DNA of 64,000 bases from Candidatus Latescibacterota bacterium (GCA_965248435.1 OZ252100.1:4256001-4320000); one strand, 5' to 3'. Shown: positions 1 through 64,000, counted from the first letter of the stretch. Numbers and translations: made by a program. Notes: generated from the letters alone by a model not told the origin.

Positions 1-765
1 TCTTGGCTGGATGGTCGCCTTCCCACGAACGACCCCCTCCATGTATCCTTCCCAGGTCTCTATCCTTCCTGTGATCGGCCAAAGTGGCCAGGCGTCTGTT
101 GCACAATACTGATACAGCAGAAGACGACGAGATTTGGAGGAGGTGTTTGGAGCTGAAGCGTGAAGCAAGCGAACGTGATGTATGGAAATTCCCCCCGCCT
201 TGAGTTCGATCGGGACTGCCCCGCTTGACGAGAAGTCAGGTTCCGTGACCGCTCCTGCAAAGAAGCCGTCCAGATGGTGGTCATAAATGCGTTCCTTGTG
301 CGATCCGGGCAGCACCAGCAGGCATCCGTTCTCTTCCGTCATATCGTCGATCGCAATTCCGACCGCGAGCAGGTCGTCATTCGTGTGTGGATAGAAGGCC
401 CAGTCCTGATGCCATTCCACCGGACTTCCGACGTCGGCAGACTTCATGTTGAGCTTCTGACCGTTCATGCGAAGATTTGGGCCGATCAACTGAGAAACGA
501 GGTCGAGGATGCCGTCATGACGCATCACACGGTCATAAAGCGGGTGATGCTTGGATGGGTCCTTCAGTCGGCGCAGCTGCGGCTGCTCCGGAGTGTGGCC
601 CGGTTCCAGGTCGAAGACGCCGTCATTTTCGGTGACCTGGCGCGACCGTTCTACAATTTCGTCCGTAACCTTACGCAGTTCATCAATTTCTTCGCCCGAC
701 AGGACGCCTTCCACGCCTAGGTAGCCGCTGGTGTGATAGAAGTCAATTTGTTCCTGACTGAGCAT
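1..765 (-). CDS. Phytanoyl-CoA dioxygenase (PhyH) family Fe(II)/2-oxoglutarate dioxygenase; 3' end runs off the window
   Basis: Not in the ORF track because it has no stop in the window. Manual translation from ATG 765 (GGGGAG RBS upstream): MLSQEQIDFYHTSGYL...KLNMK...EWHQDW (HxD)...ENGCLLVLPGSH...HHVRLLHASAPNTS.KSRR, a typical PhyH pattern. Confidence 0.9.
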   Translation of the reverse strand, partial: MLSQEQIDFYHTSGYLGVEGVLSGEEIDELRKVTDEIVERSRQVTENDGVFDLEPGHTPEQPQLRRLKDPSKHHPLYDRVMRHDGILDLVSQLIGPNLRMNGQKLNMKSADVGSPVEWHQDWAFYPHTNDDLLAVGIAIDDMTEENGCLLVLPGSHKERIYDHHLDGFFAGAVTEPDFSSSGAVPIELKAGGISIHHVRLLHASAPNTSSKSRRLLLYQYCATDAWPLWPITGRIETWEGYMEGVVRGKATIQPR

Positions 766-906
766 CCGAGATCTCCCCTGAACGATGTCGATTCTCAACG
801 TCGAGTAATTAAGATAAGGATCTGTATCCGACCGATCAAGGATTTCTGAGCAGATCAAAGGATTTGTATCTAGCATCTCGTAGCTGATGAGGGACCCAAA
901 GATGAA

Positions 907-935
907 TTGACACGGGCAGGACCAGGAATTATTAT
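907..935 (+). promoter_or_regulatory. Sigma70-like promoter
   Basis: TTGACA (907-912), 17 bp, TATTAT (930-935), upstream of ATG 980. Confidence 0.7.
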
Positions 936-979
936 TTTCGCCATAGAGACGCACTGCAAATCCGACGAGAGATGTAGAA

Positions 980-2629
980 ATGGCCGATCCCAAATTCGCT
1001 GATGGAAGTGCTTCCATCGATCCGAATGTGCCAGTTCAGGCCAGCAGCACGGGCTCCTGGACGATTACGTTCCGCGTGGGAGGTGAGACGATATCACCTG
1101 GCAGCGCGATCCTGATTTCTATTCCTCAGGGATTTTCCCCTCCTCAGATCGATAATCCGGAAGCTCCCGGATATGTGCGCGCACAGGCCGTCCACTCTGA
1201 AGCCTGCCTGGTTCCCAGAATCGAAGCCCAATCCGAAGATGGATTGGATCTGTACAGAGGGCAGGACAGCAGCCCCGGAGTTCTCCTCCTGGTGGAGCGA
1301 GCACCGCTCAAGCCCTCAGACAGGTTGAACGTCGTCTACGGGGCAGGTCCTGGAATGGCGTTTGTCTCTCCCTATGCGGGCCCTGCATCGTTTCAGGTCT
1401 TTGTTTGTTCTGAAGGACGAGCATTTCCGGAGCGCTTCTTTCCGATTCGGGAGTTCCCCACGATTGATGTAAAGAGCAGGGATCCGAGTCACTTTGAAGT
1501 TACGGCCCCTTCGACAGCTGAGCCGGAAACGGCTGTGGCACTCCGCGTTGTCCCTCGGGATGACCTGGGAAATCGGTGTACCGGATGGAGCGGTTGGCTC
1601 GATGTCGAATCAAATGCCCGGGGCGTTCGGGCTCCCGTTCCTCGGAAGTATGATGACCCTGAAGGAGAGGGTGTCACGGTAGACGTTGGTCTGTCCGATG
1701 TGTCTGATGGTCCCGTTCGGGTTTCTGTTCGAGAATCCGAAACCGGGCTGCGCGGCCGGAGCAACCCGATCGTGATCGGTGAACCCGGTCCTTATTGGGG
1801 TGACCTTCACGCTTGTATCCCTGATGACAAAGACTCCCAATCTACTCTGGACTTTGAGCTCGGTGTCGGCCCCAGCCCGACAGTCCAAAAAACCTCGTTC
1901 TATTTCCAGGCTGAAGGAGCTGGAGGGCCGGGCTTTCTCAGATTCTCCCTGCCGGACTCAGAGAGTGATGAGATGCAGCCCTCACATCTCCTGGAGATCT
2001 ATTCGTGCTGGGGTAATCGTGAGCTCTGGGGAGGCCGCCGACCGGACATTCGCCTTGACCGTCATCCGGACCGAACTGTTCAGGCCGTACTGGCTCAGGG
2101 CATCATTGCAGGCTTTTCTGCCGGCAGCAACAGTCGGTTCGGTTTAGCAGGCGACGCAAGGCGCGCCGAGGCCGGGCGTGGATATCCGGGAGGACTGACG
2201 GCGGTCTACGCGCCATCCCTGACGCAGAATGCGCTGTTTACCGCTTTGAGACAGAGGCGGTGCTATGCCACGACGGGTCCGCGAATCGCCCTTCAAGTCC
2301 TGGTCAATGGCCACGAAATGGGAACTCAGGTGGATGTGGGCCCCGAAGATGGTGATGTGCTTAGGGAACGACACATCATGGCCAAGGTGCACGGTACGGC
2401 CGAGGTAGACCGGATAGAGATTGTCCGCAACAATGTCGATGTCTGCACATTCCGGGGCGATGCGGAAGACGTTACATTCGAATGGACCGATCAGCAGGAA
2501 CTCTCGCGAATCGCGCTTCCCCGTCCCTTGCGCGGTGGCACGCTCACCTGCTATTACTTTGTGCGTGTTTCCCAGGCAGACGGCGAAATGGCCTGGTCCA
2601 GTCCGGTCTGGTTCGTTCTGAGGACTTAG
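980..2629 (+). CDS. DUF3604/PHP-like protein with degenerate metal site
   Basis: Motifs YWGDLH, LLEIYSCWG, GFSAGS, GGLTAVYA..L...ALF.AL..RRCYATTG.RI and C-terminal YYFVRV.Q.DG.MAWSSPVW, as seen in DUF3604/CehA-McbA-like proteins. Confidence 0.65.
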   Translation: MADPKFADGSASIDPNVPVQASSTGSWTITFRVGGETISPGSAILISIPQGFSPPQIDNPEAPGYVRAQAVHSEACLVPRIEAQSEDGLDLYRGQDSSPGVLLLVERAPLKPSDRLNVVYGAGPGMAFVSPYAGPASFQVFVCSEGRAFPERFFPIREFPTIDVKSRDPSHFEVTAPSTAEPETAVALRVVPRDDLGNRCTGWSGWLDVESNARGVRAPVPRKYDDPEGEGVTVDVGLSDVSDGPVRVSVRESETGLRGRSNPIVIGEPGPYWGDLHACIPDDKDSQSTLDFELGVGPSPTVQKTSFYFQAEGAGGPGFLRFSLPDSESDEMQPSHLLEIYSCWGNRELWGGRRPDIRLDRHPDRTVQAVLAQGIIAGFSAGSNSRFGLAGDARRAEAGRGYPGGLTAVYAPSLTQNALFTALRQRRCYATTGPRIALQVLVNGHEMGTQVDVGPEDGDVLRERHIMAKVHGTAEVDRIEIVRNNVDVCTFRGDAEDVTFEWTDQQELSRIALPRPLRGGTLTCYYFVRVSQADGEMAWSSPVWFVLRT

Positions 2630-2713
2630 GCTCGACTGTGCGTATGTCGTGCTACGAGGGGGTAAGAAGGATGCTAAAGGAGGGATAAGAGGTAGTCAGA
2701 CAAGCCTTTATGG

Positions 2714-2742
2714 TTGACATGGGTTTCTCGATGGACTAATTT
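2714..2742 (+). promoter_or_regulatory. Sigma70-like promoter
   Basis: TTGACA (2714-2719), 17 bp, TAATTT (2737-2742). Confidence 0.55.
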
Positions 2743-2787
2743 CTCATAGAGAGTCTACTCGAATTCTTAGACGGCCTGCAGTCTCCA

Positions 2788-3876
2788 ATGGGCCCGCGAA
2801 AGCGGGGGGTCTGTGGGCTCGCGTGGACAGTTTTGATGCCGGCATTTGTCTCCAGGTTTTCACCGAGTCGAATCGCAGGAGCGAACTTCCAGGGCCTTCG
2901 CGCCCGAGTGGATGGGCAGGAGGGTCGCGGTCGGATTGGGGCGTCGAATCGGGAAAGGAGGGTGGAGACCCGGGACCGCGATGAAGATTTCCTCGAGCGG
3001 ATCAGAGGAGGCGGAGAGCGTGAGGACCTTCTTGTCAGAAACCAGCTTGGCGAACTGGTTCGTTCGCGGCTTCAAGAGAGGGTTTCCGGGCAGCGAGGGG
3101 GTGCTGGGACAAGCGGTGAAGATGAAGACGACGGAGTTCAAAGGGCAGAAACGGGGTCTCGGACGAGAACATTGCCCGGCGTCGGCACCACAAGGACCCG
3201 TGCAGATGACGAAATTGACCGGCCCGGCCGCCTGGGTACGGACCCTGCCAATCCTGCCATCCAGAGCCAGCTAGATCGCTTCGCCAGTTTGCGTTCCGCA
3301 GCACGCGGGAGTTCCACGCAATCTCGGCAGGATGCCAGCGCCGCCGCGACATTGACCGGCCTCTTAGGCCTTCAGGCACAACGACCCTCTGGCTTAGACC
3401 AGGCACTCGATGCGCAGACGAGGGGGGCCGCTGACCGAACCGGACCGGCTCGAGGTGGAACAACGACTGGGTCGGACGAGAGGGGTGGGGGTGGAGTCGA
3501 AACGGAACCTACAGCCGAGGAGATCAGCAGGGCGAACACGACTCCTGAGATCCGAGAGAATCTTCAATCAGAGGTTCGGGGAGTAGAGCGGGGCCTTCGG
3601 CGGGACGCTGCAGAGCAAGCTCGAGTAAACACCCGGAATACTGCAGTTGCGGCCGGTGAAGCCGCTGAGGCCCGCAGGGGGCGGGCGGTTAGCTCGAATC
3701 GGGGCGAGATTCAAGCACTTCAGTCGGGGAAACGCAAACTTGAAGCGGGGATTCGCGAGACACAGCGTGAGATCAGGAATCTGGAGAATTCGAACCGCCG
3801 TTTGCAATCAGGGGCAAATCGAGCCACCACCAGGGCGGCCGCAGCACTGGGGTCTAATGTAAATCTGGTCACGTGA
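2788..3876 (+). CDS. Hypothetical protein, low complexity R/G/A/E-rich, C-terminal coiled coil (alternative start 2836)
   Basis: Long ORF flanked by its own promoter and terminator; heptad-like EIQALQSGKRKLEAGIRETQREIRNLE; ends LGSNVNLVT. Confidence 0.65.
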   Translation: MGPRKRGVCGLAWTVLMPAFVSRFSPSRIAGANFQGLRARVDGQEGRGRIGASNRERRVETRDRDEDFLERIRGGGEREDLLVRNQLGELVRSRLQERVSGQRGGAGTSGEDEDDGVQRAETGSRTRTLPGVGTTRTRADDEIDRPGRLGTDPANPAIQSQLDRFASLRSAARGSSTQSRQDASAAATLTGLLGLQAQRPSGLDQALDAQTRGAADRTGPARGGTTTGSDERGGGGVETEPTAEEISRANTTPEIRENLQSEVRGVERGLRRDAAEQARVNTRNTAVAAGEAAEARRGRAVSSNRGEIQALQSGKRKLEAGIRETQREIRNLENSNRRLQSGANRATTRAAAALGSNVNLVT

Positions 3877-3920
3877 ATAGGATCGTATATCGTAGGTCCA
3901 TCGTAATTCAATAATGAAGA

Positions 3921-3949
3921 AGGGCGGCGCTTAACGCGCCGCCTTTTTT
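3921..3949. terminator. Intrinsic terminator between convergent genes, probably bidirectional
   Basis: Stem GGCGGCGC, loop TTAAC, stem GCGCCGCC, followed by TTTTTT; preceded by AAGAAG. Confidence 0.85.
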
Positions 3950-3974
3950 AGTAGGAGTGAAATAAGGTTCGACG

Positions 3975-5060
3975 TCAAGACCTCAACTGAAGCAGGGTCT
4001 GCTTAACCTCGTCTGAGCTCTTGGATTCGATCACGGCAACTCCCTGTTTTTCGCAGAATCCCTGGATCTGCGGGGGTGCTGACTTGGTGAAAAGGAGAGC
4101 CAAAGGGGGGTGATTCGGCGTCTTCAGCAACATCTGCAGGAAGGAGAGCCTTTCTTTCGCGTCCTCTTTGCCTCCAGGGTGAATCAGAATCACGTCGTAA
4201 TTCTTGGCCTGGGCAATGGCGCCCGCGGTCGTGGACTGCGTTTTCATCTCGATGTCATCGCCGAATGAGTTTCGGAGTGTGGTCCCCGTATTGCGGTCAC
4301 CAACGAAAAGGACCTGGACGGCCCTTTCATCGAGGGGATCCTTCCGAAACGCGTCGGGATTTCGGAGCCGTTCAAGCATACGTAGAAAGCGCTTATGCCG
4401 AACCACGATTTCTTCCGGATCGGATTTGGGTGTGTATGAAATATCTCCCACGGACAGGGCCTCTACGCGAAGCTCTGGTGTGGGTGCCATCTGGACGTGT
4501 ATATACCCTGGATAATCGCCCTGAAGCAGTCGCGCGTACGATTGCCTCCGATACAGGGTATAAACCAGGCCTGTTCCTTCTGGGTCCTTTTCCTCTGTGA
4601 GGGGATCCCACTCGACTTCCGCGTCGTTCAGGATTCCGGAGAGGGTATGGAGCGGAGCTTCCTCCTCTTCCGTGTCTCCGTCCAGCAGGACGCGCGTGTG
4701 GGCCGGTTCCGGGACTTCCTCGGTCATCCTCAAAGTCATGTTCTGCATACATTGCACGCGGCGGATGATTTCGTCATCCGGCATGTCGGTAGAGACGAAC
4801 TCATCCGCAATTTCCAGCAGATTGCCTCCCAGGGTCTGGGTGCTTGTCACCAGGATCTGGGGGAGCGTAGGGACCATGCCCTCCACCTGGTGAACGAGGT
4901 CTTCTCCCGCCGCCAGATCGATCAAGACGCATCCCGTATCTGGACGCTGATTCCCCAGCTCGTCCGAGTCGATTCCTTCACCGGTGAGCAGCTGAGAAAT
5001 TCTCTTCATTGCGGCGCCTTCCCGTTCACCCCCCACCCGATAGACCTGCATGTACCCCAT
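3975..5060 (-). CDS. Hypothetical protein with three tandem receiver (CheY)-like domains, apparently degenerate
   Basis: Start moved to ATG 5060 (AAGGAGG RBS). Segments ADEFVSTDMPDDEIIRRV and RVEALSVGDISYTPKSDPEEIVVR resemble the receiver C-terminal consensus; third segment VLFVGD...YDVILI...PPLALL. Confidence 0.6.
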   Translation of the reverse strand: MGYMQVYRVGGEREGAAMKRISQLLTGEGIDSDELGNQRPDTGCVLIDLAAGEDLVHQVEGMVPTLPQILVTSTQTLGGNLLEIADEFVSTDMPDDEIIRRVQCMQNMTLRMTEEVPEPAHTRVLLDGDTEEEEAPLHTLSGILNDAEVEWDPLTEEKDPEGTGLVYTLYRRQSYARLLQGDYPGYIHVQMAPTPELRVEALSVGDISYTPKSDPEEIVVRHKRFLRMLERLRNPDAFRKDPLDERAVQVLFVGDRNTGTTLRNSFGDDIEMKTQSTTAGAIAQAKNYDVILIHPGGKEDAKERLSFLQMLLKTPNHPPLALLFTKSAPPQIQGFCEKQGVAVIESKSSDEVKQTLLQLRS

Positions 5061-5220
5061 TTTGTGCTTCCTCCTTGAGGGGTTCACCCATCCAAAGGAA
5101 CCCTAATTCCTGGCCAGAAAATACATACGCTACAGCGCGCACGCAAGGAGAAATCACGTGATCCGGATTCGGGGCATGGCCACTGGACCTAGAAGCCGTA
5201 GTATAGATAAATCGACTGCC

Positions 5221-5246
5221 GTAGAGACGCCCCGTTGTGGCGTATC
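5221..5246 (+). repeat. GTAG-type REP-like palindrome (divergent family)
   Basis: GTAG-AGACGCC-CCGTTGT-GGCGTATC, an imperfect hairpin in an intergenic position. Confidence 0.45.
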
Positions 5247-5267
5247 CCTTCTGATTGGGATCCCAGC

Positions 5268-5296
5268 TTGACATTTATTCGGTCCGCGTCCATCTT
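5268..5296 (+). promoter_or_regulatory. Sigma70-like promoter
   Basis: TTGACA (5268-5273), 17 bp, CATCTT (5291-5296), upstream of the BMP gene. Confidence 0.5.
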
Positions 5297-5316
5297 TCTC
5301 GAGTTCAATATCGATT

Positions 5317-6372
5317 GTGACGCGAGGTTGTCAGTTGTATAAGATCTTACTAATCACTATCATCTCAACCCTGATCCTCTCCTGTACCAACGGTAACGGA
5401 GAATCGGATTCAAGGGACCTGGACCACCCGTTTCGCGTGATTATGGTGATGGACATGGCCGGGCTGGGCGACAGGGGATTCAACGACGCGGGATGGGCCG
5501 GGGTTGAGCGAGCTGTCCGTGAATTGAATGTAGAAGGTCACTATCTCCAGTCGAACGAACAGGCAGATTACGTGCCGAACCTGAGCCTGGCGGCTCAACA
5601 GGCCGAAGTGGTGGTGGCTATGGGATTCTTGATGATCGACGCGCTGAAACGCGTCGCTCCGCTGTACGGGCAAACGTCATTCATTTTTGTAGACGGTGAG
5701 GTTCAAGGCGAGAATGTAGCGAGCTACGATTTCAAGGCTGAAGAAGCCGCATATCTCGCGGGCATCATCGCGGCTATGACATCCCGCACAGGGAGCGTAG
5801 GGACCGTGCTCGGGATGGACATCCCTCCGGTAAGGGCCTACGAGGCAGGATTTCGGGCTGGGATTCTCACCGTAAACCGACTGGAGCGAAAAGAGGTAGA
5901 CTACCTGTCCGTGACCGTGGGCGACTTCAACAATCCGTCTCGCGGAAAATCCCTTGCCCAGGGTCTGTTGGGGCAAGGCGCAGACGTGCTTTTGCAACTC
6001 GCGGGTAACTCGGGGTTGGGTGTGATCGAAGCGGTCAGGGAATCGAGTGAGAACTGCTGGGCCATTGGGGCGGACCTGGATCAGGACGATCTCGTGCCAG
6101 GGCGAATCCTGGTGAGCATCCTTAAGCGGATCGACAACGCAGTGTTCGAGGCCATTCGAGACGCAAAAGAGGGTCGGCTCCATCCGGGGCATCGATGGGT
6201 CGGGATCGCGGAGGACGCGACCGGCTTGACTGAGATGCGCCACACAAGAGACGAGGTACCCGGGCGTGCGCTCGAGATGATTGGACGGGCAGAGTTGATG
6301 ATTAGAGAGGGGAGGCTTCAGATTCCGTCGCGAATCAAAGACCTGGAGACTTTTGAGGTTCCTGAGATTTAG
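5317..6372 (+). CDS. BMP family (PnrA/TmpC-like) ABC transporter substrate-binding lipoprotein
   Basis: Lipobox LILSC; GLGDRGFNDAGWAG, YLAGIIAA, AGNSGLGVIEA, AIGADLDQ, SILKRID motifs. Confidence 0.92.
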   Translation: MTRGCQLYKILLITIISTLILSCTNGNGESDSRDLDHPFRVIMVMDMAGLGDRGFNDAGWAGVERAVRELNVEGHYLQSNEQADYVPNLSLAAQQAEVVVAMGFLMIDALKRVAPLYGQTSFIFVDGEVQGENVASYDFKAEEAAYLAGIIAAMTSRTGSVGTVLGMDIPPVRAYEAGFRAGILTVNRLERKEVDYLSVTVGDFNNPSRGKSLAQGLLGQGADVLLQLAGNSGLGVIEAVRESSENCWAIGADLDQDDLVPGRILVSILKRIDNAVFEAIRDAKEGRLHPGHRWVGIAEDATGLTEMRHTRDEVPGRALEMIGRAELMIREGRLQIPSRIKDLETFEVPEI

Positions 6373-6376
6373 AATC

Positions 6377-6397
6377 AGTCCAGAGTCAAGAGTCGAG
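6377..6397 (+). repeat. Heptamer tandem repeat AGTCNAG x3
   Basis: AGTCCAG AGTCAAG AGTCGAG immediately after the BMP stop codon. Confidence 0.55.
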
Positions 6398-6457
6398 AGC
6401 AGAAGCTGCGAGCGATGTGGGAATGGGGCTTAATGGCCGTAGCAACTGTCTTGGGTG

Positions 6458-7587
<1,130 letters not shown>

Positions 7588-7603
7588 GACTTCAAGATAC
7601 AAG

Positions 7604-7625
7604 GGGCGGGCCCCTGTGCCCGCCC
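7604..7625 (+). repeat. Hairpin part of a GTAG-type REP interrupted by IS110 (its GTAG is at 6439-6442)
   Basis: GGGCGGGC-CCCTGT-GCCCGCCC, a perfect 8-bp stem; near-identical to the intact copy at 8803-8828. Confidence 0.85.
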
Positions 7626-7651
7626 GGAGAATCAAATGAGAATATCGAATG

Positions 7652-8706
7652 CCCGAGTTCAATAAGGAAGTGCAACACTTAGGGTAGCAACTGTCCTATC
7701 CTAAGTGTATGGGAAACAATTACAAGCATCTTACGATAGACGAACGCGAGCAGATTGCGCTTTGTCGAGCCACTGGTGCAAGCCTTAGAGATATTGCCAA
7801 GGCCCTTGACCGGAGCGCCAGCACGATTTCAAGAGAGTTGAAACGTAATCCGTCCCCGATAGCTGAGAGTTACTCGGGCCTCCAGGCTCACAGAAGGGCT
7901 GAGAAACGTAAGCGGGAGGCCGGCAAGCGGAAACGGCTGAAGAATCCGGTTATCCGGCGATATGTCGAGACCAAACTCAAGCAAGGATGGTCTCCCGAGT
8001 TGATCGCTGGGAGGCTTCCCGAGGAGCGTCCGAGCGCGGGTATCAGCCACGAAGCCATCTACCAGTATATCTACGATCCAAAGGTGCACAAGCAGCGGGA
8101 TCTGGTTGCTTGCTTATCCCGAGCTCACAAAAAACGAAAGCCGCGGTGGCATACCCGAAAACACCGGGAAAGCCACATTCCAGGCCGTATTTCGATCGAT
8201 CGACGTCCCCGTTACATCGAAAAACGGAAACAACCTGGCCACTGGGAATCCGACACCATCATCTCTCGTGAGAGCAAACAGGCCGTTGGCGCTTGTCTTG
8301 AGCGATCGTCGAGATACCTACACCTGGCTAAGCTGGCAAAGAACGGACCCTCGGAGGTCGCCGAAGCGATTAATCGACGCCTTGGGCGACATCCTCCCCA
8401 CATGAGGAAGAGCATCACATATGACAACGGATCCGAAAACGGCCAACATCAACGGGTCAACGAGGTGCTTGGCACCAAATCCTATTTCTGCAAACCGTTC
8501 CACAGCTGGGAGCGAGGCGCTGTGGAAAACGCTATCGGTCTGGTCCGCAGATACCTCCCCAAGAAGACAGACTTCTCAAAGGTCAGCAAACACGAGTTAA
8601 AGAAAATTCAGAACCGGATCAACAACCGACCAAGAAAATGTCTTAACTTCAAAACACCAGCTGAAGTCTTCAAGTCCAAGTGTTGCACTTAGTCATTGAA
8701 TCCAGC
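7652..8706 (+). mobile_element. IS30-family insertion sequence, about 1055 bp, 3-bp direct repeat ATG
   Basis: Imperfect 29-bp inverted repeats sharing TTCAAT-n4-AAGTGCAACACTT (7652-7680 and 8678-8706); ATG at 7649-7651 and 8707-8709. Confidence 0.88.
7709..8692 (+). CDS. IS30-family DDE transposase
   Basis: N-terminal HTH (IAKALDRSASTISRELKRN), WSPELIAG, GHWESDT, ITYDNGSE, PFHSWERGAVEN, NNRPRKCL. Confidence 0.96.
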   Translation: MGNNYKHLTIDEREQIALCRATGASLRDIAKALDRSASTISRELKRNPSPIAESYSGLQAHRRAEKRKREAGKRKRLKNPVIRRYVETKLKQGWSPELIAGRLPEERPSAGISHEAIYQYIYDPKVHKQRDLVACLSRAHKKRKPRWHTRKHRESHIPGRISIDRRPRYIEKRKQPGHWESDTIISRESKQAVGACLERSSRYLHLAKLAKNGPSEVAEAINRRLGRHPPHMRKSITYDNGSENGQHQRVNEVLGTKSYFCKPFHSWERGAVENAIGLVRRYLPKKTDFSKVSKHELKKIQNRINNRPRKCLNFKTPAEVFKSKCCT

Positions 8707-8802
8707 ATGTCGAATAATGAACGCCGAACGTCGAAGGGAACGTGCGCGACCACGCGCGCCAGGATTTCTACAAGGCGCGATTCATCAACACGTTTCGTCG
8801 TC

Positions 8803-8828
8803 GTAGGGGCAGACCCCCGTGCCTGCCC
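8803..8828 (+). repeat. Intact GTAG-type REP
   Basis: GTAG-GGGCAGAC-CCCCGT-GCCTGCCC, just past the stop of the convergent gene. Confidence 0.8.
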
Positions 8829-8831
8829 GGG

Positions 8832-9695
8832 TCAACCCCCCTCATCTCCTCCACAGATCAATTCTTCCAGTCCCTTCTCTAGGGGATAAATCGGAATCCA
8901 TGAGAAAGTTGATCGGATTAAGGAAACATCAACGGTGCAATCCATAATATCATTGGGACGTGGATTGGAATTTACGACCAAAGGCGATTTTCTTCCGGAA
9001 AGCCTCTGCGCGAACTCCGCTACCTCCAAATTGGAGTAACTCCGGCCATATCCCACGTTATAAATCGCTTCCCGGGCCGGAGTGCGTTCAATAATCTTGA
9101 AGATCAATTCACAAAAATCCTTGATATACAGATAGTCTCTTTTGGGGTGAGGATCATCCAATGTGATTGGGTTCCCCTTGTCGATGGCTTCCAATAAATC
9201 AGGAATCAAACGCCCTGGCCTGTTCTGGTTTCCATAGATGTTGAAGCCGCGAAGAATGGTCAATGGAAGTTGGAGGGTCTCCGATAATTGTTGACAGATG
9301 GTTTCCGAAACAACCTTACTGCCCATGTAAGGATTGACACAGGAGACGGGATGTTTTTCGTCAATCGGTAGATATTGGGGGACCCCGTAGACGTAGGAAC
9401 TCATGAACAAGAAAGGGGCCTGCGAACAATGGGCAATTTTGAAGGCGACTAAAGTCGAGTCGAGATTGTTGTGATATGTGGCAAAGGGGTCCCGACAACT
9501 GTTGACGATCGAAGTGCTCGCACCAAAATGCAGAACCCAATCCAGATCCGGGGGGAAACTGGCGGAATCGAATTTATCCGCATGCTCCGAACGTGTGTAG
9601 ACATCCAAACAAATGATCTGGTGTTTTTGTTCGGACAGCGCTTTGGCAACAGAACCGCCGACAAAGCCCTGACGACCAGTAATCCCAATTTTCAT
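8832..9695 (-). CDS. NAD-dependent sugar epimerase/dehydratase (extended SDR)
   Basis: ITGRQGFVG, SSYVYG, YMGSK (YxxxK), RDYLYIKD. Confidence 0.9.
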   Translation of the reverse strand: MKIGITGRQGFVGGSVAKALSEQKHQIICLDVYTRSEHADKFDSASFPPDLDWVLHFGASTSIVNSCRDPFATYHNNLDSTLVAFKIAHCSQAPFLFMSSYVYGVPQYLPIDEKHPVSCVNPYMGSKVVSETICQQLSETLQLPLTILRGFNIYGNQNRPGRLIPDLLEAIDKGNPITLDDPHPKRDYLYIKDFCELIFKIIERTPAREAIYNVGYGRSYSNLEVAEFAQRLSGRKSPLVVNSNPRPNDIMDCTVDVSLIRSTFSWIPIYPLEKGLEELICGGDEGG

Positions 9696-9711
9696 CAGAT
9701 GCTTTCCTCCC

Positions 9712-10683
9712 TCACAATTGATGCAAGGGGGAATCGGGGTTGTAGAAAACCTCTAGGTATTGTCGGAACCAGTCGATGGTTCTTTGCAGCCCTTCTTCAA
9801 ACGAAATCCGAGGAGTCCATCCTAACAGTTGCTCCGCACGTTCGTTGTCAGCGCACATTCTCCAAATCTCGGTGGGACGGTTTTCCAAGACGCCGATCCG
9901 CAATTCGGATTGTGAGCCCGACAATTGATGGATTCTTCGGACTAAATCGCAAATCGCAATCTCACGGTTCTCTCCGATATTGATAGCGACTTCGGGCGCC
10001 GGGTCGGCCAGTGCGGCAGCAAGGATACCATCGATAATGTTGTCCACATAATTGAAACCACGTGTTTGTAACCCTTCCGTGGTTTCAATCGGATCGCCTC
10101 TCAAGCATTTGAAAATCAACTCGGGAATGACGGCTCTATCGCTTTGGTAGGGACCAAACGTATTGAAGGGACGGACACAGACAATCGCTTTTCCCGTCTG
10201 TTTTCGTTTCATGTGGCTGTAGAGTTCTCCGGCATATTTCCCGATAGAGTATGGAGAAATCGGAAAGGGGGTGAAATCCTCCTGAAACGGAACCGATTCC
10301 TGGTAGCCATAGATTTCTGAGGATGACACATAGAGAAACCGTTCGGACTCAGGGGCGTGTTCCAGGAGATTTGCCGTGGCAAGGGCATTGCTCATCAGAG
10401 CTTCATTCACGTGTAAGAAACTATCGCCCACGTGATTGTAGGCGGCTAAATGGAAGATGAGGTCGTACTCTGTTCCCTGAAACTGACGCAACGAATCAAT
10501 GTTGCGAAGATCGGCTTCAATGATAGTGAGATCATCCCAGACGGCGCTCAGGCGCACATTGTCAATGACGCTTTTGTACTTTACCACTACCGAAACGTCA
10601 GCCCCTTCCTTGAGCAATCTTCGGCACAGATGAGAACCGATGAACCCGGCTCCCCCTGTCACCAAGACAGATTTTTTCCTCAC
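9712..10683 (-). CDS. NAD-dependent nucleotide-sugar 4,6-dehydratase/epimerase
   Basis: VTGGAGFIGSH, HLAA, SSSEIYG, SPYSIGK, RPFNTFGP. Confidence 0.92.
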   Translation of the reverse strand: MRKKSVLVTGGAGFIGSHLCRRLLKEGADVSVVVKYKSVIDNVRLSAVWDDLTIIEADLRNIDSLRQFQGTEYDLIFHLAAYNHVGDSFLHVNEALMSNALATANLLEHAPESERFLYVSSSEIYGYQESVPFQEDFTPFPISPYSIGKYAGELYSHMKRKQTGKAIVCVRPFNTFGPYQSDRAVIPELIFKCLRGDPIETTEGLQTRGFNYVDNIIDGILAAALADPAPEVAINIGENREIAICDLVRRIHQLSGSQSELRIGVLENRPTEIWRMCADNERAEQLLGWTPRISFEEGLQRTIDWFRQYLEVFYNPDSPLHQL

Positions 10684-11390
10684 GTATAGTTCTCCCTATT
10701 GGTGTAAAAACGGGCAAGCTGCTCTTCCGCAGACTTGAGTTCGTCTGGCGTGTTGAAGGTGACTTGCAATCCCGAGTGGTAATCGGCGCCTAATTTTCCT
10801 ATCCCCATCAGGATCTCGTAAAACATGATCAACCCTTCACCATCAGGCATCGCAAGAACGCTTCGGGGAACGAGCTCGAGTGCCGATTTGCTGATCACCG
10901 CATAGCCGATGTAGTAGTTCAAAATCGGTTTTTCCTTGAAATAGGTCACTTTTTCATTCTGATCAAATTCGACCAAACCAAAGGGATTACGAATCGGCGC
11001 GACCACAATAGTTGCTTCATTGTCGCTGGTTTTGTGTTTTGCCACCAAACGGGACAATTCGAGGTCGGTGAATGTGTCTCCATAGGTCATCAAAACGTGG
11101 TCATCAAACAGGTTTCTTGCCTGATAGAGGCGCTCCAGAATTCCTGCTTGTTCTCCTACATCTGAAAATTCCACTTGTATCTTTAGTGGGCTTTGAGCAA
11201 TGGTTTCGCGGATCAATTCTCCTTTGTAACCAATGCAAAAAACGAACTGATCGAACCCCTGACGAAAGTAGGCTTCTAATTTCGTTTCGAGAAGGGTCTT
11301 GTTGTTGAGTTTGATCAAGGGTTTCGGGATTTGATCGGTCAACCGACCCAATCGCGCCCCCCGCCCTCCGCACATGATAAGAATCTTCAT
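10680..11390 (-). CDS. Sugar-phosphate nucleotidyltransferase (NTP_transferase family)
   Basis: MCGGRGARL, PKPLI, TYGD, FKEKP. Confidence 0.9.
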   Translation of the reverse strand: MKILIMCGGRGARLGRLTDQIPKPLIKLNNKTLLETKLEAYFRQGFDQFVFCIGYKGELIRETIAQSPLKIQVEFSDVGEQAGILERLYQARNLFDDHVLMTYGDTFTDLELSRLVAKHKTSDNEATIVVAPIRNPFGLVEFDQNEKVTYFKEKPILNYYIGYAVISKSALELVPRSVLAMPDGEGLIMFYEILMGIGKLGADYHSGLQVTFNTPDELKSAEEQLARFYTNRENYT

Positions 11391-11396
11391 TGGCTG

Positions 11397-12641
11397 TTAT
11401 TCTTCTCTCAGTCGTTGGGCAGTGGAATGACGGGTTGAGGAACCCGGGCACAATTCATCATACAATTGCTGGTACTGTGCTGCCACATTCTTTAGGTCAT
11501 AGAAATGCCCTTGCTTAGCAGCATTTTCGGCCAATTGCTCCCGGAGGGGGGCATCTTCCATCAAACGAAGGATGTTTGTTGCCATGCCGGCGACATCTCT
11601 GACGGGGGAAATCAACCCGGACTTCTCGTGCTGCACCGCATCCCGGCATCCCGGAGCATCTGTGGTCACAATGGGCAGTCTCGCGGCCATCGCCTCAATC
11701 AACACGAGGGGCATCCCTTCGAGCAGGGAGGGAAAAACCAGGATATCTGCGGCTTTGTACATTTCAATCAACTCGTCGGTAGGACGGACATACCGTTGCT
11801 CTAGAGAGGACGGCTTTTCCTTTTCCATGGGGATTTGCAGGAAGGCATCCACCCCCATTTGTGCCGACATTTTAGCAATCGGTTCAGAGTGTCCGGCAGC
11901 CAGAACCCAAAGAAAGTCTTCTCGCACCCCAGTGAGTACCTGAATGATCTCAGGAATGTAGCGATACCCTTTTACGGGATGATGACGGCCCACAGTTAAA
12001 AGAATAGTTTTGTGAGCAGGCCATCTCCTCTTTGCGCGAACCGCCTCACGGTCCACTGGAAGCGCCTCAATGCGAGAGATATTCACGCCTGCCGGGATCT
12101 CATGCAGCTTTTCCCGGGAAACACCCAATTTCAAAAGCTCTGCCCGCGTTCCCGGGCTGATTGCCACCACACGGTCCAGTTTCGGCAGCCCTTCCAGAAG
12201 GTCTTTTTCCACTTCAGGGTCCAGCCGCTTGCCATAACCAATTTCAGGCAACGTCTGGATATCACCACCATAGCTGCCCAAGAGGCTGGACACCTTCATA
12301 GTGCGCAGAGTGGAAGCAGCGCCCATGCCTATCGGGTGCGCCATGTGGATGTGCCAGATGTCGAAATTGAAGAAGATCTGATAAAGAGCCACTTGAGCAT
12401 TGACAAGCCAACGCAAATCATAGCCAAGGTTGCGAGTCCTTGCAATCAAGAATAGGGCATTTGGAAGCAAGGGCAGCATCCTGTAGGGTCCCCTCTTCTT
12501 CATGTCGTGCCAACAGTTCCACGTCGTAATAACCGTGACTTGATGACCTGCCTCTTCTTGATGAAGTGCCAGGTTGTGAACAAAGATTTCTTTCCCACCA
12601 ATTTGCGGCAGGAACGAAAACGAAAGATGCGCAATCTTCAC
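11397..12641 (-). CDS. Glycosyltransferase family 4
   Basis: Start moved to GTG 12641 (KIAHLSFSFLPQIGG); VGRHHPVKG, ADILVFPSLLEGMPLVLIEAMAA (Ex7E). Confidence 0.93.
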   Translation of the reverse strand: MKIAHLSFSFLPQIGGKEIFVHNLALHQEEAGHQVTVITTWNCWHDMKKRGPYRMLPLLPNALFLIARTRNLGYDLRWLVNAQVALYQIFFNFDIWHIHMAHPIGMGAASTLRTMKVSSLLGSYGGDIQTLPEIGYGKRLDPEVEKDLLEGLPKLDRVVAISPGTRAELLKLGVSREKLHEIPAGVNISRIEALPVDREAVRAKRRWPAHKTILLTVGRHHPVKGYRYIPEIIQVLTGVREDFLWVLAAGHSEPIAKMSAQMGVDAFLQIPMEKEKPSSLEQRYVRPTDELIEMYKAADILVFPSLLEGMPLVLIEAMAARLPIVTTDAPGCRDAVQHEKSGLISPVRDVAGMATNILRLMEDAPLREQLAENAAKQGHFYDLKNVAAQYQQLYDELCPGSSTRHSTAQRLREE

Positions 12642-12948
12642 TGCAACGACCTTTTTCAAGCAGAACAGCGAACTCGGAGGAATTGGTTCGGGCAAGTTGT
12701 CTGCCAGCATGCCCACAAGGCGAATCCGCCTGGCGGACTCTCCGACTCTTCAATCCCCTTCGGACACCAGTCTGTCGCCCCGAAGTTGGGTTCCCACCCA
12801 CCGGACTTCCTATCTGCGATCACAATAAGGGACCTGCCCGCCTGCCGGCCTTTGATCTAGCCCTTCGCTATGGCGTCCCGAATTGCCTGTGCCGCACAAC
12901 CCATTCGTGAGGCGGCTTCTACTAGGGTCAAAATAGTTACATATGTCG

Positions 12949-12977
12949 AAAATAGAAAATACCTGCCTCGCTGTCAA
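12949..12977 (-). promoter_or_regulatory. Sigma70-like promoter for the minus-strand GT4 operon
   Basis: Minus strand TTGACA (12977-12972), 17 bp, TATTTT (12954-12949). Confidence 0.55.
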
Positions 12978-13489
12978 TTCTCTCCAAATAGAAAGGGCGT
13001 CTAACATTCATAACTCAGGAATCTCTCAACGTAAGGTGATTCAGCTGGTTTGAAAGCGCAGACTCACAAGAACCGGATGGATCGAACTCTTTGTTGCGCT
13101 GATTCATTGCCAGGGCCCGGGATAGATGGTGTGGTTACCGGTGGTAGGGAAAGACCGGGCCGCTTGCTCGTGGTGATGATGTGATGGCTTGTGCTCCATC
13201 ATGGGTTTTTCCAGAAATGCTTGCAAGAAAGAAGGCTATCTGCTTACTCTATGCCACGGTCATTTCTTCTAAAATGGTGTTTGTTTTGTGTTCACCCTAA
13301 AAATAGGGCCGAACTATCATTTGTGGTAGGGAACTGGCGATTCTTGTGAATAGTCCAGGCCAGACACGCTGCCGGCCGACAATCGGCCAGGGACTGCTCA
13401 GCACCCTCTGCTTTTTGCTTTACGATGTTGGGGGAATTGTCTAAATTATGACAAATCCATTAGTTATGTAATTAGAGCGGCGGTCGATA

Positions 13490-14494
13490 ATGAAAAAGGC
13501 CTTGATCACAGGGATTACGGGACAGGACGGCTCCTATCTGGCCGAGCTCCTCCTCGAAAAGGGCTATGAGGTGCACGGCGTGATCCGCCGGTCGAGCTCG
13601 TTCAACACGTCGCGCATCGATCACCTATACCAGGACCCCCACATCAAAGATGTAGAACTCTTCCTGCACTATGGAGACATTTCGGATTCAACGAATCTGA
13701 TTCGTCTGCTTTACAACCTTAAACCTGACGAAGTCTATCACCTTGCAAGCCAGACCCATGTCAGGGTCAGCTTTGACATCCCGGAGTATACGGCAGACGT
13801 GACCGGAGTGAGCACGGTCCGGATTCTGGAAGCGATCCGAGAAGCCGGGATCCCAGCGAGGTTCTATCAGGCGGGCAGCAGTGAGATGTTCGGAAAGGTA
13901 CAGGAAGTGCCCCAGCGAGAGACGACTCGGTTCTATCCACGCAGTCCCTATGCCTGCGCAAAGGTCTACGCGCATTGGATGACGGTGAGTTATCGCGAAG
14001 GTTACAACCTGCACGCGTGCAACGGAATCCTGTTCAACCACGAGTCTCCACGCCGCGGCGAGACGTTCGTGACGCGCAAGATCACTCGCGCCGTGGCCCG
14101 CATCAAAGCCGGACTTCAGGATAAGCTCTACCTGGGGAATCTGGACTCCAAGCGAGATTGGGGATACGCGAAGGAGTATGTCGAGGCGATGTGGCTCATC
14201 CTGCAGCAGGATTCTCCGGATGATTATGTGATCGCAACCGGGGAAACGCATTCCGTGCGGGAGTTTCTGGGAGAGGCGTTTGGCTGCGTCGGTCTGGATT
14301 GGAACGATCACGTGGAAGTCGATCCAAGATATTACCGTCCGGCCGAAGTAGATATGCTGGTTGGTGACCCGAGTAAGGCCAAAAGACTGCTGGGATGGGA
14401 GCCAAGGACGAGATTCAAGGACCTCGTTCAGATGATGGTTACGTCAGACGTGGCGTCCGTCGACGAAAAACGTGGGTTGAAAGTCGAGATATAG
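13490..14494 (+). CDS. gmd: GDP-mannose 4,6-dehydratase
   Basis: [61 protein letters not shown]. Confidence 0.98.
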
Positions 14495-15438
<944 letters not shown>

Positions 15439-15439
<1 letters not shown>

Positions 15440-16476
15440 TGGATACAGAAACAGGACAAAATTTATCCGAACCAAGATTGGCTGGCCGCGGCGGCACCGG
15501 GATGACAGACGAGATCGACCTCCTGGACTACATCGAGGTGCTGGTTCGAAGGCGATGGTTGATTGTCTGGATTGTCGTCCTGTGTGCACTGGGCTCTTAT
15601 GGCTATTTTAGATCTCGGCCTCCAACTGGGGGGTTGTTCCGCGCCGAGGCAAACGTTCTGGTCCCGGAAGGACCTGGGACCGATCCGGCTTCCGGAAAGC
15701 TGTACCAGGCCATCCCTGTAAACGTAAATGTGCTCAGGCGCTACTCGATCGGTTACAACATACTTGAACGTACGGTGCCTCGTAAGATGGGCAACGGCGC
15801 AGACTCTGTCAAGGTGTCACATTTTTTCGGGGGGACGAATATCCGCAGAATGTTGAAGGGCCTTGAGGCCATCTCGGACTTGAGTCAAGACGAATCCGGT
15901 GTTATTACCGTACAGGTCACGTTCGCTAATCCACTTTTGGCCACCACACTCGCCGATGCTTATGTAGATGAGCTCATTCTGTACTATTCTGAAAAATGGG
16001 AAGAGCAAGAAAGGATGGATCTGAAGCTGATCGAGTCTCATCTGGAAGCCGTAGAAGCCGAATTGAGAGCGGCTGAAGATTCCTTGCTCGCGTTCAAGCG
16101 AAGGCACCGCGGTGTGCGGGACGCGGAGTCGATCGAGGAATTGGAACTACAGCTTTCCCGCTTCCAGCGTCGAGTCGACATAAGAAGCGCCCACTATGCC
16201 AATATGCTGTCCCGCTTCGAAGAGGCCAGGATCCAGTCGGACCGACGATCTCCCAAGCTGGAAGTCCTGAACTACGCCATTCTGGAAAACGTAACGCCGG
16301 TCTCTCGGAGCATCAGGCAATGGGTGATCATCAGCGCCGGCGTCGGGCTCATCGTTTCTGTGTTCCTTGCTTTCTTCGTTGATTTTCTATGCCGCAATCG
16401 GGCGTCGGGTCGGATGGACCCGATCGTGAATGAGCTGGGAAAGGATGTACAGAGGGTGAGGGGGATATTTAGGTGA
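15439..16476 (+). CDS. Wzz/GumC-type polysaccharide co-polymerase (chain length determinant)
   Basis: DEIDLLDYIEVL..RRWLI before TM1, periplasmic coiled coil, C-terminal TM (IISAGVGLIVSVFLAFF). Confidence 0.85.
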
Positions 16477-16519
16477 GGGTCCAGAGGATCGAGAGCGAAA
16501 AGCTGGAGTTCTGGAGTAT

Positions 16520-16750
16520 ATGACTTTCTGGCGTAGAATATGGAACCACTGGCTGAGGATCGCCGGGTTTATCGGAAATTTTCAGGCCCGCCTGGTCCTT
16601 TCTCTCTTCTACTTCATTATCGTATTGCCCTTCGGCGTGGCGGTGCGGCTGTTTGCCGATCTGTTGAGGATCAAAGGAATCGGAAGGACGTCCTGGAGCG
16701 AATTTTTCGAGCGTGCAAGGTCGGTGGAGGAGGCGAAACGGCAGTATTAG
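16520..16750 (+). CDS. SxtJ-like small membrane protein
   Basis: W...A..IG.F..R..LSLFYFIIVLPFG...R...D.L, ending KRQY; next to a carbamoyltransferase. Confidence 0.75.
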   Translation: MTFWRRIWNHWLRIAGFIGNFQARLVLSLFYFIIVLPFGVAVRLFADLLRIKGIGRTSWSEFFERARSVEEAKRQY

Positions 16751-16798
16751 GCAATGGAAAAGGGTCTGTTGATCGGTTGGATTTGTGAAGCATTTTGA

Positions 16799-16824
16799 GG
16801 GCGAGGCATTAGCCTCGCCCTTTT
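16799..16824 (+). terminator. Intrinsic-terminator-like hairpin inside the operon
   Basis: GGGCGAGGC-ATTA-GCCTCGCCC followed by TTTT. Confidence 0.7.
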
Positions 16825-16847
16825 CCAGATAGGATTAAATGCTGTAA

Positions 16848-18623
16848 ATGAATATCCTGGGGATTTCCTGCTATTACCATGACTCCGCGGCAGCACTGAT
16901 TTTCGACGGAGAGCTGATTGCCGCTGCGGAAGAGGAGCGGTTTTCCCGGAAAAAGCACGATTTCGGGTTTCCCTCGAGTGCCATCCGATATTGCCTTTCA
17001 GAGGCGGGCATCACCGCTCACGAATTGGATTATGTGGTCTTTTACGAAAAGCCATTTGACAAATTCGAGCGGATCCTGATGACCACCCTTCAGACGTATC
17101 CCAAGTCGTGGAAGGTGTTCCGGGAATCGATGATTACCTGGCTTGTGGACAAGCTGTGGGTGAGGCACCACATCGAGCAGGAGGTGGGCGTCCCGAAGGA
17201 CCGCGTGCTGTTCTGTCAACACCATCTGGCTCACGCGGCGAGCGCCTTTCTCGCGTCGCCGTTTGATGAGGCAGCTATTCTCACAGTGGACGGTGTGGGC
17301 GAGTGGGCAACAGCAACCTACGGGATCGGACGGGGCACCGACATCAAACTGTTCAAGGAGATTCGGTTTCCGCATTCCCTTGGTCTGTTATACAGTGCTT
17401 TTACAGCCTTCTTGGGGTTCGAGGTGAACGAAGGCGAATATAAGGTGATGGGAATGGCCCCATACGGCGAGCCCAGATACGTGGACAAGGTGTGGAGGCT
17501 GATCAGGCAGTTCGATGACAGCTCTTTCTGTCTCAACATGGATTATTTCTGTTTTCATCATTCGACCACTCGAACCTACAACCGGAAGTTCGAAGCCCTG
17601 TTCGGGGCACCGAGACTACCCCAGATGTATTTCTTTACGGCATCTACGGGTTACCCGAGCTACTTCGGAGCAAGACCCGGGAATTACGGGGAGCTTTGCC
17701 GATTAAACCAGCACTTCGCGGACATTGCAGCGAGTATTCAGCGGGTGACGGAAGAGGTGCTCCTGAAGATGGTGAGGTATATCCTTCATGAGACGGGACA
17801 AAAGGTGCTGTGCATTGCCGGGGGCGTCGGATTGAACAGCGTTGCAAACGGCCGCATTCTTAGGGAGTCGGGTGTCGAGCGGCTCTACGTGCAGCCTGCG
17901 GCAGGGGATGGAGGAGGGGCACTTGGTGCGGCGCTACACGCATATCACACGCTGCTGGGTAAGCCCCGGAAGTTCACGATGCGACATGCCTACTGGGGAA
18001 AGGCTTATGAAAACGGTGAGATAGAGACCTTCTTGAGGCGTGAGGGAATCGGATATGAGTGTTTATCCGATGAAGGGGCGCTGGTGGACCGGACGGTCAA
18101 TGCGTTGATCGGAGGCAAGGTGATCGGCTGGTATCAGGGCCGGTTTGAGTGGGGACCCCGCGCCCTTGGCAACCGGAGTATTTTGGCCGACCCAAGACGG
18201 GCCGAGATGAAGGATGTGGTGAACACGAAAATCAAATTCAGGGAACCCTACCGCCCCTTCGCCCCTTCAGTGCTCGCGGAGGAGTCGGAAAGCTTCTTCG
18301 ACCTACCGGGCGCGGCCGAACAGGATCCTGCGCGCTTCATGCTCCTGGTGGCCCCTGTGAAGGAGGAAAAACGCGAAGTGATTCCTGCCATCACACACGT
18401 GGACGGATCGGCACGACCGCAGACCGTATTTGAGGATACAAATGGGCTCTACTATGGTTTGATTCGTCAATTTGGTGAAGCGACAGGGGTCCCGGTTGTG
18501 CTTAATACCTCGTTCAATCTGCGTGGCGAGCCGATCGTGGCGACACCCGAAGATGCTTACAGCACCTTCAGGCGGAGTGAGATGGACCTGCTTGTGATGG
18601 GCAACAGTTTCGTGAGAAAGTAG
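16848..18623 (+). CDS. Carbamoyltransferase, CmcH/NodU (SxtI-like) family
   Basis: ILGISCYYHDSAAA, EEERFSRKKHD, HHLAHAASAF, DGVGE, GEYKVMGMA.YG, GPRALGNRSILAD, LNTSFN.RGEPIV. Confidence 0.97.
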   Translation: MNILGISCYYHDSAAALIFDGELIAAAEEERFSRKKHDFGFPSSAIRYCLSEAGITAHELDYVVFYEKPFDKFERILMTTLQTYPKSWKVFRESMITWLVDKLWVRHHIEQEVGVPKDRVLFCQHHLAHAASAFLASPFDEAAILTVDGVGEWATATYGIGRGTDIKLFKEIRFPHSLGLLYSAFTAFLGFEVNEGEYKVMGMAPYGEPRYVDKVWRLIRQFDDSSFCLNMDYFCFHHSTTRTYNRKFEALFGAPRLPQMYFFTASTGYPSYFGARPGNYGELCRLNQHFADIAASIQRVTEEVLLKMVRYILHETGQKVLCIAGGVGLNSVANGRILRESGVERLYVQPAAGDGGGALGAALHAYHTLLGKPRKFTMRHAYWGKAYENGEIETFLRREGIGYECLSDEGALVDRTVNALIGGKVIGWYQGRFEWGPRALGNRSILADPRRAEMKDVVNTKIKFREPYRPFAPSVLAEESESFFDLPGAAEQDPARFMLLVAPVKEEKREVIPAITHVDGSARPQTVFEDTNGLYYGLIRQFGEATGVPVVLNTSFNLRGEPIVATPEDAYSTFRRSEMDLLVMGNSFVRK

Positions 18624-18631
18624 GGGATGGG

Positions 18632-18811
18632 ATGGGATATCTGCAAAGAGTGATCGCAAAGCTGGGGATTATGGGCGAGCTTCTGAAATTCTTCTGGGTG
18701 CGGAAGCTGTGGTGGATGATCCCGATGATCCTGGTGCTGATGGTCTTCGGGCTGCTGATCGTGTTTACTCAGGGAACCGCAGTTGCACCGTTCGTATATA
18801 CTTTATTCTAG
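18632..18811 (+). CDS. SxtK-like (DUF5989) small membrane protein, 59 aa
   Basis: Not in the ORF track. Manual translation MGYLQRVIAKLGIMGELLKFFWVRKLWWMIPMILVLMVFGLLIVFTQGTAVAPFVYTLF, with RKxWW and APFxYTLF signature. Confidence 0.88.
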   Translation: MGYLQRVIAKLGIMGELLKFFWVRKLWWMIPMILVLMVFGLLIVFTQGTAVAPFVYTLF

Positions 18812-18814
18812 AAC

Positions 18815-18842
18815 GACCGCGGACGGCAGACCGCAGACCGCA
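18815..18842 (+). repeat. Heptamer tandem repeat GAC(C/G)GC(A/G) x4
   Basis: GACCGCG GACGGCA GACCGCA GACCGCA immediately after a stop codon. Confidence 0.65.
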
Positions 18843-18902
18843 AAAACTCTACTTTTCGCTCATGTCGATATAGATGATACGGGCGATTTTTTGTTTCCTA
18901 AG

Positions 18903-18942
18903 GCAACTTTTCCTTGACACTGAAAGTTGCAATTGTTACCTT
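18903..18942 (+). promoter_or_regulatory. Internal sigma70-like promoter with overlapping inverted repeat (candidate operator)
   Basis: TTGACA (18914-18919), 17 bp, TACCTT (18937-18942); GCAACTTT (18903-18910) and AAAGTTGC (18923-18930) flank the -35. Confidence 0.6.
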
Positions 18943-19009
18943 CGGAAACAATTTTGTCTCTTTTACCGTGCTACTGTACATCTATTTCATTAGTTTTAAA
19001 AAGGGTTGT

Positions 19010-19984
19010 ATGAAAATCCTGGTGACGGGAGGAGCCGGATTCATCGGCTCTCACCTCGTGGATGGCTATTTGAAGGCGGGCCACGAGGTTGCGGTTGTGG
19101 ACGATCTCTCGGGAGGGACCCGGGCGTTCCTGAGTGAGGATGCCCATTTGTTTGCCCTGGATATATGCTCCGATGAGATCGAGACCGTCTTCAGGGATTT
19201 CCGCCCCGATGTTGTGAATCATCACGCCGCGCAGAGCAGTGTTGCGGTCTCCGTTCATGATCCGAAAATAGATGCAAAGGTCAATATCTGCGGCATGTTG
19301 AACATTCTCAGGCACGCTGTGAACTTCGATGTGAGTAAGCTGATTTTTGCTTCGTCGGGCGGCACCGTTTACGGAGAAGCGAACCAGTTTCCAATCCCTG
19401 AAACCGCCCGGCTCAATTCCTTGTCCCCCTACGGTATCTCGAAGACCGCGGGGGAAATTTATTTGCGATACTATGCCGATCGTTACGACCTGCGATATAC
19501 GATTCTGCGTTACAGCAACGTCTATGGTCCTAGACAGAGTGCCGACGGAGAGGCCGGGGTTGTGGCGATTTTCTGCCAGAAACTCCTCATGGGCGACCGC
19601 CCGGTCATTTTTGCGGCGCGCGAAGCCGGGGATTCGGGATGTACGCGCGATTATGTGCACGTTGGCGACGTCGTGAAGGCCAATCTTCTTGCGCTGCAGC
19701 AGGGTGATGGCGAAATCCTGAACATCGGAACAAGCGTGGAGACATCCACGCGGGCGCTGTTCAACCTCCTTGCCTTGGAGGCGGGGTTCGAGGATGGGCC
19801 GGAATTCGGGCCGCCCCGGCCAGGTGATCTTCTGAGGAACGTCCTGGATGTATCAAAGGCCGAAACCTGCATGGATTGGCGTCCCGAAGTGTCCCTGGAA
19901 GATGGGGTAAACAGGACATTCGCTTTTTATGCGAATAGAGAAAGGCAAAAGCACAGAGCAGGCCGCTTGATAAACTGCTGCTAG
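19010..19984 (+). CDS. UDP-glucose 4-epimerase-like NAD-dependent epimerase
   Basis: Start ATG 19010: MKILVTGGAGFIGSH, HHAAQ, SSGGTVYG, SPYGISK, RYSNVYGPRQ..GEAGVV. Confidence 0.92.
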   Translation: MKILVTGGAGFIGSHLVDGYLKAGHEVAVVDDLSGGTRAFLSEDAHLFALDICSDEIETVFRDFRPDVVNHHAAQSSVAVSVHDPKIDAKVNICGMLNILRHAVNFDVSKLIFASSGGTVYGEANQFPIPETARLNSLSPYGISKTAGEIYLRYYADRYDLRYTILRYSNVYGPRQSADGEAGVVAIFCQKLLMGDRPVIFAAREAGDSGCTRDYVHVGDVVKANLLALQQGDGEILNIGTSVETSTRALFNLLALEAGFEDGPEFGPPRPGDLLRNVLDVSKAETCMDWRPEVSLEDGVNRTFAFYANRERQKHRAGRLINCC

Positions 19985-20007
19985 ATTGAGAAATCAGAGG
20001 ATCGCTT

Positions 20008-20625
20008 ATGGAGATTTTTCGACAGAGTTCGACGACGCGTGAGGATCTCGGACTCCTTGCGGTGATGGACGCCATCAAGGAGCGAGAACAGATCACTCAG
20101 AGGGAGTTGGCCCGAGTTACGGGCTTGAACCTCAAGAAGGTGAATTACTGCTTGAACAACCTGCTGGAAAAGGGCTATGTCAAGTTTCAACGGGCTCTGA
20201 ATAATCCGGACAAGCGAGTCTACCTCTATATTCTCACACCTGCCGGCTTAAGAGCCAAGTCCAGGCTCACCTATGGATTCCTCAGGTTTACACTGAATGT
20301 CTACAATAAGTTGGAAGAAAAGCTCAGGCGCTCTCTTGATGAAATGGCATCTGCTGGAGTGCGGAATGTTCTGCTGTATGGCGCCGGTGATGCGGCTCGG
20401 ATTCTGCTGGGAATCGTGAACGGGGAGCCCGTCGAGGTCGTGGGTGTCGTGGATGACGAATTCGAGGGCCAGGAGTTTCACGGCGTTCCTGTAGTGAAAA
20501 GTGGACAAATGGGAGACTTGGAGTGGGAAGGAATTCTGATCACCGATCCGGATGATCTGGATGGTATCGAGAAGAGGCTGGAGGGAATGAAAGTGCCCAC
20601 AAAAGCTGTCTGGAGACTCGCATAG
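20008..20625 (+). CDS. MarR-like EPS-associated winged-helix regulator with C-terminal Rossmann-like domain
   Basis: ITQRELA..TGLNLKKVNYCL..L.EKGYVK, YLYILTPAG...K..L, then LLYGAG. Confidence 0.88.
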   Translation: MEIFRQSSTTREDLGLLAVMDAIKEREQITQRELARVTGLNLKKVNYCLNNLLEKGYVKFQRALNNPDKRVYLYILTPAGLRAKSRLTYGFLRFTLNVYNKLEEKLRRSLDEMASAGVRNVLLYGAGDAARILLGIVNGEPVEVVGVVDDEFEGQEFHGVPVVKSGQMGDLEWEGILITDPDDLDGIEKRLEGMKVPTKAVWRLA

Positions 20626-20627
20626 AA

Positions 20628-21545
20628 GTGAAATTCAGAGATCCAAACATTACTCGAAAAGGCAATCTACTGAATCGCCATTTCGCCGTCCAACACGATG
20701 TGGGGGGGGTTCCCATCTTTTCCCTCATCGAATTCAACACAACAGAACTCTGCAATCGGACGTGTGAATTTTGCCCTCGCGTTGACCCAGAGGTCTACCC
20801 GAATCGGAAGCTCTTTATATCCCTAGAATTGATGGAGAAGATCAGTAAGGATCTCAGCTCATTTAATTATACCGGAAACATACTGTTCTCGGCGTTTAGC
20901 GAACCTCTGTTGCACAATGACCTCGAATCTCTGATATCTGTGGTGCGGGAATACTGTCCTGAATCGCGAATAGAGGTCGTGACGAATGGCGACTTTGTTA
21001 CGGGAGAACGGACGCAATCCCTATTCGATAGTGGCCTGACAACGCTCTTGATCAGTATGTATGACGGTCCCCAACAGATCGAGCAGTTTACTGCAATTCG
21101 GAATGATTTAGGATTGTCAGAGGACCAATTCATCGTGAGAGTGCGCTACCTTTCGAGGGAGGAGCACTTTGGGCTCACCCTATCGAATCGCGCCGGCTCA
21201 ACTGAGATCGCGGATTTGGGCGTGGGTGGATTATCGGAGCCTCTGAAACAAAGATGTTTCTACCCCAATTATCAAATGATGGTGGATTACGATGGGTCCG
21301 TGCTTCTCTGTCCTCACGACTGGGGAAAGAAGCTCCGCGCCGGAAACCTGAAGGACCAGTCGGTTCTAGAAGTCTGGAACAACAAAATTATGGCCTTTGC
21401 TCGGCAAAAGCTTGGAGATGCTGACCGGCGCTTTGCCCCGTGCAATGTTTGTGACGTAGCGGGAACGCTCATGGGAGGGAGTCATTTCGAAGCCTGGGAA
21501 GATTATTACGCCAGCCACTCGGCGATGCGTGAGGCGCATCGTTGA
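20628..21545 (+). CDS. Radical SAM protein with SPASM/twitch domain
   Basis: CNRTCEFC, FSEPLL, TNGD; C-terminal C-x17-C-x43-CxxC. Confidence 0.92.
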   Translation: MKFRDPNITRKGNLLNRHFAVQHDVGGVPIFSLIEFNTTELCNRTCEFCPRVDPEVYPNRKLFISLELMEKISKDLSSFNYTGNILFSAFSEPLLHNDLESLISVVREYCPESRIEVVTNGDFVTGERTQSLFDSGLTTLLISMYDGPQQIEQFTAIRNDLGLSEDQFIVRVRYLSREEHFGLTLSNRAGSTEIADLGVGGLSEPLKQRCFYPNYQMMVDYDGSVLLCPHDWGKKLRAGNLKDQSVLEVWNNKIMAFARQKLGDADRRFAPCNVCDVAGTLMGGSHFEAWEDYYASHSAMREAHR

Positions 21546-21571
21546 TGGCCATTTGATTTAGGATCATCCTC

Positions 21572-22342
21572 ATGACCATTGCAGCCATTATTCCCGTGCG
21601 AATGGGCTCCTCACGCTTTCCGGGCAAGCCGCTTGCGAAGATTCGCGGCATCCCTATGGTCCAACACGTCTACAAACGCGTATCCCTTGCTGAGGAGTTG
21701 AGTGGCGTATATATCGCAACGTGTGATGAGGAGATTCAAGAAGCAGTGGACTCATTTGGTGGCAATGTGATCATGACCGCCGATACCCACCAGCGTGCAA
21801 GCGACCGGACGGCCGAGGCGGCGAAGGAATTGGACGTGGATATCGTCGTTATGGTGCAGGGGGATGAACCTCTGGTCCACCCTGAGATGGTACGCGTTGC
21901 TGTGGAACCCTTAGTGCACATCCCTGAAATCCTCTGTTCGAATCTGGTTAGCAAGATTCGCAGCCAGCAGGAGTTTCAGGACCAGAATACCGTGAAGGTT
22001 GTGCTAAGCAGAGATGGATTCGCGCTCTATTTTTCGAGGGAGCCGATACCGACGACGCAGGGAGAAAAGGGCTTCTTTTCTGATGTGCCGCTTCTTAAGC
22101 AGGTTTGCATCATCCCCTTCAGGAAGGAGTTTCTGCTGACGTTTGCAGGCCTGGAGCCGACGCCGCTGGAGGTTGCCGAATCGATCGACATGCTGCGCTG
22201 TCTCGAGCATGGATACTCGGTCAAGATGATCGAATCGGAGTACGAGACCCACGCCGTGGATACTCCTGAGGATCTTCGGATTGTTGAGCATATGATGGCT
22301 AGTGACGCCCTGTTTGAGAAATATGCCGACAAAGGCGTCTGA
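21572..22342 (+). CDS. kdsB: CMP-Kdo synthetase family cytidylyltransferase
   Basis: IIPVRMGSSRFPGKPL, VQGDEP, VKVV, ALYFSREPIP, LE..E..DMLR.LEHG, VDTPEDL. Confidence 0.9.
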   Translation: MTIAAIIPVRMGSSRFPGKPLAKIRGIPMVQHVYKRVSLAEELSGVYIATCDEEIQEAVDSFGGNVIMTADTHQRASDRTAEAAKELDVDIVVMVQGDEPLVHPEMVRVAVEPLVHIPEILCSNLVSKIRSQQEFQDQNTVKVVLSRDGFALYFSREPIPTTQGEKGFFSDVPLLKQVCIIPFRKEFLLTFAGLEPTPLEVAESIDMLRCLEHGYSVKMIESEYETHAVDTPEDLRIVEHMMASDALFEKYADKGV

Positions 22343-22351
22343 GTTCGAGAA

Positions 22352-23446
22352 GTGGGGGACGAAAAACTGAGGTCATTGAGCCGCACGGTAATCCCGAAGC
22401 CTAGGCCAGAAGTTTCGGGTTTGTACCGGTACCCGATTCGCCAGGAGGACCGGTACGAGCGGTTGCGTCTGGATAAGAACGAACATGTGTCCGGCTTTTC
22501 AGAAGCGGTTGTTCAGGAGATGCTTGACGGGATCTCGCAGCATTTCCTGGCGGCCTATCCTGAGCCGATCGAATTATATCGAAAGATCGCAGCATGGCAT
22601 GAGCTGGAACTGGAAAATGTACTCATAACATCGGGTTCCGAGCTGGCTATTCGTTATCTGTTCGAGGCGTATCTAGATCGGGGAGACGCGATCGTTTTTG
22701 CGAATCCTTCCTTCGCGATGTTCGAAGTCTACGCAACTCTATGCGGTGCTCAGATTGTGAATATAGACTACCAACCCGATCTCACTATCGACATAGATGC
22801 TTTCATAAGGGCAATTCAGCCACGCACGAAAATTGTCGCCATCGCAAATCCGAATAATCCGACAGGAACGGTTATCGCGGAATCCGATTTGTGCCGGATC
22901 ACGGAAACCGCTGCAGAATCCGCGGCGCTCGTGTTGGTTGACGAAGCCTATTACCATTTCTATCGAAACACGATGGTGGATCATCTTGTCGAATATGACA
23001 ATCTGATTGTAACACGCACCTTCTCAAAGGCGTGTGGGTTGGCTTCCATCCGGTTGGGGTATGCCCTGGGGCATGCTGACGTCATTGATACTATCAGAAA
23101 ACTTCAGCCTATCGATCACGCAAATGCGTTTGCTTTGAAGCTGGGTGCCTACATTGTCGACCATCAGGATCTGATCTGGGATTACGTTGAGCAGGTTGAG
23201 GAGGGTAAGGCGTATTTGGCTGGCGAACTCCAACAAAAGGGGTTCACTCCGTTGTCCAGTCATGGCAACTTTCTTCTGATCGATTTTCAGGACAAGCGAG
23301 ATCAGGTATGTCAGAGATTTGAAGCACACGGTATCTTGATCGGCACGCACGTTCGACTTCCTTTTCCGAACAACTATATCCGCGTGACCCTGGGATCTGT
23401 CCGCGAGATGCGCCGGGTGGTTGAAGCTTTGGAGGAAGTCTTGTGA
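22352..23446 (+). CDS. PLP-dependent aminotransferase, HisC-like (class I/II)
   Basis: RLDKNE, ANPNNPTG, VDEAY, RTFSKACGLASIRLGY. Confidence 0.9.
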   Translation: MGDEKLRSLSRTVIPKPRPEVSGLYRYPIRQEDRYERLRLDKNEHVSGFSEAVVQEMLDGISQHFLAAYPEPIELYRKIAAWHELELENVLITSGSELAIRYLFEAYLDRGDAIVFANPSFAMFEVYATLCGAQIVNIDYQPDLTIDIDAFIRAIQPRTKIVAIANPNNPTGTVIAESDLCRITETAAESAALVLVDEAYYHFYRNTMVDHLVEYDNLIVTRTFSKACGLASIRLGYALGHADVIDTIRKLQPIDHANAFALKLGAYIVDHQDLIWDYVEQVEEGKAYLAGELQQKGFTPLSSHGNFLLIDFQDKRDQVCQRFEAHGILIGTHVRLPFPNNYIRVTLGSVREMRRVVEALEEVL

Positions 23447-23539
23447 TTCTTCTAAAGGCGATACGTATTTTACTCGAAGTAAATGGCCCTGTTCAGTCTC
23501 ACTCCGGGTTTTTATATACCCTGTGAGGAAGGAGATGAT

Positions 23540-25162
23540 GTGACCACTCCCAACGAGTTGATGGGTATTCAGGATTCCTTCTCCGGAGATGGCTCCGATA
23601 AAGAGAAGCGCACTTTCAAAATTTTGTTCCTTTATCCCAATTTTCAAATGGCCCATTTGCTGCTTCCCGCAGGGGTATCCATGCTGTCTGCAGTGTTGAA
23701 GCAGGAGGGTTTCGAAACCCGCCTGTTTGATACTACGTTGTATAAGCCCCAGGACAAAACTTTCGATGACGTGCGTCTGGATCTGCTTCAGATCAAGAAA
23801 GTGACGTCTGCAGAGCGGACGATCGGCTACAAGGAAACAGATCTCCTTGAGGATTTTGTAGAGTTACTGAATGAATATGAGCCGGATTTGCTGGGCGTTT
23901 CCCTGTTGCAGGATACGGCTCCTATTGCCGCACCGCTAATAGATGCTGCCCACGAAAGGGGTGTCCCTGTTTTGGTGGGTGGCATTTATCCGACATTTGC
24001 GCCGGACGACATGCTGAAAGAGGAAAGTGTAGATATGGTATGTCTGGGTGAGGGTGAAAATGCCATCGTGACGTTGTGTGAGCGTATGTCCCGTGGACAA
24101 AGTTACGATGACATTCCGAATCTGTACGTCAAGAAACCAAATGGGACGGTTATCCGGAACCAGATGGGGCCTACTGTGAACATTAACGAACTCCCTCTGC
24201 CTGATTACGACTTATTTGAACCGGCGCGTTTTTTCAGGCCCATGCAAGGTCGTTTACTGAGGATTTTGCCGATCGAGATGCACCGAGGTTGTCCCTATCA
24301 ATGTGCATTCTGTGAAGATCCTATACAGAGCAGGCTCTATAGGGCAATTGGTGAAGTTTATCACCGAGCCAAAGACCCCAAGAGACTGATAGAAGAGCTC
24401 AAGGTCCTCGTAGACAAATACGAGGCAGAATACATTTACTTCAATGCTGAGACATTTTTTGCAATGCCAGAACGTGATTTTGTGGAGATGGCTCACCTTT
24501 ATGCCGAAGAAGTTGGTCTCCCTTTCTGGATGCAGACGCGGCCGGAAACACTAACCAAGAAGCACATTGATATGCTTGTCATGATGAATGTCGCTAACGT
24601 CAACATTGGCCTTGAACACGGTAATGAAGAATTCAGGGCCAAGGTGCTAAAACGGAAGATGAAAAACAGCTTGATTATCGACGGTCTGCGAAACTTGCAC
24701 GAAGCGGGTATTTCCACGACGGTCAATAACATTATGGGTTTCCCTGACGAAACACGGGAGCTTGTTTTTGATACCATTGAACTCAACCGCCACATCCAGT
24801 CTGCAACCATAAATGCTTACTTGTTTAACCCTTACAAAGGGACTGAGCTTTACGAAGTCTGTAAACAGAAAGGCTACTTACCAGAACAGGATACGGATGA
24901 GACCAGGGTGATAGATGCTTTTCTGAGCGAAGATTTTCCTTACTTCAAGACGATTCTGAAAATGCAGTCTATTTCCAGAGAAGAGCTACAAGGTCTACAA
25001 AGAACATTTGTGCTATATGCCAAATTGCCCCGCTCTGAATTCCCGCGAATTCGTGTTGCGGAACAGCTTAATGACGAAGGCGATGAAATGTTCCATGCGC
25101 TGCGGGAGGAATATTTGGGGGGGGAGTATGACGATGTCGTTAAAGAGGATGTTGAAGCCTGA
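23540..25162 (+). CDS. Cobalamin-binding radical SAM protein (class B methyltransferase-like)
   Basis: GTG 23540 after GAGGAAGGAG RBS; B12-binding domain (VLVGGIYPTF.P, GEGE), RGCPYQCAFC, GLEHG, IMGFPDET. Confidence 0.93.
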   Translation: MTTPNELMGIQDSFSGDGSDKEKRTFKILFLYPNFQMAHLLLPAGVSMLSAVLKQEGFETRLFDTTLYKPQDKTFDDVRLDLLQIKKVTSAERTIGYKETDLLEDFVELLNEYEPDLLGVSLLQDTAPIAAPLIDAAHERGVPVLVGGIYPTFAPDDMLKEESVDMVCLGEGENAIVTLCERMSRGQSYDDIPNLYVKKPNGTVIRNQMGPTVNINELPLPDYDLFEPARFFRPMQGRLLRILPIEMHRGCPYQCAFCEDPIQSRLYRAIGEVYHRAKDPKRLIEELKVLVDKYEAEYIYFNAETFFAMPERDFVEMAHLYAEEVGLPFWMQTRPETLTKKHIDMLVMMNVANVNIGLEHGNEEFRAKVLKRKMKNSLIIDGLRNLHEAGISTTVNNIMGFPDETRELVFDTIELNRHIQSATINAYLFNPYKGTELYEVCKQKGYLPEQDTDETRVIDAFLSEDFPYFKTILKMQSISREELQGLQRTFVLYAKLPRSEFPRIRVAEQLNDEGDEMFHALREEYLGGEYDDVVKEDVEA

Positions 25163-25208
25163 AGAATCTGATTCAGCGTAAGTGACATTTTGAATCGGGG
25201 AGGTTTGT

Positions 25209-26786
25209 TTGAGCGCTCCTTGTAAAGTTCTTTTCGTCTACCCTAATCTGCGTGGCATGAACATGCTTCCGCCCGCCATCGGACTTATGTCGTCAATCCT
25301 AAAAGGGCGGGGGCATACCGTCAGGTTGTTTGATACGACTTATTATGAAAGACTGGATGAAAAGGAGGGGGCAGAAGTAGATTCGGATCAGATAAAGACT
25401 GAGAAGCTTATGGCACGCCCCTACAAGATGCCGAACGAAATAACGCTTAAGACAACAAACGTGTTCGAGGATTTTAGGTCGGAGGTTGAGTCCTTTGGCC
25501 CCGATCTGATCGCGATGTCCTGCACAGAGGATATGTTTCAGCTGGGAATCAATCTGTTGAAGACGGTCAGGCAGCATAAGATCCTGACCATTCTTGGCGG
25601 GGTGTTCGCCACGTTTGCGCCCGATTTTGCCCTGAGTTATCCGGAGATAGATATAGTATGCAAGGGGGAAGGAGAGGATGCGCTAGCGATCCTTTGCGAA
25701 CGGCTCGGTAAAGGAAAGCCTCACGATGATATCCCGAATCTTTGGATCAAGCGGAAAGATGGCAGTACAAAGGTGAATCCGACGCAGATGGTGGATATGG
25801 ACGCCAACCCGCTGATCGATATGTCCATCTTCGAAGAAGCGCGATTCTATCGTCCGATGGGTGGCAAGGTCTATCGCATGTTTCCCGTTGAGACGTTCAG
25901 GGGGTGTCCTTACAAGTGCGCTTTCTGCAATTCGCCGACCCAGGAAGTGATCTACCGGAAAGAGACGGGGAAGTCTTATATAAGGCGGAAATCGTTCGAG
26001 AACATGCGGCGGGAGCTGCTGTTTTACAAGGAGGAGATGAAAGCCGAGTATCTCTACTTCTGGGCGGATACGTTCTTTACGTGGAAGCAGGGAGAGTTCG
26101 AGGAATTCGCGGAGATGTATAAGGATATCGGCCTCCCTTTCTGGTGCCAGACGCGCATCGAGACAGTCGGCGAAGCGCGAATGAAGCTGCTCAATGAGAT
26201 CGGGTGCGCCCGAATTTCGTTTGGAATTGAGCACGGCAATGAGGCTTTCCGGAGAAAATGGATTCAAAGGCCGGTTTCGAATGAACTGATGGAGAAAAAC
26301 TTCAAAATCATGGAAGCTTCCGGCATTCCATTCAGCGTGAACAATATCCTGGGGTTCCCGCACGAGACTGAAGAACTGGCCTTTGATACGATCCGGTTCA
26401 ACAGGCTCGTAAACGCTAACGACCGGAACGCGTATGCCTTCACGCCGTTTCACGGGACCCCGCTCCGAGAGGAATGCGAGCGGCTGGGGTTTCTGAAGTA
26501 CGAAGATCTTTCCCGGTCGCTGTTGGTGGGCATAGACGAATCGCCTCTGGATATGCCTCAGTTTCCGCTGGAACGGGTGCAGGCGCTCGTGAAGACGTTC
26601 AACATGTATGTGAAATTTCCAGAATCGCGTTGGTCTGAGATCAAGAAAGCGGAGGCGGAGACGCCGGAAGGCAACAAAGCCTACGAACGTCTGAAGACCG
26701 AGTTTATGGACCGTTTCTGGGAAGAGAGTGACGAGGATTTTGAAGCGGCGGCGATGGAAAAGACTGCCGGGACGCAGATGGCGTAA
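25209..26786 (+). CDS. Cobalamin-binding radical SAM protein, paralog of the preceding gene
   Basis: ILGGVFATFAP, GEGE, RGCPYKCAFC, GIEHG, ILGFPHET, PFHGTPL. Confidence 0.93.
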   Translation: MSAPCKVLFVYPNLRGMNMLPPAIGLMSSILKGRGHTVRLFDTTYYERLDEKEGAEVDSDQIKTEKLMARPYKMPNEITLKTTNVFEDFRSEVESFGPDLIAMSCTEDMFQLGINLLKTVRQHKILTILGGVFATFAPDFALSYPEIDIVCKGEGEDALAILCERLGKGKPHDDIPNLWIKRKDGSTKVNPTQMVDMDANPLIDMSIFEEARFYRPMGGKVYRMFPVETFRGCPYKCAFCNSPTQEVIYRKETGKSYIRRKSFENMRRELLFYKEEMKAEYLYFWADTFFTWKQGEFEEFAEMYKDIGLPFWCQTRIETVGEARMKLLNEIGCARISFGIEHGNEAFRRKWIQRPVSNELMEKNFKIMEASGIPFSVNNILGFPHETEELAFDTIRFNRLVNANDRNAYAFTPFHGTPLREECERLGFLKYEDLSRSLLVGIDESPLDMPQFPLERVQALVKTFNMYVKFPESRWSEIKKAEAETPEGNKAYERLKTEFMDRFWEESDEDFEAAAMEKTAGTQMA

Positions 26787-26887
26787 TGTCTGACTTCAAC
26801 AAAATGTTTCCTTCAGAGACGGAAGACTTCAAGGAAAAATCGTATCGGCGAGGGGTTAAAGTAGAGCAATAAGGAAAGGAACAGGAA

Positions 26888-27904
26888 TTGGGGTCACTTG
26901 CTACCGATAGCCTCCCGAATGTGGCCCGGTTTGCGATCGGGTTCGACCTTCGTGATCGGGACCGGCTCCACGCGATGTGGGACGAGATTTTCGACACACA
27001 GCGTTGGTCGGAGGGGCCGTTTACCGAGCGTTTCGAAGCGCTGTGGTCGTCGTGGAACGGCCTTCCGTCCGTCTCGTTTTCGAGCTGGACGGGCGGTGCC
27101 ATGTCCGCACTGGAGTTTATCGGAGTACGTGGGCACACCGTGCTATGCCCGTCGAATACGTTCATGGCCACCCCACTTTCCGTGATGAAAGCTGGGGGGC
27201 GGATCCAGTTCGTGGACTGCAACCGCGATGACCTATGCATGTCTTTTGTCGACTTTGAGCAGAAGGCAGAAACGTATCACCCGAAGGCGGTCTGGTTGGT
27301 GCACATCGGGGGGCATGTCGCGTTCGAGGTGGAGCAAATCGCGGCTTACTGCGGCGACCACGATATCTGGCTGCTGGAAGATTGTGCGCACGCGCACGGC
27401 GCCCAGTGGAACGGGGCGAGGCCGGGAACGTGGGGGGACGTTGGGGTCTACTCCTTTGCTCCGACCAAGACGATTTCAACAGGCGAGGGAGGCATGCTGG
27501 TTTCCCGGCATGCCGACTTGATCGAATTTGCCAGGAAATACCGGAACTACGGCAAGTTCGAACATGAGGTGGAGGGATTGAATTACCGTCTGAATGAGTT
27601 CACGGCGGCCATCGGTGTTGTGCAGACCGAGCGTCTGGAAGAGATCGTAACTTGGAAGAACCAGTACGCCCGCGACTTTCTGGATACGCAACATCCCGGT
27701 CGGTTGGAATTGCCCGTAGGAATGACATCGGGCCTTTACAAGTATATCGTCTTGGATCCGATCGAAAACTCGACGGGGAAGGTCTACGATCAGCCCGGAC
27801 ATCGGGTTCTAGAACACAAGGTGGACCTGCCCAACACAGATTGGGTTGCGAAAAATCACTGGTGCGTCCCTCTTTACTACCGCGACAGAGACAACCTAGA
27901 ATAG
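26888..27904 (+). CDS. DegT/DnrJ/EryC1/StrS PLP-dependent sugar aminotransferase
   Basis: PSNTFMAT, VHIGG, EDCAHAHG, SFAPTKTISTGEGG. Confidence 0.92.
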   Translation: MGSLATDSLPNVARFAIGFDLRDRDRLHAMWDEIFDTQRWSEGPFTERFEALWSSWNGLPSVSFSSWTGGAMSALEFIGVRGHTVLCPSNTFMATPLSVMKAGGRIQFVDCNRDDLCMSFVDFEQKAETYHPKAVWLVHIGGHVAFEVEQIAAYCGDHDIWLLEDCAHAHGAQWNGARPGTWGDVGVYSFAPTKTISTGEGGMLVSRHADLIEFARKYRNYGKFEHEVEGLNYRLNEFTAAIGVVQTERLEEIVTWKNQYARDFLDTQHPGRLELPVGMTSGLYKYIVLDPIENSTGKVYDQPGHRVLEHKVDLPNTDWVAKNHWCVPLYYRDRDNLE

Positions 27905-28035
27905 CCGTATGCCTAAAGCTAGAATTAAGTTGTGTTTGTCGAATTCAGCACATGTTATGTCTATCCGATAGTTGGGGGCTCCTCTAGAAAGAACTTTGCT
28001 TCGCGGTTGAGCCAGATTGATGAGGTTGAGTAGGG

Positions 28036-29799
28036 ATGCAATTTTTTAGAACATTTTTGGTCGCATTCAAGTTCAAGCCGGTTCTCTCTAGTCTAATTTT
28101 CGGGATTCTGTGTGGCCAGATTCTGATCGAGGGCAGCAGTTTGTTTTCCCTGGTTCCTCTGGTTGACATGCTTGTTCAGCCAGACGAGCCTACCGCAGTG
28201 ACCAGAGAGATAAGCAGTGTTATTGATTCATTTGGTATCAAGCCGTCTTTGTCTGCGTTTCTTTTTCTTGTCGGGTTTATGACTGTGTTCAGGTTCTTCG
28301 GGCTTTATTCGGTCAACATTGCGATTTGGAAATTTCAAAGAAGTATGGATTACCGAATGACAACGGATCTGTACGCCACCCTATTTTCATCAAGGTGGGC
28401 CTATTTCGCATCGAATAAAACAGGGGTTCTCGCGGAATTGATAAAGGGTAAGTGCCATCATGCCTCCCTTGCCTTCCTTTACATCTTCGATTTCTGGAAG
28501 AACCTGTTTCTGCTTTTCGTATTTTGTCTGGTCCCGTTGCTGATTTCTTTCAAGATTACAGTTGGGTGCATTGTTGTTGGGGGCTTGCTCCTTTCGCCAC
28601 TCCTGCTCGCCGGGAGGCTTTACCATAAAATTGCGCATAAGAAGGAACTGATTCTCAATGAGTATACTCATTACTTGTTCGAAAACCTGAGCGCGGCCAA
28701 GCTTATTTTCGCGTATGCTTGGAACGGCTCCAGCATTCGGAAGTTTAGAAGCATTGCAGAACAATACAGACGGAAAGTGTTCCAGGGAGACATTTTGGCA
28801 AATGCTCTCAGCTTGCTGAGTGAACCTGTTTCGATATTGTTCGTACTGCTTGCGATCTATCTGTTGGTCTCTCAGACAGATGAAGCTATTTCATCCTTCG
28901 CCGTAATCATTTACAGCTTGAAGAAGATGATGTCTTCAGGACATGGATGTGTGGCTGCGTATACGACCTTCGAAAATCATCGTCCTGCAATAAACATGGT
29001 GATGGATGAGTCGAAAAAGGCATCTCTTGCGCGGGAGTTGTCAGGTGGTCTTGAGTTTAGCACCTTGAAAGAAGGAATCGAATTCGTAGACGTGGGATTC
29101 TGCTACGCGCCCGGAAATGATGTGTTGGAGAAGATCAGTCTTACAATCAAGAGAGGAAAGATTACGGCTCTTGTCGGAGGATCTGGAGGTGGAAAGACGA
29201 CCGCTGTGGACCTGATTACCGGCTTGTTCAGCCCAGATGCTGGTGAGATTCTGGTGGATGGAGTCAATTTGAGCGAGTACAGCTTGATCAGCTGGAGGAG
29301 AAGGTTGGGCTACATCCCTCAGGAGAGTGCGTTGTTCAATACAACGATCAGGGAAAATATTCTCTGGGGGGCCGAGGGAATCATTTCTGATGATGAGATC
29401 GTCGAGGCTGCGAGGAGGGCAAATGCCCACGAATTCATTCTCGAATGTGAGCATGGGTATAACACTGTTGTTGGAGATAGAGGTCTCCGCCTGTCGGGGG
29501 GACAGAGGCAACGTATCTCCCTGGCCCGGGCACTGGTAAGAAAGCCCGCCATCCTTATCCTGGACGAAGCAACCAGTGCTCTAGACAGCGAATCGGAGTC
29601 GATTGTGCAGAAGTCGATTGAGGAACTGACGAATGAAGTCACTATAGTCGTTGTCGCCCACCGGCTTTCCACTGTGTGCAGCGCAGATATCATCTACATC
29701 CTGGATAGAGGACGAATTGCTGGATCAGGCTCCTTTGCGGACCTTGAAGCTTCGAACGCAGTTTTCCAGCGCTACTCGGAGTTACAAAGAATTAGCTAG
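28036..29799 (+). CDS. ABC transporter, fused permease/ATPase (MsbA/PglK-like glycan flippase candidate)
   Basis: N-terminal TM domain; GGSGGGKT, LSGGQRQR, LILDEATSALD, VAHRLS. Confidence 0.93.
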   Translation: MQFFRTFLVAFKFKPVLSSLIFGILCGQILIEGSSLFSLVPLVDMLVQPDEPTAVTREISSVIDSFGIKPSLSAFLFLVGFMTVFRFFGLYSVNIAIWKFQRSMDYRMTTDLYATLFSSRWAYFASNKTGVLAELIKGKCHHASLAFLYIFDFWKNLFLLFVFCLVPLLISFKITVGCIVVGGLLLSPLLLAGRLYHKIAHKKELILNEYTHYLFENLSAAKLIFAYAWNGSSIRKFRSIAEQYRRKVFQGDILANALSLLSEPVSILFVLLAIYLLVSQTDEAISSFAVIIYSLKKMMSSGHGCVAAYTTFENHRPAINMVMDESKKASLARELSGGLEFSTLKEGIEFVDVGFCYAPGNDVLEKISLTIKRGKITALVGGSGGGKTTAVDLITGLFSPDAGEILVDGVNLSEYSLISWRRRLGYIPQESALFNTTIRENILWGAEGIISDDEIVEAARRANAHEFILECEHGYNTVVGDRGLRLSGGQRQRISLARALVRKPAILILDEATSALDSESESIVQKSIEELTNEVTIVVVAHRLSTVCSADIIYILDRGRIAGSGSFADLEASNAVFQRYSELQRIS

Positions 29800-29839
29800 C
29801 GGTGAACGCGTAGAGTCTCGCGTCCTATTCCGAGGCACT

Positions 29840-30835
29840 ATGAAACTTACTCAGCCCGTACAGATTCTCACGAAGTCTCACTGCAACACAGAGGACCTGG
29901 TCGAATCTGGTCTTAATCGGCTGCAGCAAGACGGGTATGTTGTTTTCGAGCGGTTCTTCCAACCCGAATTTACTGAGGGGATTTATGCAGCTTTTCGTGA
30001 ACGGATCGACTGCCCAGCGTCTTATGGTGGTAAGTTCGGTCGAGGTGAGGACAAGGTTAATGTCACCTATGTGGACCATCCGTTTACGCTTCACCCAAAC
30101 ACGGTCCGGCTGGCGACCCATGAGTCTTTTGTCAAGATCTTTGAGCGTTATGTTCAGACGCCTGTGGTTCTCTCGTATGCCATTGCATATCGCACCCACT
30201 GTATTACAGACCCGGCTTTACAGAGGGACCTCCTCGTGCCCGGTGCATTCAGCGGCTGGCACTCAGACGCGAACCTGATCGCACCCAACCGAGGCTACCG
30301 CCTCTTGGTTTCTATTCTGTATCTGAAGGACGTCAATCCGGGCGGTGGCGCGCTTCAGGTGATCAGAGGCAGCCACACATACGGCAGTCAGAAGCGAGCG
30401 TGGACGCCCGAGGAGGTTGAAGCGCGCAAGGAGAATATCGAGGAGATCTGCGCCCCGGCGGGCTCTGTTATACTTTTCGACATGGAGGTCATCCACCGTG
30501 CAGGCATACCGAAGAACACTTGCCGCGATATTTTCAGGTGTTGTTATGCGCCGGAAGGAAAGTATGCGGAACCTGCAATCTTTTCGAACGAAACGATACC
30601 ATCCGACATGAATCCCAAGGTGGCGCGTCTGTTGAGGTTCGGGCAGGCAAGTTCGATCGCGTTGCCCTTGAGCCAAGGTGATCTTCTAGAAGCTGTTTCG
30701 TTGCGACACCTGTTGGTGGGTGTCGGGGGACGTGTGTTTTCTCCCGAATGGTATTTTACCCAGGCGAGGATGTGCCTGAGACGCGTCGTGTATCGCAGCA
30801 AGCTTTTGAAACGATTCCTAGAGTACCTGAGGTGA
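29840..30835 (+). CDS. PhyH-family Fe(II)/2OG dioxygenase
   Basis: Start ATG 29840 (GAGG RBS); DGYVVF, GWHSD, LYLKDV...GAL.VI.GSH, AGSVILFD...IHRAG, R. Confidence 0.85.
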   Translation: MKLTQPVQILTKSHCNTEDLVESGLNRLQQDGYVVFERFFQPEFTEGIYAAFRERIDCPASYGGKFGRGEDKVNVTYVDHPFTLHPNTVRLATHESFVKIFERYVQTPVVLSYAIAYRTHCITDPALQRDLLVPGAFSGWHSDANLIAPNRGYRLLVSILYLKDVNPGGGALQVIRGSHTYGSQKRAWTPEEVEARKENIEEICAPAGSVILFDMEVIHRAGIPKNTCRDIFRCCYAPEGKYAEPAIFSNETIPSDMNPKVARLLRFGQASSIALPLSQGDLLEAVSLRHLLVGVGGRVFSPEWYFTQARMCLRRVVYRSKLLKRFLEYLR

Positions 30836-30859
30836 CCGTGCGTATTTCGGTTGTATTAG

Positions 30860-31906
30860 ATGTCCCTTGATATCTACAGTCTGTTTGATATAGACACCCT
30901 GATGGAGCGCCGTAGCGAGTCTGCCTTGGTATGTCCCCACACAGGTCTCGTGTATTCTGTGGCGCACGGCGTTCCTATAGTGCTACTCGATGAAGAGTTA
31001 CGAGCGAATAGCCTTTATATAGAAAAACGAATGGAAGATTTAGGCGTCTTTGAGGGCACTATACCTTGTCCAAAGAGGTATGAGGCCGAAAAACGGTCCA
31101 TATCGTATTTCAAAGGCGTTCGTAAATTATTGAGCTTTCAAATCGGCTACGTCTTGCGCCGTACGCCGAGGGCCCTGGCAGAAAGAATCCTCAGAAAGCT
31201 ACAAGGTATGCCATGGCGTCGTCCCCTAGAGGCGGTGCAAAGGGGATACGAATCCATCAAATATGATAGTCGTTACGCTGTGCCGAATTCCTTCTTTTTG
31301 GGCATTGAAGGCGGCCGGTTCTTTGAGTGGAATATCGCCAATGTTCAGGAGCGCTTGCTAGCAGAGGTTGTTGAATTGGCAGAATTGAACTCGGCCCAAC
31401 GTATTATCGATGTGGGATGCGGGTTTGGAGAAAAGCTGTTGTGGCTGGCCCAAGCGCTGCACGATCGCGACCTTAATATAGGGCTCTATGGCGTAGACAT
31501 GACGCATTCGCGCGTCGCAGGCGCGTATCTCATGCACCGTCAGCATAATTCCGTTGGGCAGCCCGTTTTGTTTACAGGAGACGCGCGTTTTATCCCGTAT
31601 CCAGACAATTACTTTGACATTGGCTATACGCAGTATGTTTTTGAAGTCATGCCAAAGAAAGTCTTGGAGCACGCGATGTTGGAGATGTTACGAGTCTGTA
31701 AGCGGGCGATTCTGTTCGAACCGCTATTGTGCATCCAGTCTGTATTCGGGCGTTTGTACAACTTTCTTTTCGACCTGGGTGGGGTTTACGTGGACTTTCT
31801 GGACCCCGAAAAATATGAAATCTCGGTCGAAGAATTCAACATGGACTACAAGAACAACTGCGCGATTGTCAGGATCGAAAAGCGATCTCCGATGGGAACC
31901 ATTTAA
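30860..31906 (+). CDS. Class I SAM-dependent methyltransferase with Trm112-like N-terminal motif
   Basis: LVCPHTG..YSV..GVPI; IDVGCGFG, GVD, PYPDNYFD. Confidence 0.8.
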   Translation: MSLDIYSLFDIDTLMERRSESALVCPHTGLVYSVAHGVPIVLLDEELRANSLYIEKRMEDLGVFEGTIPCPKRYEAEKRSISYFKGVRKLLSFQIGYVLRRTPRALAERILRKLQGMPWRRPLEAVQRGYESIKYDSRYAVPNSFFLGIEGGRFFEWNIANVQERLLAEVVELAELNSAQRIIDVGCGFGEKLLWLAQALHDRDLNIGLYGVDMTHSRVAGAYLMHRQHNSVGQPVLFTGDARFIPYPDNYFDIGYTQYVFEVMPKKVLEHAMLEMLRVCKRAILFEPLLCIQSVFGRLYNFLFDLGGVYVDFLDPEKYEISVEEFNMDYKNNCAIVRIEKRSPMGTI

Positions 31907-31960
31907 TAGCAGTCTGGAGTATTGCTATCTATGCTACAGCGAGGGAGCAGAACGGATGTG

Positions 31961-32953
31961 ATGGTTTCTCTGAGTGTCATTATTCCGGTATATAACGAGT
32001 CGGAGGTCATATCTCATCTGCTAAGACGTCTTGATCAAACATTCTCGCATTCCTTGCGTCAAGAGCATCGAATTTCTGCCGTTACATATTGTTTCGTCGA
32101 TGACGGTAGTACGGACGAATCAGTTCAGATGGTTCAAGATAACTCCTCGCATCAGGCGGATATCAAGATCATCCAGCTATCGCGTAATTTTGGCCACCAG
32201 GCCGCAGTATCCGCAGGTCTTTTGCACTCCGATTCGGATGTAACGGCAATTATAGACGCAGATCTGCAGGATCCACCCGAAGTTATTTTGGAAATGCTAG
32301 GACATTATCGAAAGGGCTATGAGGTTATTTATGCAGAACGTGCCAGGCGAAAGGGAAGTCGTGTTAAGGGATTTTGCTACTGGCTGTTTTACAGGCTCTA
32401 CCGCGCGCTTACTTCGGTTCCCGTACCGATGGACAGTGGAGACTTTTGTTTGATGGGTAGGAGGGCCCTGGATGAACTCAACAGTTTGCCGGAGAGTCAA
32501 AGATTCGTCAGGGGCATGAGGAGCTGGATTGGCTTTCCACAGATCGGTGTCAAATACGACCGTCCGGAGAGGGTTGCGGGAAGAAGCAAATACACGTTTT
32601 CGCGTTTGTACGAATTGGCAACAGATGGAATCGCATCGCTGAGTATTCGTCCGCTTCGACTGGCTCAATTCTTTGCTCTGATCTACCTGATTCTATTTTT
32701 GTCTATTGTCATTTTCTTGCTTTTTGGCTTCTCCGATCAGCTGAATGCAAATCCTATGTTGTCGGTGTTCCTTTTTATTACCCTTTTCAGCAACAGCATG
32801 ATTTTGCTCTGCTTGTATATCATGGGATCCTACATTGGCAGGGCCTACCTCGAAGTCAAGAGAAGGCCGAATCACATTGTTGAACGAGTAATTACGTTGT
32901 CCAAGGAAGAGTTCAATTATGGGAGTGCCAGAGCAGATCGAGCGGTTGAATGA
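31961..32953 (+). CDS. GT2 polyprenyl-phosphate glycosyltransferase (GtrB/ArnC-like)
   Basis: VIIPVYNE, VDDGSTD, LSRNFGHQAA, DADLQDPP, DSGDF, RF.RG..SWIGF, two C-terminal TMs. Confidence 0.93.
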   Translation: MVSLSVIIPVYNESEVISHLLRRLDQTFSHSLRQEHRISAVTYCFVDDGSTDESVQMVQDNSSHQADIKIIQLSRNFGHQAAVSAGLLHSDSDVTAIIDADLQDPPEVILEMLGHYRKGYEVIYAERARRKGSRVKGFCYWLFYRLYRALTSVPVPMDSGDFCLMGRRALDELNSLPESQRFVRGMRSWIGFPQIGVKYDRPERVAGRSKYTFSRLYELATDGIASLSIRPLRLAQFFALIYLILFLSIVIFLLFGFSDQLNANPMLSVFLFITLFSNSMILLCLYIMGSYIGRAYLEVKRRPNHIVERVITLSKEEFNYGSARADRAVE

Positions 32954-33689
32954 ATTTCCTTCTCAGTGGCACGAAATCGCTCAACCCGGTCATTTTTGGT
33001 TTGAATGGCGTTTTCTTGTCTTTTTAGACCTGGTTAAATCACTGGATATGGGGATGCATGAGGCGGTCAAAGCACTAGATGTCGGATGTGGACACGGCCT
33101 TGTTCGAAGACAAATGGAGAAAGTGCTTTCCTGGACGATTGACGGGATTGACCTGGACAACGGGGTTTTAGAAAAGAATATGGATCTACGAGGAGAGACG
33201 TTCATTTACGACGTACATGAACGTCGAAGTGCTCTGAAGGAAAAATACGACGTCATTCTTCTTTTCGACGTGCTTGAACACATCCGGGATGTTAGGTCGT
33301 TCCTGAACTCCGTCATCTTTCATTTGAGAAAAGGCGGAATATTATTTGTGAATGTTCCTGCCTTGAATGGACTTCTAGGTCCTTTCGACAGAGTTGTCGG
33401 GCACCTGCGCCGGTACAATATGGCCGCTTTGCGCACGGATCTAATGACCTGCGAATTGAAGATCTTGGAGATACACTACTGGGGTTTCAGCATGCTCCCT
33501 CTGTTGGTCCTACGCAAGCTAATTGACGGAGACGAAGGAAGCACCTCAGAGACGATTCGGAGGGGGCTTAAACCGCCTACGTTAAGAGTGAATCGATGGT
33601 TGAAAAGCGTCATGCGGATGGAAACGATGCTGGTTAAAAAGCCATTCTTGGGGACTTCTCTTTTCACTGCTGCAGCCAAGGCTTGGTAA
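32919..33689 (+). CDS. Class I SAM-dependent methyltransferase
   Basis: HFWF..R, LDVGCGHG, DVLEHI.D, VPA, D..VGH.RRY. Confidence 0.88.
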   Translation: MGVPEQIERLNEFPSQWHEIAQPGHFWFEWRFLVFLDLVKSLDMGMHEAVKALDVGCGHGLVRRQMEKVLSWTIDGIDLDNGVLEKNMDLRGETFIYDVHERRSALKEKYDVILLFDVLEHIRDVRSFLNSVIFHLRKGGILFVNVPALNGLLGPFDRVVGHLRRYNMAALRTDLMTCELKILEIHYWGFSMLPLLVLRKLIDGDEGSTSETIRRGLKPPTLRVNRWLKSVMRMETMLVKKPFLGTSLFTAAAKAW

Positions 33690-33701
33690 AGGCTTAGAAC
33701 T

Positions 33702-34972
33702 GTGGGCTATTTTAACGCACGACAAAAACTAAATCTGGCAAGAAGCCTCCTGACCAAGACTAGCCCGGCATACGTACAATACTACATCACAGCGCGGTGT
33801 AACCTTGCGTGCGAACAGTGCAATATCATCTATGCCGATGCAGACAGTCAGGAGATGAACATTCACCAGATTAGGACTGCAGCCGAGAACTTTTCAAGAA
33901 TGAATGTCTGTATGGTGCTACTCATAGGAGGTGAGCCCTTTGTACGTAGAGACCTTCCTGAGATCATAGAGGCGTTTACTCGGGTAGACATTCACGTCCG
34001 AATGCAGACGAATGGATTGGCGACAGAGGAAATGATGCAACGCTGCATCGAAGCAGGCGGCCACGACATCAGCATTTCTCTGGATAGCCTGGATGCGGTT
34101 GTACAGGATGCGATCAATGGGGGCTATAAGAACTCTTGGAAGCGCGCGATCAAAACAATAGCGATGGTGAATCGGCTCTTCCCTGAAAACGGGACCGCAT
34201 TTTTTGGAACCGTGTTGTGCCTAGAAATTTGGATCATATTGTGGACGTCTTGGAGTTTGCTACCGCGATTGGATGGGGTGTTTCTCTAGTCCCAGCTCAC
34301 ACATCTACCCCCGAGCGCCCGCAGGGGTTTCGAGCCTTTGACGATTCAGGCATTTGCCGTTTTCCTGAATCCACGTACCACCGAATTCGAGAGGTCCTCA
34401 ATGAGTTGATAGCGCTGAAAAAGCAGGGCATGCGTTTGTACGATTCCAACGAATATCTAGACGATATATATCGCTTTATTGTTGGGGAACCCTTACGGTG
34501 GCGAGAACGCAACCACAATGTATGCGATTCCCCTTCACTCTACTTTGCTATTGAACCGAACGGTAACATCAATCCGTGTTGTGATTTCAAACTAGGCAGA
34601 TCCTTTCCGGTATACGATCCCGAATTCCCGGAGTGGTATCGCAGCAAGGTCATCCACGAGGAAGTCTACAAATATACGAGGAATTGCGCGGGATGTATGT
34701 ATGGCAGCTATCCAGAAATGACAATAACAGCCCGTTACCTAAAACCCATGTTGAGCAGGTTCGTCTTCTTCAATACAAAGACCCGAAATCTTCTTAAGAA
34801 AGTGGATGAGAAAGAGGTGACAGAGCTGGCTCAGGACATCTACCATCGCAACGAGCAACGGAGGAGACGTCTGGGAGTCAAGCCAGTCTCTATCGACCAG
34901 GATGAAATATTGAATATCGCCACTACTGAGGCTGATAGTGAGGCGACTGTCGAGATTTCCGATGAAGAATGA
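33702..34972 (+). pseudogene. Radical SAM/twitch protein split by an apparent 1-nt frameshift near 34217 (ORFs 33702-34289 and 34217-34972)
   Basis: First part has CNLACEQC, GGEP, TNG, ISLD; second part has C-x17-CC...CAGC. Inserting one base after 34217 gives a continuous GTVL-M-PRNLDHI reading. Confidence 0.82.
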
Positions 34973-35888
34973 GAATGCCTTAAGATACCTGCTCCTGCGT
35001 CACTTTCAGGATTTTCGAACCTATGTTCCCAGAGACCGATTTCTAGAAGTGACGAAGAGCCTCCGCGTCTCCTGTGACAGGAATGTTTATACAGTAGCGT
35101 GGGCAAGTTCTGGAAAACAAAGGCGAGCCACATACCAAAGGGGAGACTTTTCGTTCTACGAGAGGGGTGACACAAAACCTGAGGCGCGTTCTTTTACCGA
35201 TGATTTAGGGAATGACAACAGTCGGCTTGCTCGTGCGTTTGTCGGAAAAGCTCTAGAACTTCGCCCATTGCCCAGGGTCGCATCGGAAGAAACTCGTGAG
35301 TCTTTTGACCCCATTCTCAAGTGTCACGTGTTCGAGGACCTTGTGTTTGTCATTCTTATGGCAACCATCGGACATACGGGTTACTTGAATGGTGGCCTAC
35401 TACTCTTGCTGTTGTTTTCTGATTACCTGAAAAGAAGCCAATTGTATGTTGCGGGGTTGTTTATCGTACTTGGTTTCCTGGGTTTGCAGGGTGGGGTCTT
35501 ATTGGGTGCGTTCGTTTATGCGATCCTGCAATTTATGGATCCAGAACCTGAAAACAGGCCATTAAGGATAGCTCTTAGTTTGGGCGCCTCTCTGATCGCC
35601 TTCCTATATGGTATCACAGGGTGGGGAGATGAGATTTATGTCGAAGAGGTATTCCTGGTCTTAATCATCCCCGCTTTTGTCATTTCTTTTTCGCGTTCTC
35701 TGGTGTCTGTTCACTTTCGTAAGATGCCACTTGTATTGCCCTTCTTTTGTGCAGGACTGGCGCTCAACCACTACACAACCGCAGCGGTTTCAGGTTTGCT
35801 GGCATGCGCCCTTTTTACAGGGATCGAGTTCTACATTCATAAATTCTTCCCGGTGCAAAGTGAAAGGTTGCTAAACCCTAACGGCTAG
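34962..35888 (+). CDS. Hypothetical membrane protein (soluble N-terminus, about 6-7 TM helices)
   Basis: Long ORF in operon context with a hydrophobic C-terminal two thirds. Confidence 0.7.
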   Translation: MKNENALRYLLLRHFQDFRTYVPRDRFLEVTKSLRVSCDRNVYTVAWASSGKQRRATYQRGDFSFYERGDTKPEARSFTDDLGNDNSRLARAFVGKALELRPLPRVASEETRESFDPILKCHVFEDLVFVILMATIGHTGYLNGGLLLLLLFSDYLKRSQLYVAGLFIVLGFLGLQGGVLLGAFVYAILQFMDPEPENRPLRIALSLGASLIAFLYGITGWGDEIYVEEVFLVLIIPAFVISFSRSLVSVHFRKMPLVLPFFCAGLALNHYTTAAVSGLLACALFTGIEFYIHKFFPVQSERLLNPNG

Positions 35889-35896
35889 GTTGTTGA

Positions 35897-37369
35897 ATGG
35901 AAAGCTTTCAGAGTAGAATCAGAAAATTGAATCTGGATAACAAATCCGCACGAATTGTCTTTGTTGTACTCAGCCTGGTATTCCTGGTTGGTATAAACTT
36001 TTTCCATGATTACATACTGGCCAGGAACTGGGTGATTTATCCTAACCCTCTCAATGTGAGGATAGATTCATCAATCATCGATTTTAACACGGTGTCATTT
36101 TGGAGATTGTTTCTGCCAGTGGAAGTCTCTGGGTATTACCGCCTGGGAACTACGGGATGGGTATTGGCTGAGTATTTGAACAGATTCATCGAACCGGTTT
36201 ACACGCTCTATATTTTCAGCGGAGCACTGGTTGTGGTATCATTTCTGACTTCATGGTTTGTCTTTCATTCGCTCTTATTTAGTTGCACGCTAGCTCTGTG
36301 CATGACCTTCGGTATTCAGTTTGAAATCAAATACCTTGCAGGCAACAACGTATTTATTATCACCTACGCGATCTACCTTGTCCTTAGCCTGTTCTGTATA
36401 TATCAAGTAATGGTTAGGGATCGTGTTATCTGGAGAATCGGTTACTTATTCAGCTTAATTGCGTTTGCTCTATGTTTTGCGTCTTGGGTGAACATCCTGG
36501 CTTTTCTCGGCTTGTGTTTGAGCTATGTCCTCTTTCTCTCGCATCGTAACGGCCTTCCTGAATTCAAGCCAAGAGTTTTGTATGTTGCCGTTTCGTCTGC
36601 CGCTGTTGCCTTGGTATGGGCCGTTCTAAGATTTGTAGATTTCTTGCAAGGTGCGAAACATGGGGCGAGACATATGGGGATAAATACGGGTGGTGAAGAG
36701 GATCTGGTGTTCAACTATATTCGGAAGGGGTATCCAATAATAGCGATTGACGATATTGTCACGAATTTGATCAAGTATATCTACATGGCCTTGACGAATT
36801 ATCTGCCAATCACATTTACTTTTCCCACTTCGCTTCCTGTGTACGGAAGAGAGATCTTGATTGCTCAACAACACAGACACAACCTAACTTCCGAAAATCT
36901 TGCGAACTTCGACCTTATCTATGGACACTATCTGCTGTCTTGGTATCTGTATGCCGGTATCGTGTTTGGCATTTTCTGTTTTCTCTCTTTCAAGGTCATT
37001 TCGTCCTCCCTCAAGAGTCCGAGTCGTACCAATATCGCTTTGACCATTTTCCTTTTCTTGATCTGGTCTGGTTTTGCTACGCATATTTTCATTAAGATTC
37101 GTCCTTATACTGTAGTCCCTGCCCTTGGCTACAAGTATAGTATCAGCTGTTTTGGAGTTGCGCTTTTGATTTCCTATTTACTTATGATTTCCAGAGAACG
37201 AATTCGCAATTCGAGTTTTTCTATAGGTGTCATCTTTTTTTCTTGGTTCCTGATCATATACGCGGGATTAACAAAACCTAAATTTCTTGCTGCATTGGGT
37301 CAGTACTGTGGGATGTATTGGCCCTTCCTGGACTTTTTTACAGAAATCTCGTGGATGTTCCATAACTGA
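35897..37369 (+). CDS. Polytopic membrane protein, GT-C or Wzy-like candidate
   Basis: Roughly 11-12 hydrophobic segments with two large loops; AT-rich; located in a glycan locus. Confidence 0.65.
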   Translation: MESFQSRIRKLNLDNKSARIVFVVLSLVFLVGINFFHDYILARNWVIYPNPLNVRIDSSIIDFNTVSFWRLFLPVEVSGYYRLGTTGWVLAEYLNRFIEPVYTLYIFSGALVVVSFLTSWFVFHSLLFSCTLALCMTFGIQFEIKYLAGNNVFIITYAIYLVLSLFCIYQVMVRDRVIWRIGYLFSLIAFALCFASWVNILAFLGLCLSYVLFLSHRNGLPEFKPRVLYVAVSSAAVALVWAVLRFVDFLQGAKHGARHMGINTGGEEDLVFNYIRKGYPIIAIDDIVTNLIKYIYMALTNYLPITFTFPTSLPVYGREILIAQQHRHNLTSENLANFDLIYGHYLLSWYLYAGIVFGIFCFLSFKVISSSLKSPSRTNIALTIFLFLIWSGFATHIFIKIRPYTVVPALGYKYSISCFGVALLISYLLMISRERIRNSSFSIGVIFFSWFLIIYAGLTKPKFLAALGQYCGMYWPFLDFFTEISWMFHN

Positions 37370-37478
37370 AGCTTCACCATTGGTTAATGGCCAAGTTTCT
37401 CTGACGAGATCAGCATCAGGCTGGAGATGCCAAAAGTCGGACATGGTAATCTACACTAGCTGAAAGGAAGAAGGGTTT

Positions 37479-38264
37479 ATGAGGTACAAAGGCAGTGACG
37501 AATGGGAGAACAGAAGTGATTATGCGGAGACGTTCTACAAACGCGCCAAAGGGTCGCTTCCAGAGATGGAGTCCAGTAAGGCCGTTGCGAGTCTTTTGGC
37601 AGAGAAGATCAGCGAAGGCGACTCAATCCTCGATGTGGGTTGTGGCGCAGGACATTATCTAAGATCTCTTTTAGCGCGTGTTACGAAACCATTTAGCTAC
37701 CAAGGCGTTGATGCTACTCCAGATTTTATCGAGAAGGCATTGGTGGCATGGGGGCATCAGAAGAATGCTTGCTTCAGAGTTGGGGATATCTACGATTTAC
37801 CCTTTTCTGATCGCGAATTCGACATTGTAATGTGTAATAATGTGTTGCTGCATCTGCCGTCCATTGTCAAGCCGGTCCTAGAATTGTTGAGGGTGGCGCA
37901 AAGATTTGTACTGATTCGCACCTTGATCGGCGATCGATCCTTTAGAGTACAAGAGGTGTATTCAAAAGCGTTCTGGCCATTTTCTGACATTCCTGTGGAG
38001 AGGGAATTTGATGACTGCGGAGATCCGGTGAGCTATGGCTTTGAGAATATCTATTCAAGCGGTTACTTTGAGGCCGTAATTAGAAGGGCCCATCCTGATG
38101 CTTCAGTAGAGTTCATCAAGGATTCGTTTTTCGATCCGGAAGCGATCAATCGCTCAGCAAACACCGAAGGGTTACCGAACGCGACAAGGGTCATCGATGG
38201 AATGCAGACACTTGGATACATTATTACTCCGTGGACTTTCGTGTTCGTCGGACTTCAACGGTGA
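37479..38264 (+). CDS. Class I SAM-dependent methyltransferase
   Basis: ILDVGCGAGH, GVD, GDIYDLPFSDREFDIV. Confidence 0.9.
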   Translation: MRYKGSDEWENRSDYAETFYKRAKGSLPEMESSKAVASLLAEKISEGDSILDVGCGAGHYLRSLLARVTKPFSYQGVDATPDFIEKALVAWGHQKNACFRVGDIYDLPFSDREFDIVMCNNVLLHLPSIVKPVLELLRVAQRFVLIRTLIGDRSFRVQEVYSKAFWPFSDIPVEREFDDCGDPVSYGFENIYSSGYFEAVIRRAHPDASVEFIKDSFFDPEAINRSANTEGLPNATRVIDGMQTLGYIITPWTFVFVGLQR

Positions 38265-38278
38265 AATCGCGAGTCAAA

Positions 38279-38920
38279 ATGAAGCCAATGATCTTGGGTG
38301 TGATCCCTGCTCGAGGCGGGAGTAAGGGCCTTTCTGATAAGAACCTACGTCCTCTATTCGGAAAGCCGCTAGTCGCTTGGAGTATCAGCGCGGCCAAAGA
38401 GTCGAAGCTGATTGACCGGTTTATTGTTTCTACAGAAGATGACGAGATTGCCGATGTGGTGCATCAAGAAGGGGCAGAGGTTCTGTCTCGCCCTGCGGAA
38501 CTGGCTACTGACGATGCAACGACTTTGTCCGTTCTGATTCACGTGCTTGAACAGATCCCAGCAGACGTGGTGGTGTTGCTGCAGCCCGTCTGTCCAATCC
38601 GTGTGAATAATCTTGTTGATCGGGCGATTGATCGCTTTCTGAAAACTGGCGTGGACTCTTTGGCTACAGGTCATATTCTCAAAATTCTTGAATGGGGTAC
38701 ACACAACAACCTTTCTAGACAGAAGATAGACGGATTCTTTCACGACGATGGAAACGTGTATATTCATCGTGCAGAGGTGCTACGGAAAGGGAGATGGTAC
38801 GGCGAACGCTTGGAGCGCATGGTGGTTGAACACTATTATAATGTAGATATCGACGATGAGGTTGACTTATGGGTGGCCGAGGCCATCATGCAGAAGTTGA
38901 AAGCACAGGATGATCATTAG
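38279..38920 (+). CDS. Acylneuraminate cytidylyltransferase (NeuA/CMP-NulO synthetase family)
   Basis: IPARGGSKGL..KN, VSTEDDEI, RP.ELATD, LQP..P.R, DIDDEVD. Confidence 0.92.
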   Translation: MKPMILGVIPARGGSKGLSDKNLRPLFGKPLVAWSISAAKESKLIDRFIVSTEDDEIADVVHQEGAEVLSRPAELATDDATTLSVLIHVLEQIPADVVVLLQPVCPIRVNNLVDRAIDRFLKTGVDSLATGHILKILEWGTHNNLSRQKIDGFFHDDGNVYIHRAEVLRKGRWYGERLERMVVEHYYNVDIDDEVDLWVAEAIMQKLKAQDDH

Positions 38921-38959
38921 ATACAACAATCTGGTAGGTGAGAGAAAAGCGTCTACGAG

Positions 38960-40114
38960 GTGAGAAACTCTGAATTTTACGCGCCAACGCGGATCCTGTT
39001 GTCGGATAACTCCGCCGAGACGCTCGCAGAGATCTTAAAGTATAACAAGGCAGAACGTACGGTCGTGCTGGTGGATCGCAATGTGTTTTGCATTCGGAAA
39101 ATTCAGCAGATCATTCGATATCTCGAAAAGTTGGGTCTGGAAGCTAGGGTTGTAGAGGTAGATGCTCACGAGCCTGATACTGACCTCGTTGACGAGTACA
39201 CGAAAGTGTTCAAAACGGAACCGCTGGATTTCCTTGTGGGTATCGGGGGAGGGAGCACACTCGATCTGGCAAAAGCAGTATCTGTCTTGGCGTTCAATCC
39301 AGGCTGTGCAGCTGATTACCAGGGGCGCGATCTGTTGCCCAGTTCCGGATGTCCAAGTGTTATGATGCCAACCACCGCGGGTACAGGTAGCGAGGTAACG
39401 CCTGGGGCCGTTGTGTTAGACCCCAAGACCAAGCGGAAAGGGGCCATTTCGAGCCCCTATATCACGCCGGACTATGCCGTGTTAGACCCCGAACTGACCT
39501 TGTCCATGCCCCCTGAAGTAGCTGCGGCAACTGGCCTCGATGCGCTTGGGCACGCTGTTGAATCTTTCACTGCACAATGTGCGACTCCTATGACGAAGAT
39601 GTATAGTAAGGAAGCATTCCGGCTCATCACGAGCAGCCTGACGGCAATTCTTCAGGAGAAGGACAGTTTGGACAGGCGAAGGGGCCAACAGCTGGGAGCC
39701 ACGCTGGCCGGAGTTGCGATCTGTAACTCCGATACCGGAGCCTGTCATGCGATGGCCTACCCGCTTGGAATCTATTTTCAAATACCCCACGGTGTGGCCG
39801 TCGCCCTTTTGTTAGCCCACGTAATCGATGTAAACGTCCGAAAAGGGGCGCGGCAATACGCCGAACTCGCTGATTTGTTGCCGGAAGATTCTGAGGGGCT
39901 CTCTGAAGAGGAGAAGTGCTGGAAGTTTCAGCGGTTTGTCGCGGATCTGGTGCCCAGTGGTGTCCTCCCATCCTCACTTCGGCATTACGGTGTGGAGTCG
40001 TCAGACTTGCCGGAGTTGGCAGAACGAGGTCTCGACTTGAAAACGGCGTTGAGCAATAACCCTGTCGATTTCACGAAGGACGATGCTCAATACGTCCTCG
40101 AGCAACTCATGTAA
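38960..40114 (+). CDS. Iron-containing alcohol dehydrogenase family protein
   Basis: GIGGGSTLDLAK, PTTAGTGSEVT, DALGHAVES, CHAMAY, IPHG. Confidence 0.93.
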   Translation: MRNSEFYAPTRILLSDNSAETLAEILKYNKAERTVVLVDRNVFCIRKIQQIIRYLEKLGLEARVVEVDAHEPDTDLVDEYTKVFKTEPLDFLVGIGGGSTLDLAKAVSVLAFNPGCAADYQGRDLLPSSGCPSVMMPTTAGTGSEVTPGAVVLDPKTKRKGAISSPYITPDYAVLDPELTLSMPPEVAAATGLDALGHAVESFTAQCATPMTKMYSKEAFRLITSSLTAILQEKDSLDRRRGQQLGATLAGVAICNSDTGACHAMAYPLGIYFQIPHGVAVALLLAHVIDVNVRKGARQYAELADLLPEDSEGLSEEEKCWKFQRFVADLVPSGVLPSSLRHYGVESSDLPELAERGLDLKTALSNNPVDFTKDDAQYVLEQLM

Positions 40115-40141
40115 TTCACAAAATGCGTTAGATCCTCTGAG

Positions 40142-41389
40142 ATGAAAAATAAGACTCAGGTCACAGGATTGAAGACAAAGGGTGACAGGATATCTGTACC
40201 CGATTCCTATATCCTTCCCTGGAGTGGTCGCGGAGTTGACTATACAGAAGAGGACATCCGCGTTGTTAGTGATGCGATGCGCCACGCTGATCCTTTGACC
40301 TGCGGACCCTATCTGCTGGAGTTCGAGGGCAAGTTCTCAAAGTATCATAGGGGTATTGCATCTTTCGGTGTGTCTTCTTGTACGGCTGCGCTGGAACTTT
40401 CCGCGATCTTGACTCAGGTTGGTCCTGGCGATGAAGTGATTATACCCTCACACACCTATTGCGCAACCGCAATTCCTTTTGCTCGAAGTGGGGCTAGCAT
40501 CGTCTGGGCGGACATCCATCCAGATTTCCGGGTCGTTACAGCGGAGACGATTTCGCAAAGGATCACGTCGAAAACCAAAGTGGTGGTTGTTGTGCATCTC
40601 TATGGGCTTGCGGCCCCGATGGCTGAGATCATGGGGTTGGCAAAAGACAAAGGGCTTTTGGTGGTCGAAGACTGCGCTCAAGCGATTGGTGCCAGTCACA
40701 ACGGTCGCAAAGTGGGGACCATTGGCGATTTTGGGTGTTTCAGCTTCCACGGTCAGAAGAATATCACGACTCTAGGGGAAGGTGGGATGCTGACGGTCCA
40801 ATCAAGAGAGCTTGCCCAGTTGGTGCCCGGTCTCAGGCAAAACGGCCATCGACCATATCCCGGAGACAGGGAACGGTACTGGCTGCCGGCCATGGTTGAT
40901 ACTGACTTTGACATTCCTGATGTCTGGCCCTATAAATATTCTCTAGGGGAAATTCAGTGTGCTCTGGGCGTGAACCTTATGATGCGGCTGGACGAGCTCA
41001 GCGCACTTCGGTTTCAGCAGGCAAAACGAATCGTCACGGCATTGGAATGCTATCCCGAACTCAGTTTTCAGCATACTCCCAAGGGTAGCTCACACGTGTA
41101 CCATCTTTTGAGTGCCCGGTACGACGGAGAGGAGTTCGGAAAAACACGGGACGACCTAATCGATCTGTTAGCCTTCAAGTACCGCATCCAGGCGATCGTG
41201 CAGTACTATCCGCTGGACCGATATCCATTGTTCACCCGGGCGGAATTCGGTGCGGGGGATTGTCCACATACTGACAACTTCTTCGATAACATGGTTTCAT
41301 TTCCTTTCTATCCCTGGTTCAGTGATCAGCAATTCGAATATTTGGTCGAGAGCGTTAAGGAGGCTCTGGAAACCCTAAGAGAGGGATAG
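40142..41389 (+). CDS. DegT/DnrJ/EryC1/StrS PLP-dependent aminotransferase
   Basis: SSCTAALEL, GDEVI.PSHTY.AT, VHLYG, EDCAQAIGA, SFHGQKNITTLGEGG. Confidence 0.93.
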   Translation: MKNKTQVTGLKTKGDRISVPDSYILPWSGRGVDYTEEDIRVVSDAMRHADPLTCGPYLLEFEGKFSKYHRGIASFGVSSCTAALELSAILTQVGPGDEVIIPSHTYCATAIPFARSGASIVWADIHPDFRVVTAETISQRITSKTKVVVVVHLYGLAAPMAEIMGLAKDKGLLVVEDCAQAIGASHNGRKVGTIGDFGCFSFHGQKNITTLGEGGMLTVQSRELAQLVPGLRQNGHRPYPGDRERYWLPAMVDTDFDIPDVWPYKYSLGEIQCALGVNLMMRLDELSALRFQQAKRIVTALECYPELSFQHTPKGSSHVYHLLSARYDGEEFGKTRDDLIDLLAFKYRIQAIVQYYPLDRYPLFTRAEFGAGDCPHTDNFFDNMVSFPFYPWFSDQQFEYLVESVKEALETLREG

Positions 41390-41394
41390 GCCAT

Positions 41395-41928
41395 ATGCCT
41401 GATCCACCAGACGTAGTAGCTCGGAAGGCACAGGAGATCCGTTTGGTCTGCACAGACGTCGATGGTGTGCTTACCGATGGCGGAATGTACTATTCTGAAA
41501 GCGGGGATGAACTCAAAAAATTTAACACAAGAGATGGAATGGCCATTGCACGGTTGCAGGCTGCGGGAATCGAGGTCGCTATCATCACTGGTGAGGACAC
41601 GGCGCTCGTTGCTCGCCGAGCCGCCAAGTTGAACGTGAAGTACCTGTTTCAGGGAGTTAAAGATAAGAAGCGGGTGCTAGCAGCGCTTGCGGATCGGTTG
41701 AAACTCAAGTTGTCCCAAGTTGCTTACATAGGTGATGACATAAACGATCTAGGCGCCCTTCGGGCTTCCGGATTAAGTGCCACAGTAAGTGATGCACTAG
41801 AATCAGTTAAGAGTGAAGTATGCTACGTTTGTCAAATGACTGGTGGAAGCGGGGCACTTCGAGAGTTCACAGAGCTGATTTTGCGAAGCCAAGACGAAAC
41901 TGGAAATGTTATTCACCAGATATCGTAA
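41395..41928 (+). CDS. HAD phosphatase, KdsC/YrbI (Kdo-8-P / KDN-9-P phosphatase) family
   Basis: DVDGVLTDGG.YY..SG.ELKKF..RDG, AIITG, YIGDDIND, GG.GALREF. Confidence 0.93.
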   Translation: MPDPPDVVARKAQEIRLVCTDVDGVLTDGGMYYSESGDELKKFNTRDGMAIARLQAAGIEVAIITGEDTALVARRAAKLNVKYLFQGVKDKKRVLAALADRLKLKLSQVAYIGDDINDLGALRASGLSATVSDALESVKSEVCYVCQMTGGSGALREFTELILRSQDETGNVIHQIS

Positions 41929-41962
41929 CGAACCCTTGTGATTGGTCAAGGAGCTTGGGTTT

Positions 41963-43051
41963 ATGAACATTCATATCGGGAACCACATCGTTGGTGGTGA
42001 CGCTAAATGTTTTCTGATTGCCGAGATCGGATTGAATCATAACGGGGATGTTCGTATCGCTCGAAAGCTGATCGAAGAAGCTGCCAGGGTTGGTGCCGAT
42101 GCAGTCAAGTTTCAGAAGCGGACAATAGAAGATGTGATCATTGGGGAGTATCTCGAAAGGCCCTATGCTGGCTATAACTCATATGGTGCGACGTATGGGG
42201 AACATAGGGCTGCGCTCGAACTTCAGGACGAAGTCTGGCCTGAGCTGCGTGATCTGAGCCTTAAGCTCGGATTGGAGTTTTTTGCCAGTCCGTGGGACGA
42301 GAAGAGTGCTGATTTTCTAGAGGAGTTGAACATTCCAGCCCTCAAGATCGCATCAGCTGACCTGACGAATCTTCCCCTTCTGAAACATGTAGCGGCCAAA
42401 GAGAAACCTGTGATCTTATCCACAGGCATGAGCACGATGAAGGAGATTGAAGAGGCCGTTTCCACCGTTCAAAAGATTAATCCGCAGTTGGCGTTGCTAC
42501 ATTGTGTCTCTACCTATCCCTTTGACGATCATCACGCGAATTTAAGTATGATACCTATTTTGAAGGACAGATTTCCACAAGCCGTGATTGGTTATTCCGG
42601 ACACGAAAAATCAGGACACATAATTTCTGTTATGGCAGCTGTGTTAGGTGCGAAAATCATAGAGCGGCATTTTACGCTAGATCGCACGCTGAAAGGCCCG
42701 GACCATGCCGCTTCCCTGGAACCACACGGGTTTGGTTTTATTCATGAGAACGTAAGGAAGGCTGAGGCTGCCATGGGTTCGGGAGAGAAGCGTATTCTAG
42801 ATAGTGAGAAACCGATTCGCGAGAAATTGGCGAAAAGCGTTGTTTCGAAATGCGATATCAAGGCAGGGACCGTCATCACAGCAGATATGCTCACTGTGAA
42901 GAGCCCTGGGATTGGGATAGTGCCGACACAGCTCCAGGATCTTTGCGGTCGGACCGCGATGGTCGATGTTGCAGTTGATACATTGCTCCCAACAGATGCG
43001 TTGACGTGGCCGCTGACGCGGGTTGAGGCGGCCCTTACTAGCTCGGATTGA
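41963..43051 (+). CDS. NeuB-family nonulosonate synthase with C-terminal SAF domain, phosphate-substrate-like subtype
   Basis: IAEIGLNHNG, VKFQKR, KIASAD.TN, LSTGMS, LHCVSTYP, GYSGHE, IERHFTLDR...GPDH.ASLEP; ATG 41963 with AAGGAG RBS. Confidence 0.95.
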   Translation: MNIHIGNHIVGGDAKCFLIAEIGLNHNGDVRIARKLIEEAARVGADAVKFQKRTIEDVIIGEYLERPYAGYNSYGATYGEHRAALELQDEVWPELRDLSLKLGLEFFASPWDEKSADFLEELNIPALKIASADLTNLPLLKHVAAKEKPVILSTGMSTMKEIEEAVSTVQKINPQLALLHCVSTYPFDDHHANLSMIPILKDRFPQAVIGYSGHEKSGHIISVMAAVLGAKIIERHFTLDRTLKGPDHAASLEPHGFGFIHENVRKAEAAMGSGEKRILDSEKPIREKLAKSVVSKCDIKAGTVITADMLTVKSPGIGIVPTQLQDLCGRTAMVDVAVDTLLPTDALTWPLTRVEAALTSSD

Positions 43052-43148
43052 TCAAGATTGGGTGAATTTTTCAGTGAGAGTAATTTTGTATTTCACGTGA
43101 GGCTGTACTGTTCTGTGACAAATAGACAAGCGAATTCTAGAATAGAAA

Positions 43149-44507
43149 ATGGCTAAAACGGCTTTGATCGTCATCGACAATTCTAAGAGAGAACTATTTG
43201 GTTGCTCTTTGTTGAAGCGGTGTTTGGCTTCAATGGGCATTCGATCGCTGCTTTGCAGCCGGTTTGCGTTTAATACCTATTATGCACATTATGCTCCTGA
43301 TGCGATTGTATGGCCAAACGCGTTTTCTGATCTTTCGAGTTTTCAGAAGTCCAGCCACATTTTTGTATTGCCCAGTGAATCAGGAAATGGACAGCCCGAT
43401 CAAGTGGTTGCAACCCACGCGGGAACCGACATTCATCCGGTGTATCCGGAGTGTGTCGACCGATTCTTCTGCTGGGGACATGCGATGCGGGAGCTTCTAC
43501 TCCAGACCGGGACGTGGCGTGAGGACCAGTTGATTGCGACTGGAAGTCCGGCCACGGACCACTGGCTATTGCCCAGATCCGAGTCCAGGCTCACACCCCC
43601 GAGGGCTGGCTTGACGACCACGTTTAGGGCCATCAATAACGGCAAAACGAACCATTTTAAATGGCTTGATCAAGTTGAGCGTGTGGGGGGGGACGGAACC
43701 TACTTCGCTCCTCCGCAACACGCGGAGTCGTGGCTTTTTTTCGAGGCCTCACTCGCGCGCGTGATGGCGGACTTGGTGCGTACTCTCGCCTTGGATCGTA
43801 GCGAAATCATGACGATTCGCCCCCATCCGTTTGAAGACGAGGTTCGATATAAACACTTCCAGGAGCTTACGGACGGACGTGTATTTGTGACGAAACAGGG
43901 CACAATCACGGAGTGGCTTGATAGAATTTCAATCCTGTTCACCTGCGTCTCTGCTTCTGCGCTGGATGCTGTTGTCCGCGGTGTGCCGGTCGTATCGCTA
44001 AAGGGTCTGCTCGATCCGGATGCGGTCAGGAAAATTCCCTCCGATTTCCATTATGAATACGAGGATCTGCTATGGCAGCTGGAAGATACAGAACAGGCTG
44101 TTGATTATTTTCGGCTAGCAGCCAAGGGGGAACTCAGGCCATGCCGTGACGAAAAACGAATATTTGAGTTTCTACACAGACACTTCCTGTTTCCCAGGAG
44201 AATTCCGGCAGCAATGAATATTGCGCTGGAGATCAAAAACGCGTTTGAGGGGGGTGCGGATCGAAAGGGAGGATATACCGTTCCACGCTCTAAGGTCCTG
44301 AAGCACATGGTTCGCCGGCACGTACCGATGTTTCCCCAATTGATCGCCCTCCGAAAATACTTGTCAAGCCTATTGCCGAAGCGCAAGAACATCGGTTTCT
44401 CATATCAGCCCTGGCGTGTTCGGGAGCAGAGAACCGCCATACAAACTGCTGACAAGCTATTATCTGTTTGGAATAGGGACGGAGAGATAGTCACGGAGCC
44501 CCGGTGA
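43149..44507 (+). CDS. Uncharacterized surface carbohydrate biosynthesis protein (GT-B-like)
   Basis: KRE motif near the N-terminus, FCWG, TGSP..D, IRPHPFE, SASALDA...GVPV. Confidence 0.6.
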   Translation: MAKTALIVIDNSKRELFGCSLLKRCLASMGIRSLLCSRFAFNTYYAHYAPDAIVWPNAFSDLSSFQKSSHIFVLPSESGNGQPDQVVATHAGTDIHPVYPECVDRFFCWGHAMRELLLQTGTWREDQLIATGSPATDHWLLPRSESRLTPPRAGLTTTFRAINNGKTNHFKWLDQVERVGGDGTYFAPPQHAESWLFFEASLARVMADLVRTLALDRSEIMTIRPHPFEDEVRYKHFQELTDGRVFVTKQGTITEWLDRISILFTCVSASALDAVVRGVPVVSLKGLLDPDAVRKIPSDFHYEYEDLLWQLEDTEQAVDYFRLAAKGELRPCRDEKRIFEFLHRHFLFPRRIPAAMNIALEIKNAFEGGADRKGGYTVPRSKVLKHMVRRHVPMFPQLIALRKYLSSLLPKRKNIGFSYQPWRVREQRTAIQTADKLLSVWNRDGEIVTEPR

Positions 44508-45712
44508 GAATCTGCACCTTGGCGTGTAGGGTGAAAAGGGGATTTATACTGAAAATGAGAGTCAAAGGTATTTCGTTCTGCTTGCTGGGATTTATAGTGA
44601 CTTACAGCGGGGGCTTCGTGATTCTGTTGCTGAGACTCGTGAATCTACACCCTGAAACTAGTGAAATCGTTCGGACGGCTGCTATCGGTTTGGCAGGGAT
44701 ACTGTATTTAGCAGGATGCTACATTGCTACCGAACTGGCAAGCAAGTCCATTCTCCGCAGGGTACATCCATCTTTGCTCAAGGAAAGTGCGCAACCCGCT
44801 TTGCAAATGATGCCACATGTTTTCACTCACTTCATTCCTTGTAATTCATATGCTGATGTGAAAGACCATTTTCGCCTCGCTGCACGGGCCGACCGATCTA
44901 AGGTGGGAAAAATCGTATACCTAGCGGGAGACTGTACTATTTTCGAGGAACATTTAGATGTTCACGAAAGTATGGCTTTTCAGCTGAACGACCAACTATG
45001 CGATTGGAGTATGTTAAACGCGGGAGCACCTCATTACAGCATATTGCACGCGTACAACCGGTTGGTGTTTGATGTGAGCAGAGGCTACAAACCTGATATG
45101 GTCCTGTTGTTCTCCGCCGCAAACGATGTGCTGGGTTTTATTCACCACAAAGATGGTTTTATTGATGATGCGCACACGCACATGTACAGGCCTTGGTTGC
45201 CCTACGGGGGTGTCTCTAATAGGTTTGGCCGAATTCCGTCGTCGAGTTTGAAGCTGCTGTTTGCATATTTCATCATCGATAGACGGGACTGTGCTTGGAA
45301 CAATCTTGCGGAATCTACCTCTGATGTGTTTTTCGAGGAAGATAGTGTTAGAACTGCCAGGGACCTTTTCAACACTTCTACATACTCGAGATGTTTGGGA
45401 TTGTTTTTGTCCACGTGCAGAGCAATCGATGCTGAATTCGTGCCAACTACATTTTACTACAACAATTTGGATATGCAAAACGAGCCGCGTAGGACGTATG
45501 CCTGGGGGATCGATCAGATCAACGATTTGGTCATAAATTTTTCTCAAGCCAATGGTATTAGATTTGTAGACTTCGCAAAGCGGCTGGATCTAGTTCCGGA
45601 GCGTGACATACACAATAAGTGGCACTACACGCCGGACGGAAATCGGAAGCGCGCTCTGCTTTTGAAAGACGAGCTAGCTTCATCTGTCGGACTCAAAATT
45701 GGGAGTTACTAA
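44504..45712 (+). CDS. Membrane-anchored SGNH/GDSL-like protein
   Basis: Two N-terminal TMs, GDCT (block I-like), NAG.P.Y, PD.V.L...AND, DIHNKWHYTPDGN. Confidence 0.6.
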   Translation: MRICTLACRVKRGFILKMRVKGISFCLLGFIVTYSGGFVILLLRLVNLHPETSEIVRTAAIGLAGILYLAGCYIATELASKSILRRVHPSLLKESAQPALQMMPHVFTHFIPCNSYADVKDHFRLAARADRSKVGKIVYLAGDCTIFEEHLDVHESMAFQLNDQLCDWSMLNAGAPHYSILHAYNRLVFDVSRGYKPDMVLLFSAANDVLGFIHHKDGFIDDAHTHMYRPWLPYGGVSNRFGRIPSSSLKLLFAYFIIDRRDCAWNNLAESTSDVFFEEDSVRTARDLFNTSTYSRCLGLFLSTCRAIDAEFVPTTFYYNNLDMQNEPRRTYAWGIDQINDLVINFSQANGIRFVDFAKRLDLVPERDIHNKWHYTPDGNRKRALLLKDELASSVGLKIGSY

Positions 45713-45776
45713 CTTGCTATTCAAGGTCCGTATTTCAAAGGCAACGGATTCCATGTCGGTAAGGGAGATCATGTAG

Positions 45777-46730
45777 GTGAGAGTTCTTGTCACAGGCGGA
45801 TGCGGCTTTATTGGTTCCCACGTGGTAGACAAGCTGCGGGACAAAGGAATCGATGTTCGGGTCTACGACTTGATCCACAACGCCGAGTTGATGCGAGACG
45901 ATGTAGAGTACATCGGTGGGAGCATCCTTGATTTTCACCGTCTTGTGGGCGCGATGTCAGGGGTATACGCGGTCTACCACCTTGCCGCGATAGCGGACGT
46001 GAAGGAGGTGCTCGAAAATCCTCACCGGTCTGAAGAGATCAACGTTCGTGGCACGATAAACGTCCTAGAAGCAGCGCGCTGCATGGCAGTACGACGGGTC
46101 ATCTACGGAAGCTCGACCTGGGTGTACAGTGAGGCAGATGGAGACGAGGTGGACGAAACTACGCCGTTACTATCCCCATCGCATCTTTATACTGCAACGA
46201 AGATGGTGGGGGAATACTACTGTAGAAGCTACACGGAGCAATACGAGGTGCCTACTACTGTACTTCGCTACGGGATTCCATATGGCCCCAGGGCACGAGA
46301 TGGAGCGGTTCTGCCGATATTCGTTGAGAAAGCGCTCTGTGGCGAGCCTTTGGCAATTTCGGGAGATGGATCGCAATATCGGAAGTTCGTCTACGTTGAA
46401 GACCTTGCCGATGGAAATGTCAAAGCACTTAAATCCACCGCACCGTATCGTGTCTACAACCTTGACGGGCTCGAAAAGAATAGCATCAGACAGATTGCAG
46501 AGACGATCAGGGAAATCTTGGGAAGTGTGGAAATTAAATATGTTGAGGCACGTCCTGGAGATTTTTCCGGCAAGGAGGTTTCGAGCGAACGTGCACAGCG
46601 TGAGCTCGGTTGGGAGGCGACTACACCTTTCAAGGAGGGAGTTCGGCGCTACATAGAGTGGTACAAGGTGCGCCGTGAGGGTCGAGAGTTGATGGACAGG
46701 CGAGAGAGGGACCTGATCCAGACTCTTTAG
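45777..46730 (+). CDS. NAD-dependent epimerase/dehydratase
   Basis: VTGGCGFIGSH, HLAA, SSTWVY, YTATK, GDGSQ.R.FVYVEDLA. Confidence 0.92.
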   Translation: MRVLVTGGCGFIGSHVVDKLRDKGIDVRVYDLIHNAELMRDDVEYIGGSILDFHRLVGAMSGVYAVYHLAAIADVKEVLENPHRSEEINVRGTINVLEAARCMAVRRVIYGSSTWVYSEADGDEVDETTPLLSPSHLYTATKMVGEYYCRSYTEQYEVPTTVLRYGIPYGPRARDGAVLPIFVEKALCGEPLAISGDGSQYRKFVYVEDLADGNVKALKSTAPYRVYNLDGLEKNSIRQIAETIREILGSVEIKYVEARPGDFSGKEVSSERAQRELGWEATTPFKEGVRRYIEWYKVRREGRELMDRRERDLIQTL

Positions 46731-46932
46731 CCCCACTGCCGTAGAAATCGATCCTCTCATACGCACCTCTGATTCCGAGGTCCGCTGTCGGGACCGCCTA
46801 ACCCTAATACGAGCGCGGGTGCGACGCCAGCACCCCACAGGGGAAGGGTTCACTGGCGAACACCACAAGTTGTACAACAACGATGGCATACTACAACATC
46901 TCGATGTCCCGAATTGCCCTTGTGAGAATTTC

Positions 46933-47967
46933 GTGCCCCAGACAATCACGATAGAAGGCCGAATGATCGGACAGGGGCAACAGACCTTCATCATCGCGGA
47001 ACTGGGATACAACTTCCGAACGCCAGAAGAGGCCCTGGCTTCGGTCGACGCGGCGGCCGACTGCGGCGTCGACGCGCTCAAAATTCAGACGTTCAAGGCG
47101 GAGACGATCACGACGCAGACCGTCGACTTTCCGGAGGAGGCCGGCGGCGTCAATCAGTTCGACGAGTTCAAGCAATACGAGATATCTGAGGTGGTGCACC
47201 GTCAGATTTTCGACCGATGCCGAGAGCGGAGCTTGATCCCGTTTTCCACGCCGAGCCATCCGGACGACGTCGACCTGCTAGAGCGGCTTGGGTCGCCGAT
47301 CTACAAGGTCGGGTCCGACGATTTGACCAACTTGCCGTTTTTGGACTACGTCGGTAGGCAAGGTAGGCCGGTCATCTTCTCGTCGGGAATGGCGACGCTC
47401 GGCGAAGTAGACAAGGCGATTCACGTGCTTCACGAGGCGGGAAACCGCGACCTGATTCTTCTCCAGTGCGTGTCGAACTACCCGATCAAGGACGTGTCCC
47501 AGCTGGACCTGAACGTGATCCGAACGTATCGCCGTGTGTTCCCGGTCCACGTGGGGCTTTCGGACCATACGCAGTCATTTGTTGCTGCGATTGCGGCTGT
47601 CGCACTCGGCGCGTGCGTGGTCGAGAAGCACTTCACGCTCGATAAAGCGCTGCCGGTCCCGGACGCATTTTTCTCAGCCGACCCGCAAGAGATGAAGCAT
47701 CTGGTAGACGCGCTTCGGGAGGTGGAGCAGATGCTCGGAGCGGGGTACAAGACGCCTAGCGCGTCCGAAAAGGGTATGCGAACCGAAACGCGAAAGAGCA
47801 TCATCGCGCTGAGAGACCTGCCTGAAGGGCATCAGATCGGAGACAGTGACGTGATCATCAAGCGTCCGGGGAATGGCATCGAGCCGGCGCTCCTTCAGGT
47901 CGTGATCGGCCGGACGACCCGCACGGCGATTCCGGCGGATACACCAATCGAATGGTCAATGGTTTGA
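46933..47967 (+). CDS. Second NeuB-family nonulosonate synthase (divergent) with SAF domain
   Basis: IIAELGYNF, KIQTF, KVGSDDLTN, SSGMAT, LQCVSNYP, GLSDHT, EKHFTLDK; start probably GTG 46933. Confidence 0.92.
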   Translation: MPQTITIEGRMIGQGQQTFIIAELGYNFRTPEEALASVDAAADCGVDALKIQTFKAETITTQTVDFPEEAGGVNQFDEFKQYEISEVVHRQIFDRCRERSLIPFSTPSHPDDVDLLERLGSPIYKVGSDDLTNLPFLDYVGRQGRPVIFSSGMATLGEVDKAIHVLHEAGNRDLILLQCVSNYPIKDVSQLDLNVIRTYRRVFPVHVGLSDHTQSFVAAIAAVALGACVVEKHFTLDKALPVPDAFFSADPQEMKHLVDALREVEQMLGAGYKTPSASEKGMRTETRKSIIALRDLPEGHQIGDSDVIIKRPGNGIEPALLQVVIGRTTRTAIPADTPIEWSMV

Positions 47968-48986
47968 CGGATCCGGTATGCCGGGTCGCGTTTGTCGCGG
48001 AGTCGGAACAGGCCATCGGCACGGGTCACGCGGTCGAGACGATAGCGTTGTTGCGGGCGTGCGTCGGCTTCGGGATCGAGCCGAGGGCGGTATTCACGGC
48101 CGGGACGCCGCAGCCCCTGCTTGACGGGATCAAGACGGATTTCGAGACGATCGATGAGCCGGACGAGAAGACGCTCCGAGACACGGCTGCCCGACTGGCC
48201 TGGGACGGGGTGTCAACGGTGGTGACGAACTTTCGACGGATCACCGAGGACCAGATTCAGGCCCTGCGAGACGGAGGGCTGAGGACGGTCTGTATCGACG
48301 AGTTGGGCGGGCGGACCATTCACCCGGACGTCATCGTGAATACGTCGATCGTTCGGACTTTTCAAGTGTATCCCGGTACGCGCGCCCGGGTGCTAGCCGG
48401 TCCCGCTTATTTGCCGCTTGACACACGCTTTAGTACGGCGCGAACGAAACGGAACTTTCCGCAGGGGGTGCGGGCAATCGCGGTTTCGATGGGCGGAACG
48501 GACCGGACGCAGGCTACGCGCCGGGTGGTCGCGTCCCTGCGGAACGTAAGCGAAATCCGTCTGCACATCGTCGTCGGGCCCGGGTTCACGTTCACGGAAG
48601 CGCTAGCCCAGGAGGTCGCCGGATGCGCGGGACAGGCGACCCTACACCGAACGCCCCCAAAGCTGCAGCAGATTCTCGGGTGCGTGGATGTGGGGATCAC
48701 TGCTGGGGGCAACACTCTCTACGAGCTCGCGTGCCTCGGGACGCCTGCCCTGGTGCTGTTCGAAGATGAGCACGAAAGACTGCAGGGCGAGGCGTTCGAG
48801 GCCGCCGGGTTTGGCAGGTGCCTCGGGCAGGGGGTTTCGTTCCAACCGGAGGCGCTGCTGTCGGCGATCGAGGCCATGGACGAAGCCGGGACCCTTTCCG
48901 GGCACAGCGAGGCAGGACGAAAGCTTGTGGACGGACGCGGTGTGGAGCGTGTTTTGAGTGTCGTGCGGGAGATCTCCAAATACTGA
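47952..48986 (+). CDS. PseG/SpsG-like nucleotide-sugar hydrolase (GT-B fold)
   Basis: IGTGH, IDE, G..Y..L, SMGGTD, VVGPGF, AGGNTLYELA.LG.P, VDG.G..RV. Confidence 0.82.
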   Translation: MVNGLTDPVCRVAFVAESEQAIGTGHAVETIALLRACVGFGIEPRAVFTAGTPQPLLDGIKTDFETIDEPDEKTLRDTAARLAWDGVSTVVTNFRRITEDQIQALRDGGLRTVCIDELGGRTIHPDVIVNTSIVRTFQVYPGTRARVLAGPAYLPLDTRFSTARTKRNFPQGVRAIAVSMGGTDRTQATRRVVASLRNVSEIRLHIVVGPGFTFTEALAQEVAGCAGQATLHRTPPKLQQILGCVDVGITAGGNTLYELACLGTPALVLFEDEHERLQGEAFEAAGFGRCLGQGVSFQPEALLSAIEAMDEAGTLSGHSEAGRKLVDGRGVERVLSVVREISKY

Positions 48987-48998
48987 CGGGAGCGAACC

Positions 48999-50075
48999 AT
49001 GCTAGATCACAAATCGATGCGTGACAACGATCAGTCCTACCTGAGTAGCCGGTGGGAGAACATCCGATTCGTCCTGCTCCGCGGGAAGGGACACCGGTTC
49101 CGGTTCCTGAAGAACCGTATCAAGTGGCATATTTATCCACGGTTCGGGTGGCTGCCGAAGTTTCCGGACCACCTGGATCTCGAGCTGTCCAGCGCGTGTA
49201 ACATGCGGTGCCCGATGTGCTTTACGATCACCGATGAATTCAGGCAGAACGTGAAGCTGACCAACATGAGTTTCGATTTGTTCCGGAAAATCGTGGACGA
49301 GGGGGTCCGACACAAGCTGTTCTCCATCCGGCTGAGCTGGCGGGGTGAACCCACGCTGAACCCCCATATGGTGGAGATGACGCAGTACGCGAAGGACCGG
49401 GGGATCAAAGAAGTGTCGACGCTGACGAACGCTCTGAAATTGTCGCCGGAGCGATTCGAAGCTCTGATGAACGCAGGGCTCGACTGGCTGACGATCTCCT
49501 TCGATGGCATGGGGGAAACCTACAACCGGATCCGCAAACCGGCGAAGTTCGAAGATGCGGTCGCCAAAATCCGAGAGTTTCATCGGATCAAACAGGCGGA
49601 AAAGTCCCAGAAACCTGTGATCAAGATTCAGGGCGTCTGGCCTGCGATCAAGGAAGACCCTCAGGAGTTCTACGATCTCTTTCGACCGATCGTCGACCAG
49701 GTCGCCATCAACCCGCTGCTCGACTACCTTCGGAATGACAAGGAAATTGAATACCGAGACGGGTTTACGTGCCCTGTGCTATGGCAAAGGCTGGCGATCG
49801 GCGCGGATGGTCTCGTTCCCCTCTGTACTCACGACGAGATGGCGCACCACATCGTTGGTGACGCGAACAAGGAATCTGTCTACGATATCTGGAATAGCGA
49901 CACTCTATCTCAGGCGCGGAGTGCACACATGGAACATCAGGGGGTCGAAAAATACACTGCATGCAAGGAGTGTTTCCTACCACGCTCCTCAGAACCGGAG
50001 CTCGTGGAACTGGAGGACGGCAGGCTTGTGTCGGTGGAAAACATGGTAGACCGGACGGACGTGATTGGAGCATGA
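48999..50075 (+). CDS. Radical SAM protein with SPASM/twitch domain
   Basis: CNMRCPMC, RGEPTL, TNA, ISFDG; C-x17-C-x45-CxxC. Confidence 0.93.
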   Translation: MLDHKSMRDNDQSYLSSRWENIRFVLLRGKGHRFRFLKNRIKWHIYPRFGWLPKFPDHLDLELSSACNMRCPMCFTITDEFRQNVKLTNMSFDLFRKIVDEGVRHKLFSIRLSWRGEPTLNPHMVEMTQYAKDRGIKEVSTLTNALKLSPERFEALMNAGLDWLTISFDGMGETYNRIRKPAKFEDAVAKIREFHRIKQAEKSQKPVIKIQGVWPAIKEDPQEFYDLFRPIVDQVAINPLLDYLRNDKEIEYRDGFTCPVLWQRLAIGADGLVPLCTHDEMAHHIVGDANKESVYDIWNSDTLSQARSAHMEHQGVEKYTACKECFLPRSSEPELVELEDGRLVSVENMVDRTDVIGA

Positions 50076-50187
50076 TCCATGAGCATCCAGGAAGACCTGT
50101 GGAAGATTTCGGATCGGCTTGGGAGGGCTTGTCCCCGTCTAGCAATGACGAAGCTTCGGCTATGATCGAAGCCGTTCGGGCCTGCTC

Positions 50188-51162
50188 GTGAAGGGACCGA
50201 GCTCGTTCAAGCTGCTGCAGCGATTCCTTCAGCTCTACTGGCTGAAGCCTTTTGACGCAGTGAACGATACGGCGAACGCTGTCGCACTTCGGAGTTGCAG
50301 ATGGGCGCCACCGATCCTGGAGATCGGATCAGGAGATGGTGTATTCTCCTTCATCATGCATGGAGGAGTGTTCGCGTTCGAAGATGATCGCTACACGCAA
50401 TCAGACCTGAATCGATCAGGTGACATTTTCGACGTCTATGAGCGGGATCTTAGGATGACTTGCGAGCAACAGGCGCAGCTCAGGGTGACGGCGACGATCG
50501 ACATGAAGCGTTCCCATCTCTACAAATGCGGCGAAACCGGGCTCTATGACGGGCGGGTCCAAGCCCCGCCCTTTCCCCTGCCCTTCAGGAGCAACTGCTT
50601 CCGTACGGTCTTTCTCTATTTTCCACACGGACTGGCCGAGCGGAATCATCGAGTGAATTACGAGAAAACGTTGGCCGACATACGACGGGTACTTCGGGAC
50701 GATGGACGGCTGGTGATGACGGCGTTCGACCGGGAGGTGAAGCACTTTTTCGTCTGCGATCCTCTGGCGCGCTTCTTTAAGTCCCTTGGGTTTGAAAGGA
50801 TGGCGCGCTACTTCCACCGTCTGGATTCCGGACGGTGCAAAGAAATCAGCGGACTGAGCAAGACGATGGATGAATGGAAGTGTCTAATGGTGAAGAGCGG
50901 CTTCAGGCTTCGGTCATCCTGGAACCACATCAGGCCGTTGGCATGGCGAGTCTATGACCTGCAGACGCGTCCGGTCCTCAGATTCCTCATTCGATGGAGT
51001 AAGTCTCTCGAGAAGCTGGGATGCAAAGGGATCGTCAAGAACATCTGGGTGCACACACTTGCGCCATTTCTCTGGCTGTTCTACCTCGTTGCCGCGCGAC
51101 CCAACGTGAACGCTCGGGGGGGTCTGCTTTACGTGTTTGAATGCGAGCCACTTGCGAGATGA
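50188..51162 (+). CDS. Class I SAM-dependent methyltransferase
   Basis: PILEIGSGDG.F, LPF..N.F.TV, L.DIRRVL..DG.L. Confidence 0.78.
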   Translation: MKGPSSFKLLQRFLQLYWLKPFDAVNDTANAVALRSCRWAPPILEIGSGDGVFSFIMHGGVFAFEDDRYTQSDLNRSGDIFDVYERDLRMTCEQQAQLRVTATIDMKRSHLYKCGETGLYDGRVQAPPFPLPFRSNCFRTVFLYFPHGLAERNHRVNYEKTLADIRRVLRDDGRLVMTAFDREVKHFFVCDPLARFFKSLGFERMARYFHRLDSGRCKEISGLSKTMDEWKCLMVKSGFRLRSSWNHIRPLAWRVYDLQTRPVLRFLIRWSKSLEKLGCKGIVKNIWVHTLAPFLWLFYLVAARPNVNARGGLLYVFECEPLAR

Positions 51163-51202
51163 GCAAGGATTACCACGACTAGGTAAGAAAAGAGTAGCCG
51201 AT

Positions 51203-53008
51203 ATGATTGTGTTGTCCTTTCTATGGTCTGCTTGTTCGACCGCAGCAGTTATGGTCGACGGAGTTGTGGCCGCTTGCACTAGTGAGGAACGCTTCAGCAG
51301 AATCAAGAATGACGAGCGGTTTCCAGGCCGCGCCATACACGCGGTTCTGCATGAGGCGGGTGTGAAGCCTGAAGACATCGACTGCATTGCCTTACCTGGT
51401 TTAACTTGGTCGCCCAGATATCAGATATCAAGGAGGTACTCCGTTCGCGGACAGGAGAACAGGTTGCGAGAGCAGCAAGAGTACTGGTACCCAATAATAT
51501 ACCGAGGCAAAAATCCGGATTACTACGAAGTGTTTCATGACTTCCTCGATCTCGACCAGTATCCGGGCAACTGGGAGCGCCACATCGAAGCAGACAGGGA
51601 ACTAAGCGGAGACGCCCACGATCGGTACTTTCAAGACTTTCGGACACGAGTCACCTGCAAATTTCTTGGGATAGATCCAGATCCCTCAATTGTGACATTT
51701 GTGCATCATCATCGGTGCCACGCCGCCTACGCATACTACTCGAGCCCATTTGTACCTGAACCTGCATTGGTGCTGACCGCAGATGCGTGGGGGGATGATA
51801 TGAACGCTGGGGTCTATGCGGCCAGGAACGGTCAAATTAAGCTGATTTCCAAGTCACAGAACCTCCTCGTCGCACGTCTGTACCGATCCATGACGTTGCT
51901 GCTTGGTATGAAGCCAGACGAGCACGAATACAAAGTGATGGGCTTGGCCCCCTATGGCAAGGAAGCTTACTACCTTCCTACGCTGGAGGTGTTCCGCAAC
52001 ACGCAGTACGTCGACGGGCTCGGCTTTGCCTTCAAAGAGAAGCCACAAGACTTGTACGTCCATTTCAGGGATCGGTTGGAAGGTGTGCGTTTCGACAACA
52101 TCGCAGGCGCGCTACAGCACTACACGGAGGAGATTCTAACCCACTGGACTCGAAACTCGATAAAAAGCACCAGCCTGTCGACGGTCTCGTTCGGAGGCGG
52201 TCTAGGGATGAACGTGAAAGCGATGCTGAAGTTGGCGGAACTCCCCCAAGTGGACAAGCTTTACGTGCCGCCCACGCCCTCGGACGAGTCGCTGGTGATG
52301 GGAGCGGCTTACGCGGTCACGGATGATTACGCGAAATTAAACGGGTCCACTGAGCTACGGAGTCATCCGCTGGACAACGCCTATCTCGGTCCGGATCTCG
52401 AAAAGACGGAGGTCGCATCCACGGTGGACCGAGCCAGATCGCAGGGTTTCCGTGTGATGGAGTTGAGCGACAACGAACCTATCGTGGATCGGCTCGTGAA
52501 CGGCAAGATCATAGGGCGCTGCGTCGGGCGGAGCGAATTTGGCGCGCGCGCGCTCGGCAATCGCTCGATCAACGCCGATCCGAGATCTGCGGACGTCATT
52601 GGCCGGATCAACCGGACCATCAAGAGCCGCGACTTCTGGATGCCGTTCGCGCCGTCGATCCTCGCGTCCCGGGCGGCCGAATACCTTGTGAACCCGAAGC
52701 AGCTTGACGGCCCCTACATGACGGTCGCCTTCAACTCAACCGATCTGGCTTGGGAACACCTTCGGGCTGGGCTTCATCCCGCGGACCGAACGTGCCGCCC
52801 GCAGATCCTCAGTGAGTCAGTCAATCGCGATTATCATGGCATGATCGAAGCCTTTTTCCGAAGAACGGGGGTCGGCGGCGTTCTGAACACGTCCTTCAAC
52901 GTGCACGGCGAGCCGATTATCCAGACCGCTTCAGAGGCCTTGAGAATTCTCGAAGAGACGGATCTGGACGCCGTGCAACTGCCTGGTGTTCTGATAGAGA
53001 AGGACTAA
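51203..53008 (+). CDS. Second, divergent carbamoyltransferase (CmcH/NodU family)
   Basis: SEERFSRIKND, HHRCHAAYAYY, HEYKVMGLAPYG, EFGARALGNRSI.ADP, RDFWMPFAPS, LNTSFNVHGEPI; start ATG 51203. Confidence 0.94.
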   Translation: MIVLSFLWSACSTAAVMVDGVVAACTSEERFSRIKNDERFPGRAIHAVLHEAGVKPEDIDCIALPGLTWSPRYQISRRYSVRGQENRLREQQEYWYPIIYRGKNPDYYEVFHDFLDLDQYPGNWERHIEADRELSGDAHDRYFQDFRTRVTCKFLGIDPDPSIVTFVHHHRCHAAYAYYSSPFVPEPALVLTADAWGDDMNAGVYAARNGQIKLISKSQNLLVARLYRSMTLLLGMKPDEHEYKVMGLAPYGKEAYYLPTLEVFRNTQYVDGLGFAFKEKPQDLYVHFRDRLEGVRFDNIAGALQHYTEEILTHWTRNSIKSTSLSTVSFGGGLGMNVKAMLKLAELPQVDKLYVPPTPSDESLVMGAAYAVTDDYAKLNGSTELRSHPLDNAYLGPDLEKTEVASTVDRARSQGFRVMELSDNEPIVDRLVNGKIIGRCVGRSEFGARALGNRSINADPRSADVIGRINRTIKSRDFWMPFAPSILASRAAEYLVNPKQLDGPYMTVAFNSTDLAWEHLRAGLHPADRTCRPQILSESVNRDYHGMIEAFFRRTGVGGVLNTSFNVHGEPIIQTASEALRILEETDLDAVQLPGVLIEKD

Positions 53009-54237
53009 TGACAAAGGGCCTCAGAAGGAACGTCGAAGAAGAGGTGATGTCCGTCTACAGGCGGGTATCGCCCTCGGCCGTCCCCATTGAGGAACGCGAA
53101 ACATTTGAGAAGTATTCATCCGCCCACCGGGAGCTGATGCAGTACAGGTTGCGGATGCCATTAAGACTGTTCGAGAGTGCGCGTGTGGTAGACTTTGGCT
53201 GCGGGACGGGTGAGCTAGACATCGTTATGGCCGACTGGGGTGCGTCTATTGATGGCTTCGATCTGAACGAGAAATCAATCACTCGAGCAAAGGAGCTTGC
53301 TTCACAGTTCTCAATGCAGAATTATACGAATTTCTGGGTTGATAACGCTTGTAGCGTTGACTTGGGACGTAGGCGATACGATATCGTCTCAAGCTACGGC
53401 GTGATCCCTCACGTCGCTGATCAGCAAGCAATGCTCGACCTGATGTGCGATGCAGTTGCAGTGGGCGGGTTTCTAGTCCTAGGATATATATATAGAGCCG
53501 GCATTATTCAGCGGTGGCTGCACCGAGAAATCATTCAGGCCTTTGCATCCTCAGATGAATCCTTGATTGAGGAACTTGCGACCAGATATTTCGGAGAGCA
53601 CATAGGACGATCAGTAAAGCGGGGGGGAAGGGCGCCAAAGTCTGTCATATACGACTACCTGGTCAACCCCCACTATCAGGCTCTCCGGTTCGTCGAACTG
53701 GCAAGACAGCTTGGAGAAAAGGGATTTCGTTACTACTCCGCATGGCCGACACCTGACTTGCCTTTCTGCATCAACAGTTGCGCGGCTAGGCAGATGGGCG
53801 CGACTGACTCCTCGTACAAGATCTTTGCCGCTTTCCTGGATTTGCGGTGGTTGTTCGCTCAGAGAGAGGACCAGGATGTATACGCCAATCTGGGACAATC
53901 GCCGGCAGTTGAGGCCGTGGTCCAACACATTAATGGTCTTATGGACAGGGCGGAAGAGCTACTTGACTTTGATAGAGATGCTCGACACTACGCATCTGCC
54001 TTCAAGGAAAGCTGTCAGAAAACGGCCGATGCTGTCGTCTCAGCGATCGACCAACTTGCTGCATCATTAAGACTAAGGGTACCTGAAGCCTTGGAAGAGC
54101 TCTCAAAGGCGTTTTCCTTGGTCGATGCCCTGAGACGTGGGGAAGAAGCGCCCGACCTAGCATTCGATCATCTATTTCACGGGTACAACGGCCTGGGAAC
54201 TTCCTATGTTTCCTTCGTATGTGAACGAGATATATGA
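53008..54237 (+). CDS. Class I SAM-dependent methyltransferase
   Basis: VVDFGCGTGE, GFDLN..SI, YDIV...GVIPH. Confidence 0.85.
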   Translation: MTKGLRRNVEEEVMSVYRRVSPSAVPIEERETFEKYSSAHRELMQYRLRMPLRLFESARVVDFGCGTGELDIVMADWGASIDGFDLNEKSITRAKELASQFSMQNYTNFWVDNACSVDLGRRRYDIVSSYGVIPHVADQQAMLDLMCDAVAVGGFLVLGYIYRAGIIQRWLHREIIQAFASSDESLIEELATRYFGEHIGRSVKRGGRAPKSVIYDYLVNPHYQALRFVELARQLGEKGFRYYSAWPTPDLPFCINSCAARQMGATDSSYKIFAAFLDLRWLFAQREDQDVYANLGQSPAVEAVVQHINGLMDRAEELLDFDRDARHYASAFKESCQKTADAVVSAIDQLAASLRLRVPEALEELSKAFSLVDALRRGEEAPDLAFDHLFHGYNGLGTSYVSFVCERDI

Positions 54238-54597
54238 TCCTTGGACTGACTCTGGCAACGGGGTGGGTCCAAAAGTCTGTTCGTGGGCAAGCGGCTTATC
54301 GCAAAAGGATCGATCGATGGGTCGTATCGACGAAGGACAAGGAATCGCGGAAGTCGCCCGCGCAGCCTGATACTTACGGACCTGAGGTATTTTTTTTCCA
54401 GATTTTTGGGTTGATTCCCGTTCGAGCTAGATCCAAAGGGTTTCCGCCAATCTGTCTCATAATTGTTCAGACATGGTAAACAACTCTGATGAGGCTCGTA
54501 AGAGCGTCAGCGAAGAACTTGCTGAACGATTGGCTGAATATTCAACGCCAAGTGCTCTATGTTTTTAGAGGCTAACTTAATTTCTTTGGTTGCTTGA

Positions 54598-56382
54598 ATG
54601 AAGGAATTGGTTTTAACAGGTATCCATGGGATCTGGCCTGAGGATGAAAACTCTGCGATTTTCTTGGGCCCGTGGTGTTTCGCTGGGCACCCCAAGTATG
54701 CATTCTGGGACCAAGCGCAATTCGAATTGGCACCGAGTCCCTGGAAGTCTAAGCGTGACATACTCCTTACATCTGCGTATCTGGATTCACTTGTAGAACG
54801 AATTGTCCCTGTTTTAGCAGAGTATTTAAATGATTGGTATGGAAGTGATTACAGTGAGCGTTTCTGGAGATTGAATCTCATTTGCTGGCTGGTTCACTGG
54901 TTAGGGATCGTTTACGATCGATTCAAGAGACTGGAATATTTGGAGCAGGCATATCCTGGACAGAAGTTTTTTGTCCGCGTGATAGGCGCAGATGCACAGA
55001 ATAGGCGCTTTGCCAATTATCAAGAGTTTTCAGGCCAATTTTCGGATCACAATATAAATCTATGTTTTTTCTCACAAATCGTACACCTGGCACAGTTCAA
55101 GTTCTTAGAAAAAGTCATCATTGCAGACTCCTGGAGCCCTTCGTCCACCGGCGCTGGAAATTTTCAGCTCAACCATAGAGAACCCTTGGGCAAGCGACTG
55201 AGGGGTTTTCTGAAAGCTCGTGTCGTCGAAGGACTGTCGTCTTGCGCCGGGATCCGTCTGGGTCAGATTCACGGCTTATCTGGCCGAGACCGCTTTTTTC
55301 TCCTGTCGTCTGTTCTGATTCGAAGTCATGAAAATAGAGTGCACCGAATTGCCGCTCTAGGAAACACAGAAGGACATAAACAGCGCCTTCCCGATGAAGT
55401 AATTTATTTCGAGACACGGAATCTCTTTGAAGAAGTGATTTCAAGGATGGTTCTGGGACACGTCCCCGAGAACGTACTTTCTCTTTCCAACGGTCAGCAT
55501 GTGAGAAAGAGAATGGCCAAGGTTTGGATCGGTAATGACATTTGGAATCCTCAGATGACCCTTGAGCTTGCATCCTTGACAGAAGCTGGCGGAAAATGGA
55601 TCTCGGTGCAGCATGGAGGAGGGTATGGACAGAATTCTTCTTTCCCCATAGGTAAGATAGAGTATGAAGTGGCAGATGGCTTTATCAGTTGGGGTTGGAA
55701 CAAGCCGCACCTTTATGACTGTTGCATCTATCCTCTTCCCTCACCTTTTCTAAGCAAACTTCCATGTTACAAGAATAGAACGGATAAATTGATATATGTG
55801 GGGAGAGAGGCTCTTCCTTATCGCTATCGTTTGCATAGCCTCCTCAGTCCAGAAGAGCTGTTTCCCTATCTCCTGAATCAGAGAGATTTTCTACAGAATC
55901 TAGACCCAATGATCCGAAGTTCGGTGCAGTACAGAGCTTATCGAAATAGTTATGGGGTTGATGAGAAAAGGTGGATTATGCGCCTGCTCGGACAGAACCA
56001 GATGCTTGATGACGGCCGGCTCTTAGATCACATGGCCCGGGCTAGGCTAGTTGTGATTGATCATCTAGGAACCAGCCTACTGGAGTCCCTCGCTATGGGA
56101 GCACCGACGATCTGTTTCTGGAATCCAGAGCATTTTAGAGAGTGTGAAGAGGCACGTACCTATTTTGATTACTTAAGGGACGCGGAGATTCTGTACGACT
56201 CTCCGGAAGCAGCCGCCACCAAGGTCAACGAAATCTGGGACGGTGTTCACTCATGGTGGCATTCCGAGGCTGTGCAGACGGCTCGAATTCAATTCTGTAG
56301 GCAGTATGCGCTGACGAGCAAGAACTGGCTCAGGGAGTGGGCCACGTTTTTGCGCAGCTTTCTTGGTTCTGAAGCGGCATGA
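54598..56382 (+). CDS. LIC12162-family putative transferase (Leptospira rfb-type)
   Basis: W......FLGPWC, LN...G...S.RFW, QHGGGYG, FISWGW, TSLLESL....PT..FW, GT-B-like C-terminus. Confidence 0.75.
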   Translation: MKELVLTGIHGIWPEDENSAIFLGPWCFAGHPKYAFWDQAQFELAPSPWKSKRDILLTSAYLDSLVERIVPVLAEYLNDWYGSDYSERFWRLNLICWLVHWLGIVYDRFKRLEYLEQAYPGQKFFVRVIGADAQNRRFANYQEFSGQFSDHNINLCFFSQIVHLAQFKFLEKVIIADSWSPSSTGAGNFQLNHREPLGKRLRGFLKARVVEGLSSCAGIRLGQIHGLSGRDRFFLLSSVLIRSHENRVHRIAALGNTEGHKQRLPDEVIYFETRNLFEEVISRMVLGHVPENVLSLSNGQHVRKRMAKVWIGNDIWNPQMTLELASLTEAGGKWISVQHGGGYGQNSSFPIGKIEYEVADGFISWGWNKPHLYDCCIYPLPSPFLSKLPCYKNRTDKLIYVGREALPYRYRLHSLLSPEELFPYLLNQRDFLQNLDPMIRSSVQYRAYRNSYGVDEKRWIMRLLGQNQMLDDGRLLDHMARARLVVIDHLGTSLLESLAMGAPTICFWNPEHFRECEEARTYFDYLRDAEILYDSPEAAATKVNEIWDGVHSWWHSEAVQTARIQFCRQYALTSKNWLREWATFLRSFLGSEAA

Positions 56383-57026
56383 TTCTCGGTTTGATTCCCG
56401 CGCGCGGGGGATCTAAGGGTGTTCCCCGAAAAAATATCAGGATGATTGCGGGGAAGCCGCTTATTGTATGGACTATCGAGGCTGCCCAACGGGCTCGAAG
56501 ACTTGATCGGCTCGTTGTCTCAACTGAGGACGACGAGATCGCTGAGATCGTCCAATCCTATCAGGCCGAAGTTCTGCGCCGTCCCCAAGAGCTGGCTACT
56601 GATGAGGCCACATCCCTGAGCGTTTGGCAGCACGTGCTGTCTGCTATTCCTGCCGATATCCTCGTGAATCTGTATCCTACCTCACCGATCCGGGAAGAGG
56701 GCTTGATTGATCAGGCGATCGAACGATTCCTGGAAACGCGTCCTACATGTCTCGCAACAGGTTTTATATGCAAATACTTGCCGTTTGGAGAGGCTGACGA
56801 TGGAGCAACGAATTTACGCGGACGGCAGGATGTGGAAGGCTTTTTCTGCGATGATGGTAACGTCTACGTCGCAGATTCCCGAACCATTATGGATGGTCGG
56901 CAGTACGGAGATCGGCTCGAGCACCTTTTGACGGATCGGGAATGCAACATTGAAATAGATGATCAGTTTGATTTTTGGATAGCAGAGCAGATTCTACTTA
57001 AACGTCTCACTAAGAATAGAATTTAA
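56379..57026 (+). CDS. Second acylneuraminate cytidylyltransferase (NeuA family)
   Basis: IPARGGSKGVPRKN, VSTEDDEI, PTSPIR, EIDD..D; visibly paralogous to 38279-38920. Confidence 0.92.
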   Translation: MILGLIPARGGSKGVPRKNIRMIAGKPLIVWTIEAAQRARRLDRLVVSTEDDEIAEIVQSYQAEVLRRPQELATDEATSLSVWQHVLSAIPADILVNLYPTSPIREEGLIDQAIERFLETRPTCLATGFICKYLPFGEADDGATNLRGRQDVEGFFCDDGNVYVADSRTIMDGRQYGDRLEHLLTDRECNIEIDDQFDFWIAEQILLKRLTKNRI

Positions 57027-57079
57027 GATATCCCAGAAAAGTCTTCTGAATACGATACAGAATCGCTTCGTATACCCTT

Positions 57080-57751
57080 ATGAATATCCTAGTAATAGCT
57101 CCTCATATGGACGACGAAGTACTGGGCCCAGGCGGTACCATCTGCAAGCACGTGGCTGCTGGAGACACAGTCAAAGTACTTTTTGTTTCGAATCGTGTTT
57201 ACAACCATCAATTAGATCAGAAAGCGCTTGAGCGGGAAGAAGAGCATGCAATGGCGGCAAAGTCTATTCTAAACTACCAGGAGGTTGAATTCGCGCGCCT
57301 GCCAGATGAACAGCTCTACAAACACGTTTTAGATGTGCTGGATGTCATCGAAAGAGTAGTGGAGCAATTTGGGCCTGATATCGCGTATGTCAATCATTGC
57401 AGCGACATTCATCAGGACCATAAAACGGTCTTCGAAGCGGCGATGATCGGGTTTCGATCACTGAACAGATCCGATAAACGAATAAGACGCGTTTCCTGTT
57501 ATGAGACGCCGTCATCTACTGAACAAGCGCCTCCGTTTCCAGATCGTGCCTTCCTCCCGAATTTCTATGTGGACATATGCCCTTATATCAACTCGAAGCA
57601 AGAGGCGATGGCTTGTTATAAAACCGAGCAAAGAACATTTCCTCATCCCCGTTCTGCTGAAGGTATTGGCGCGCTCGCAAAGGTTCGAGGCATGGCGTGT
57701 GGTTTTCCAGCGGCAGAAGCATTCATGGTCATTCGAGAGGAATGGCGTTAG
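57080..57751 (+). CDS. PIG-L/LmbE family deacetylase
   Basis: APHMDDE.LG.GG, H..D.HQDH, YET.SSTE, PHPRS, RG......AEAF. Confidence 0.92.
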   Translation: MNILVIAPHMDDEVLGPGGTICKHVAAGDTVKVLFVSNRVYNHQLDQKALEREEEHAMAAKSILNYQEVEFARLPDEQLYKHVLDVLDVIERVVEQFGPDIAYVNHCSDIHQDHKTVFEAAMIGFRSLNRSDKRIRRVSCYETPSSTEQAPPFPDRAFLPNFYVDICPYINSKQEAMACYKTEQRTFPHPRSAEGIGALAKVRGMACGFPAAEAFMVIREEWR

Positions 57752-57771
57752 CTTGCCTGTGTTGGCGGAAG

Positions 57772-58662
57772 ATGCTCATGGGAAAGTGGCTAATAAGAAG
57801 TCTCCTTAGCGGCGATCAATACGAGGCCTTGAGGCAGAGGTTTGGTTCCTTCATAGCGTCCGTTGTGAGGAGGCTGCCAGAAATCGTATTGCTCAAGATC
57901 AAGGCCGAGGTTCATCTGATAAAGCGATTGGACTACGGTAGACGCGACATCTTTATGCACGTTGAGTCAGAACTCGAAAATTTTAGATTGTTATCCTGCC
58001 GAAGGGAGTCCAAAACAGTAGAGTGGATTGAAACCTATATAAAACGAGGCGATATCCTTTATGACATCGGTGCAAACGTGGGCGCTTATGCTTTGGTTGC
58101 GTCCAAATTTTTCAATGGCTGTGTTCGAGTATACGCCTTCGAGCCGGCCGCCAGCAACTTCCTTCAACTTTGCAAGAATATCCAACTGAATAAATGCCAG
58201 GATGCTATCGTACCTTTGCAGGTTGCACTGTCTGACAAAACAACCATAGATACGTTCAACTATCACAGCCTGGTTACAGGCAGTGCCATGCACGCGCTTG
58301 GTGAACCTGTCAACGACCTTGGTGCTAGATTCGAGCCAGTTTTCAGGCAACTTATCTTGGGCTACACAATTGATGGTCTTGTAGAACAATTTCATATTCC
58401 GGTTCCAAGTCACATGAAGATTGACGTCGACGGCAAGGAATTAGCGGTCTTAAGGGGTGCAGATTCAACGCTTTCAAATTCATCTGTCCGCAGTATCATT
58501 GTGGAATTGCAGCCAGACGAGTCGTCCAATCAGATCTCGAAATTTCTATGCACGAAGGGGTTTGAAATCAAGGATACCTTCGAGGTCGGTAACCGAGGAA
58601 CCCGCAACTGTATTTTCGCTCGCCCACCTGGGGTAGAAACCGATGAAATGGCAGTGCGATGA
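57772..58662 (+). CDS. FkbM family methyltransferase
   Basis: YDIGANVG, YAFEP, KIDVDG.E..VL.G; start uncertain. Confidence 0.92.
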   Translation: MLMGKWLIRSLLSGDQYEALRQRFGSFIASVVRRLPEIVLLKIKAEVHLIKRLDYGRRDIFMHVESELENFRLLSCRRESKTVEWIETYIKRGDILYDIGANVGAYALVASKFFNGCVRVYAFEPAASNFLQLCKNIQLNKCQDAIVPLQVALSDKTTIDTFNYHSLVTGSAMHALGEPVNDLGARFEPVFRQLILGYTIDGLVEQFHIPVPSHMKIDVDGKELAVLRGADSTLSNSSVRSIIVELQPDESSNQISKFLCTKGFEIKDTFEVGNRGTRNCIFARPPGVETDEMAVR

Positions 58663-60683
58663 CGGAGAAACGTAGACGTTATCTCATTGTCACAGATACA
58701 GCGTCGAAGGATTGGATTGATAAAGCGGCTTCCTATTCAGGGCAACCGGTAGATTGGTACATTATGCCGCTCGGAGTTTCGGGCGAGCGATATATGACTA
58801 GCTGTGGAGGCGCTTTAGACGAACTGGAAAGCGCAACCACTATCGATATTACGAAATTTTCAGAACGGGCGAAGCAACGCCTCAATGCATTCTATATCCA
58901 GTTTATTTCAAAACTTCCGAGAACCCCATTATTGCGGGGTCGTACACTATTCTCCGAGCTAGCTACGCCCATGATGAACCTCTGGTGGTGTATGGAAATC
59001 TCTGAAAAGAATCCGTATCGTGGGTCTCTCATTTTCAAGCGGCTTTACTTTGTGGCACTCGTGAAAGCAGCTGTGGAGAATGGACATTTTGACGAGATTT
59101 GGGTGTCGTTGGAGGATCGTTTGCTTTCGGGTGCTCTTGGTGACCTACATCCGGCTTCACGGTCTCACGACGTTCATTCGAAACCCGATAGTACATCATC
59201 GATCAATCAGTGGTTCCTAGTCCGATTCGTCACCGCAGCATTTCGAACGTTTCGCCGTGCTGTCGGTTTGCATCTTCTCACGATATTTACCAGAGGATTT
59301 CGACTGGAAACATCCCGCTCACTCGCGATGCTCTTTACATTCTATCCGTTGCTGTGGGATCGACCGTACGAGAAATCTTCTAAAGATCGCATGTACGGGG
59401 GACTAAAGGAGGCGCTGGAAAGGCACACAGAAGTTTGTTACGGGGCGTGGGTGAATGAACCCCTGAGGGAAGCCTGGCGGCATCGACGGGCTATGAAACG
59501 ACATTTTCTGTCGAATGATGTCCTCGTGTTGAATCGACTGTGCAAGCTCCGGGATTTTTGTCAGGCCTGGTCGATTCGGCGTTTTTTTAAGACTCTTTTT
59601 GTTGAAAGCCGTCTGGTTCCCCAGATTCGCGCGGTTTTTGAAGACGTTGATATTTCTCCTTTCGTTCAAGAAGAAGTGCGGCGGTCTTTTTGCCGGCCCG
59701 AGTTTTTTACGAATGAGCTTCTTGCGAGTGCTGTCGCAAGAAGCATTGATCGTTTTGGGATTAGGAGCATTATTCACTACATGGAATTCCAGTTGTTTGA
59801 AAAGGCGATTTGGTACGGCGCTCACAACAGGACAAAGACGATCGGTTTTCAGCATTCCTCAATCCGAAAGGACAATTTGCTATACCTCTTTTCCGGGGAA
59901 GAAATCTCCGAGGCTCTGAATTCCGGAAGCTCGTTCCAGGCGATGCCGTTCCCCGATCTGATCTTCACGAGCGGGCACTATCCCTTCGAAGTACTTCGGA
60001 GAAACGGCATTCCTGAGGATCGACTTGCAATTTGTGGAGCTGTTCGGTACGAAAAGTTGGCTTCCTGGATTAGTCAGATGCCTGATCAGCGGCAACTTCG
60101 CCGTACCCATAGGATTCAGATTCAAACAAAGGTGTTGCTGGTCGCGTCGTCCTCAGATTCTCTGGATGGCGCCATCGACCTTATCAGATGCGTCTTGCAG
60201 TCTATCCCCCCTGAGGCTCACGACGTGCTGGTTGTGATCAAATGCCACCCCATGCTTCCGATCGATTGGCAGATGATTGATGGAATAGTGCCAAATGGAT
60301 TACTTTTTGAAATTCGTCTCCTGCCTGCTGATGCACCGCTCTTAGATTTCGTGGCGCTGTCTGATGCCGTTTTTCAAACCGGTTCGTCAACAGCGGTTGA
60401 GGCAGCCGCTTTGGGCCGAATTGTGGTGACATACGACAATTGCGCGGTTCTCAATTTAGCCCCTGTTCCGGATGTTTCCCGCCTCGGACTCGTAGCAAGG
60501 ACAGATGAAGAGATGCGTCGTGCCGTTGACAAGGTGTTGACAGGCGAGGTGTCGTTGAATGGACTGCGAGAGAGTAGCAGATGCGAAGTGGATGAGGTGT
60601 TCAGCTATCTTGATGGGACGGCTAGCGACCGGTTCGTCCAACTCTTGCAGAAATTCGGGGTCCTGGACGAACATTGTTCCTAA
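58659..60683 (+). CDS. Uncharacterized surface carbohydrate biosynthesis protein (GT-B-like C-terminus)
   Basis: LWW...ISEK, E...FEKA, GFQHS, PD, G..RY, IKCHP, SSTAVEA..LG, DG.ASDR. Confidence 0.62.
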   Translation: MTEKRRRYLIVTDTASKDWIDKAASYSGQPVDWYIMPLGVSGERYMTSCGGALDELESATTIDITKFSERAKQRLNAFYIQFISKLPRTPLLRGRTLFSELATPMMNLWWCMEISEKNPYRGSLIFKRLYFVALVKAAVENGHFDEIWVSLEDRLLSGALGDLHPASRSHDVHSKPDSTSSINQWFLVRFVTAAFRTFRRAVGLHLLTIFTRGFRLETSRSLAMLFTFYPLLWDRPYEKSSKDRMYGGLKEALERHTEVCYGAWVNEPLREAWRHRRAMKRHFLSNDVLVLNRLCKLRDFCQAWSIRRFFKTLFVESRLVPQIRAVFEDVDISPFVQEEVRRSFCRPEFFTNELLASAVARSIDRFGIRSIIHYMEFQLFEKAIWYGAHNRTKTIGFQHSSIRKDNLLYLFSGEEISEALNSGSSFQAMPFPDLIFTSGHYPFEVLRRNGIPEDRLAICGAVRYEKLASWISQMPDQRQLRRTHRIQIQTKVLLVASSSDSLDGAIDLIRCVLQSIPPEAHDVLVVIKCHPMLPIDWQMIDGIVPNGLLFEIRLLPADAPLLDFVALSDAVFQTGSSTAVEAAALGRIVVTYDNCAVLNLAPVPDVSRLGLVARTDEEMRRAVDKVLTGEVSLNGLRESSRCEVDEVFSYLDGTASDRFVQLLQKFGVLDEHCS

Positions 60684-60750
60684 ATCGTCAGTTTGCTTCT
60701 TGTCGCGTCTAAGGTAATCTCGACACGAATACTAAAGGAGATGGATCCGA

Positions 60751-61704
60751 GTGGTATCTTCAGAGACTAAGGTGCTCATTACAGGGAACGGCCTGCTTGC
60801 CAGCGCCCTCGCAAGAACGAGATCCCTGGACAACCTGACTTGCACCTTTTTTACCCATTGTACTAGACCGATCGGTGCTGACATACTTGGAATGGATGTT
60901 ACGGACAGACCAAGTGTCTTGGACCTCTTCGAAGCAGTGCGCCCCGAGGTCGTTGTTCATACGGCCTCAATCGGCAGCGTGGATTACGCAGAAAAGAATC
61001 CGGACGTCTGTTATAAAACCAATGTAGAAGGGACACAGAACGTGATTTCTGCGTGCCAGAACTTTGGCGCCTTGCTTGTTTTTATTTCCTCCAACGCCGT
61101 TTTTGGTGGCGAAAACGCTCCTTATTCAGAACAAGACGACCCAGATCCGATTAACTACTATGGAAAACTCAAAACTGAAGCGGAACACCACGTCGCCAAG
61201 TCAAACCTCTCCTGGACGATTATCAGGCCCATATTGATGTATGGGTGGCACAGTCCCCAGCATCGAAACAATCCCGTTACCTGGTTACTTGAATCTCTCA
61301 GGGAAGAAAAACCAGTCAAAGTTGTTGACGATGTCTTTTGCAATCCGATGTGGGCGGACAATGGGGCAGAAGCAATTTGGGCTGCAGTTGAAAAACAGGT
61401 TGAGGGGATCTTTCACGTCGCCGGTCAAAACCGGCTGAGTCGATTAGAGTTCGCGTTGGAGTCCGCCGAGGTCTTCGGGCTCGATCCTGACCTGGTCGAA
61501 TCTGTCAGAAGTTCCTATTTCCCCGAGATCGCTCCTCGTCCTGTGGACACCTCTTACAATGTAGAAAAGGCGGAACGAATTCTTGGAATCCGGGCTTTGA
61601 CCACTCGCGAAGGCCTCGAGCGGATGCGGGCGCAGGAGACTGAGAAATCGGCATGGTGGACGGACGAGTCTGAAGTAAACAGGAAGGAATTATGCCGGAA
61701 GTAA
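60751..61704 (+). CDS. RmlD-like NAD(P)-dependent sugar reductase
   Basis: P.VVVHTA...VD.AE..P, ISS..VF.G, Y.E.D.P.PINYYGK.K, V.D....P, APRP. Confidence 0.87.
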   Translation: MVSSETKVLITGNGLLASALARTRSLDNLTCTFFTHCTRPIGADILGMDVTDRPSVLDLFEAVRPEVVVHTASIGSVDYAEKNPDVCYKTNVEGTQNVISACQNFGALLVFISSNAVFGGENAPYSEQDDPDPINYYGKLKTEAEHHVAKSNLSWTIIRPILMYGWHSPQHRNNPVTWLLESLREEKPVKVVDDVFCNPMWADNGAEAIWAAVEKQVEGIFHVAGQNRLSRLEFALESAEVFGLDPDLVESVRSSYFPEIAPRPVDTSYNVEKAERILGIRALTTREGLERMRAQETEKSAWWTDESEVNRKELCRK

Positions 61705-62645
61705 GCTTGATTATACCCTGTTATAACGCCGAGAAGTATTTAGGAGAGACGCTTCAGAGTCTTGTCAGGCAGACGTACAGTGATTTTGAAGTCATCGTCG
61801 CCGATGACGGCTCTACAGATCGGACCCGCGAGATCGTAGAGGAGTTCCGACAAAAGCTGCGGATAAAGTACACTTATCAGTCAAACAAGGGACCAGGCAG
61901 CGCTCATAAGCGCGGATTCGGGATAGCGAAGGGGGAATACCTTGCCCTGCTGGATCACGATGATAATTATCTTCCTCACAAGCTCGAAAAGCAGGTTTCC
62001 CTGTTGAAAGAAAATCCCGACCTGGGTATGGCGTATTCGGACGCCTTTGTAATCGACTCGGAAGGCAATCGGATCGGACGGTATTTCAACTTGCGAAAAA
62101 TAACACCCTGCCGGGGTCACGTCTTCCTGGAATTCGTTGTTCGAAATCGCTGCCAGACTTCCACAACAATGTTTTCCAGGACCGCGATAAAGCAGGTCGG
62201 AGAGCTTCGGTCCTATCGATACGCGAATGATTACAATCTGTATCTGCGCGTACTCCATAATTTCCCGGCCGATTTCCTTAACGAACCTCTCTCCGAGCAT
62301 CGATTTCATCCCACGATGACCTCAAACATGGTCGGGCGGGCCCTGTACGATGAGCCGATTGAGATCATGGATGAATGGCTGGAGCGCACATCTATGAGCG
62401 ATCTGGCGCAGCGAAATACAATCATAAAACGCAGAGGAGAATTGAAGCTGAGGTTATCGAAGTGGCTGTTTGAGCGCGACAAGACGGAGGAAGCCCGGGC
62501 GATTTACAGGGAAGCCCTTCAGGATGACGGCCATTTGGGCAGGGGCGTTCGCACGCGTGTCATGTTCCATTTTCCCAGGCTCTGGAGATCTCTTAGGGGA
62601 TGTGCGAAATTCTGCGCGCGTATGAAGAATCAAATTGCTGAATGA
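61692..62645 (+). CDS. Glycosyltransferase family 2
   Basis: VSLIIPCYNAEKYL, DDGSTD, GEYLALLDHDD, KLEKQ. Confidence 0.94.
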   Translation: MPEVSLIIPCYNAEKYLGETLQSLVRQTYSDFEVIVADDGSTDRTREIVEEFRQKLRIKYTYQSNKGPGSAHKRGFGIAKGEYLALLDHDDNYLPHKLEKQVSLLKENPDLGMAYSDAFVIDSEGNRIGRYFNLRKITPCRGHVFLEFVVRNRCQTSTTMFSRTAIKQVGELRSYRYANDYNLYLRVLHNFPADFLNEPLSEHRFHPTMTSNMVGRALYDEPIEIMDEWLERTSMSDLAQRNTIIKRRGELKLRLSKWLFERDKTEEARAIYREALQDDGHLGRGVRTRVMFHFPRLWRSLRGCAKFCARMKNQIAE

Positions 62646-62793
62646 GGGTCTAATCACACTGGATATTCGAAGGGGTTCGGGGGGCGAAGAGGAGCTGAAG
62701 AATGGATTTAGAAAGGCCACTTTGACGCTCCAAAGTCGATCAAGTTTCGGATTCCTTGCCGTCAAGTCTCCGTGAGAGGACACTGAACCAGAC

Positions 62794-63816
62794 GTGAGTC
62801 AGACGAACCGAACAGTTGTTGAAGGAGGAAGCAAATGTCAGGGACGTGAGGTGATCTTTGAAAATTATTACACTCATCCAACACGTTTTGAAAGAACGGT
62901 ATCGGTCTTCGCGGGATTGGGCTATCTCGTATTCAATGACAGGATCGACGATGACGAGGCAAGACACGTAAAGATAGTCGTCAACAAAACACGAGAACTC
63001 GATTCACGTTTCATAAAACGGTTTCCAAACCTGCGAACGATCGTTATCCAGGGAAACGAAGACTGGATGATGAACTTCGACACCTCCGAAACGGATCTGG
63101 ACATTGTTACCCTGGATGCTGACCGGGGATATGATGTTGCGGAGCAGGCCATCGTGTTGATGCTGGAGGGTCTGAAGAAGATCTACCAGTTGAAACGGCC
63201 CCGGCATGTTTTCGCCCTCAGAAATCTGCGCGGCTGGCTTTTTCCCAGGAATGCTGCAGAGGTTGGAGGTGAACACAACTGGGTCCGCATCACGACCAAT
63301 ACGGCTTACGACAAGCGCGTCGGGATTGTTGGATACGGTCTGATTGGAAGACAGATACACAAGCGATTGATCGGGTTCCGATGTGAAATTTTCTACCACA
63401 GCAGGCGTAGATATTCCCATCCGGTGGAAAAACGTCTGGGCATCTCTTTCCTTGATCTCGAACCCATGTTTCAGACCTGCGACATCATTTTCTTGCAGCT
63501 TCCATACCATGAAAACACGGCTGGTCTAATCGATCGTGACGTGATCTCAGGCTGCAAGAAAGATCTGGTGCTGATCAACTGCGGTAGAGCAGGCGTGATT
63601 GACCGAGATGCGCTTTATTCGACCCTGAGAAGAAACAGGCGGATGTTCTATGGTTCAGACGTGTTTTGGAGGGAACCGATGCCCCTGTTTGATAAGTACC
63701 GTCTTTTAAGCAACTGTCTCATTACGCCGCATATGTCCGAAAGCCTAGAGGAGGGTCCGCCTGATATGCTCGCTTTAGTGGAGGAGGCCGTCCAGACCAT
63801 TGGAGAGCGGCCGTGA
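62794..63816 (+). CDS. D-isomer-specific 2-hydroxyacid dehydrogenase family protein
   Basis: VAEQA, VGIVGYGLIG, INCGRA, DVF..EP, ITPHM. Confidence 0.88.
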   Translation: MSQTNRTVVEGGSKCQGREVIFENYYTHPTRFERTVSVFAGLGYLVFNDRIDDDEARHVKIVVNKTRELDSRFIKRFPNLRTIVIQGNEDWMMNFDTSETDLDIVTLDADRGYDVAEQAIVLMLEGLKKIYQLKRPRHVFALRNLRGWLFPRNAAEVGGEHNWVRITTNTAYDKRVGIVGYGLIGRQIHKRLIGFRCEIFYHSRRRYSHPVEKRLGISFLDLEPMFQTCDIIFLQLPYHENTAGLIDRDVISGCKKDLVLINCGRAGVIDRDALYSTLRRNRRMFYGSDVFWREPMPLFDKYRLLSNCLITPHMSESLEEGPPDMLALVEEAVQTIGERP

Positions 63817-64000
63817 CAGATTTGGACTTTGACCGTGCTCGCGATCAACTGCTTGATCCAGATTTCGGCTTTTTCAAGTTAGATCGGTATTTAGGTCAAG
63901 ATCAAGTGGACGCTTATCGTAGTGAGTGTGCGAGATTTCTTGAGACGGGTCCTGTATTCTACGCCAGGATCAATACTGATACGATGTGCGATTATGTCCA
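63813..64000 (+). CDS. Partial ORF (5' end), hypothetical, possibly 2OG/PhyH-like
   Basis: GTGA overlap with the upstream stop; open to the window end: VTDLDFDRARDQLLDPDFGFFKLDRYL... Confidence 0.55.
   Translation, partial: MTDLDFDRARDQLLDPDFGFFKLDRYLGQDQVDAYRSECARFLETGPVFYARINTDTMCDYV

What the first reader, a model, noticed from the sequence alone, without database searches (positions are those of the whole stretch)
38279..43051. Self-contained predicted pathway to an amino-substituted KDN-like nonulosonic acid
Five contiguous genes: CMP-NulO synthetase, Fe-ADH, DegT aminotransferase, KdsC-type phosphatase, and a NeuB with KFQKR/GYSGHE motifs like the sugar-phosphate-using synthases (KDN-9-P synthase, animal NANS). 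No NeuC-type epimerase is in the window. Established: synthase + HAD phosphatase + cytidylyltransferase make CMP-KDN in Bacteroides, and an Fe-ADH-family enzyme (KdnB) plus a PLP aminotransferase (KdnA) convert Kdo to 8-amino-Kdo in Shewanella. Inference: the same oxidation/transamination logic applied to a nine-carbon acid after condensation, giving an amino-nonulosonate without an amino-hexose precursor, possibly then methylated by 37479-38264. The aminotransferase is not obviously a KdnA ortholog, so the analogy is functional.
Basis: partly seen in the sequence, partly recalled or inferred. Interest (0 to 1): 0.75.

Follow-up and report, generated by a model that had tools for sequence, protein, structure and literature searches.

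The report
Predicted pathway to amino nonulosonic acid
Five tightly packed genes, kept together in distant bacteria, look like a self-contained route from a sugar phosphate to a CMP-activated nine-carbon acidic sugar carrying an extra amino group, a sugar type not yet described.

Summary
They are a cytidylyltransferase, an Fe-alcohol dehydrogenase (ADH), a DegT aminotransferase, a KdsC-type phosphatase and a NeuB synthase, 5-39 nt apart. The same set recurs in a same-class genome (identical order, plus the upstream methyltransferase) and in a Prevotella MAG, where transposases flank it and it holds that genome's only NeuB.

NeuB1 looks like a sugar-phosphate user. It lacks the Arg314 of ManNAc-type NeuB. 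It shares a Lys-Arg pair with Bacteroidaceae synthases that sit beside KDN-9-P phosphatases. Its GYSGHE-type relatives usually sit beside a KdsC-type phosphatase. GYSGHE itself is not found in the Bacteroidaceae type.

The ADH belongs to a dedicated clade of 118 sequences. Its own-genome paralog sits beside a KdnA-like transaminase inside a legionaminic-type cluster. Its nearest outside relatives pair with KdnA orthologs next to kdsB. Neither the window ADH nor its DegT is a KdnB or KdnA ortholog.

The genome has no KdsA, KdsD or NanE, and no NeuC-type gene in the window.

Best reading (0.5): sugar-6-P + PEP → KDN-9-P-type acid → dephosphorylation → oxidation and transamination (C9 favoured) → CMP-sugar. 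Substrates, step order and position are inferred. This is a new variant of known logic, and I found no description in print.

The parts
37479..38264 (+). SAM-dependent methyltransferase, a possible tailoring enzyme of the product
   Evidence: Pfam Methyltransf_25/31/11. It ends 14 nt before the next gene. A 64%-identical homolog holds the same position in G096. None is present in the Prevotella copy.
38279..38920 (+). CMP-ulosonate cytidylyltransferase (213 aa from ATG 38279; the ORF is open from 38231)
   Evidence: PF02348 scores 93 bits but covers only profile positions 2-124 of 217. The best NCBIfam hit is PseF at 113.9, under its cut-off of 205.7. Homologs are 68% identical in G096 and 45% in Prevotella.
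38960..40114 (+). Fe-dependent alcohol dehydrogenase of a clade linked to nonulosonic acid clusters; predicted oxidase that makes the carbonyl for transamination
   Evidence: Pfam hits. The best PDB hits are methanol DH, propanediol OR and FucO, with KdnB at only 1e-27. It sits in a 118-row clade with support 100. Metal and NAD motifs are invariant.
40142..41389 (+). DegT-family PLP aminotransferase of a lineage separate from KdnA, LegC and PseC
   Evidence: PF01041 scores 283 bits. Lys206 is present. The best PDB hit is 7b0d at 8e-45, with KdnA at 2e-31. It forms a clade with the G096 and Prevotella copies at 100/99 support.
41395..41928 (+). KdsC/KDN-9-P-type HAD phosphatase, the only one in the genome
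   Evidence: NF058599 scores 174.9 (cut-off 180), KdsC 172.4 (cut-off 208) and TIGR01670 159.3 (cut-off 106.95). It is the only genome hit above the TIGR01670 cut-off.
41963..43051 (+). NeuB-family synthase NeuB1 of the KFQKR/GYSGHE type, predicted to use a sugar 6-phosphate (the ORF is open from TTG 41942; ATG 41963 follows an AGGAG)
   Evidence: Ser321 lies at the Arg314 position, and the Lys59-Arg60 pair is shared with the Bacteroidaceae synthases beside KDN-9-P phosphatases.
43149..44507 (+). Candidate transferase for the activated sugar (weak assignment)
   Evidence: TIGR04396 'surface carbohydrate biosynthesis protein' scores 84.2 (cut-off 125) and NF046086 'BFO_1060 family glycosyltransferase' 39.7 (cut-off 200), both under cut-off. 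The start of a homolog (62% over 32 aa) follows NeuB in G096.

Best explanation
The five genes form one pathway that builds a CMP-activated amino-deoxy nonulosonic acid of the KDN type without an amino-hexose precursor. NeuB1 condenses PEP with a hexose 6-phosphate, most likely mannose-6-P, to give a 9-phosphorylated nonulosonate. The KdsC-type phosphatase removes the phosphate and frees the C9 primary alcohol. The Fe-ADH oxidises a hydroxyl to a carbonyl. C9 is favoured because the enzyme's relatives act on primary alcohols and because this matches Kdo-to-Kdo8N chemistry. The DegT aminotransferase converts the carbonyl to an amine. The short cytidylyltransferase then activates the product. 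The neighbouring methyltransferase may methylate it, and the downstream gene may transfer it to a glycan. What is shown: the gene families, intact catalytic motifs, conserved synteny, and the phylogenetic links. What is inferred: the substrates, the order of steps and the position of the amine.
For: (1) The module is conserved. G096 carries MT-CMP-ADH-DegT-HAD-NeuB in the same order at 56-68% identity. Prevotella MAG L001 carries CMP-DegT-ADH-HAD-NeuB between transposases, and its genome shows only one NeuB-family match. No other oxidoreductase in that set could supply a carbonyl to DegT. (2) By eye, 6 contig lengths are shared between the ADH and NeuB1 homolog lists. A further 8, besides L001 itself, are shared between the ADH list and the Prevotella-type NeuB list, including a Treponema primitia contig of 163660 bp. 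(3) NeuB1 looks like a sugar-phosphate user. Arg314 of N. meningitidis NeuB aligns with Ser321. The own-genome NeuB2, PseI-like and LegI-like proteins keep Arg. All 4 of 4 Bacteroidaceae synthases next to phosphatases that pass the KDN-9-P phosphatase model have Ser, and 119 of 119 NeuB1 homologs have G, S, C or T. Lys59-Arg60 is shared with those 4 of 4 but not with the Arg-keeping paralogs. In Bacteroidota, 23 of 29 GYSGHE-type NeuB genes have a KdsC-type HAD directly upstream. (4) The phosphatase is not a housekeeping KdsC. The genome has no KdsA over cut-off (124.8 against 314) and no KdsD (43 against 203.7). (5) The ADH and transaminase fit a theme of acting on ulosonic acids. The ADH clade of 118 rows has support 100. 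The own-genome paralog sits beside a KdnA-like DegT (5k8b 1.2e-78) in a Leg-type cluster. The top-ranked outside ADHs (L011, L013) sit beside KdnA orthologs (5e-110), HldD and KdsB. In all, 9 of 12 ADH-adjacent DegTs fall in one KdnA-like clade at 99/100 support. (6) Precedents in print: Kdo is converted directly to Kdo8N before incorporation (passages of PMC4402001, which cites Gattis 2013); Man-6-P goes to Kdn-9-P, Kdn and CMP-Kdn in B. thetaiotaomicron and P. parvum (passages of PMC6200933).
Against: There are no biochemical data and no RNA data (one search listed no RNA holder). The window's ADH and DegT are not orthologs of KdnB or KdnA, so the regiochemistry rests on analogy. NeuB1 is only 34-36% identical to the Bacteroidaceae synthases and does not group with them. 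The GYSGHE-type group is one side of a branch, but with only 44.8 SH-aLRT support. The join between the KdnA-linked outside ADHs and the 118-row clade has only 52 support. The phosphatase scores just under both equivalog cut-offs. A source of mannose-6-P was not clearly found: there is no type I PMI domain, and only a 32-bit PF01050 hit. The module is rare in reference genomes: 2 of 167 other genomes of the phylum, and 0 of 400 other Bacteroidota sampled. The legionaminic-type clusters that hold the paralog would normally give 9-deoxy sugars with no C9 alcohol, which weakens a single 'C9' rule.
Confidence: 0.5

Rival explanations
1. Amination comes before condensation. The ADH oxidises a secondary hydroxyl of the hexose 6-phosphate and DegT aminates it, as NtdC and NtdA do in kanosamine synthesis (recalled). 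NeuB1 then condenses the amino-hexose-6-P. The product would be neuraminic acid made by a new route (from C2 of the hexose) or a 7-amino analogue (from C4).
For: DegT-family enzymes can act on sugar phosphates: the PDB lists NtdA at 1e-27 to the window's DegT. The module holds a phosphatase that would finish such a route. The type-A DegT lineage is distinct from the KdnA-like one, so a different substrate class is possible.
Against: The ADH's closest characterised relatives (methanol DH, propanediol OR, lactaldehyde reductase) act on primary alcohols (established knowledge), and a hexose 6-phosphate has none free. ADH-linked NeuBs are scattered among very similar GYSGHE-type NeuBs with no sign of the ADH. 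In the Bacteroidota sampled, 133 of 401 genomes had a short GYSGHE-type NeuB, but only the Prevotella MAG itself matched the ADH clade. This suggests the synthase substrate is the ordinary one. NtdA is not a close match.
Confidence: 0.15
2. The chemistry is the same, but it acts on the CMP-activated sugar or at a secondary carbon (C5, C7 or C8), in the way ElaA and ElaC act on C8 of CMP-legionaminic acid.
For: Passages of PMC13656337 describe oxidation and reduction at C8 of CMP-Leg5,7Ac2. The paralogous ADH lies in a legionaminic-type cluster, whose usual product is 9-deoxy. I recall an 8-amino nonulosonic acid reported from Tenacibaculum maritimum (Vinogradov 2003; not read here).
Against: ElaA and ElaC are predicted NAD(P)H-dependent enzymes and are not described as Fe-ADHs. 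The SDRs beside the paralog lack the dehydratase triad (the motif rule is recalled), so the 9-OH may be kept there. Fe-ADHs of this type favour primary alcohols.
Confidence: 0.15
3. The five genes are not one pathway. DegT serves a Pse/Leg-like route with the SDR at 45777, the PseG-like gene at 47952 and NeuB2 at 46819. The ADH is an unrelated neighbour. Only NeuB1, HAD and the cytidylyltransferase make plain CMP-KDN.
For: The window holds NeuB2 (which keeps the Arg314 equivalent), a PseG-like gene (95.4 bits against a cut-off of 153.55) and an SDR. DegT's best NCBIfam hit is PseC (217.5 against a cut-off of 423.5).
Against: DegT and the ADH stay adjacent inside the module in G096 and in Prevotella, where no second NeuB, PseG-like gene or SDR accompanies them. 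The ADH clade is dedicated to such clusters.
Confidence: 0.07
4. The product has eight carbons. NeuB1 condenses arabinose-5-P with PEP, and the module is a Kdo8N pathway with a NeuB-family enzyme in place of KdsA.
For: The enzyme roles map one-to-one onto KdsA, KdsC, KdnB, KdnA and KdsB. The genome lacks KdsA. The phosphatase is of KdsC type.
Against: No KpsF/KdsD arabinose-5-P isomerase was found (best 43 bits against 203.7). All 5 Bacteroidota genomes tested carry both a GYSGHE-type NeuB and a true KdsA. The characterised P. parvum enzyme did not take Ara-5-P (Table 1 passage of PMC6200933).
Confidence: 0.05

Closest known systems
Kdo8N pathway of Shewanella oneidensis (KdnB Fe-ADH-family oxidase and KdnA PLP transaminase, acting with KdsC and KdsB)
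   Same: The enzyme families and logic match: phosphatase, then Fe-ADH-family oxidation, then DegT-family transamination, then cytidylyl transfer of a 2-keto-3-deoxy acid. A KdnA-like transaminase (5k8b 1.2e-78) partners the paralogous ADH in the same genome.
   Different: The backbone comes from a NeuB-family synthase, so nine carbons are expected. The window ADH is of methanol-DH/FucO type, not KdnB type. The window DegT is a separate lineage. The organism has no KdsA or KdsD.
CMP-KDN pathway of Bacteroides thetaiotaomicron (BT1714 synthase, BT1713 phosphatase) and Prymnesium parvum
   Same: It combines a sugar-6-phosphate-dependent NeuB-family synthase, a C0-type HAD phosphatase and a cytidylyltransferase. 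The Lys-Arg pair and the loss of the Arg314 equivalent are shared with Bacteroidaceae synthases that sit beside KDN-9-P phosphatases.
   Different: Identity is only 34-36% and the proteins fall in a separate clade. The metal-site motif is GYSGHE rather than G[FY]SDHT. Two extra enzymes, the ADH and DegT, are inserted.
Animal sialic acid route (NANS and NANP)
   Same: It has a phosphorylated substrate and product and a dedicated phosphatase. PMC8208679 (passages) says that eukaryotic NanS has lost Arg314, as NeuB1 has.
   Different: There is no epimerase/kinase here, and NanE was not found. Resemblance at KFQKR and GYSGHE is my recall only and was not tested, because no NANS sequence was available.
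ElaABC C8-epimerisation cassette for CMP-legionaminic acid (Acinetobacter KL49, Vibrio)
   Same: It is a small tailoring cassette that rides on a nonulosonic acid cluster and oxidises the finished sugar (passages of PMC13656337).
   Different: Its enzymes are predicted NAD(P)H-dependent oxidoreductases not described as Fe-ADHs. It has no transaminase, and the outcome is an epimer rather than an amine.

Membership tests
NeuB / nonulosonic acid synthase family (PF03102) | NeuB domain scores above the curated cut-off | tested here: met
   267.4 bits against a cut-off of 22.1, plus SAF at 35.7.
N-acetylneuraminate synthase equivalog (TIGR03569) and PseI (TIGR03586) | Score above the equivalog cut-off | tested here: not met
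   318.1 against 399.65 and 244.3 against 340.25.
ManNAc/diacetamido-hexose-using NeuB, LegI and PseI | Arg314 (N. meningitidis numbering) in the SAF domain, reported as essential (PMC8208679 passages) | tested here: not met
   Ser321 aligns with Arg314 of 1xuu. Arg is kept in NeuB2 and in the PseI-like and LegI-like proteins of the same genome.
Sugar-6-phosphate-dependent synthases (KDN-9-P synthase / NANS type) | A dedicated HAD phosphatase encoded beside the synthase | tested here: met
   Present in the window, G096 and Prevotella. Also 23 of 29 Bacteroidota GYSGHE-type NeuB loci have it.
Sugar-6-phosphate-dependent synthases (KDN-9-P synthase / NANS type) | Groups with B. thetaiotaomicron-type KDN-9-P synthases in a tree | tested here: not met
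   Identity is 34-36%, and they form separate groups in the tree. That the Bacteroidaceae proteins are BT1714 orthologs is inferred from their neighbour passing NF058599.
Sugar-6-phosphate-dependent synthases (KDN-9-P synthase / NANS type) | Activity with Man-6-P or ManNAc-6-P and not with the free sugar | not testable with these tools
   This needs an enzyme assay.
KdsC / KDN-9-P phosphatase (HAD-IIIA, YrbI family) | Subfamily model TIGR01670 above its cut-off; catalytic DxDGV and GDDxxD motifs | tested here: met
   159.3 against 106.95, with DVDGV-21 and GDDIND-113.
KDN-9-P phosphatase equivalog NF058599 | Score above 180 bits | tested here: not met
   174.9 bits, just under the cut-off. The KdsC equivalog scores 172.4 against 208.
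KdnB (3-deoxy-manno-octulosonate 8-oxidase) | Closest solved relative is KdnB | tested here: not met
   5k8c scores 1e-27 over residues 70-283, against 5.4e-54 for methanol DH.
KdnA (Kdo8N transaminase) | Closest solved relative is KdnA, and it groups with KdnA orthologs | tested here: not met
   5k8b scores 2.2e-31 against a best hit of 8.2e-45. The protein lies outside the KdnA-like clade (99/100 support).
DegT/DnrJ/EryC1 aminotransferases (as opposed to dehydratases of the same fold) | PLP-binding lysine present | tested here: met
   Lys206 in SFHGQK. That this position marks aminotransferases is recalled.
CMP-nonulosonate/Kdo cytidylyltransferases (PF02348) | Domain above cut-off; full-length match or an equivalog hit | tested here: inconclusive
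   93 bits against 22.6, but only profile positions 2-124 of 217 are matched. PseF scores 113.9 against 205.7 and KdsB 37.2 against 155.2.
Canonical Neu5Ac, Leg and Pse pathways | A hydrolysing 2-epimerase or PseG, a 4,6-dehydratase and an N-acetyltransferase within the module | tested here: not met
   None lies among the five genes or in the G096 and Prevotella copies.

The most novel reading that the evidence does not exclude
A methanol-DH/FucO-type Fe-ADH paired with a DegT-family transaminase is a portable two-gene cassette. It turns the terminal hydroxyl of 2-keto-3-deoxy acidic sugars into an amine. It would act on Kdo beside kdsB, on legionaminic-type sugars in this genome's other island, and on a KDN-type sugar here. 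The product here would be a 9-amino-9-deoxy nonulosonic acid, a class I do not know from nature. Homologs of the ADH clade are named from at least eight bacterial and archaeal lineages.
Probability: 0.35. Interest if true: 0.75.

Novelty: new variant of a known kind. Interest (0 to 1): 0.62.

Why it matters
Nonulosonic acids decorate the surfaces of bacteria and archaea, and they shape recognition by phages, immune systems and lectins. All known amino members get their nitrogen from amino-hexose precursors. A route that adds the amine after the backbone is built, or at least without NeuC-, LegG- or PseG-type chemistry, would add a new branch to the biosynthetic map of these sugars. It would also predict a new sugar mass to look for in glycomics surveys. 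It would give chemoenzymatic access to amino-KDN analogues. The comparative data further suggest that Kdo8N-like chemistry, so far described only in Shewanella, is more widespread and uses a second, unrelated Fe-ADH lineage.

Tried and rejected
1. The metagenome scan with the ADH alignment returned only 30-39% relatives. None of the 80 loci held NeuB1 or the HAD. Seven of them had a DegT next door, and these later proved informative.
2. The genome-contig scan with the single ADH found only one locus.
3. The first NeuB tree contained 5 rows that I had extracted in the wrong frame (L111-L115). I rebuilt it with a tblastn-guided extraction.
4. The protein atlas gave only generic NeuB/SAF clusters.
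5. Earlier findings of the scan: 3 look-ups, nothing returned.
7. The promoter and terminator scan found no more sites than shuffled sequence gives.
8. Literature searches: Fe-ADH + aminotransferase + nonulosonic gave 0 papers, and triamino + nonulosonic gave 0. A four-term search gave an Aeromonas paper that mentions an alcohol dehydrogenase with a Gfo/Idh/MocA gene in a flagellin island, which is a different arrangement. PDB codes 7B0D and 7B0M gave nothing relevant. A search for the NANS loop paper did not find it.
9. I considered the HAD as a housekeeping KdsC and rejected that, because the genome has no KdsA or KdsD.
10. I considered GYSGHE-type NeuB as a KdsA substitute in Bacteroidota and rejected that, because 5 of 5 genomes tested have a true KdsA.
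I used matching contig lengths, compared by eye, as a proxy.

Full report
**Observation.** The + strand between 37.4 and 44.5 kb carries closely spaced ORFs.
- A methyltransferase lies at 37479-38264.
- A short CTP_transf_3 cytidylyltransferase lies at 38279-38920.
- An Fe-ADH lies at 38960-40114.
- A DegT aminotransferase lies at 40142-41389.
- A KdsC-type HAD phosphatase lies at 41395-41928.
- A NeuB-family synthase (NeuB1) lies at 41942/41963-43051.
- A gene with weak similarity to 'surface carbohydrate biosynthesis' and BFO_1060-type proteins lies at 43149-44507.

The gaps from the methyltransferase through NeuB1 are 14, 39, 27, 5 and 13 nt. Catalytic motifs are intact in all five enzymes.

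The module sits in a glycan island of about 50 kb. The island also holds a second NeuB (NeuB2), a PseG-like gene, two more cytidylyltransferases, a second DegT, two carbamoyltransferases, B12-radical-SAM enzymes and many methyltransferases.

**Is the grouping real?** The ADH was the most discriminating probe.
- In the window's phylum (168 representative genomes), only 2 other genomes have a close relative.
- One of them, G096, carries the module on a 5.8-kb contig. The order is MT-CMP-ADH-DegT-HAD-NeuB, followed by the start of the downstream gene, at 56-68% identity.
- A Prevotella MAG from another phylum has CMP-DegT-ADH-HAD-NeuB between transposase genes. The epimerase that follows is WecB type, not NeuC type. 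That genome shows a single NeuB-family match.
- In that compact copy no SDR dehydratase, second synthase or nucleotidase is present. The only possible source of a carbonyl for the aminotransferase is therefore the ADH.
- DNA around most database homologs could not be fetched. Comparing contig lengths by eye gave indirect support. Six lengths are shared between the ADH and NeuB1 homolog lists. Eight more are shared between the ADH list and the Prevotella-type NeuB list, including a Treponema primitia contig named in both.

**The synthase.** NeuB1 scores below the NeuB and PseI equivalog cut-offs.
- In its alignment to N. meningitidis NeuB, Ser321 falls at Arg314. PMC8208679 (passages read) calls Arg314 essential in bacterial enzymes and says eukaryotic NanS has replaced it.
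- In one MAFFT alignment, Arg is kept in NeuB2 and in the genome's PseI-like and LegI-like proteins.
- The position is Ser in G096 and in 4 of 4 Bacteroidaceae NeuBs that sit next to phosphatases passing the KDN-9-P phosphatase model. It is G, S, C or T in 119 of 119 NeuB1 homologs.
- The Lys-Arg pair of KFQKR is shared with those Bacteroidaceae proteins (K-x-T-K-R). The Arg-keeping paralogs have T-F or T-Y there.
- GYSGHE is not shared. The Bacteroidaceae type has G[FY]SDHT, is only 34-36% identical to NeuB1, and forms its own group in the tree.
- The GYSGHE type is large. The motif occurs in 114 of 120 NeuB1 homologs and in 118 of 120 Prevotella-type homologs.
- A short form is present in 133 of 401 Bacteroidota genomes sampled. 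In 23 of 29 loci inspected, a KdsC-type HAD lies directly upstream.
- All 5 of 5 such genomes tested also have a true KdsA, so this NeuB type is not a KdsA substitute.
- Taken together, this is good contextual evidence that the GYSGHE type makes a phosphorylated product.
- The similarity to animal NANS is my recollection only.

**The phosphatase.** It is the only KdsC-family gene in the genome. The genome has no KdsA over cut-off, no KdsD and no NanE. The phosphatase is therefore neither a housekeeping Kdo enzyme nor part of a ManNAc-6-P route through NanE. Mannose-6-P is the simplest substrate. GDP-mannose dehydratase is in the window, but a phosphomannose isomerase was not clearly found.

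**The ADH and aminotransferase.** Neither is an ortholog of Shewanella KdnB or KdnA.

The ADH belongs to a clade of 118 sequences (FastTree support 100) that stands apart from ordinary Fe-ADHs. The tree had 127 rows; 5 homologs shorter than 350 aa were left out. Subclades that contain module-type contexts occur in three places in this clade.

A fourth subclade holds a 41%-identical paralog in the same genome. It lies in a second island between a true LegC (478.9 bits against a cut-off of 420) and another DegT. Nearby are a LegI-like NeuB, a NeuC/LegG-type epimerase, a PglD-like acetyltransferase, a CBS-nucleotidyltransferase and a cytidylyltransferase. The best solved relative of that second DegT is KdnA (1.2e-78; the next hit is 2e-52).

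The metagenome ADHs that ranked highest outside the clade also have a DegT next door. In L011 and L013 the order is Fe-ADH, DegT, HldD and KdsB, with the last two above their equivalog cut-offs. The L013 DegT is a clear KdnA ortholog (5.3e-110, full length). Its ADH is again of methanol-DH/FucO type and not KdnB type.

In a DegT tree (IQ-TREE, 17 rows), 9 of 12 ADH-adjacent DegTs form one KdnA-like clade (99/100 support). The three module-type DegTs form their own clade (100/99 support).

This Fe-ADH lineage is therefore repeatedly partnered with transaminases next to genes for 2-keto-3-deoxy acids. The join between the KdnA-linked ADHs and the 118-row clade is weak (support 52).

**Mechanism.** The best reading is: sugar-6-P + PEP → 9-phospho-nonulosonate (NeuB1) → free acid (HAD) → aldehyde or ketone (ADH) → amine (DegT) → CMP-sugar. 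Methylation and transfer may follow.

C9 is favoured for three reasons.
- The ADH's characterised relatives handle primary alcohols.
- The phosphatase step would expose exactly that alcohol.
- Kdo-to-Kdo8N conversion works this way on the free acid (PMC4402001 passages).

The SDRs beside the paralog lack the dehydratase triad (the motif rule is recalled). A 9-hydroxyl may therefore survive there too, but this is only a lead.

The rivals are amination of the hexose phosphate before condensation, action on the CMP-sugar or at a secondary carbon, an accidental neighbourhood with the NeuB2 route, and an eight-carbon product. Each is weighed in its own section.

**Novelty.** Full-text searches found no paper that combines an Fe-ADH, an aminotransferase and nonulosonic acids, and none on triamino nonulosonic acids. 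Papers on Kdn, Leptospira, Aeromonas, Acinetobacter and SugarBase, read as passages, do not describe this module. It recombines known enzyme logic on a new backbone, so I rate it a new variant of a known kind.

The evidence is entirely comparative. The module is rare in reference genomes, but the ADH clade is named from diverse bacteria and archaea in metagenomes.

Noticed in passing
window 45777-50075: A second nonulosonic acid route lies next door. It has a GalE-like SDR (45777-46730), NeuB2 (46819-47967, which keeps the Arg314 equivalent and GLSDHT), a PseG-like gene overlapping NeuB2 by 16 nt (47952-48986, 95.4 bits against a cut-off of 153.55) and a radical SAM/SPASM protein (48999-50075). 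No matching acetyltransferase was seen.
   Followed up: partly
G000:C1:1676000-1715999 (L004, L005): A second island holds a canonical-looking Pse cluster (PseB-like, PseC-like, PseF-like, a PseG/GNAT fusion and a PseI-like gene). It also holds a Leg-type cluster containing the Fe-ADH paralog and a KdnA-like DegT (L005:14193-16529), followed by an unknown 629-aa protein. The NeuC/LegG-type gene (L005:8839-9822) lacks about 63 N-terminal profile positions and follows an IS30-like gene (L005:7794-8777). That IS30-like gene has the same Pfam scores as window 7709-8692.
   Followed up: partly
L011:8986-13526 and L013:5055-9637 (metagenome contigs): A KdnA ortholog (PDB 5k8b 5e-110) is paired with a methanol-DH/FucO-type Fe-ADH rather than a KdnB-type one. 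The pair lies directly upstream of hldD and kdsB. This may be a Kdo8N-like system outside Shewanella that uses a different oxidase lineage.
   Followed up: partly
L120-L148 (Bacteroidota genomes): A short NeuB of about 290 aa with no SAF domain, carrying KFQKR and GYSGHE, is present in 133 of 401 Bacteroidota genomes sampled. It usually follows a KdsC-type phosphatase (23 of 29 loci), in genomes that also have KdsA (5 of 5 tested). The product of this common pair is unknown to me.
   Followed up: partly
whole genome G000: No KdsA, KdsD or NanE was found. Yet there are 4 strong NeuB-family genes (a fifth NeuB-family hit scores only 33 bits) and 7 CTP_transf_3 hits over cut-off. The organism seems to invest heavily in nine-carbon acids and to make no Kdo.
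   Followed up: partly
window 21572-27904: A full-length cytidylyltransferase (21572-22342) is followed by a class I/II aminotransferase, two B12-binding radical SAM proteins (23483-25162, 25209-26786) and a DegT that matches only profile positions 8-248 of 360 (26888-27904), so it may be truncated.
   Followed up: no
window 16848-18623, 51137-53008, 1-1017, 29651-30835: The same island holds two carbamoyltransferases and two PhyH-type dioxygenases, which hints at carbamoylated and hydroxylated glycan decorations.
   Followed up: no
window 6458-8692: An IS110-family transposase (6458-7438, - strand) and an IS30-like gene (7709-8692) lie at the upstream edge of the glycan genes. The GC content of the module region (0.50-0.52) is within the range seen across the window.
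   Followed up: no
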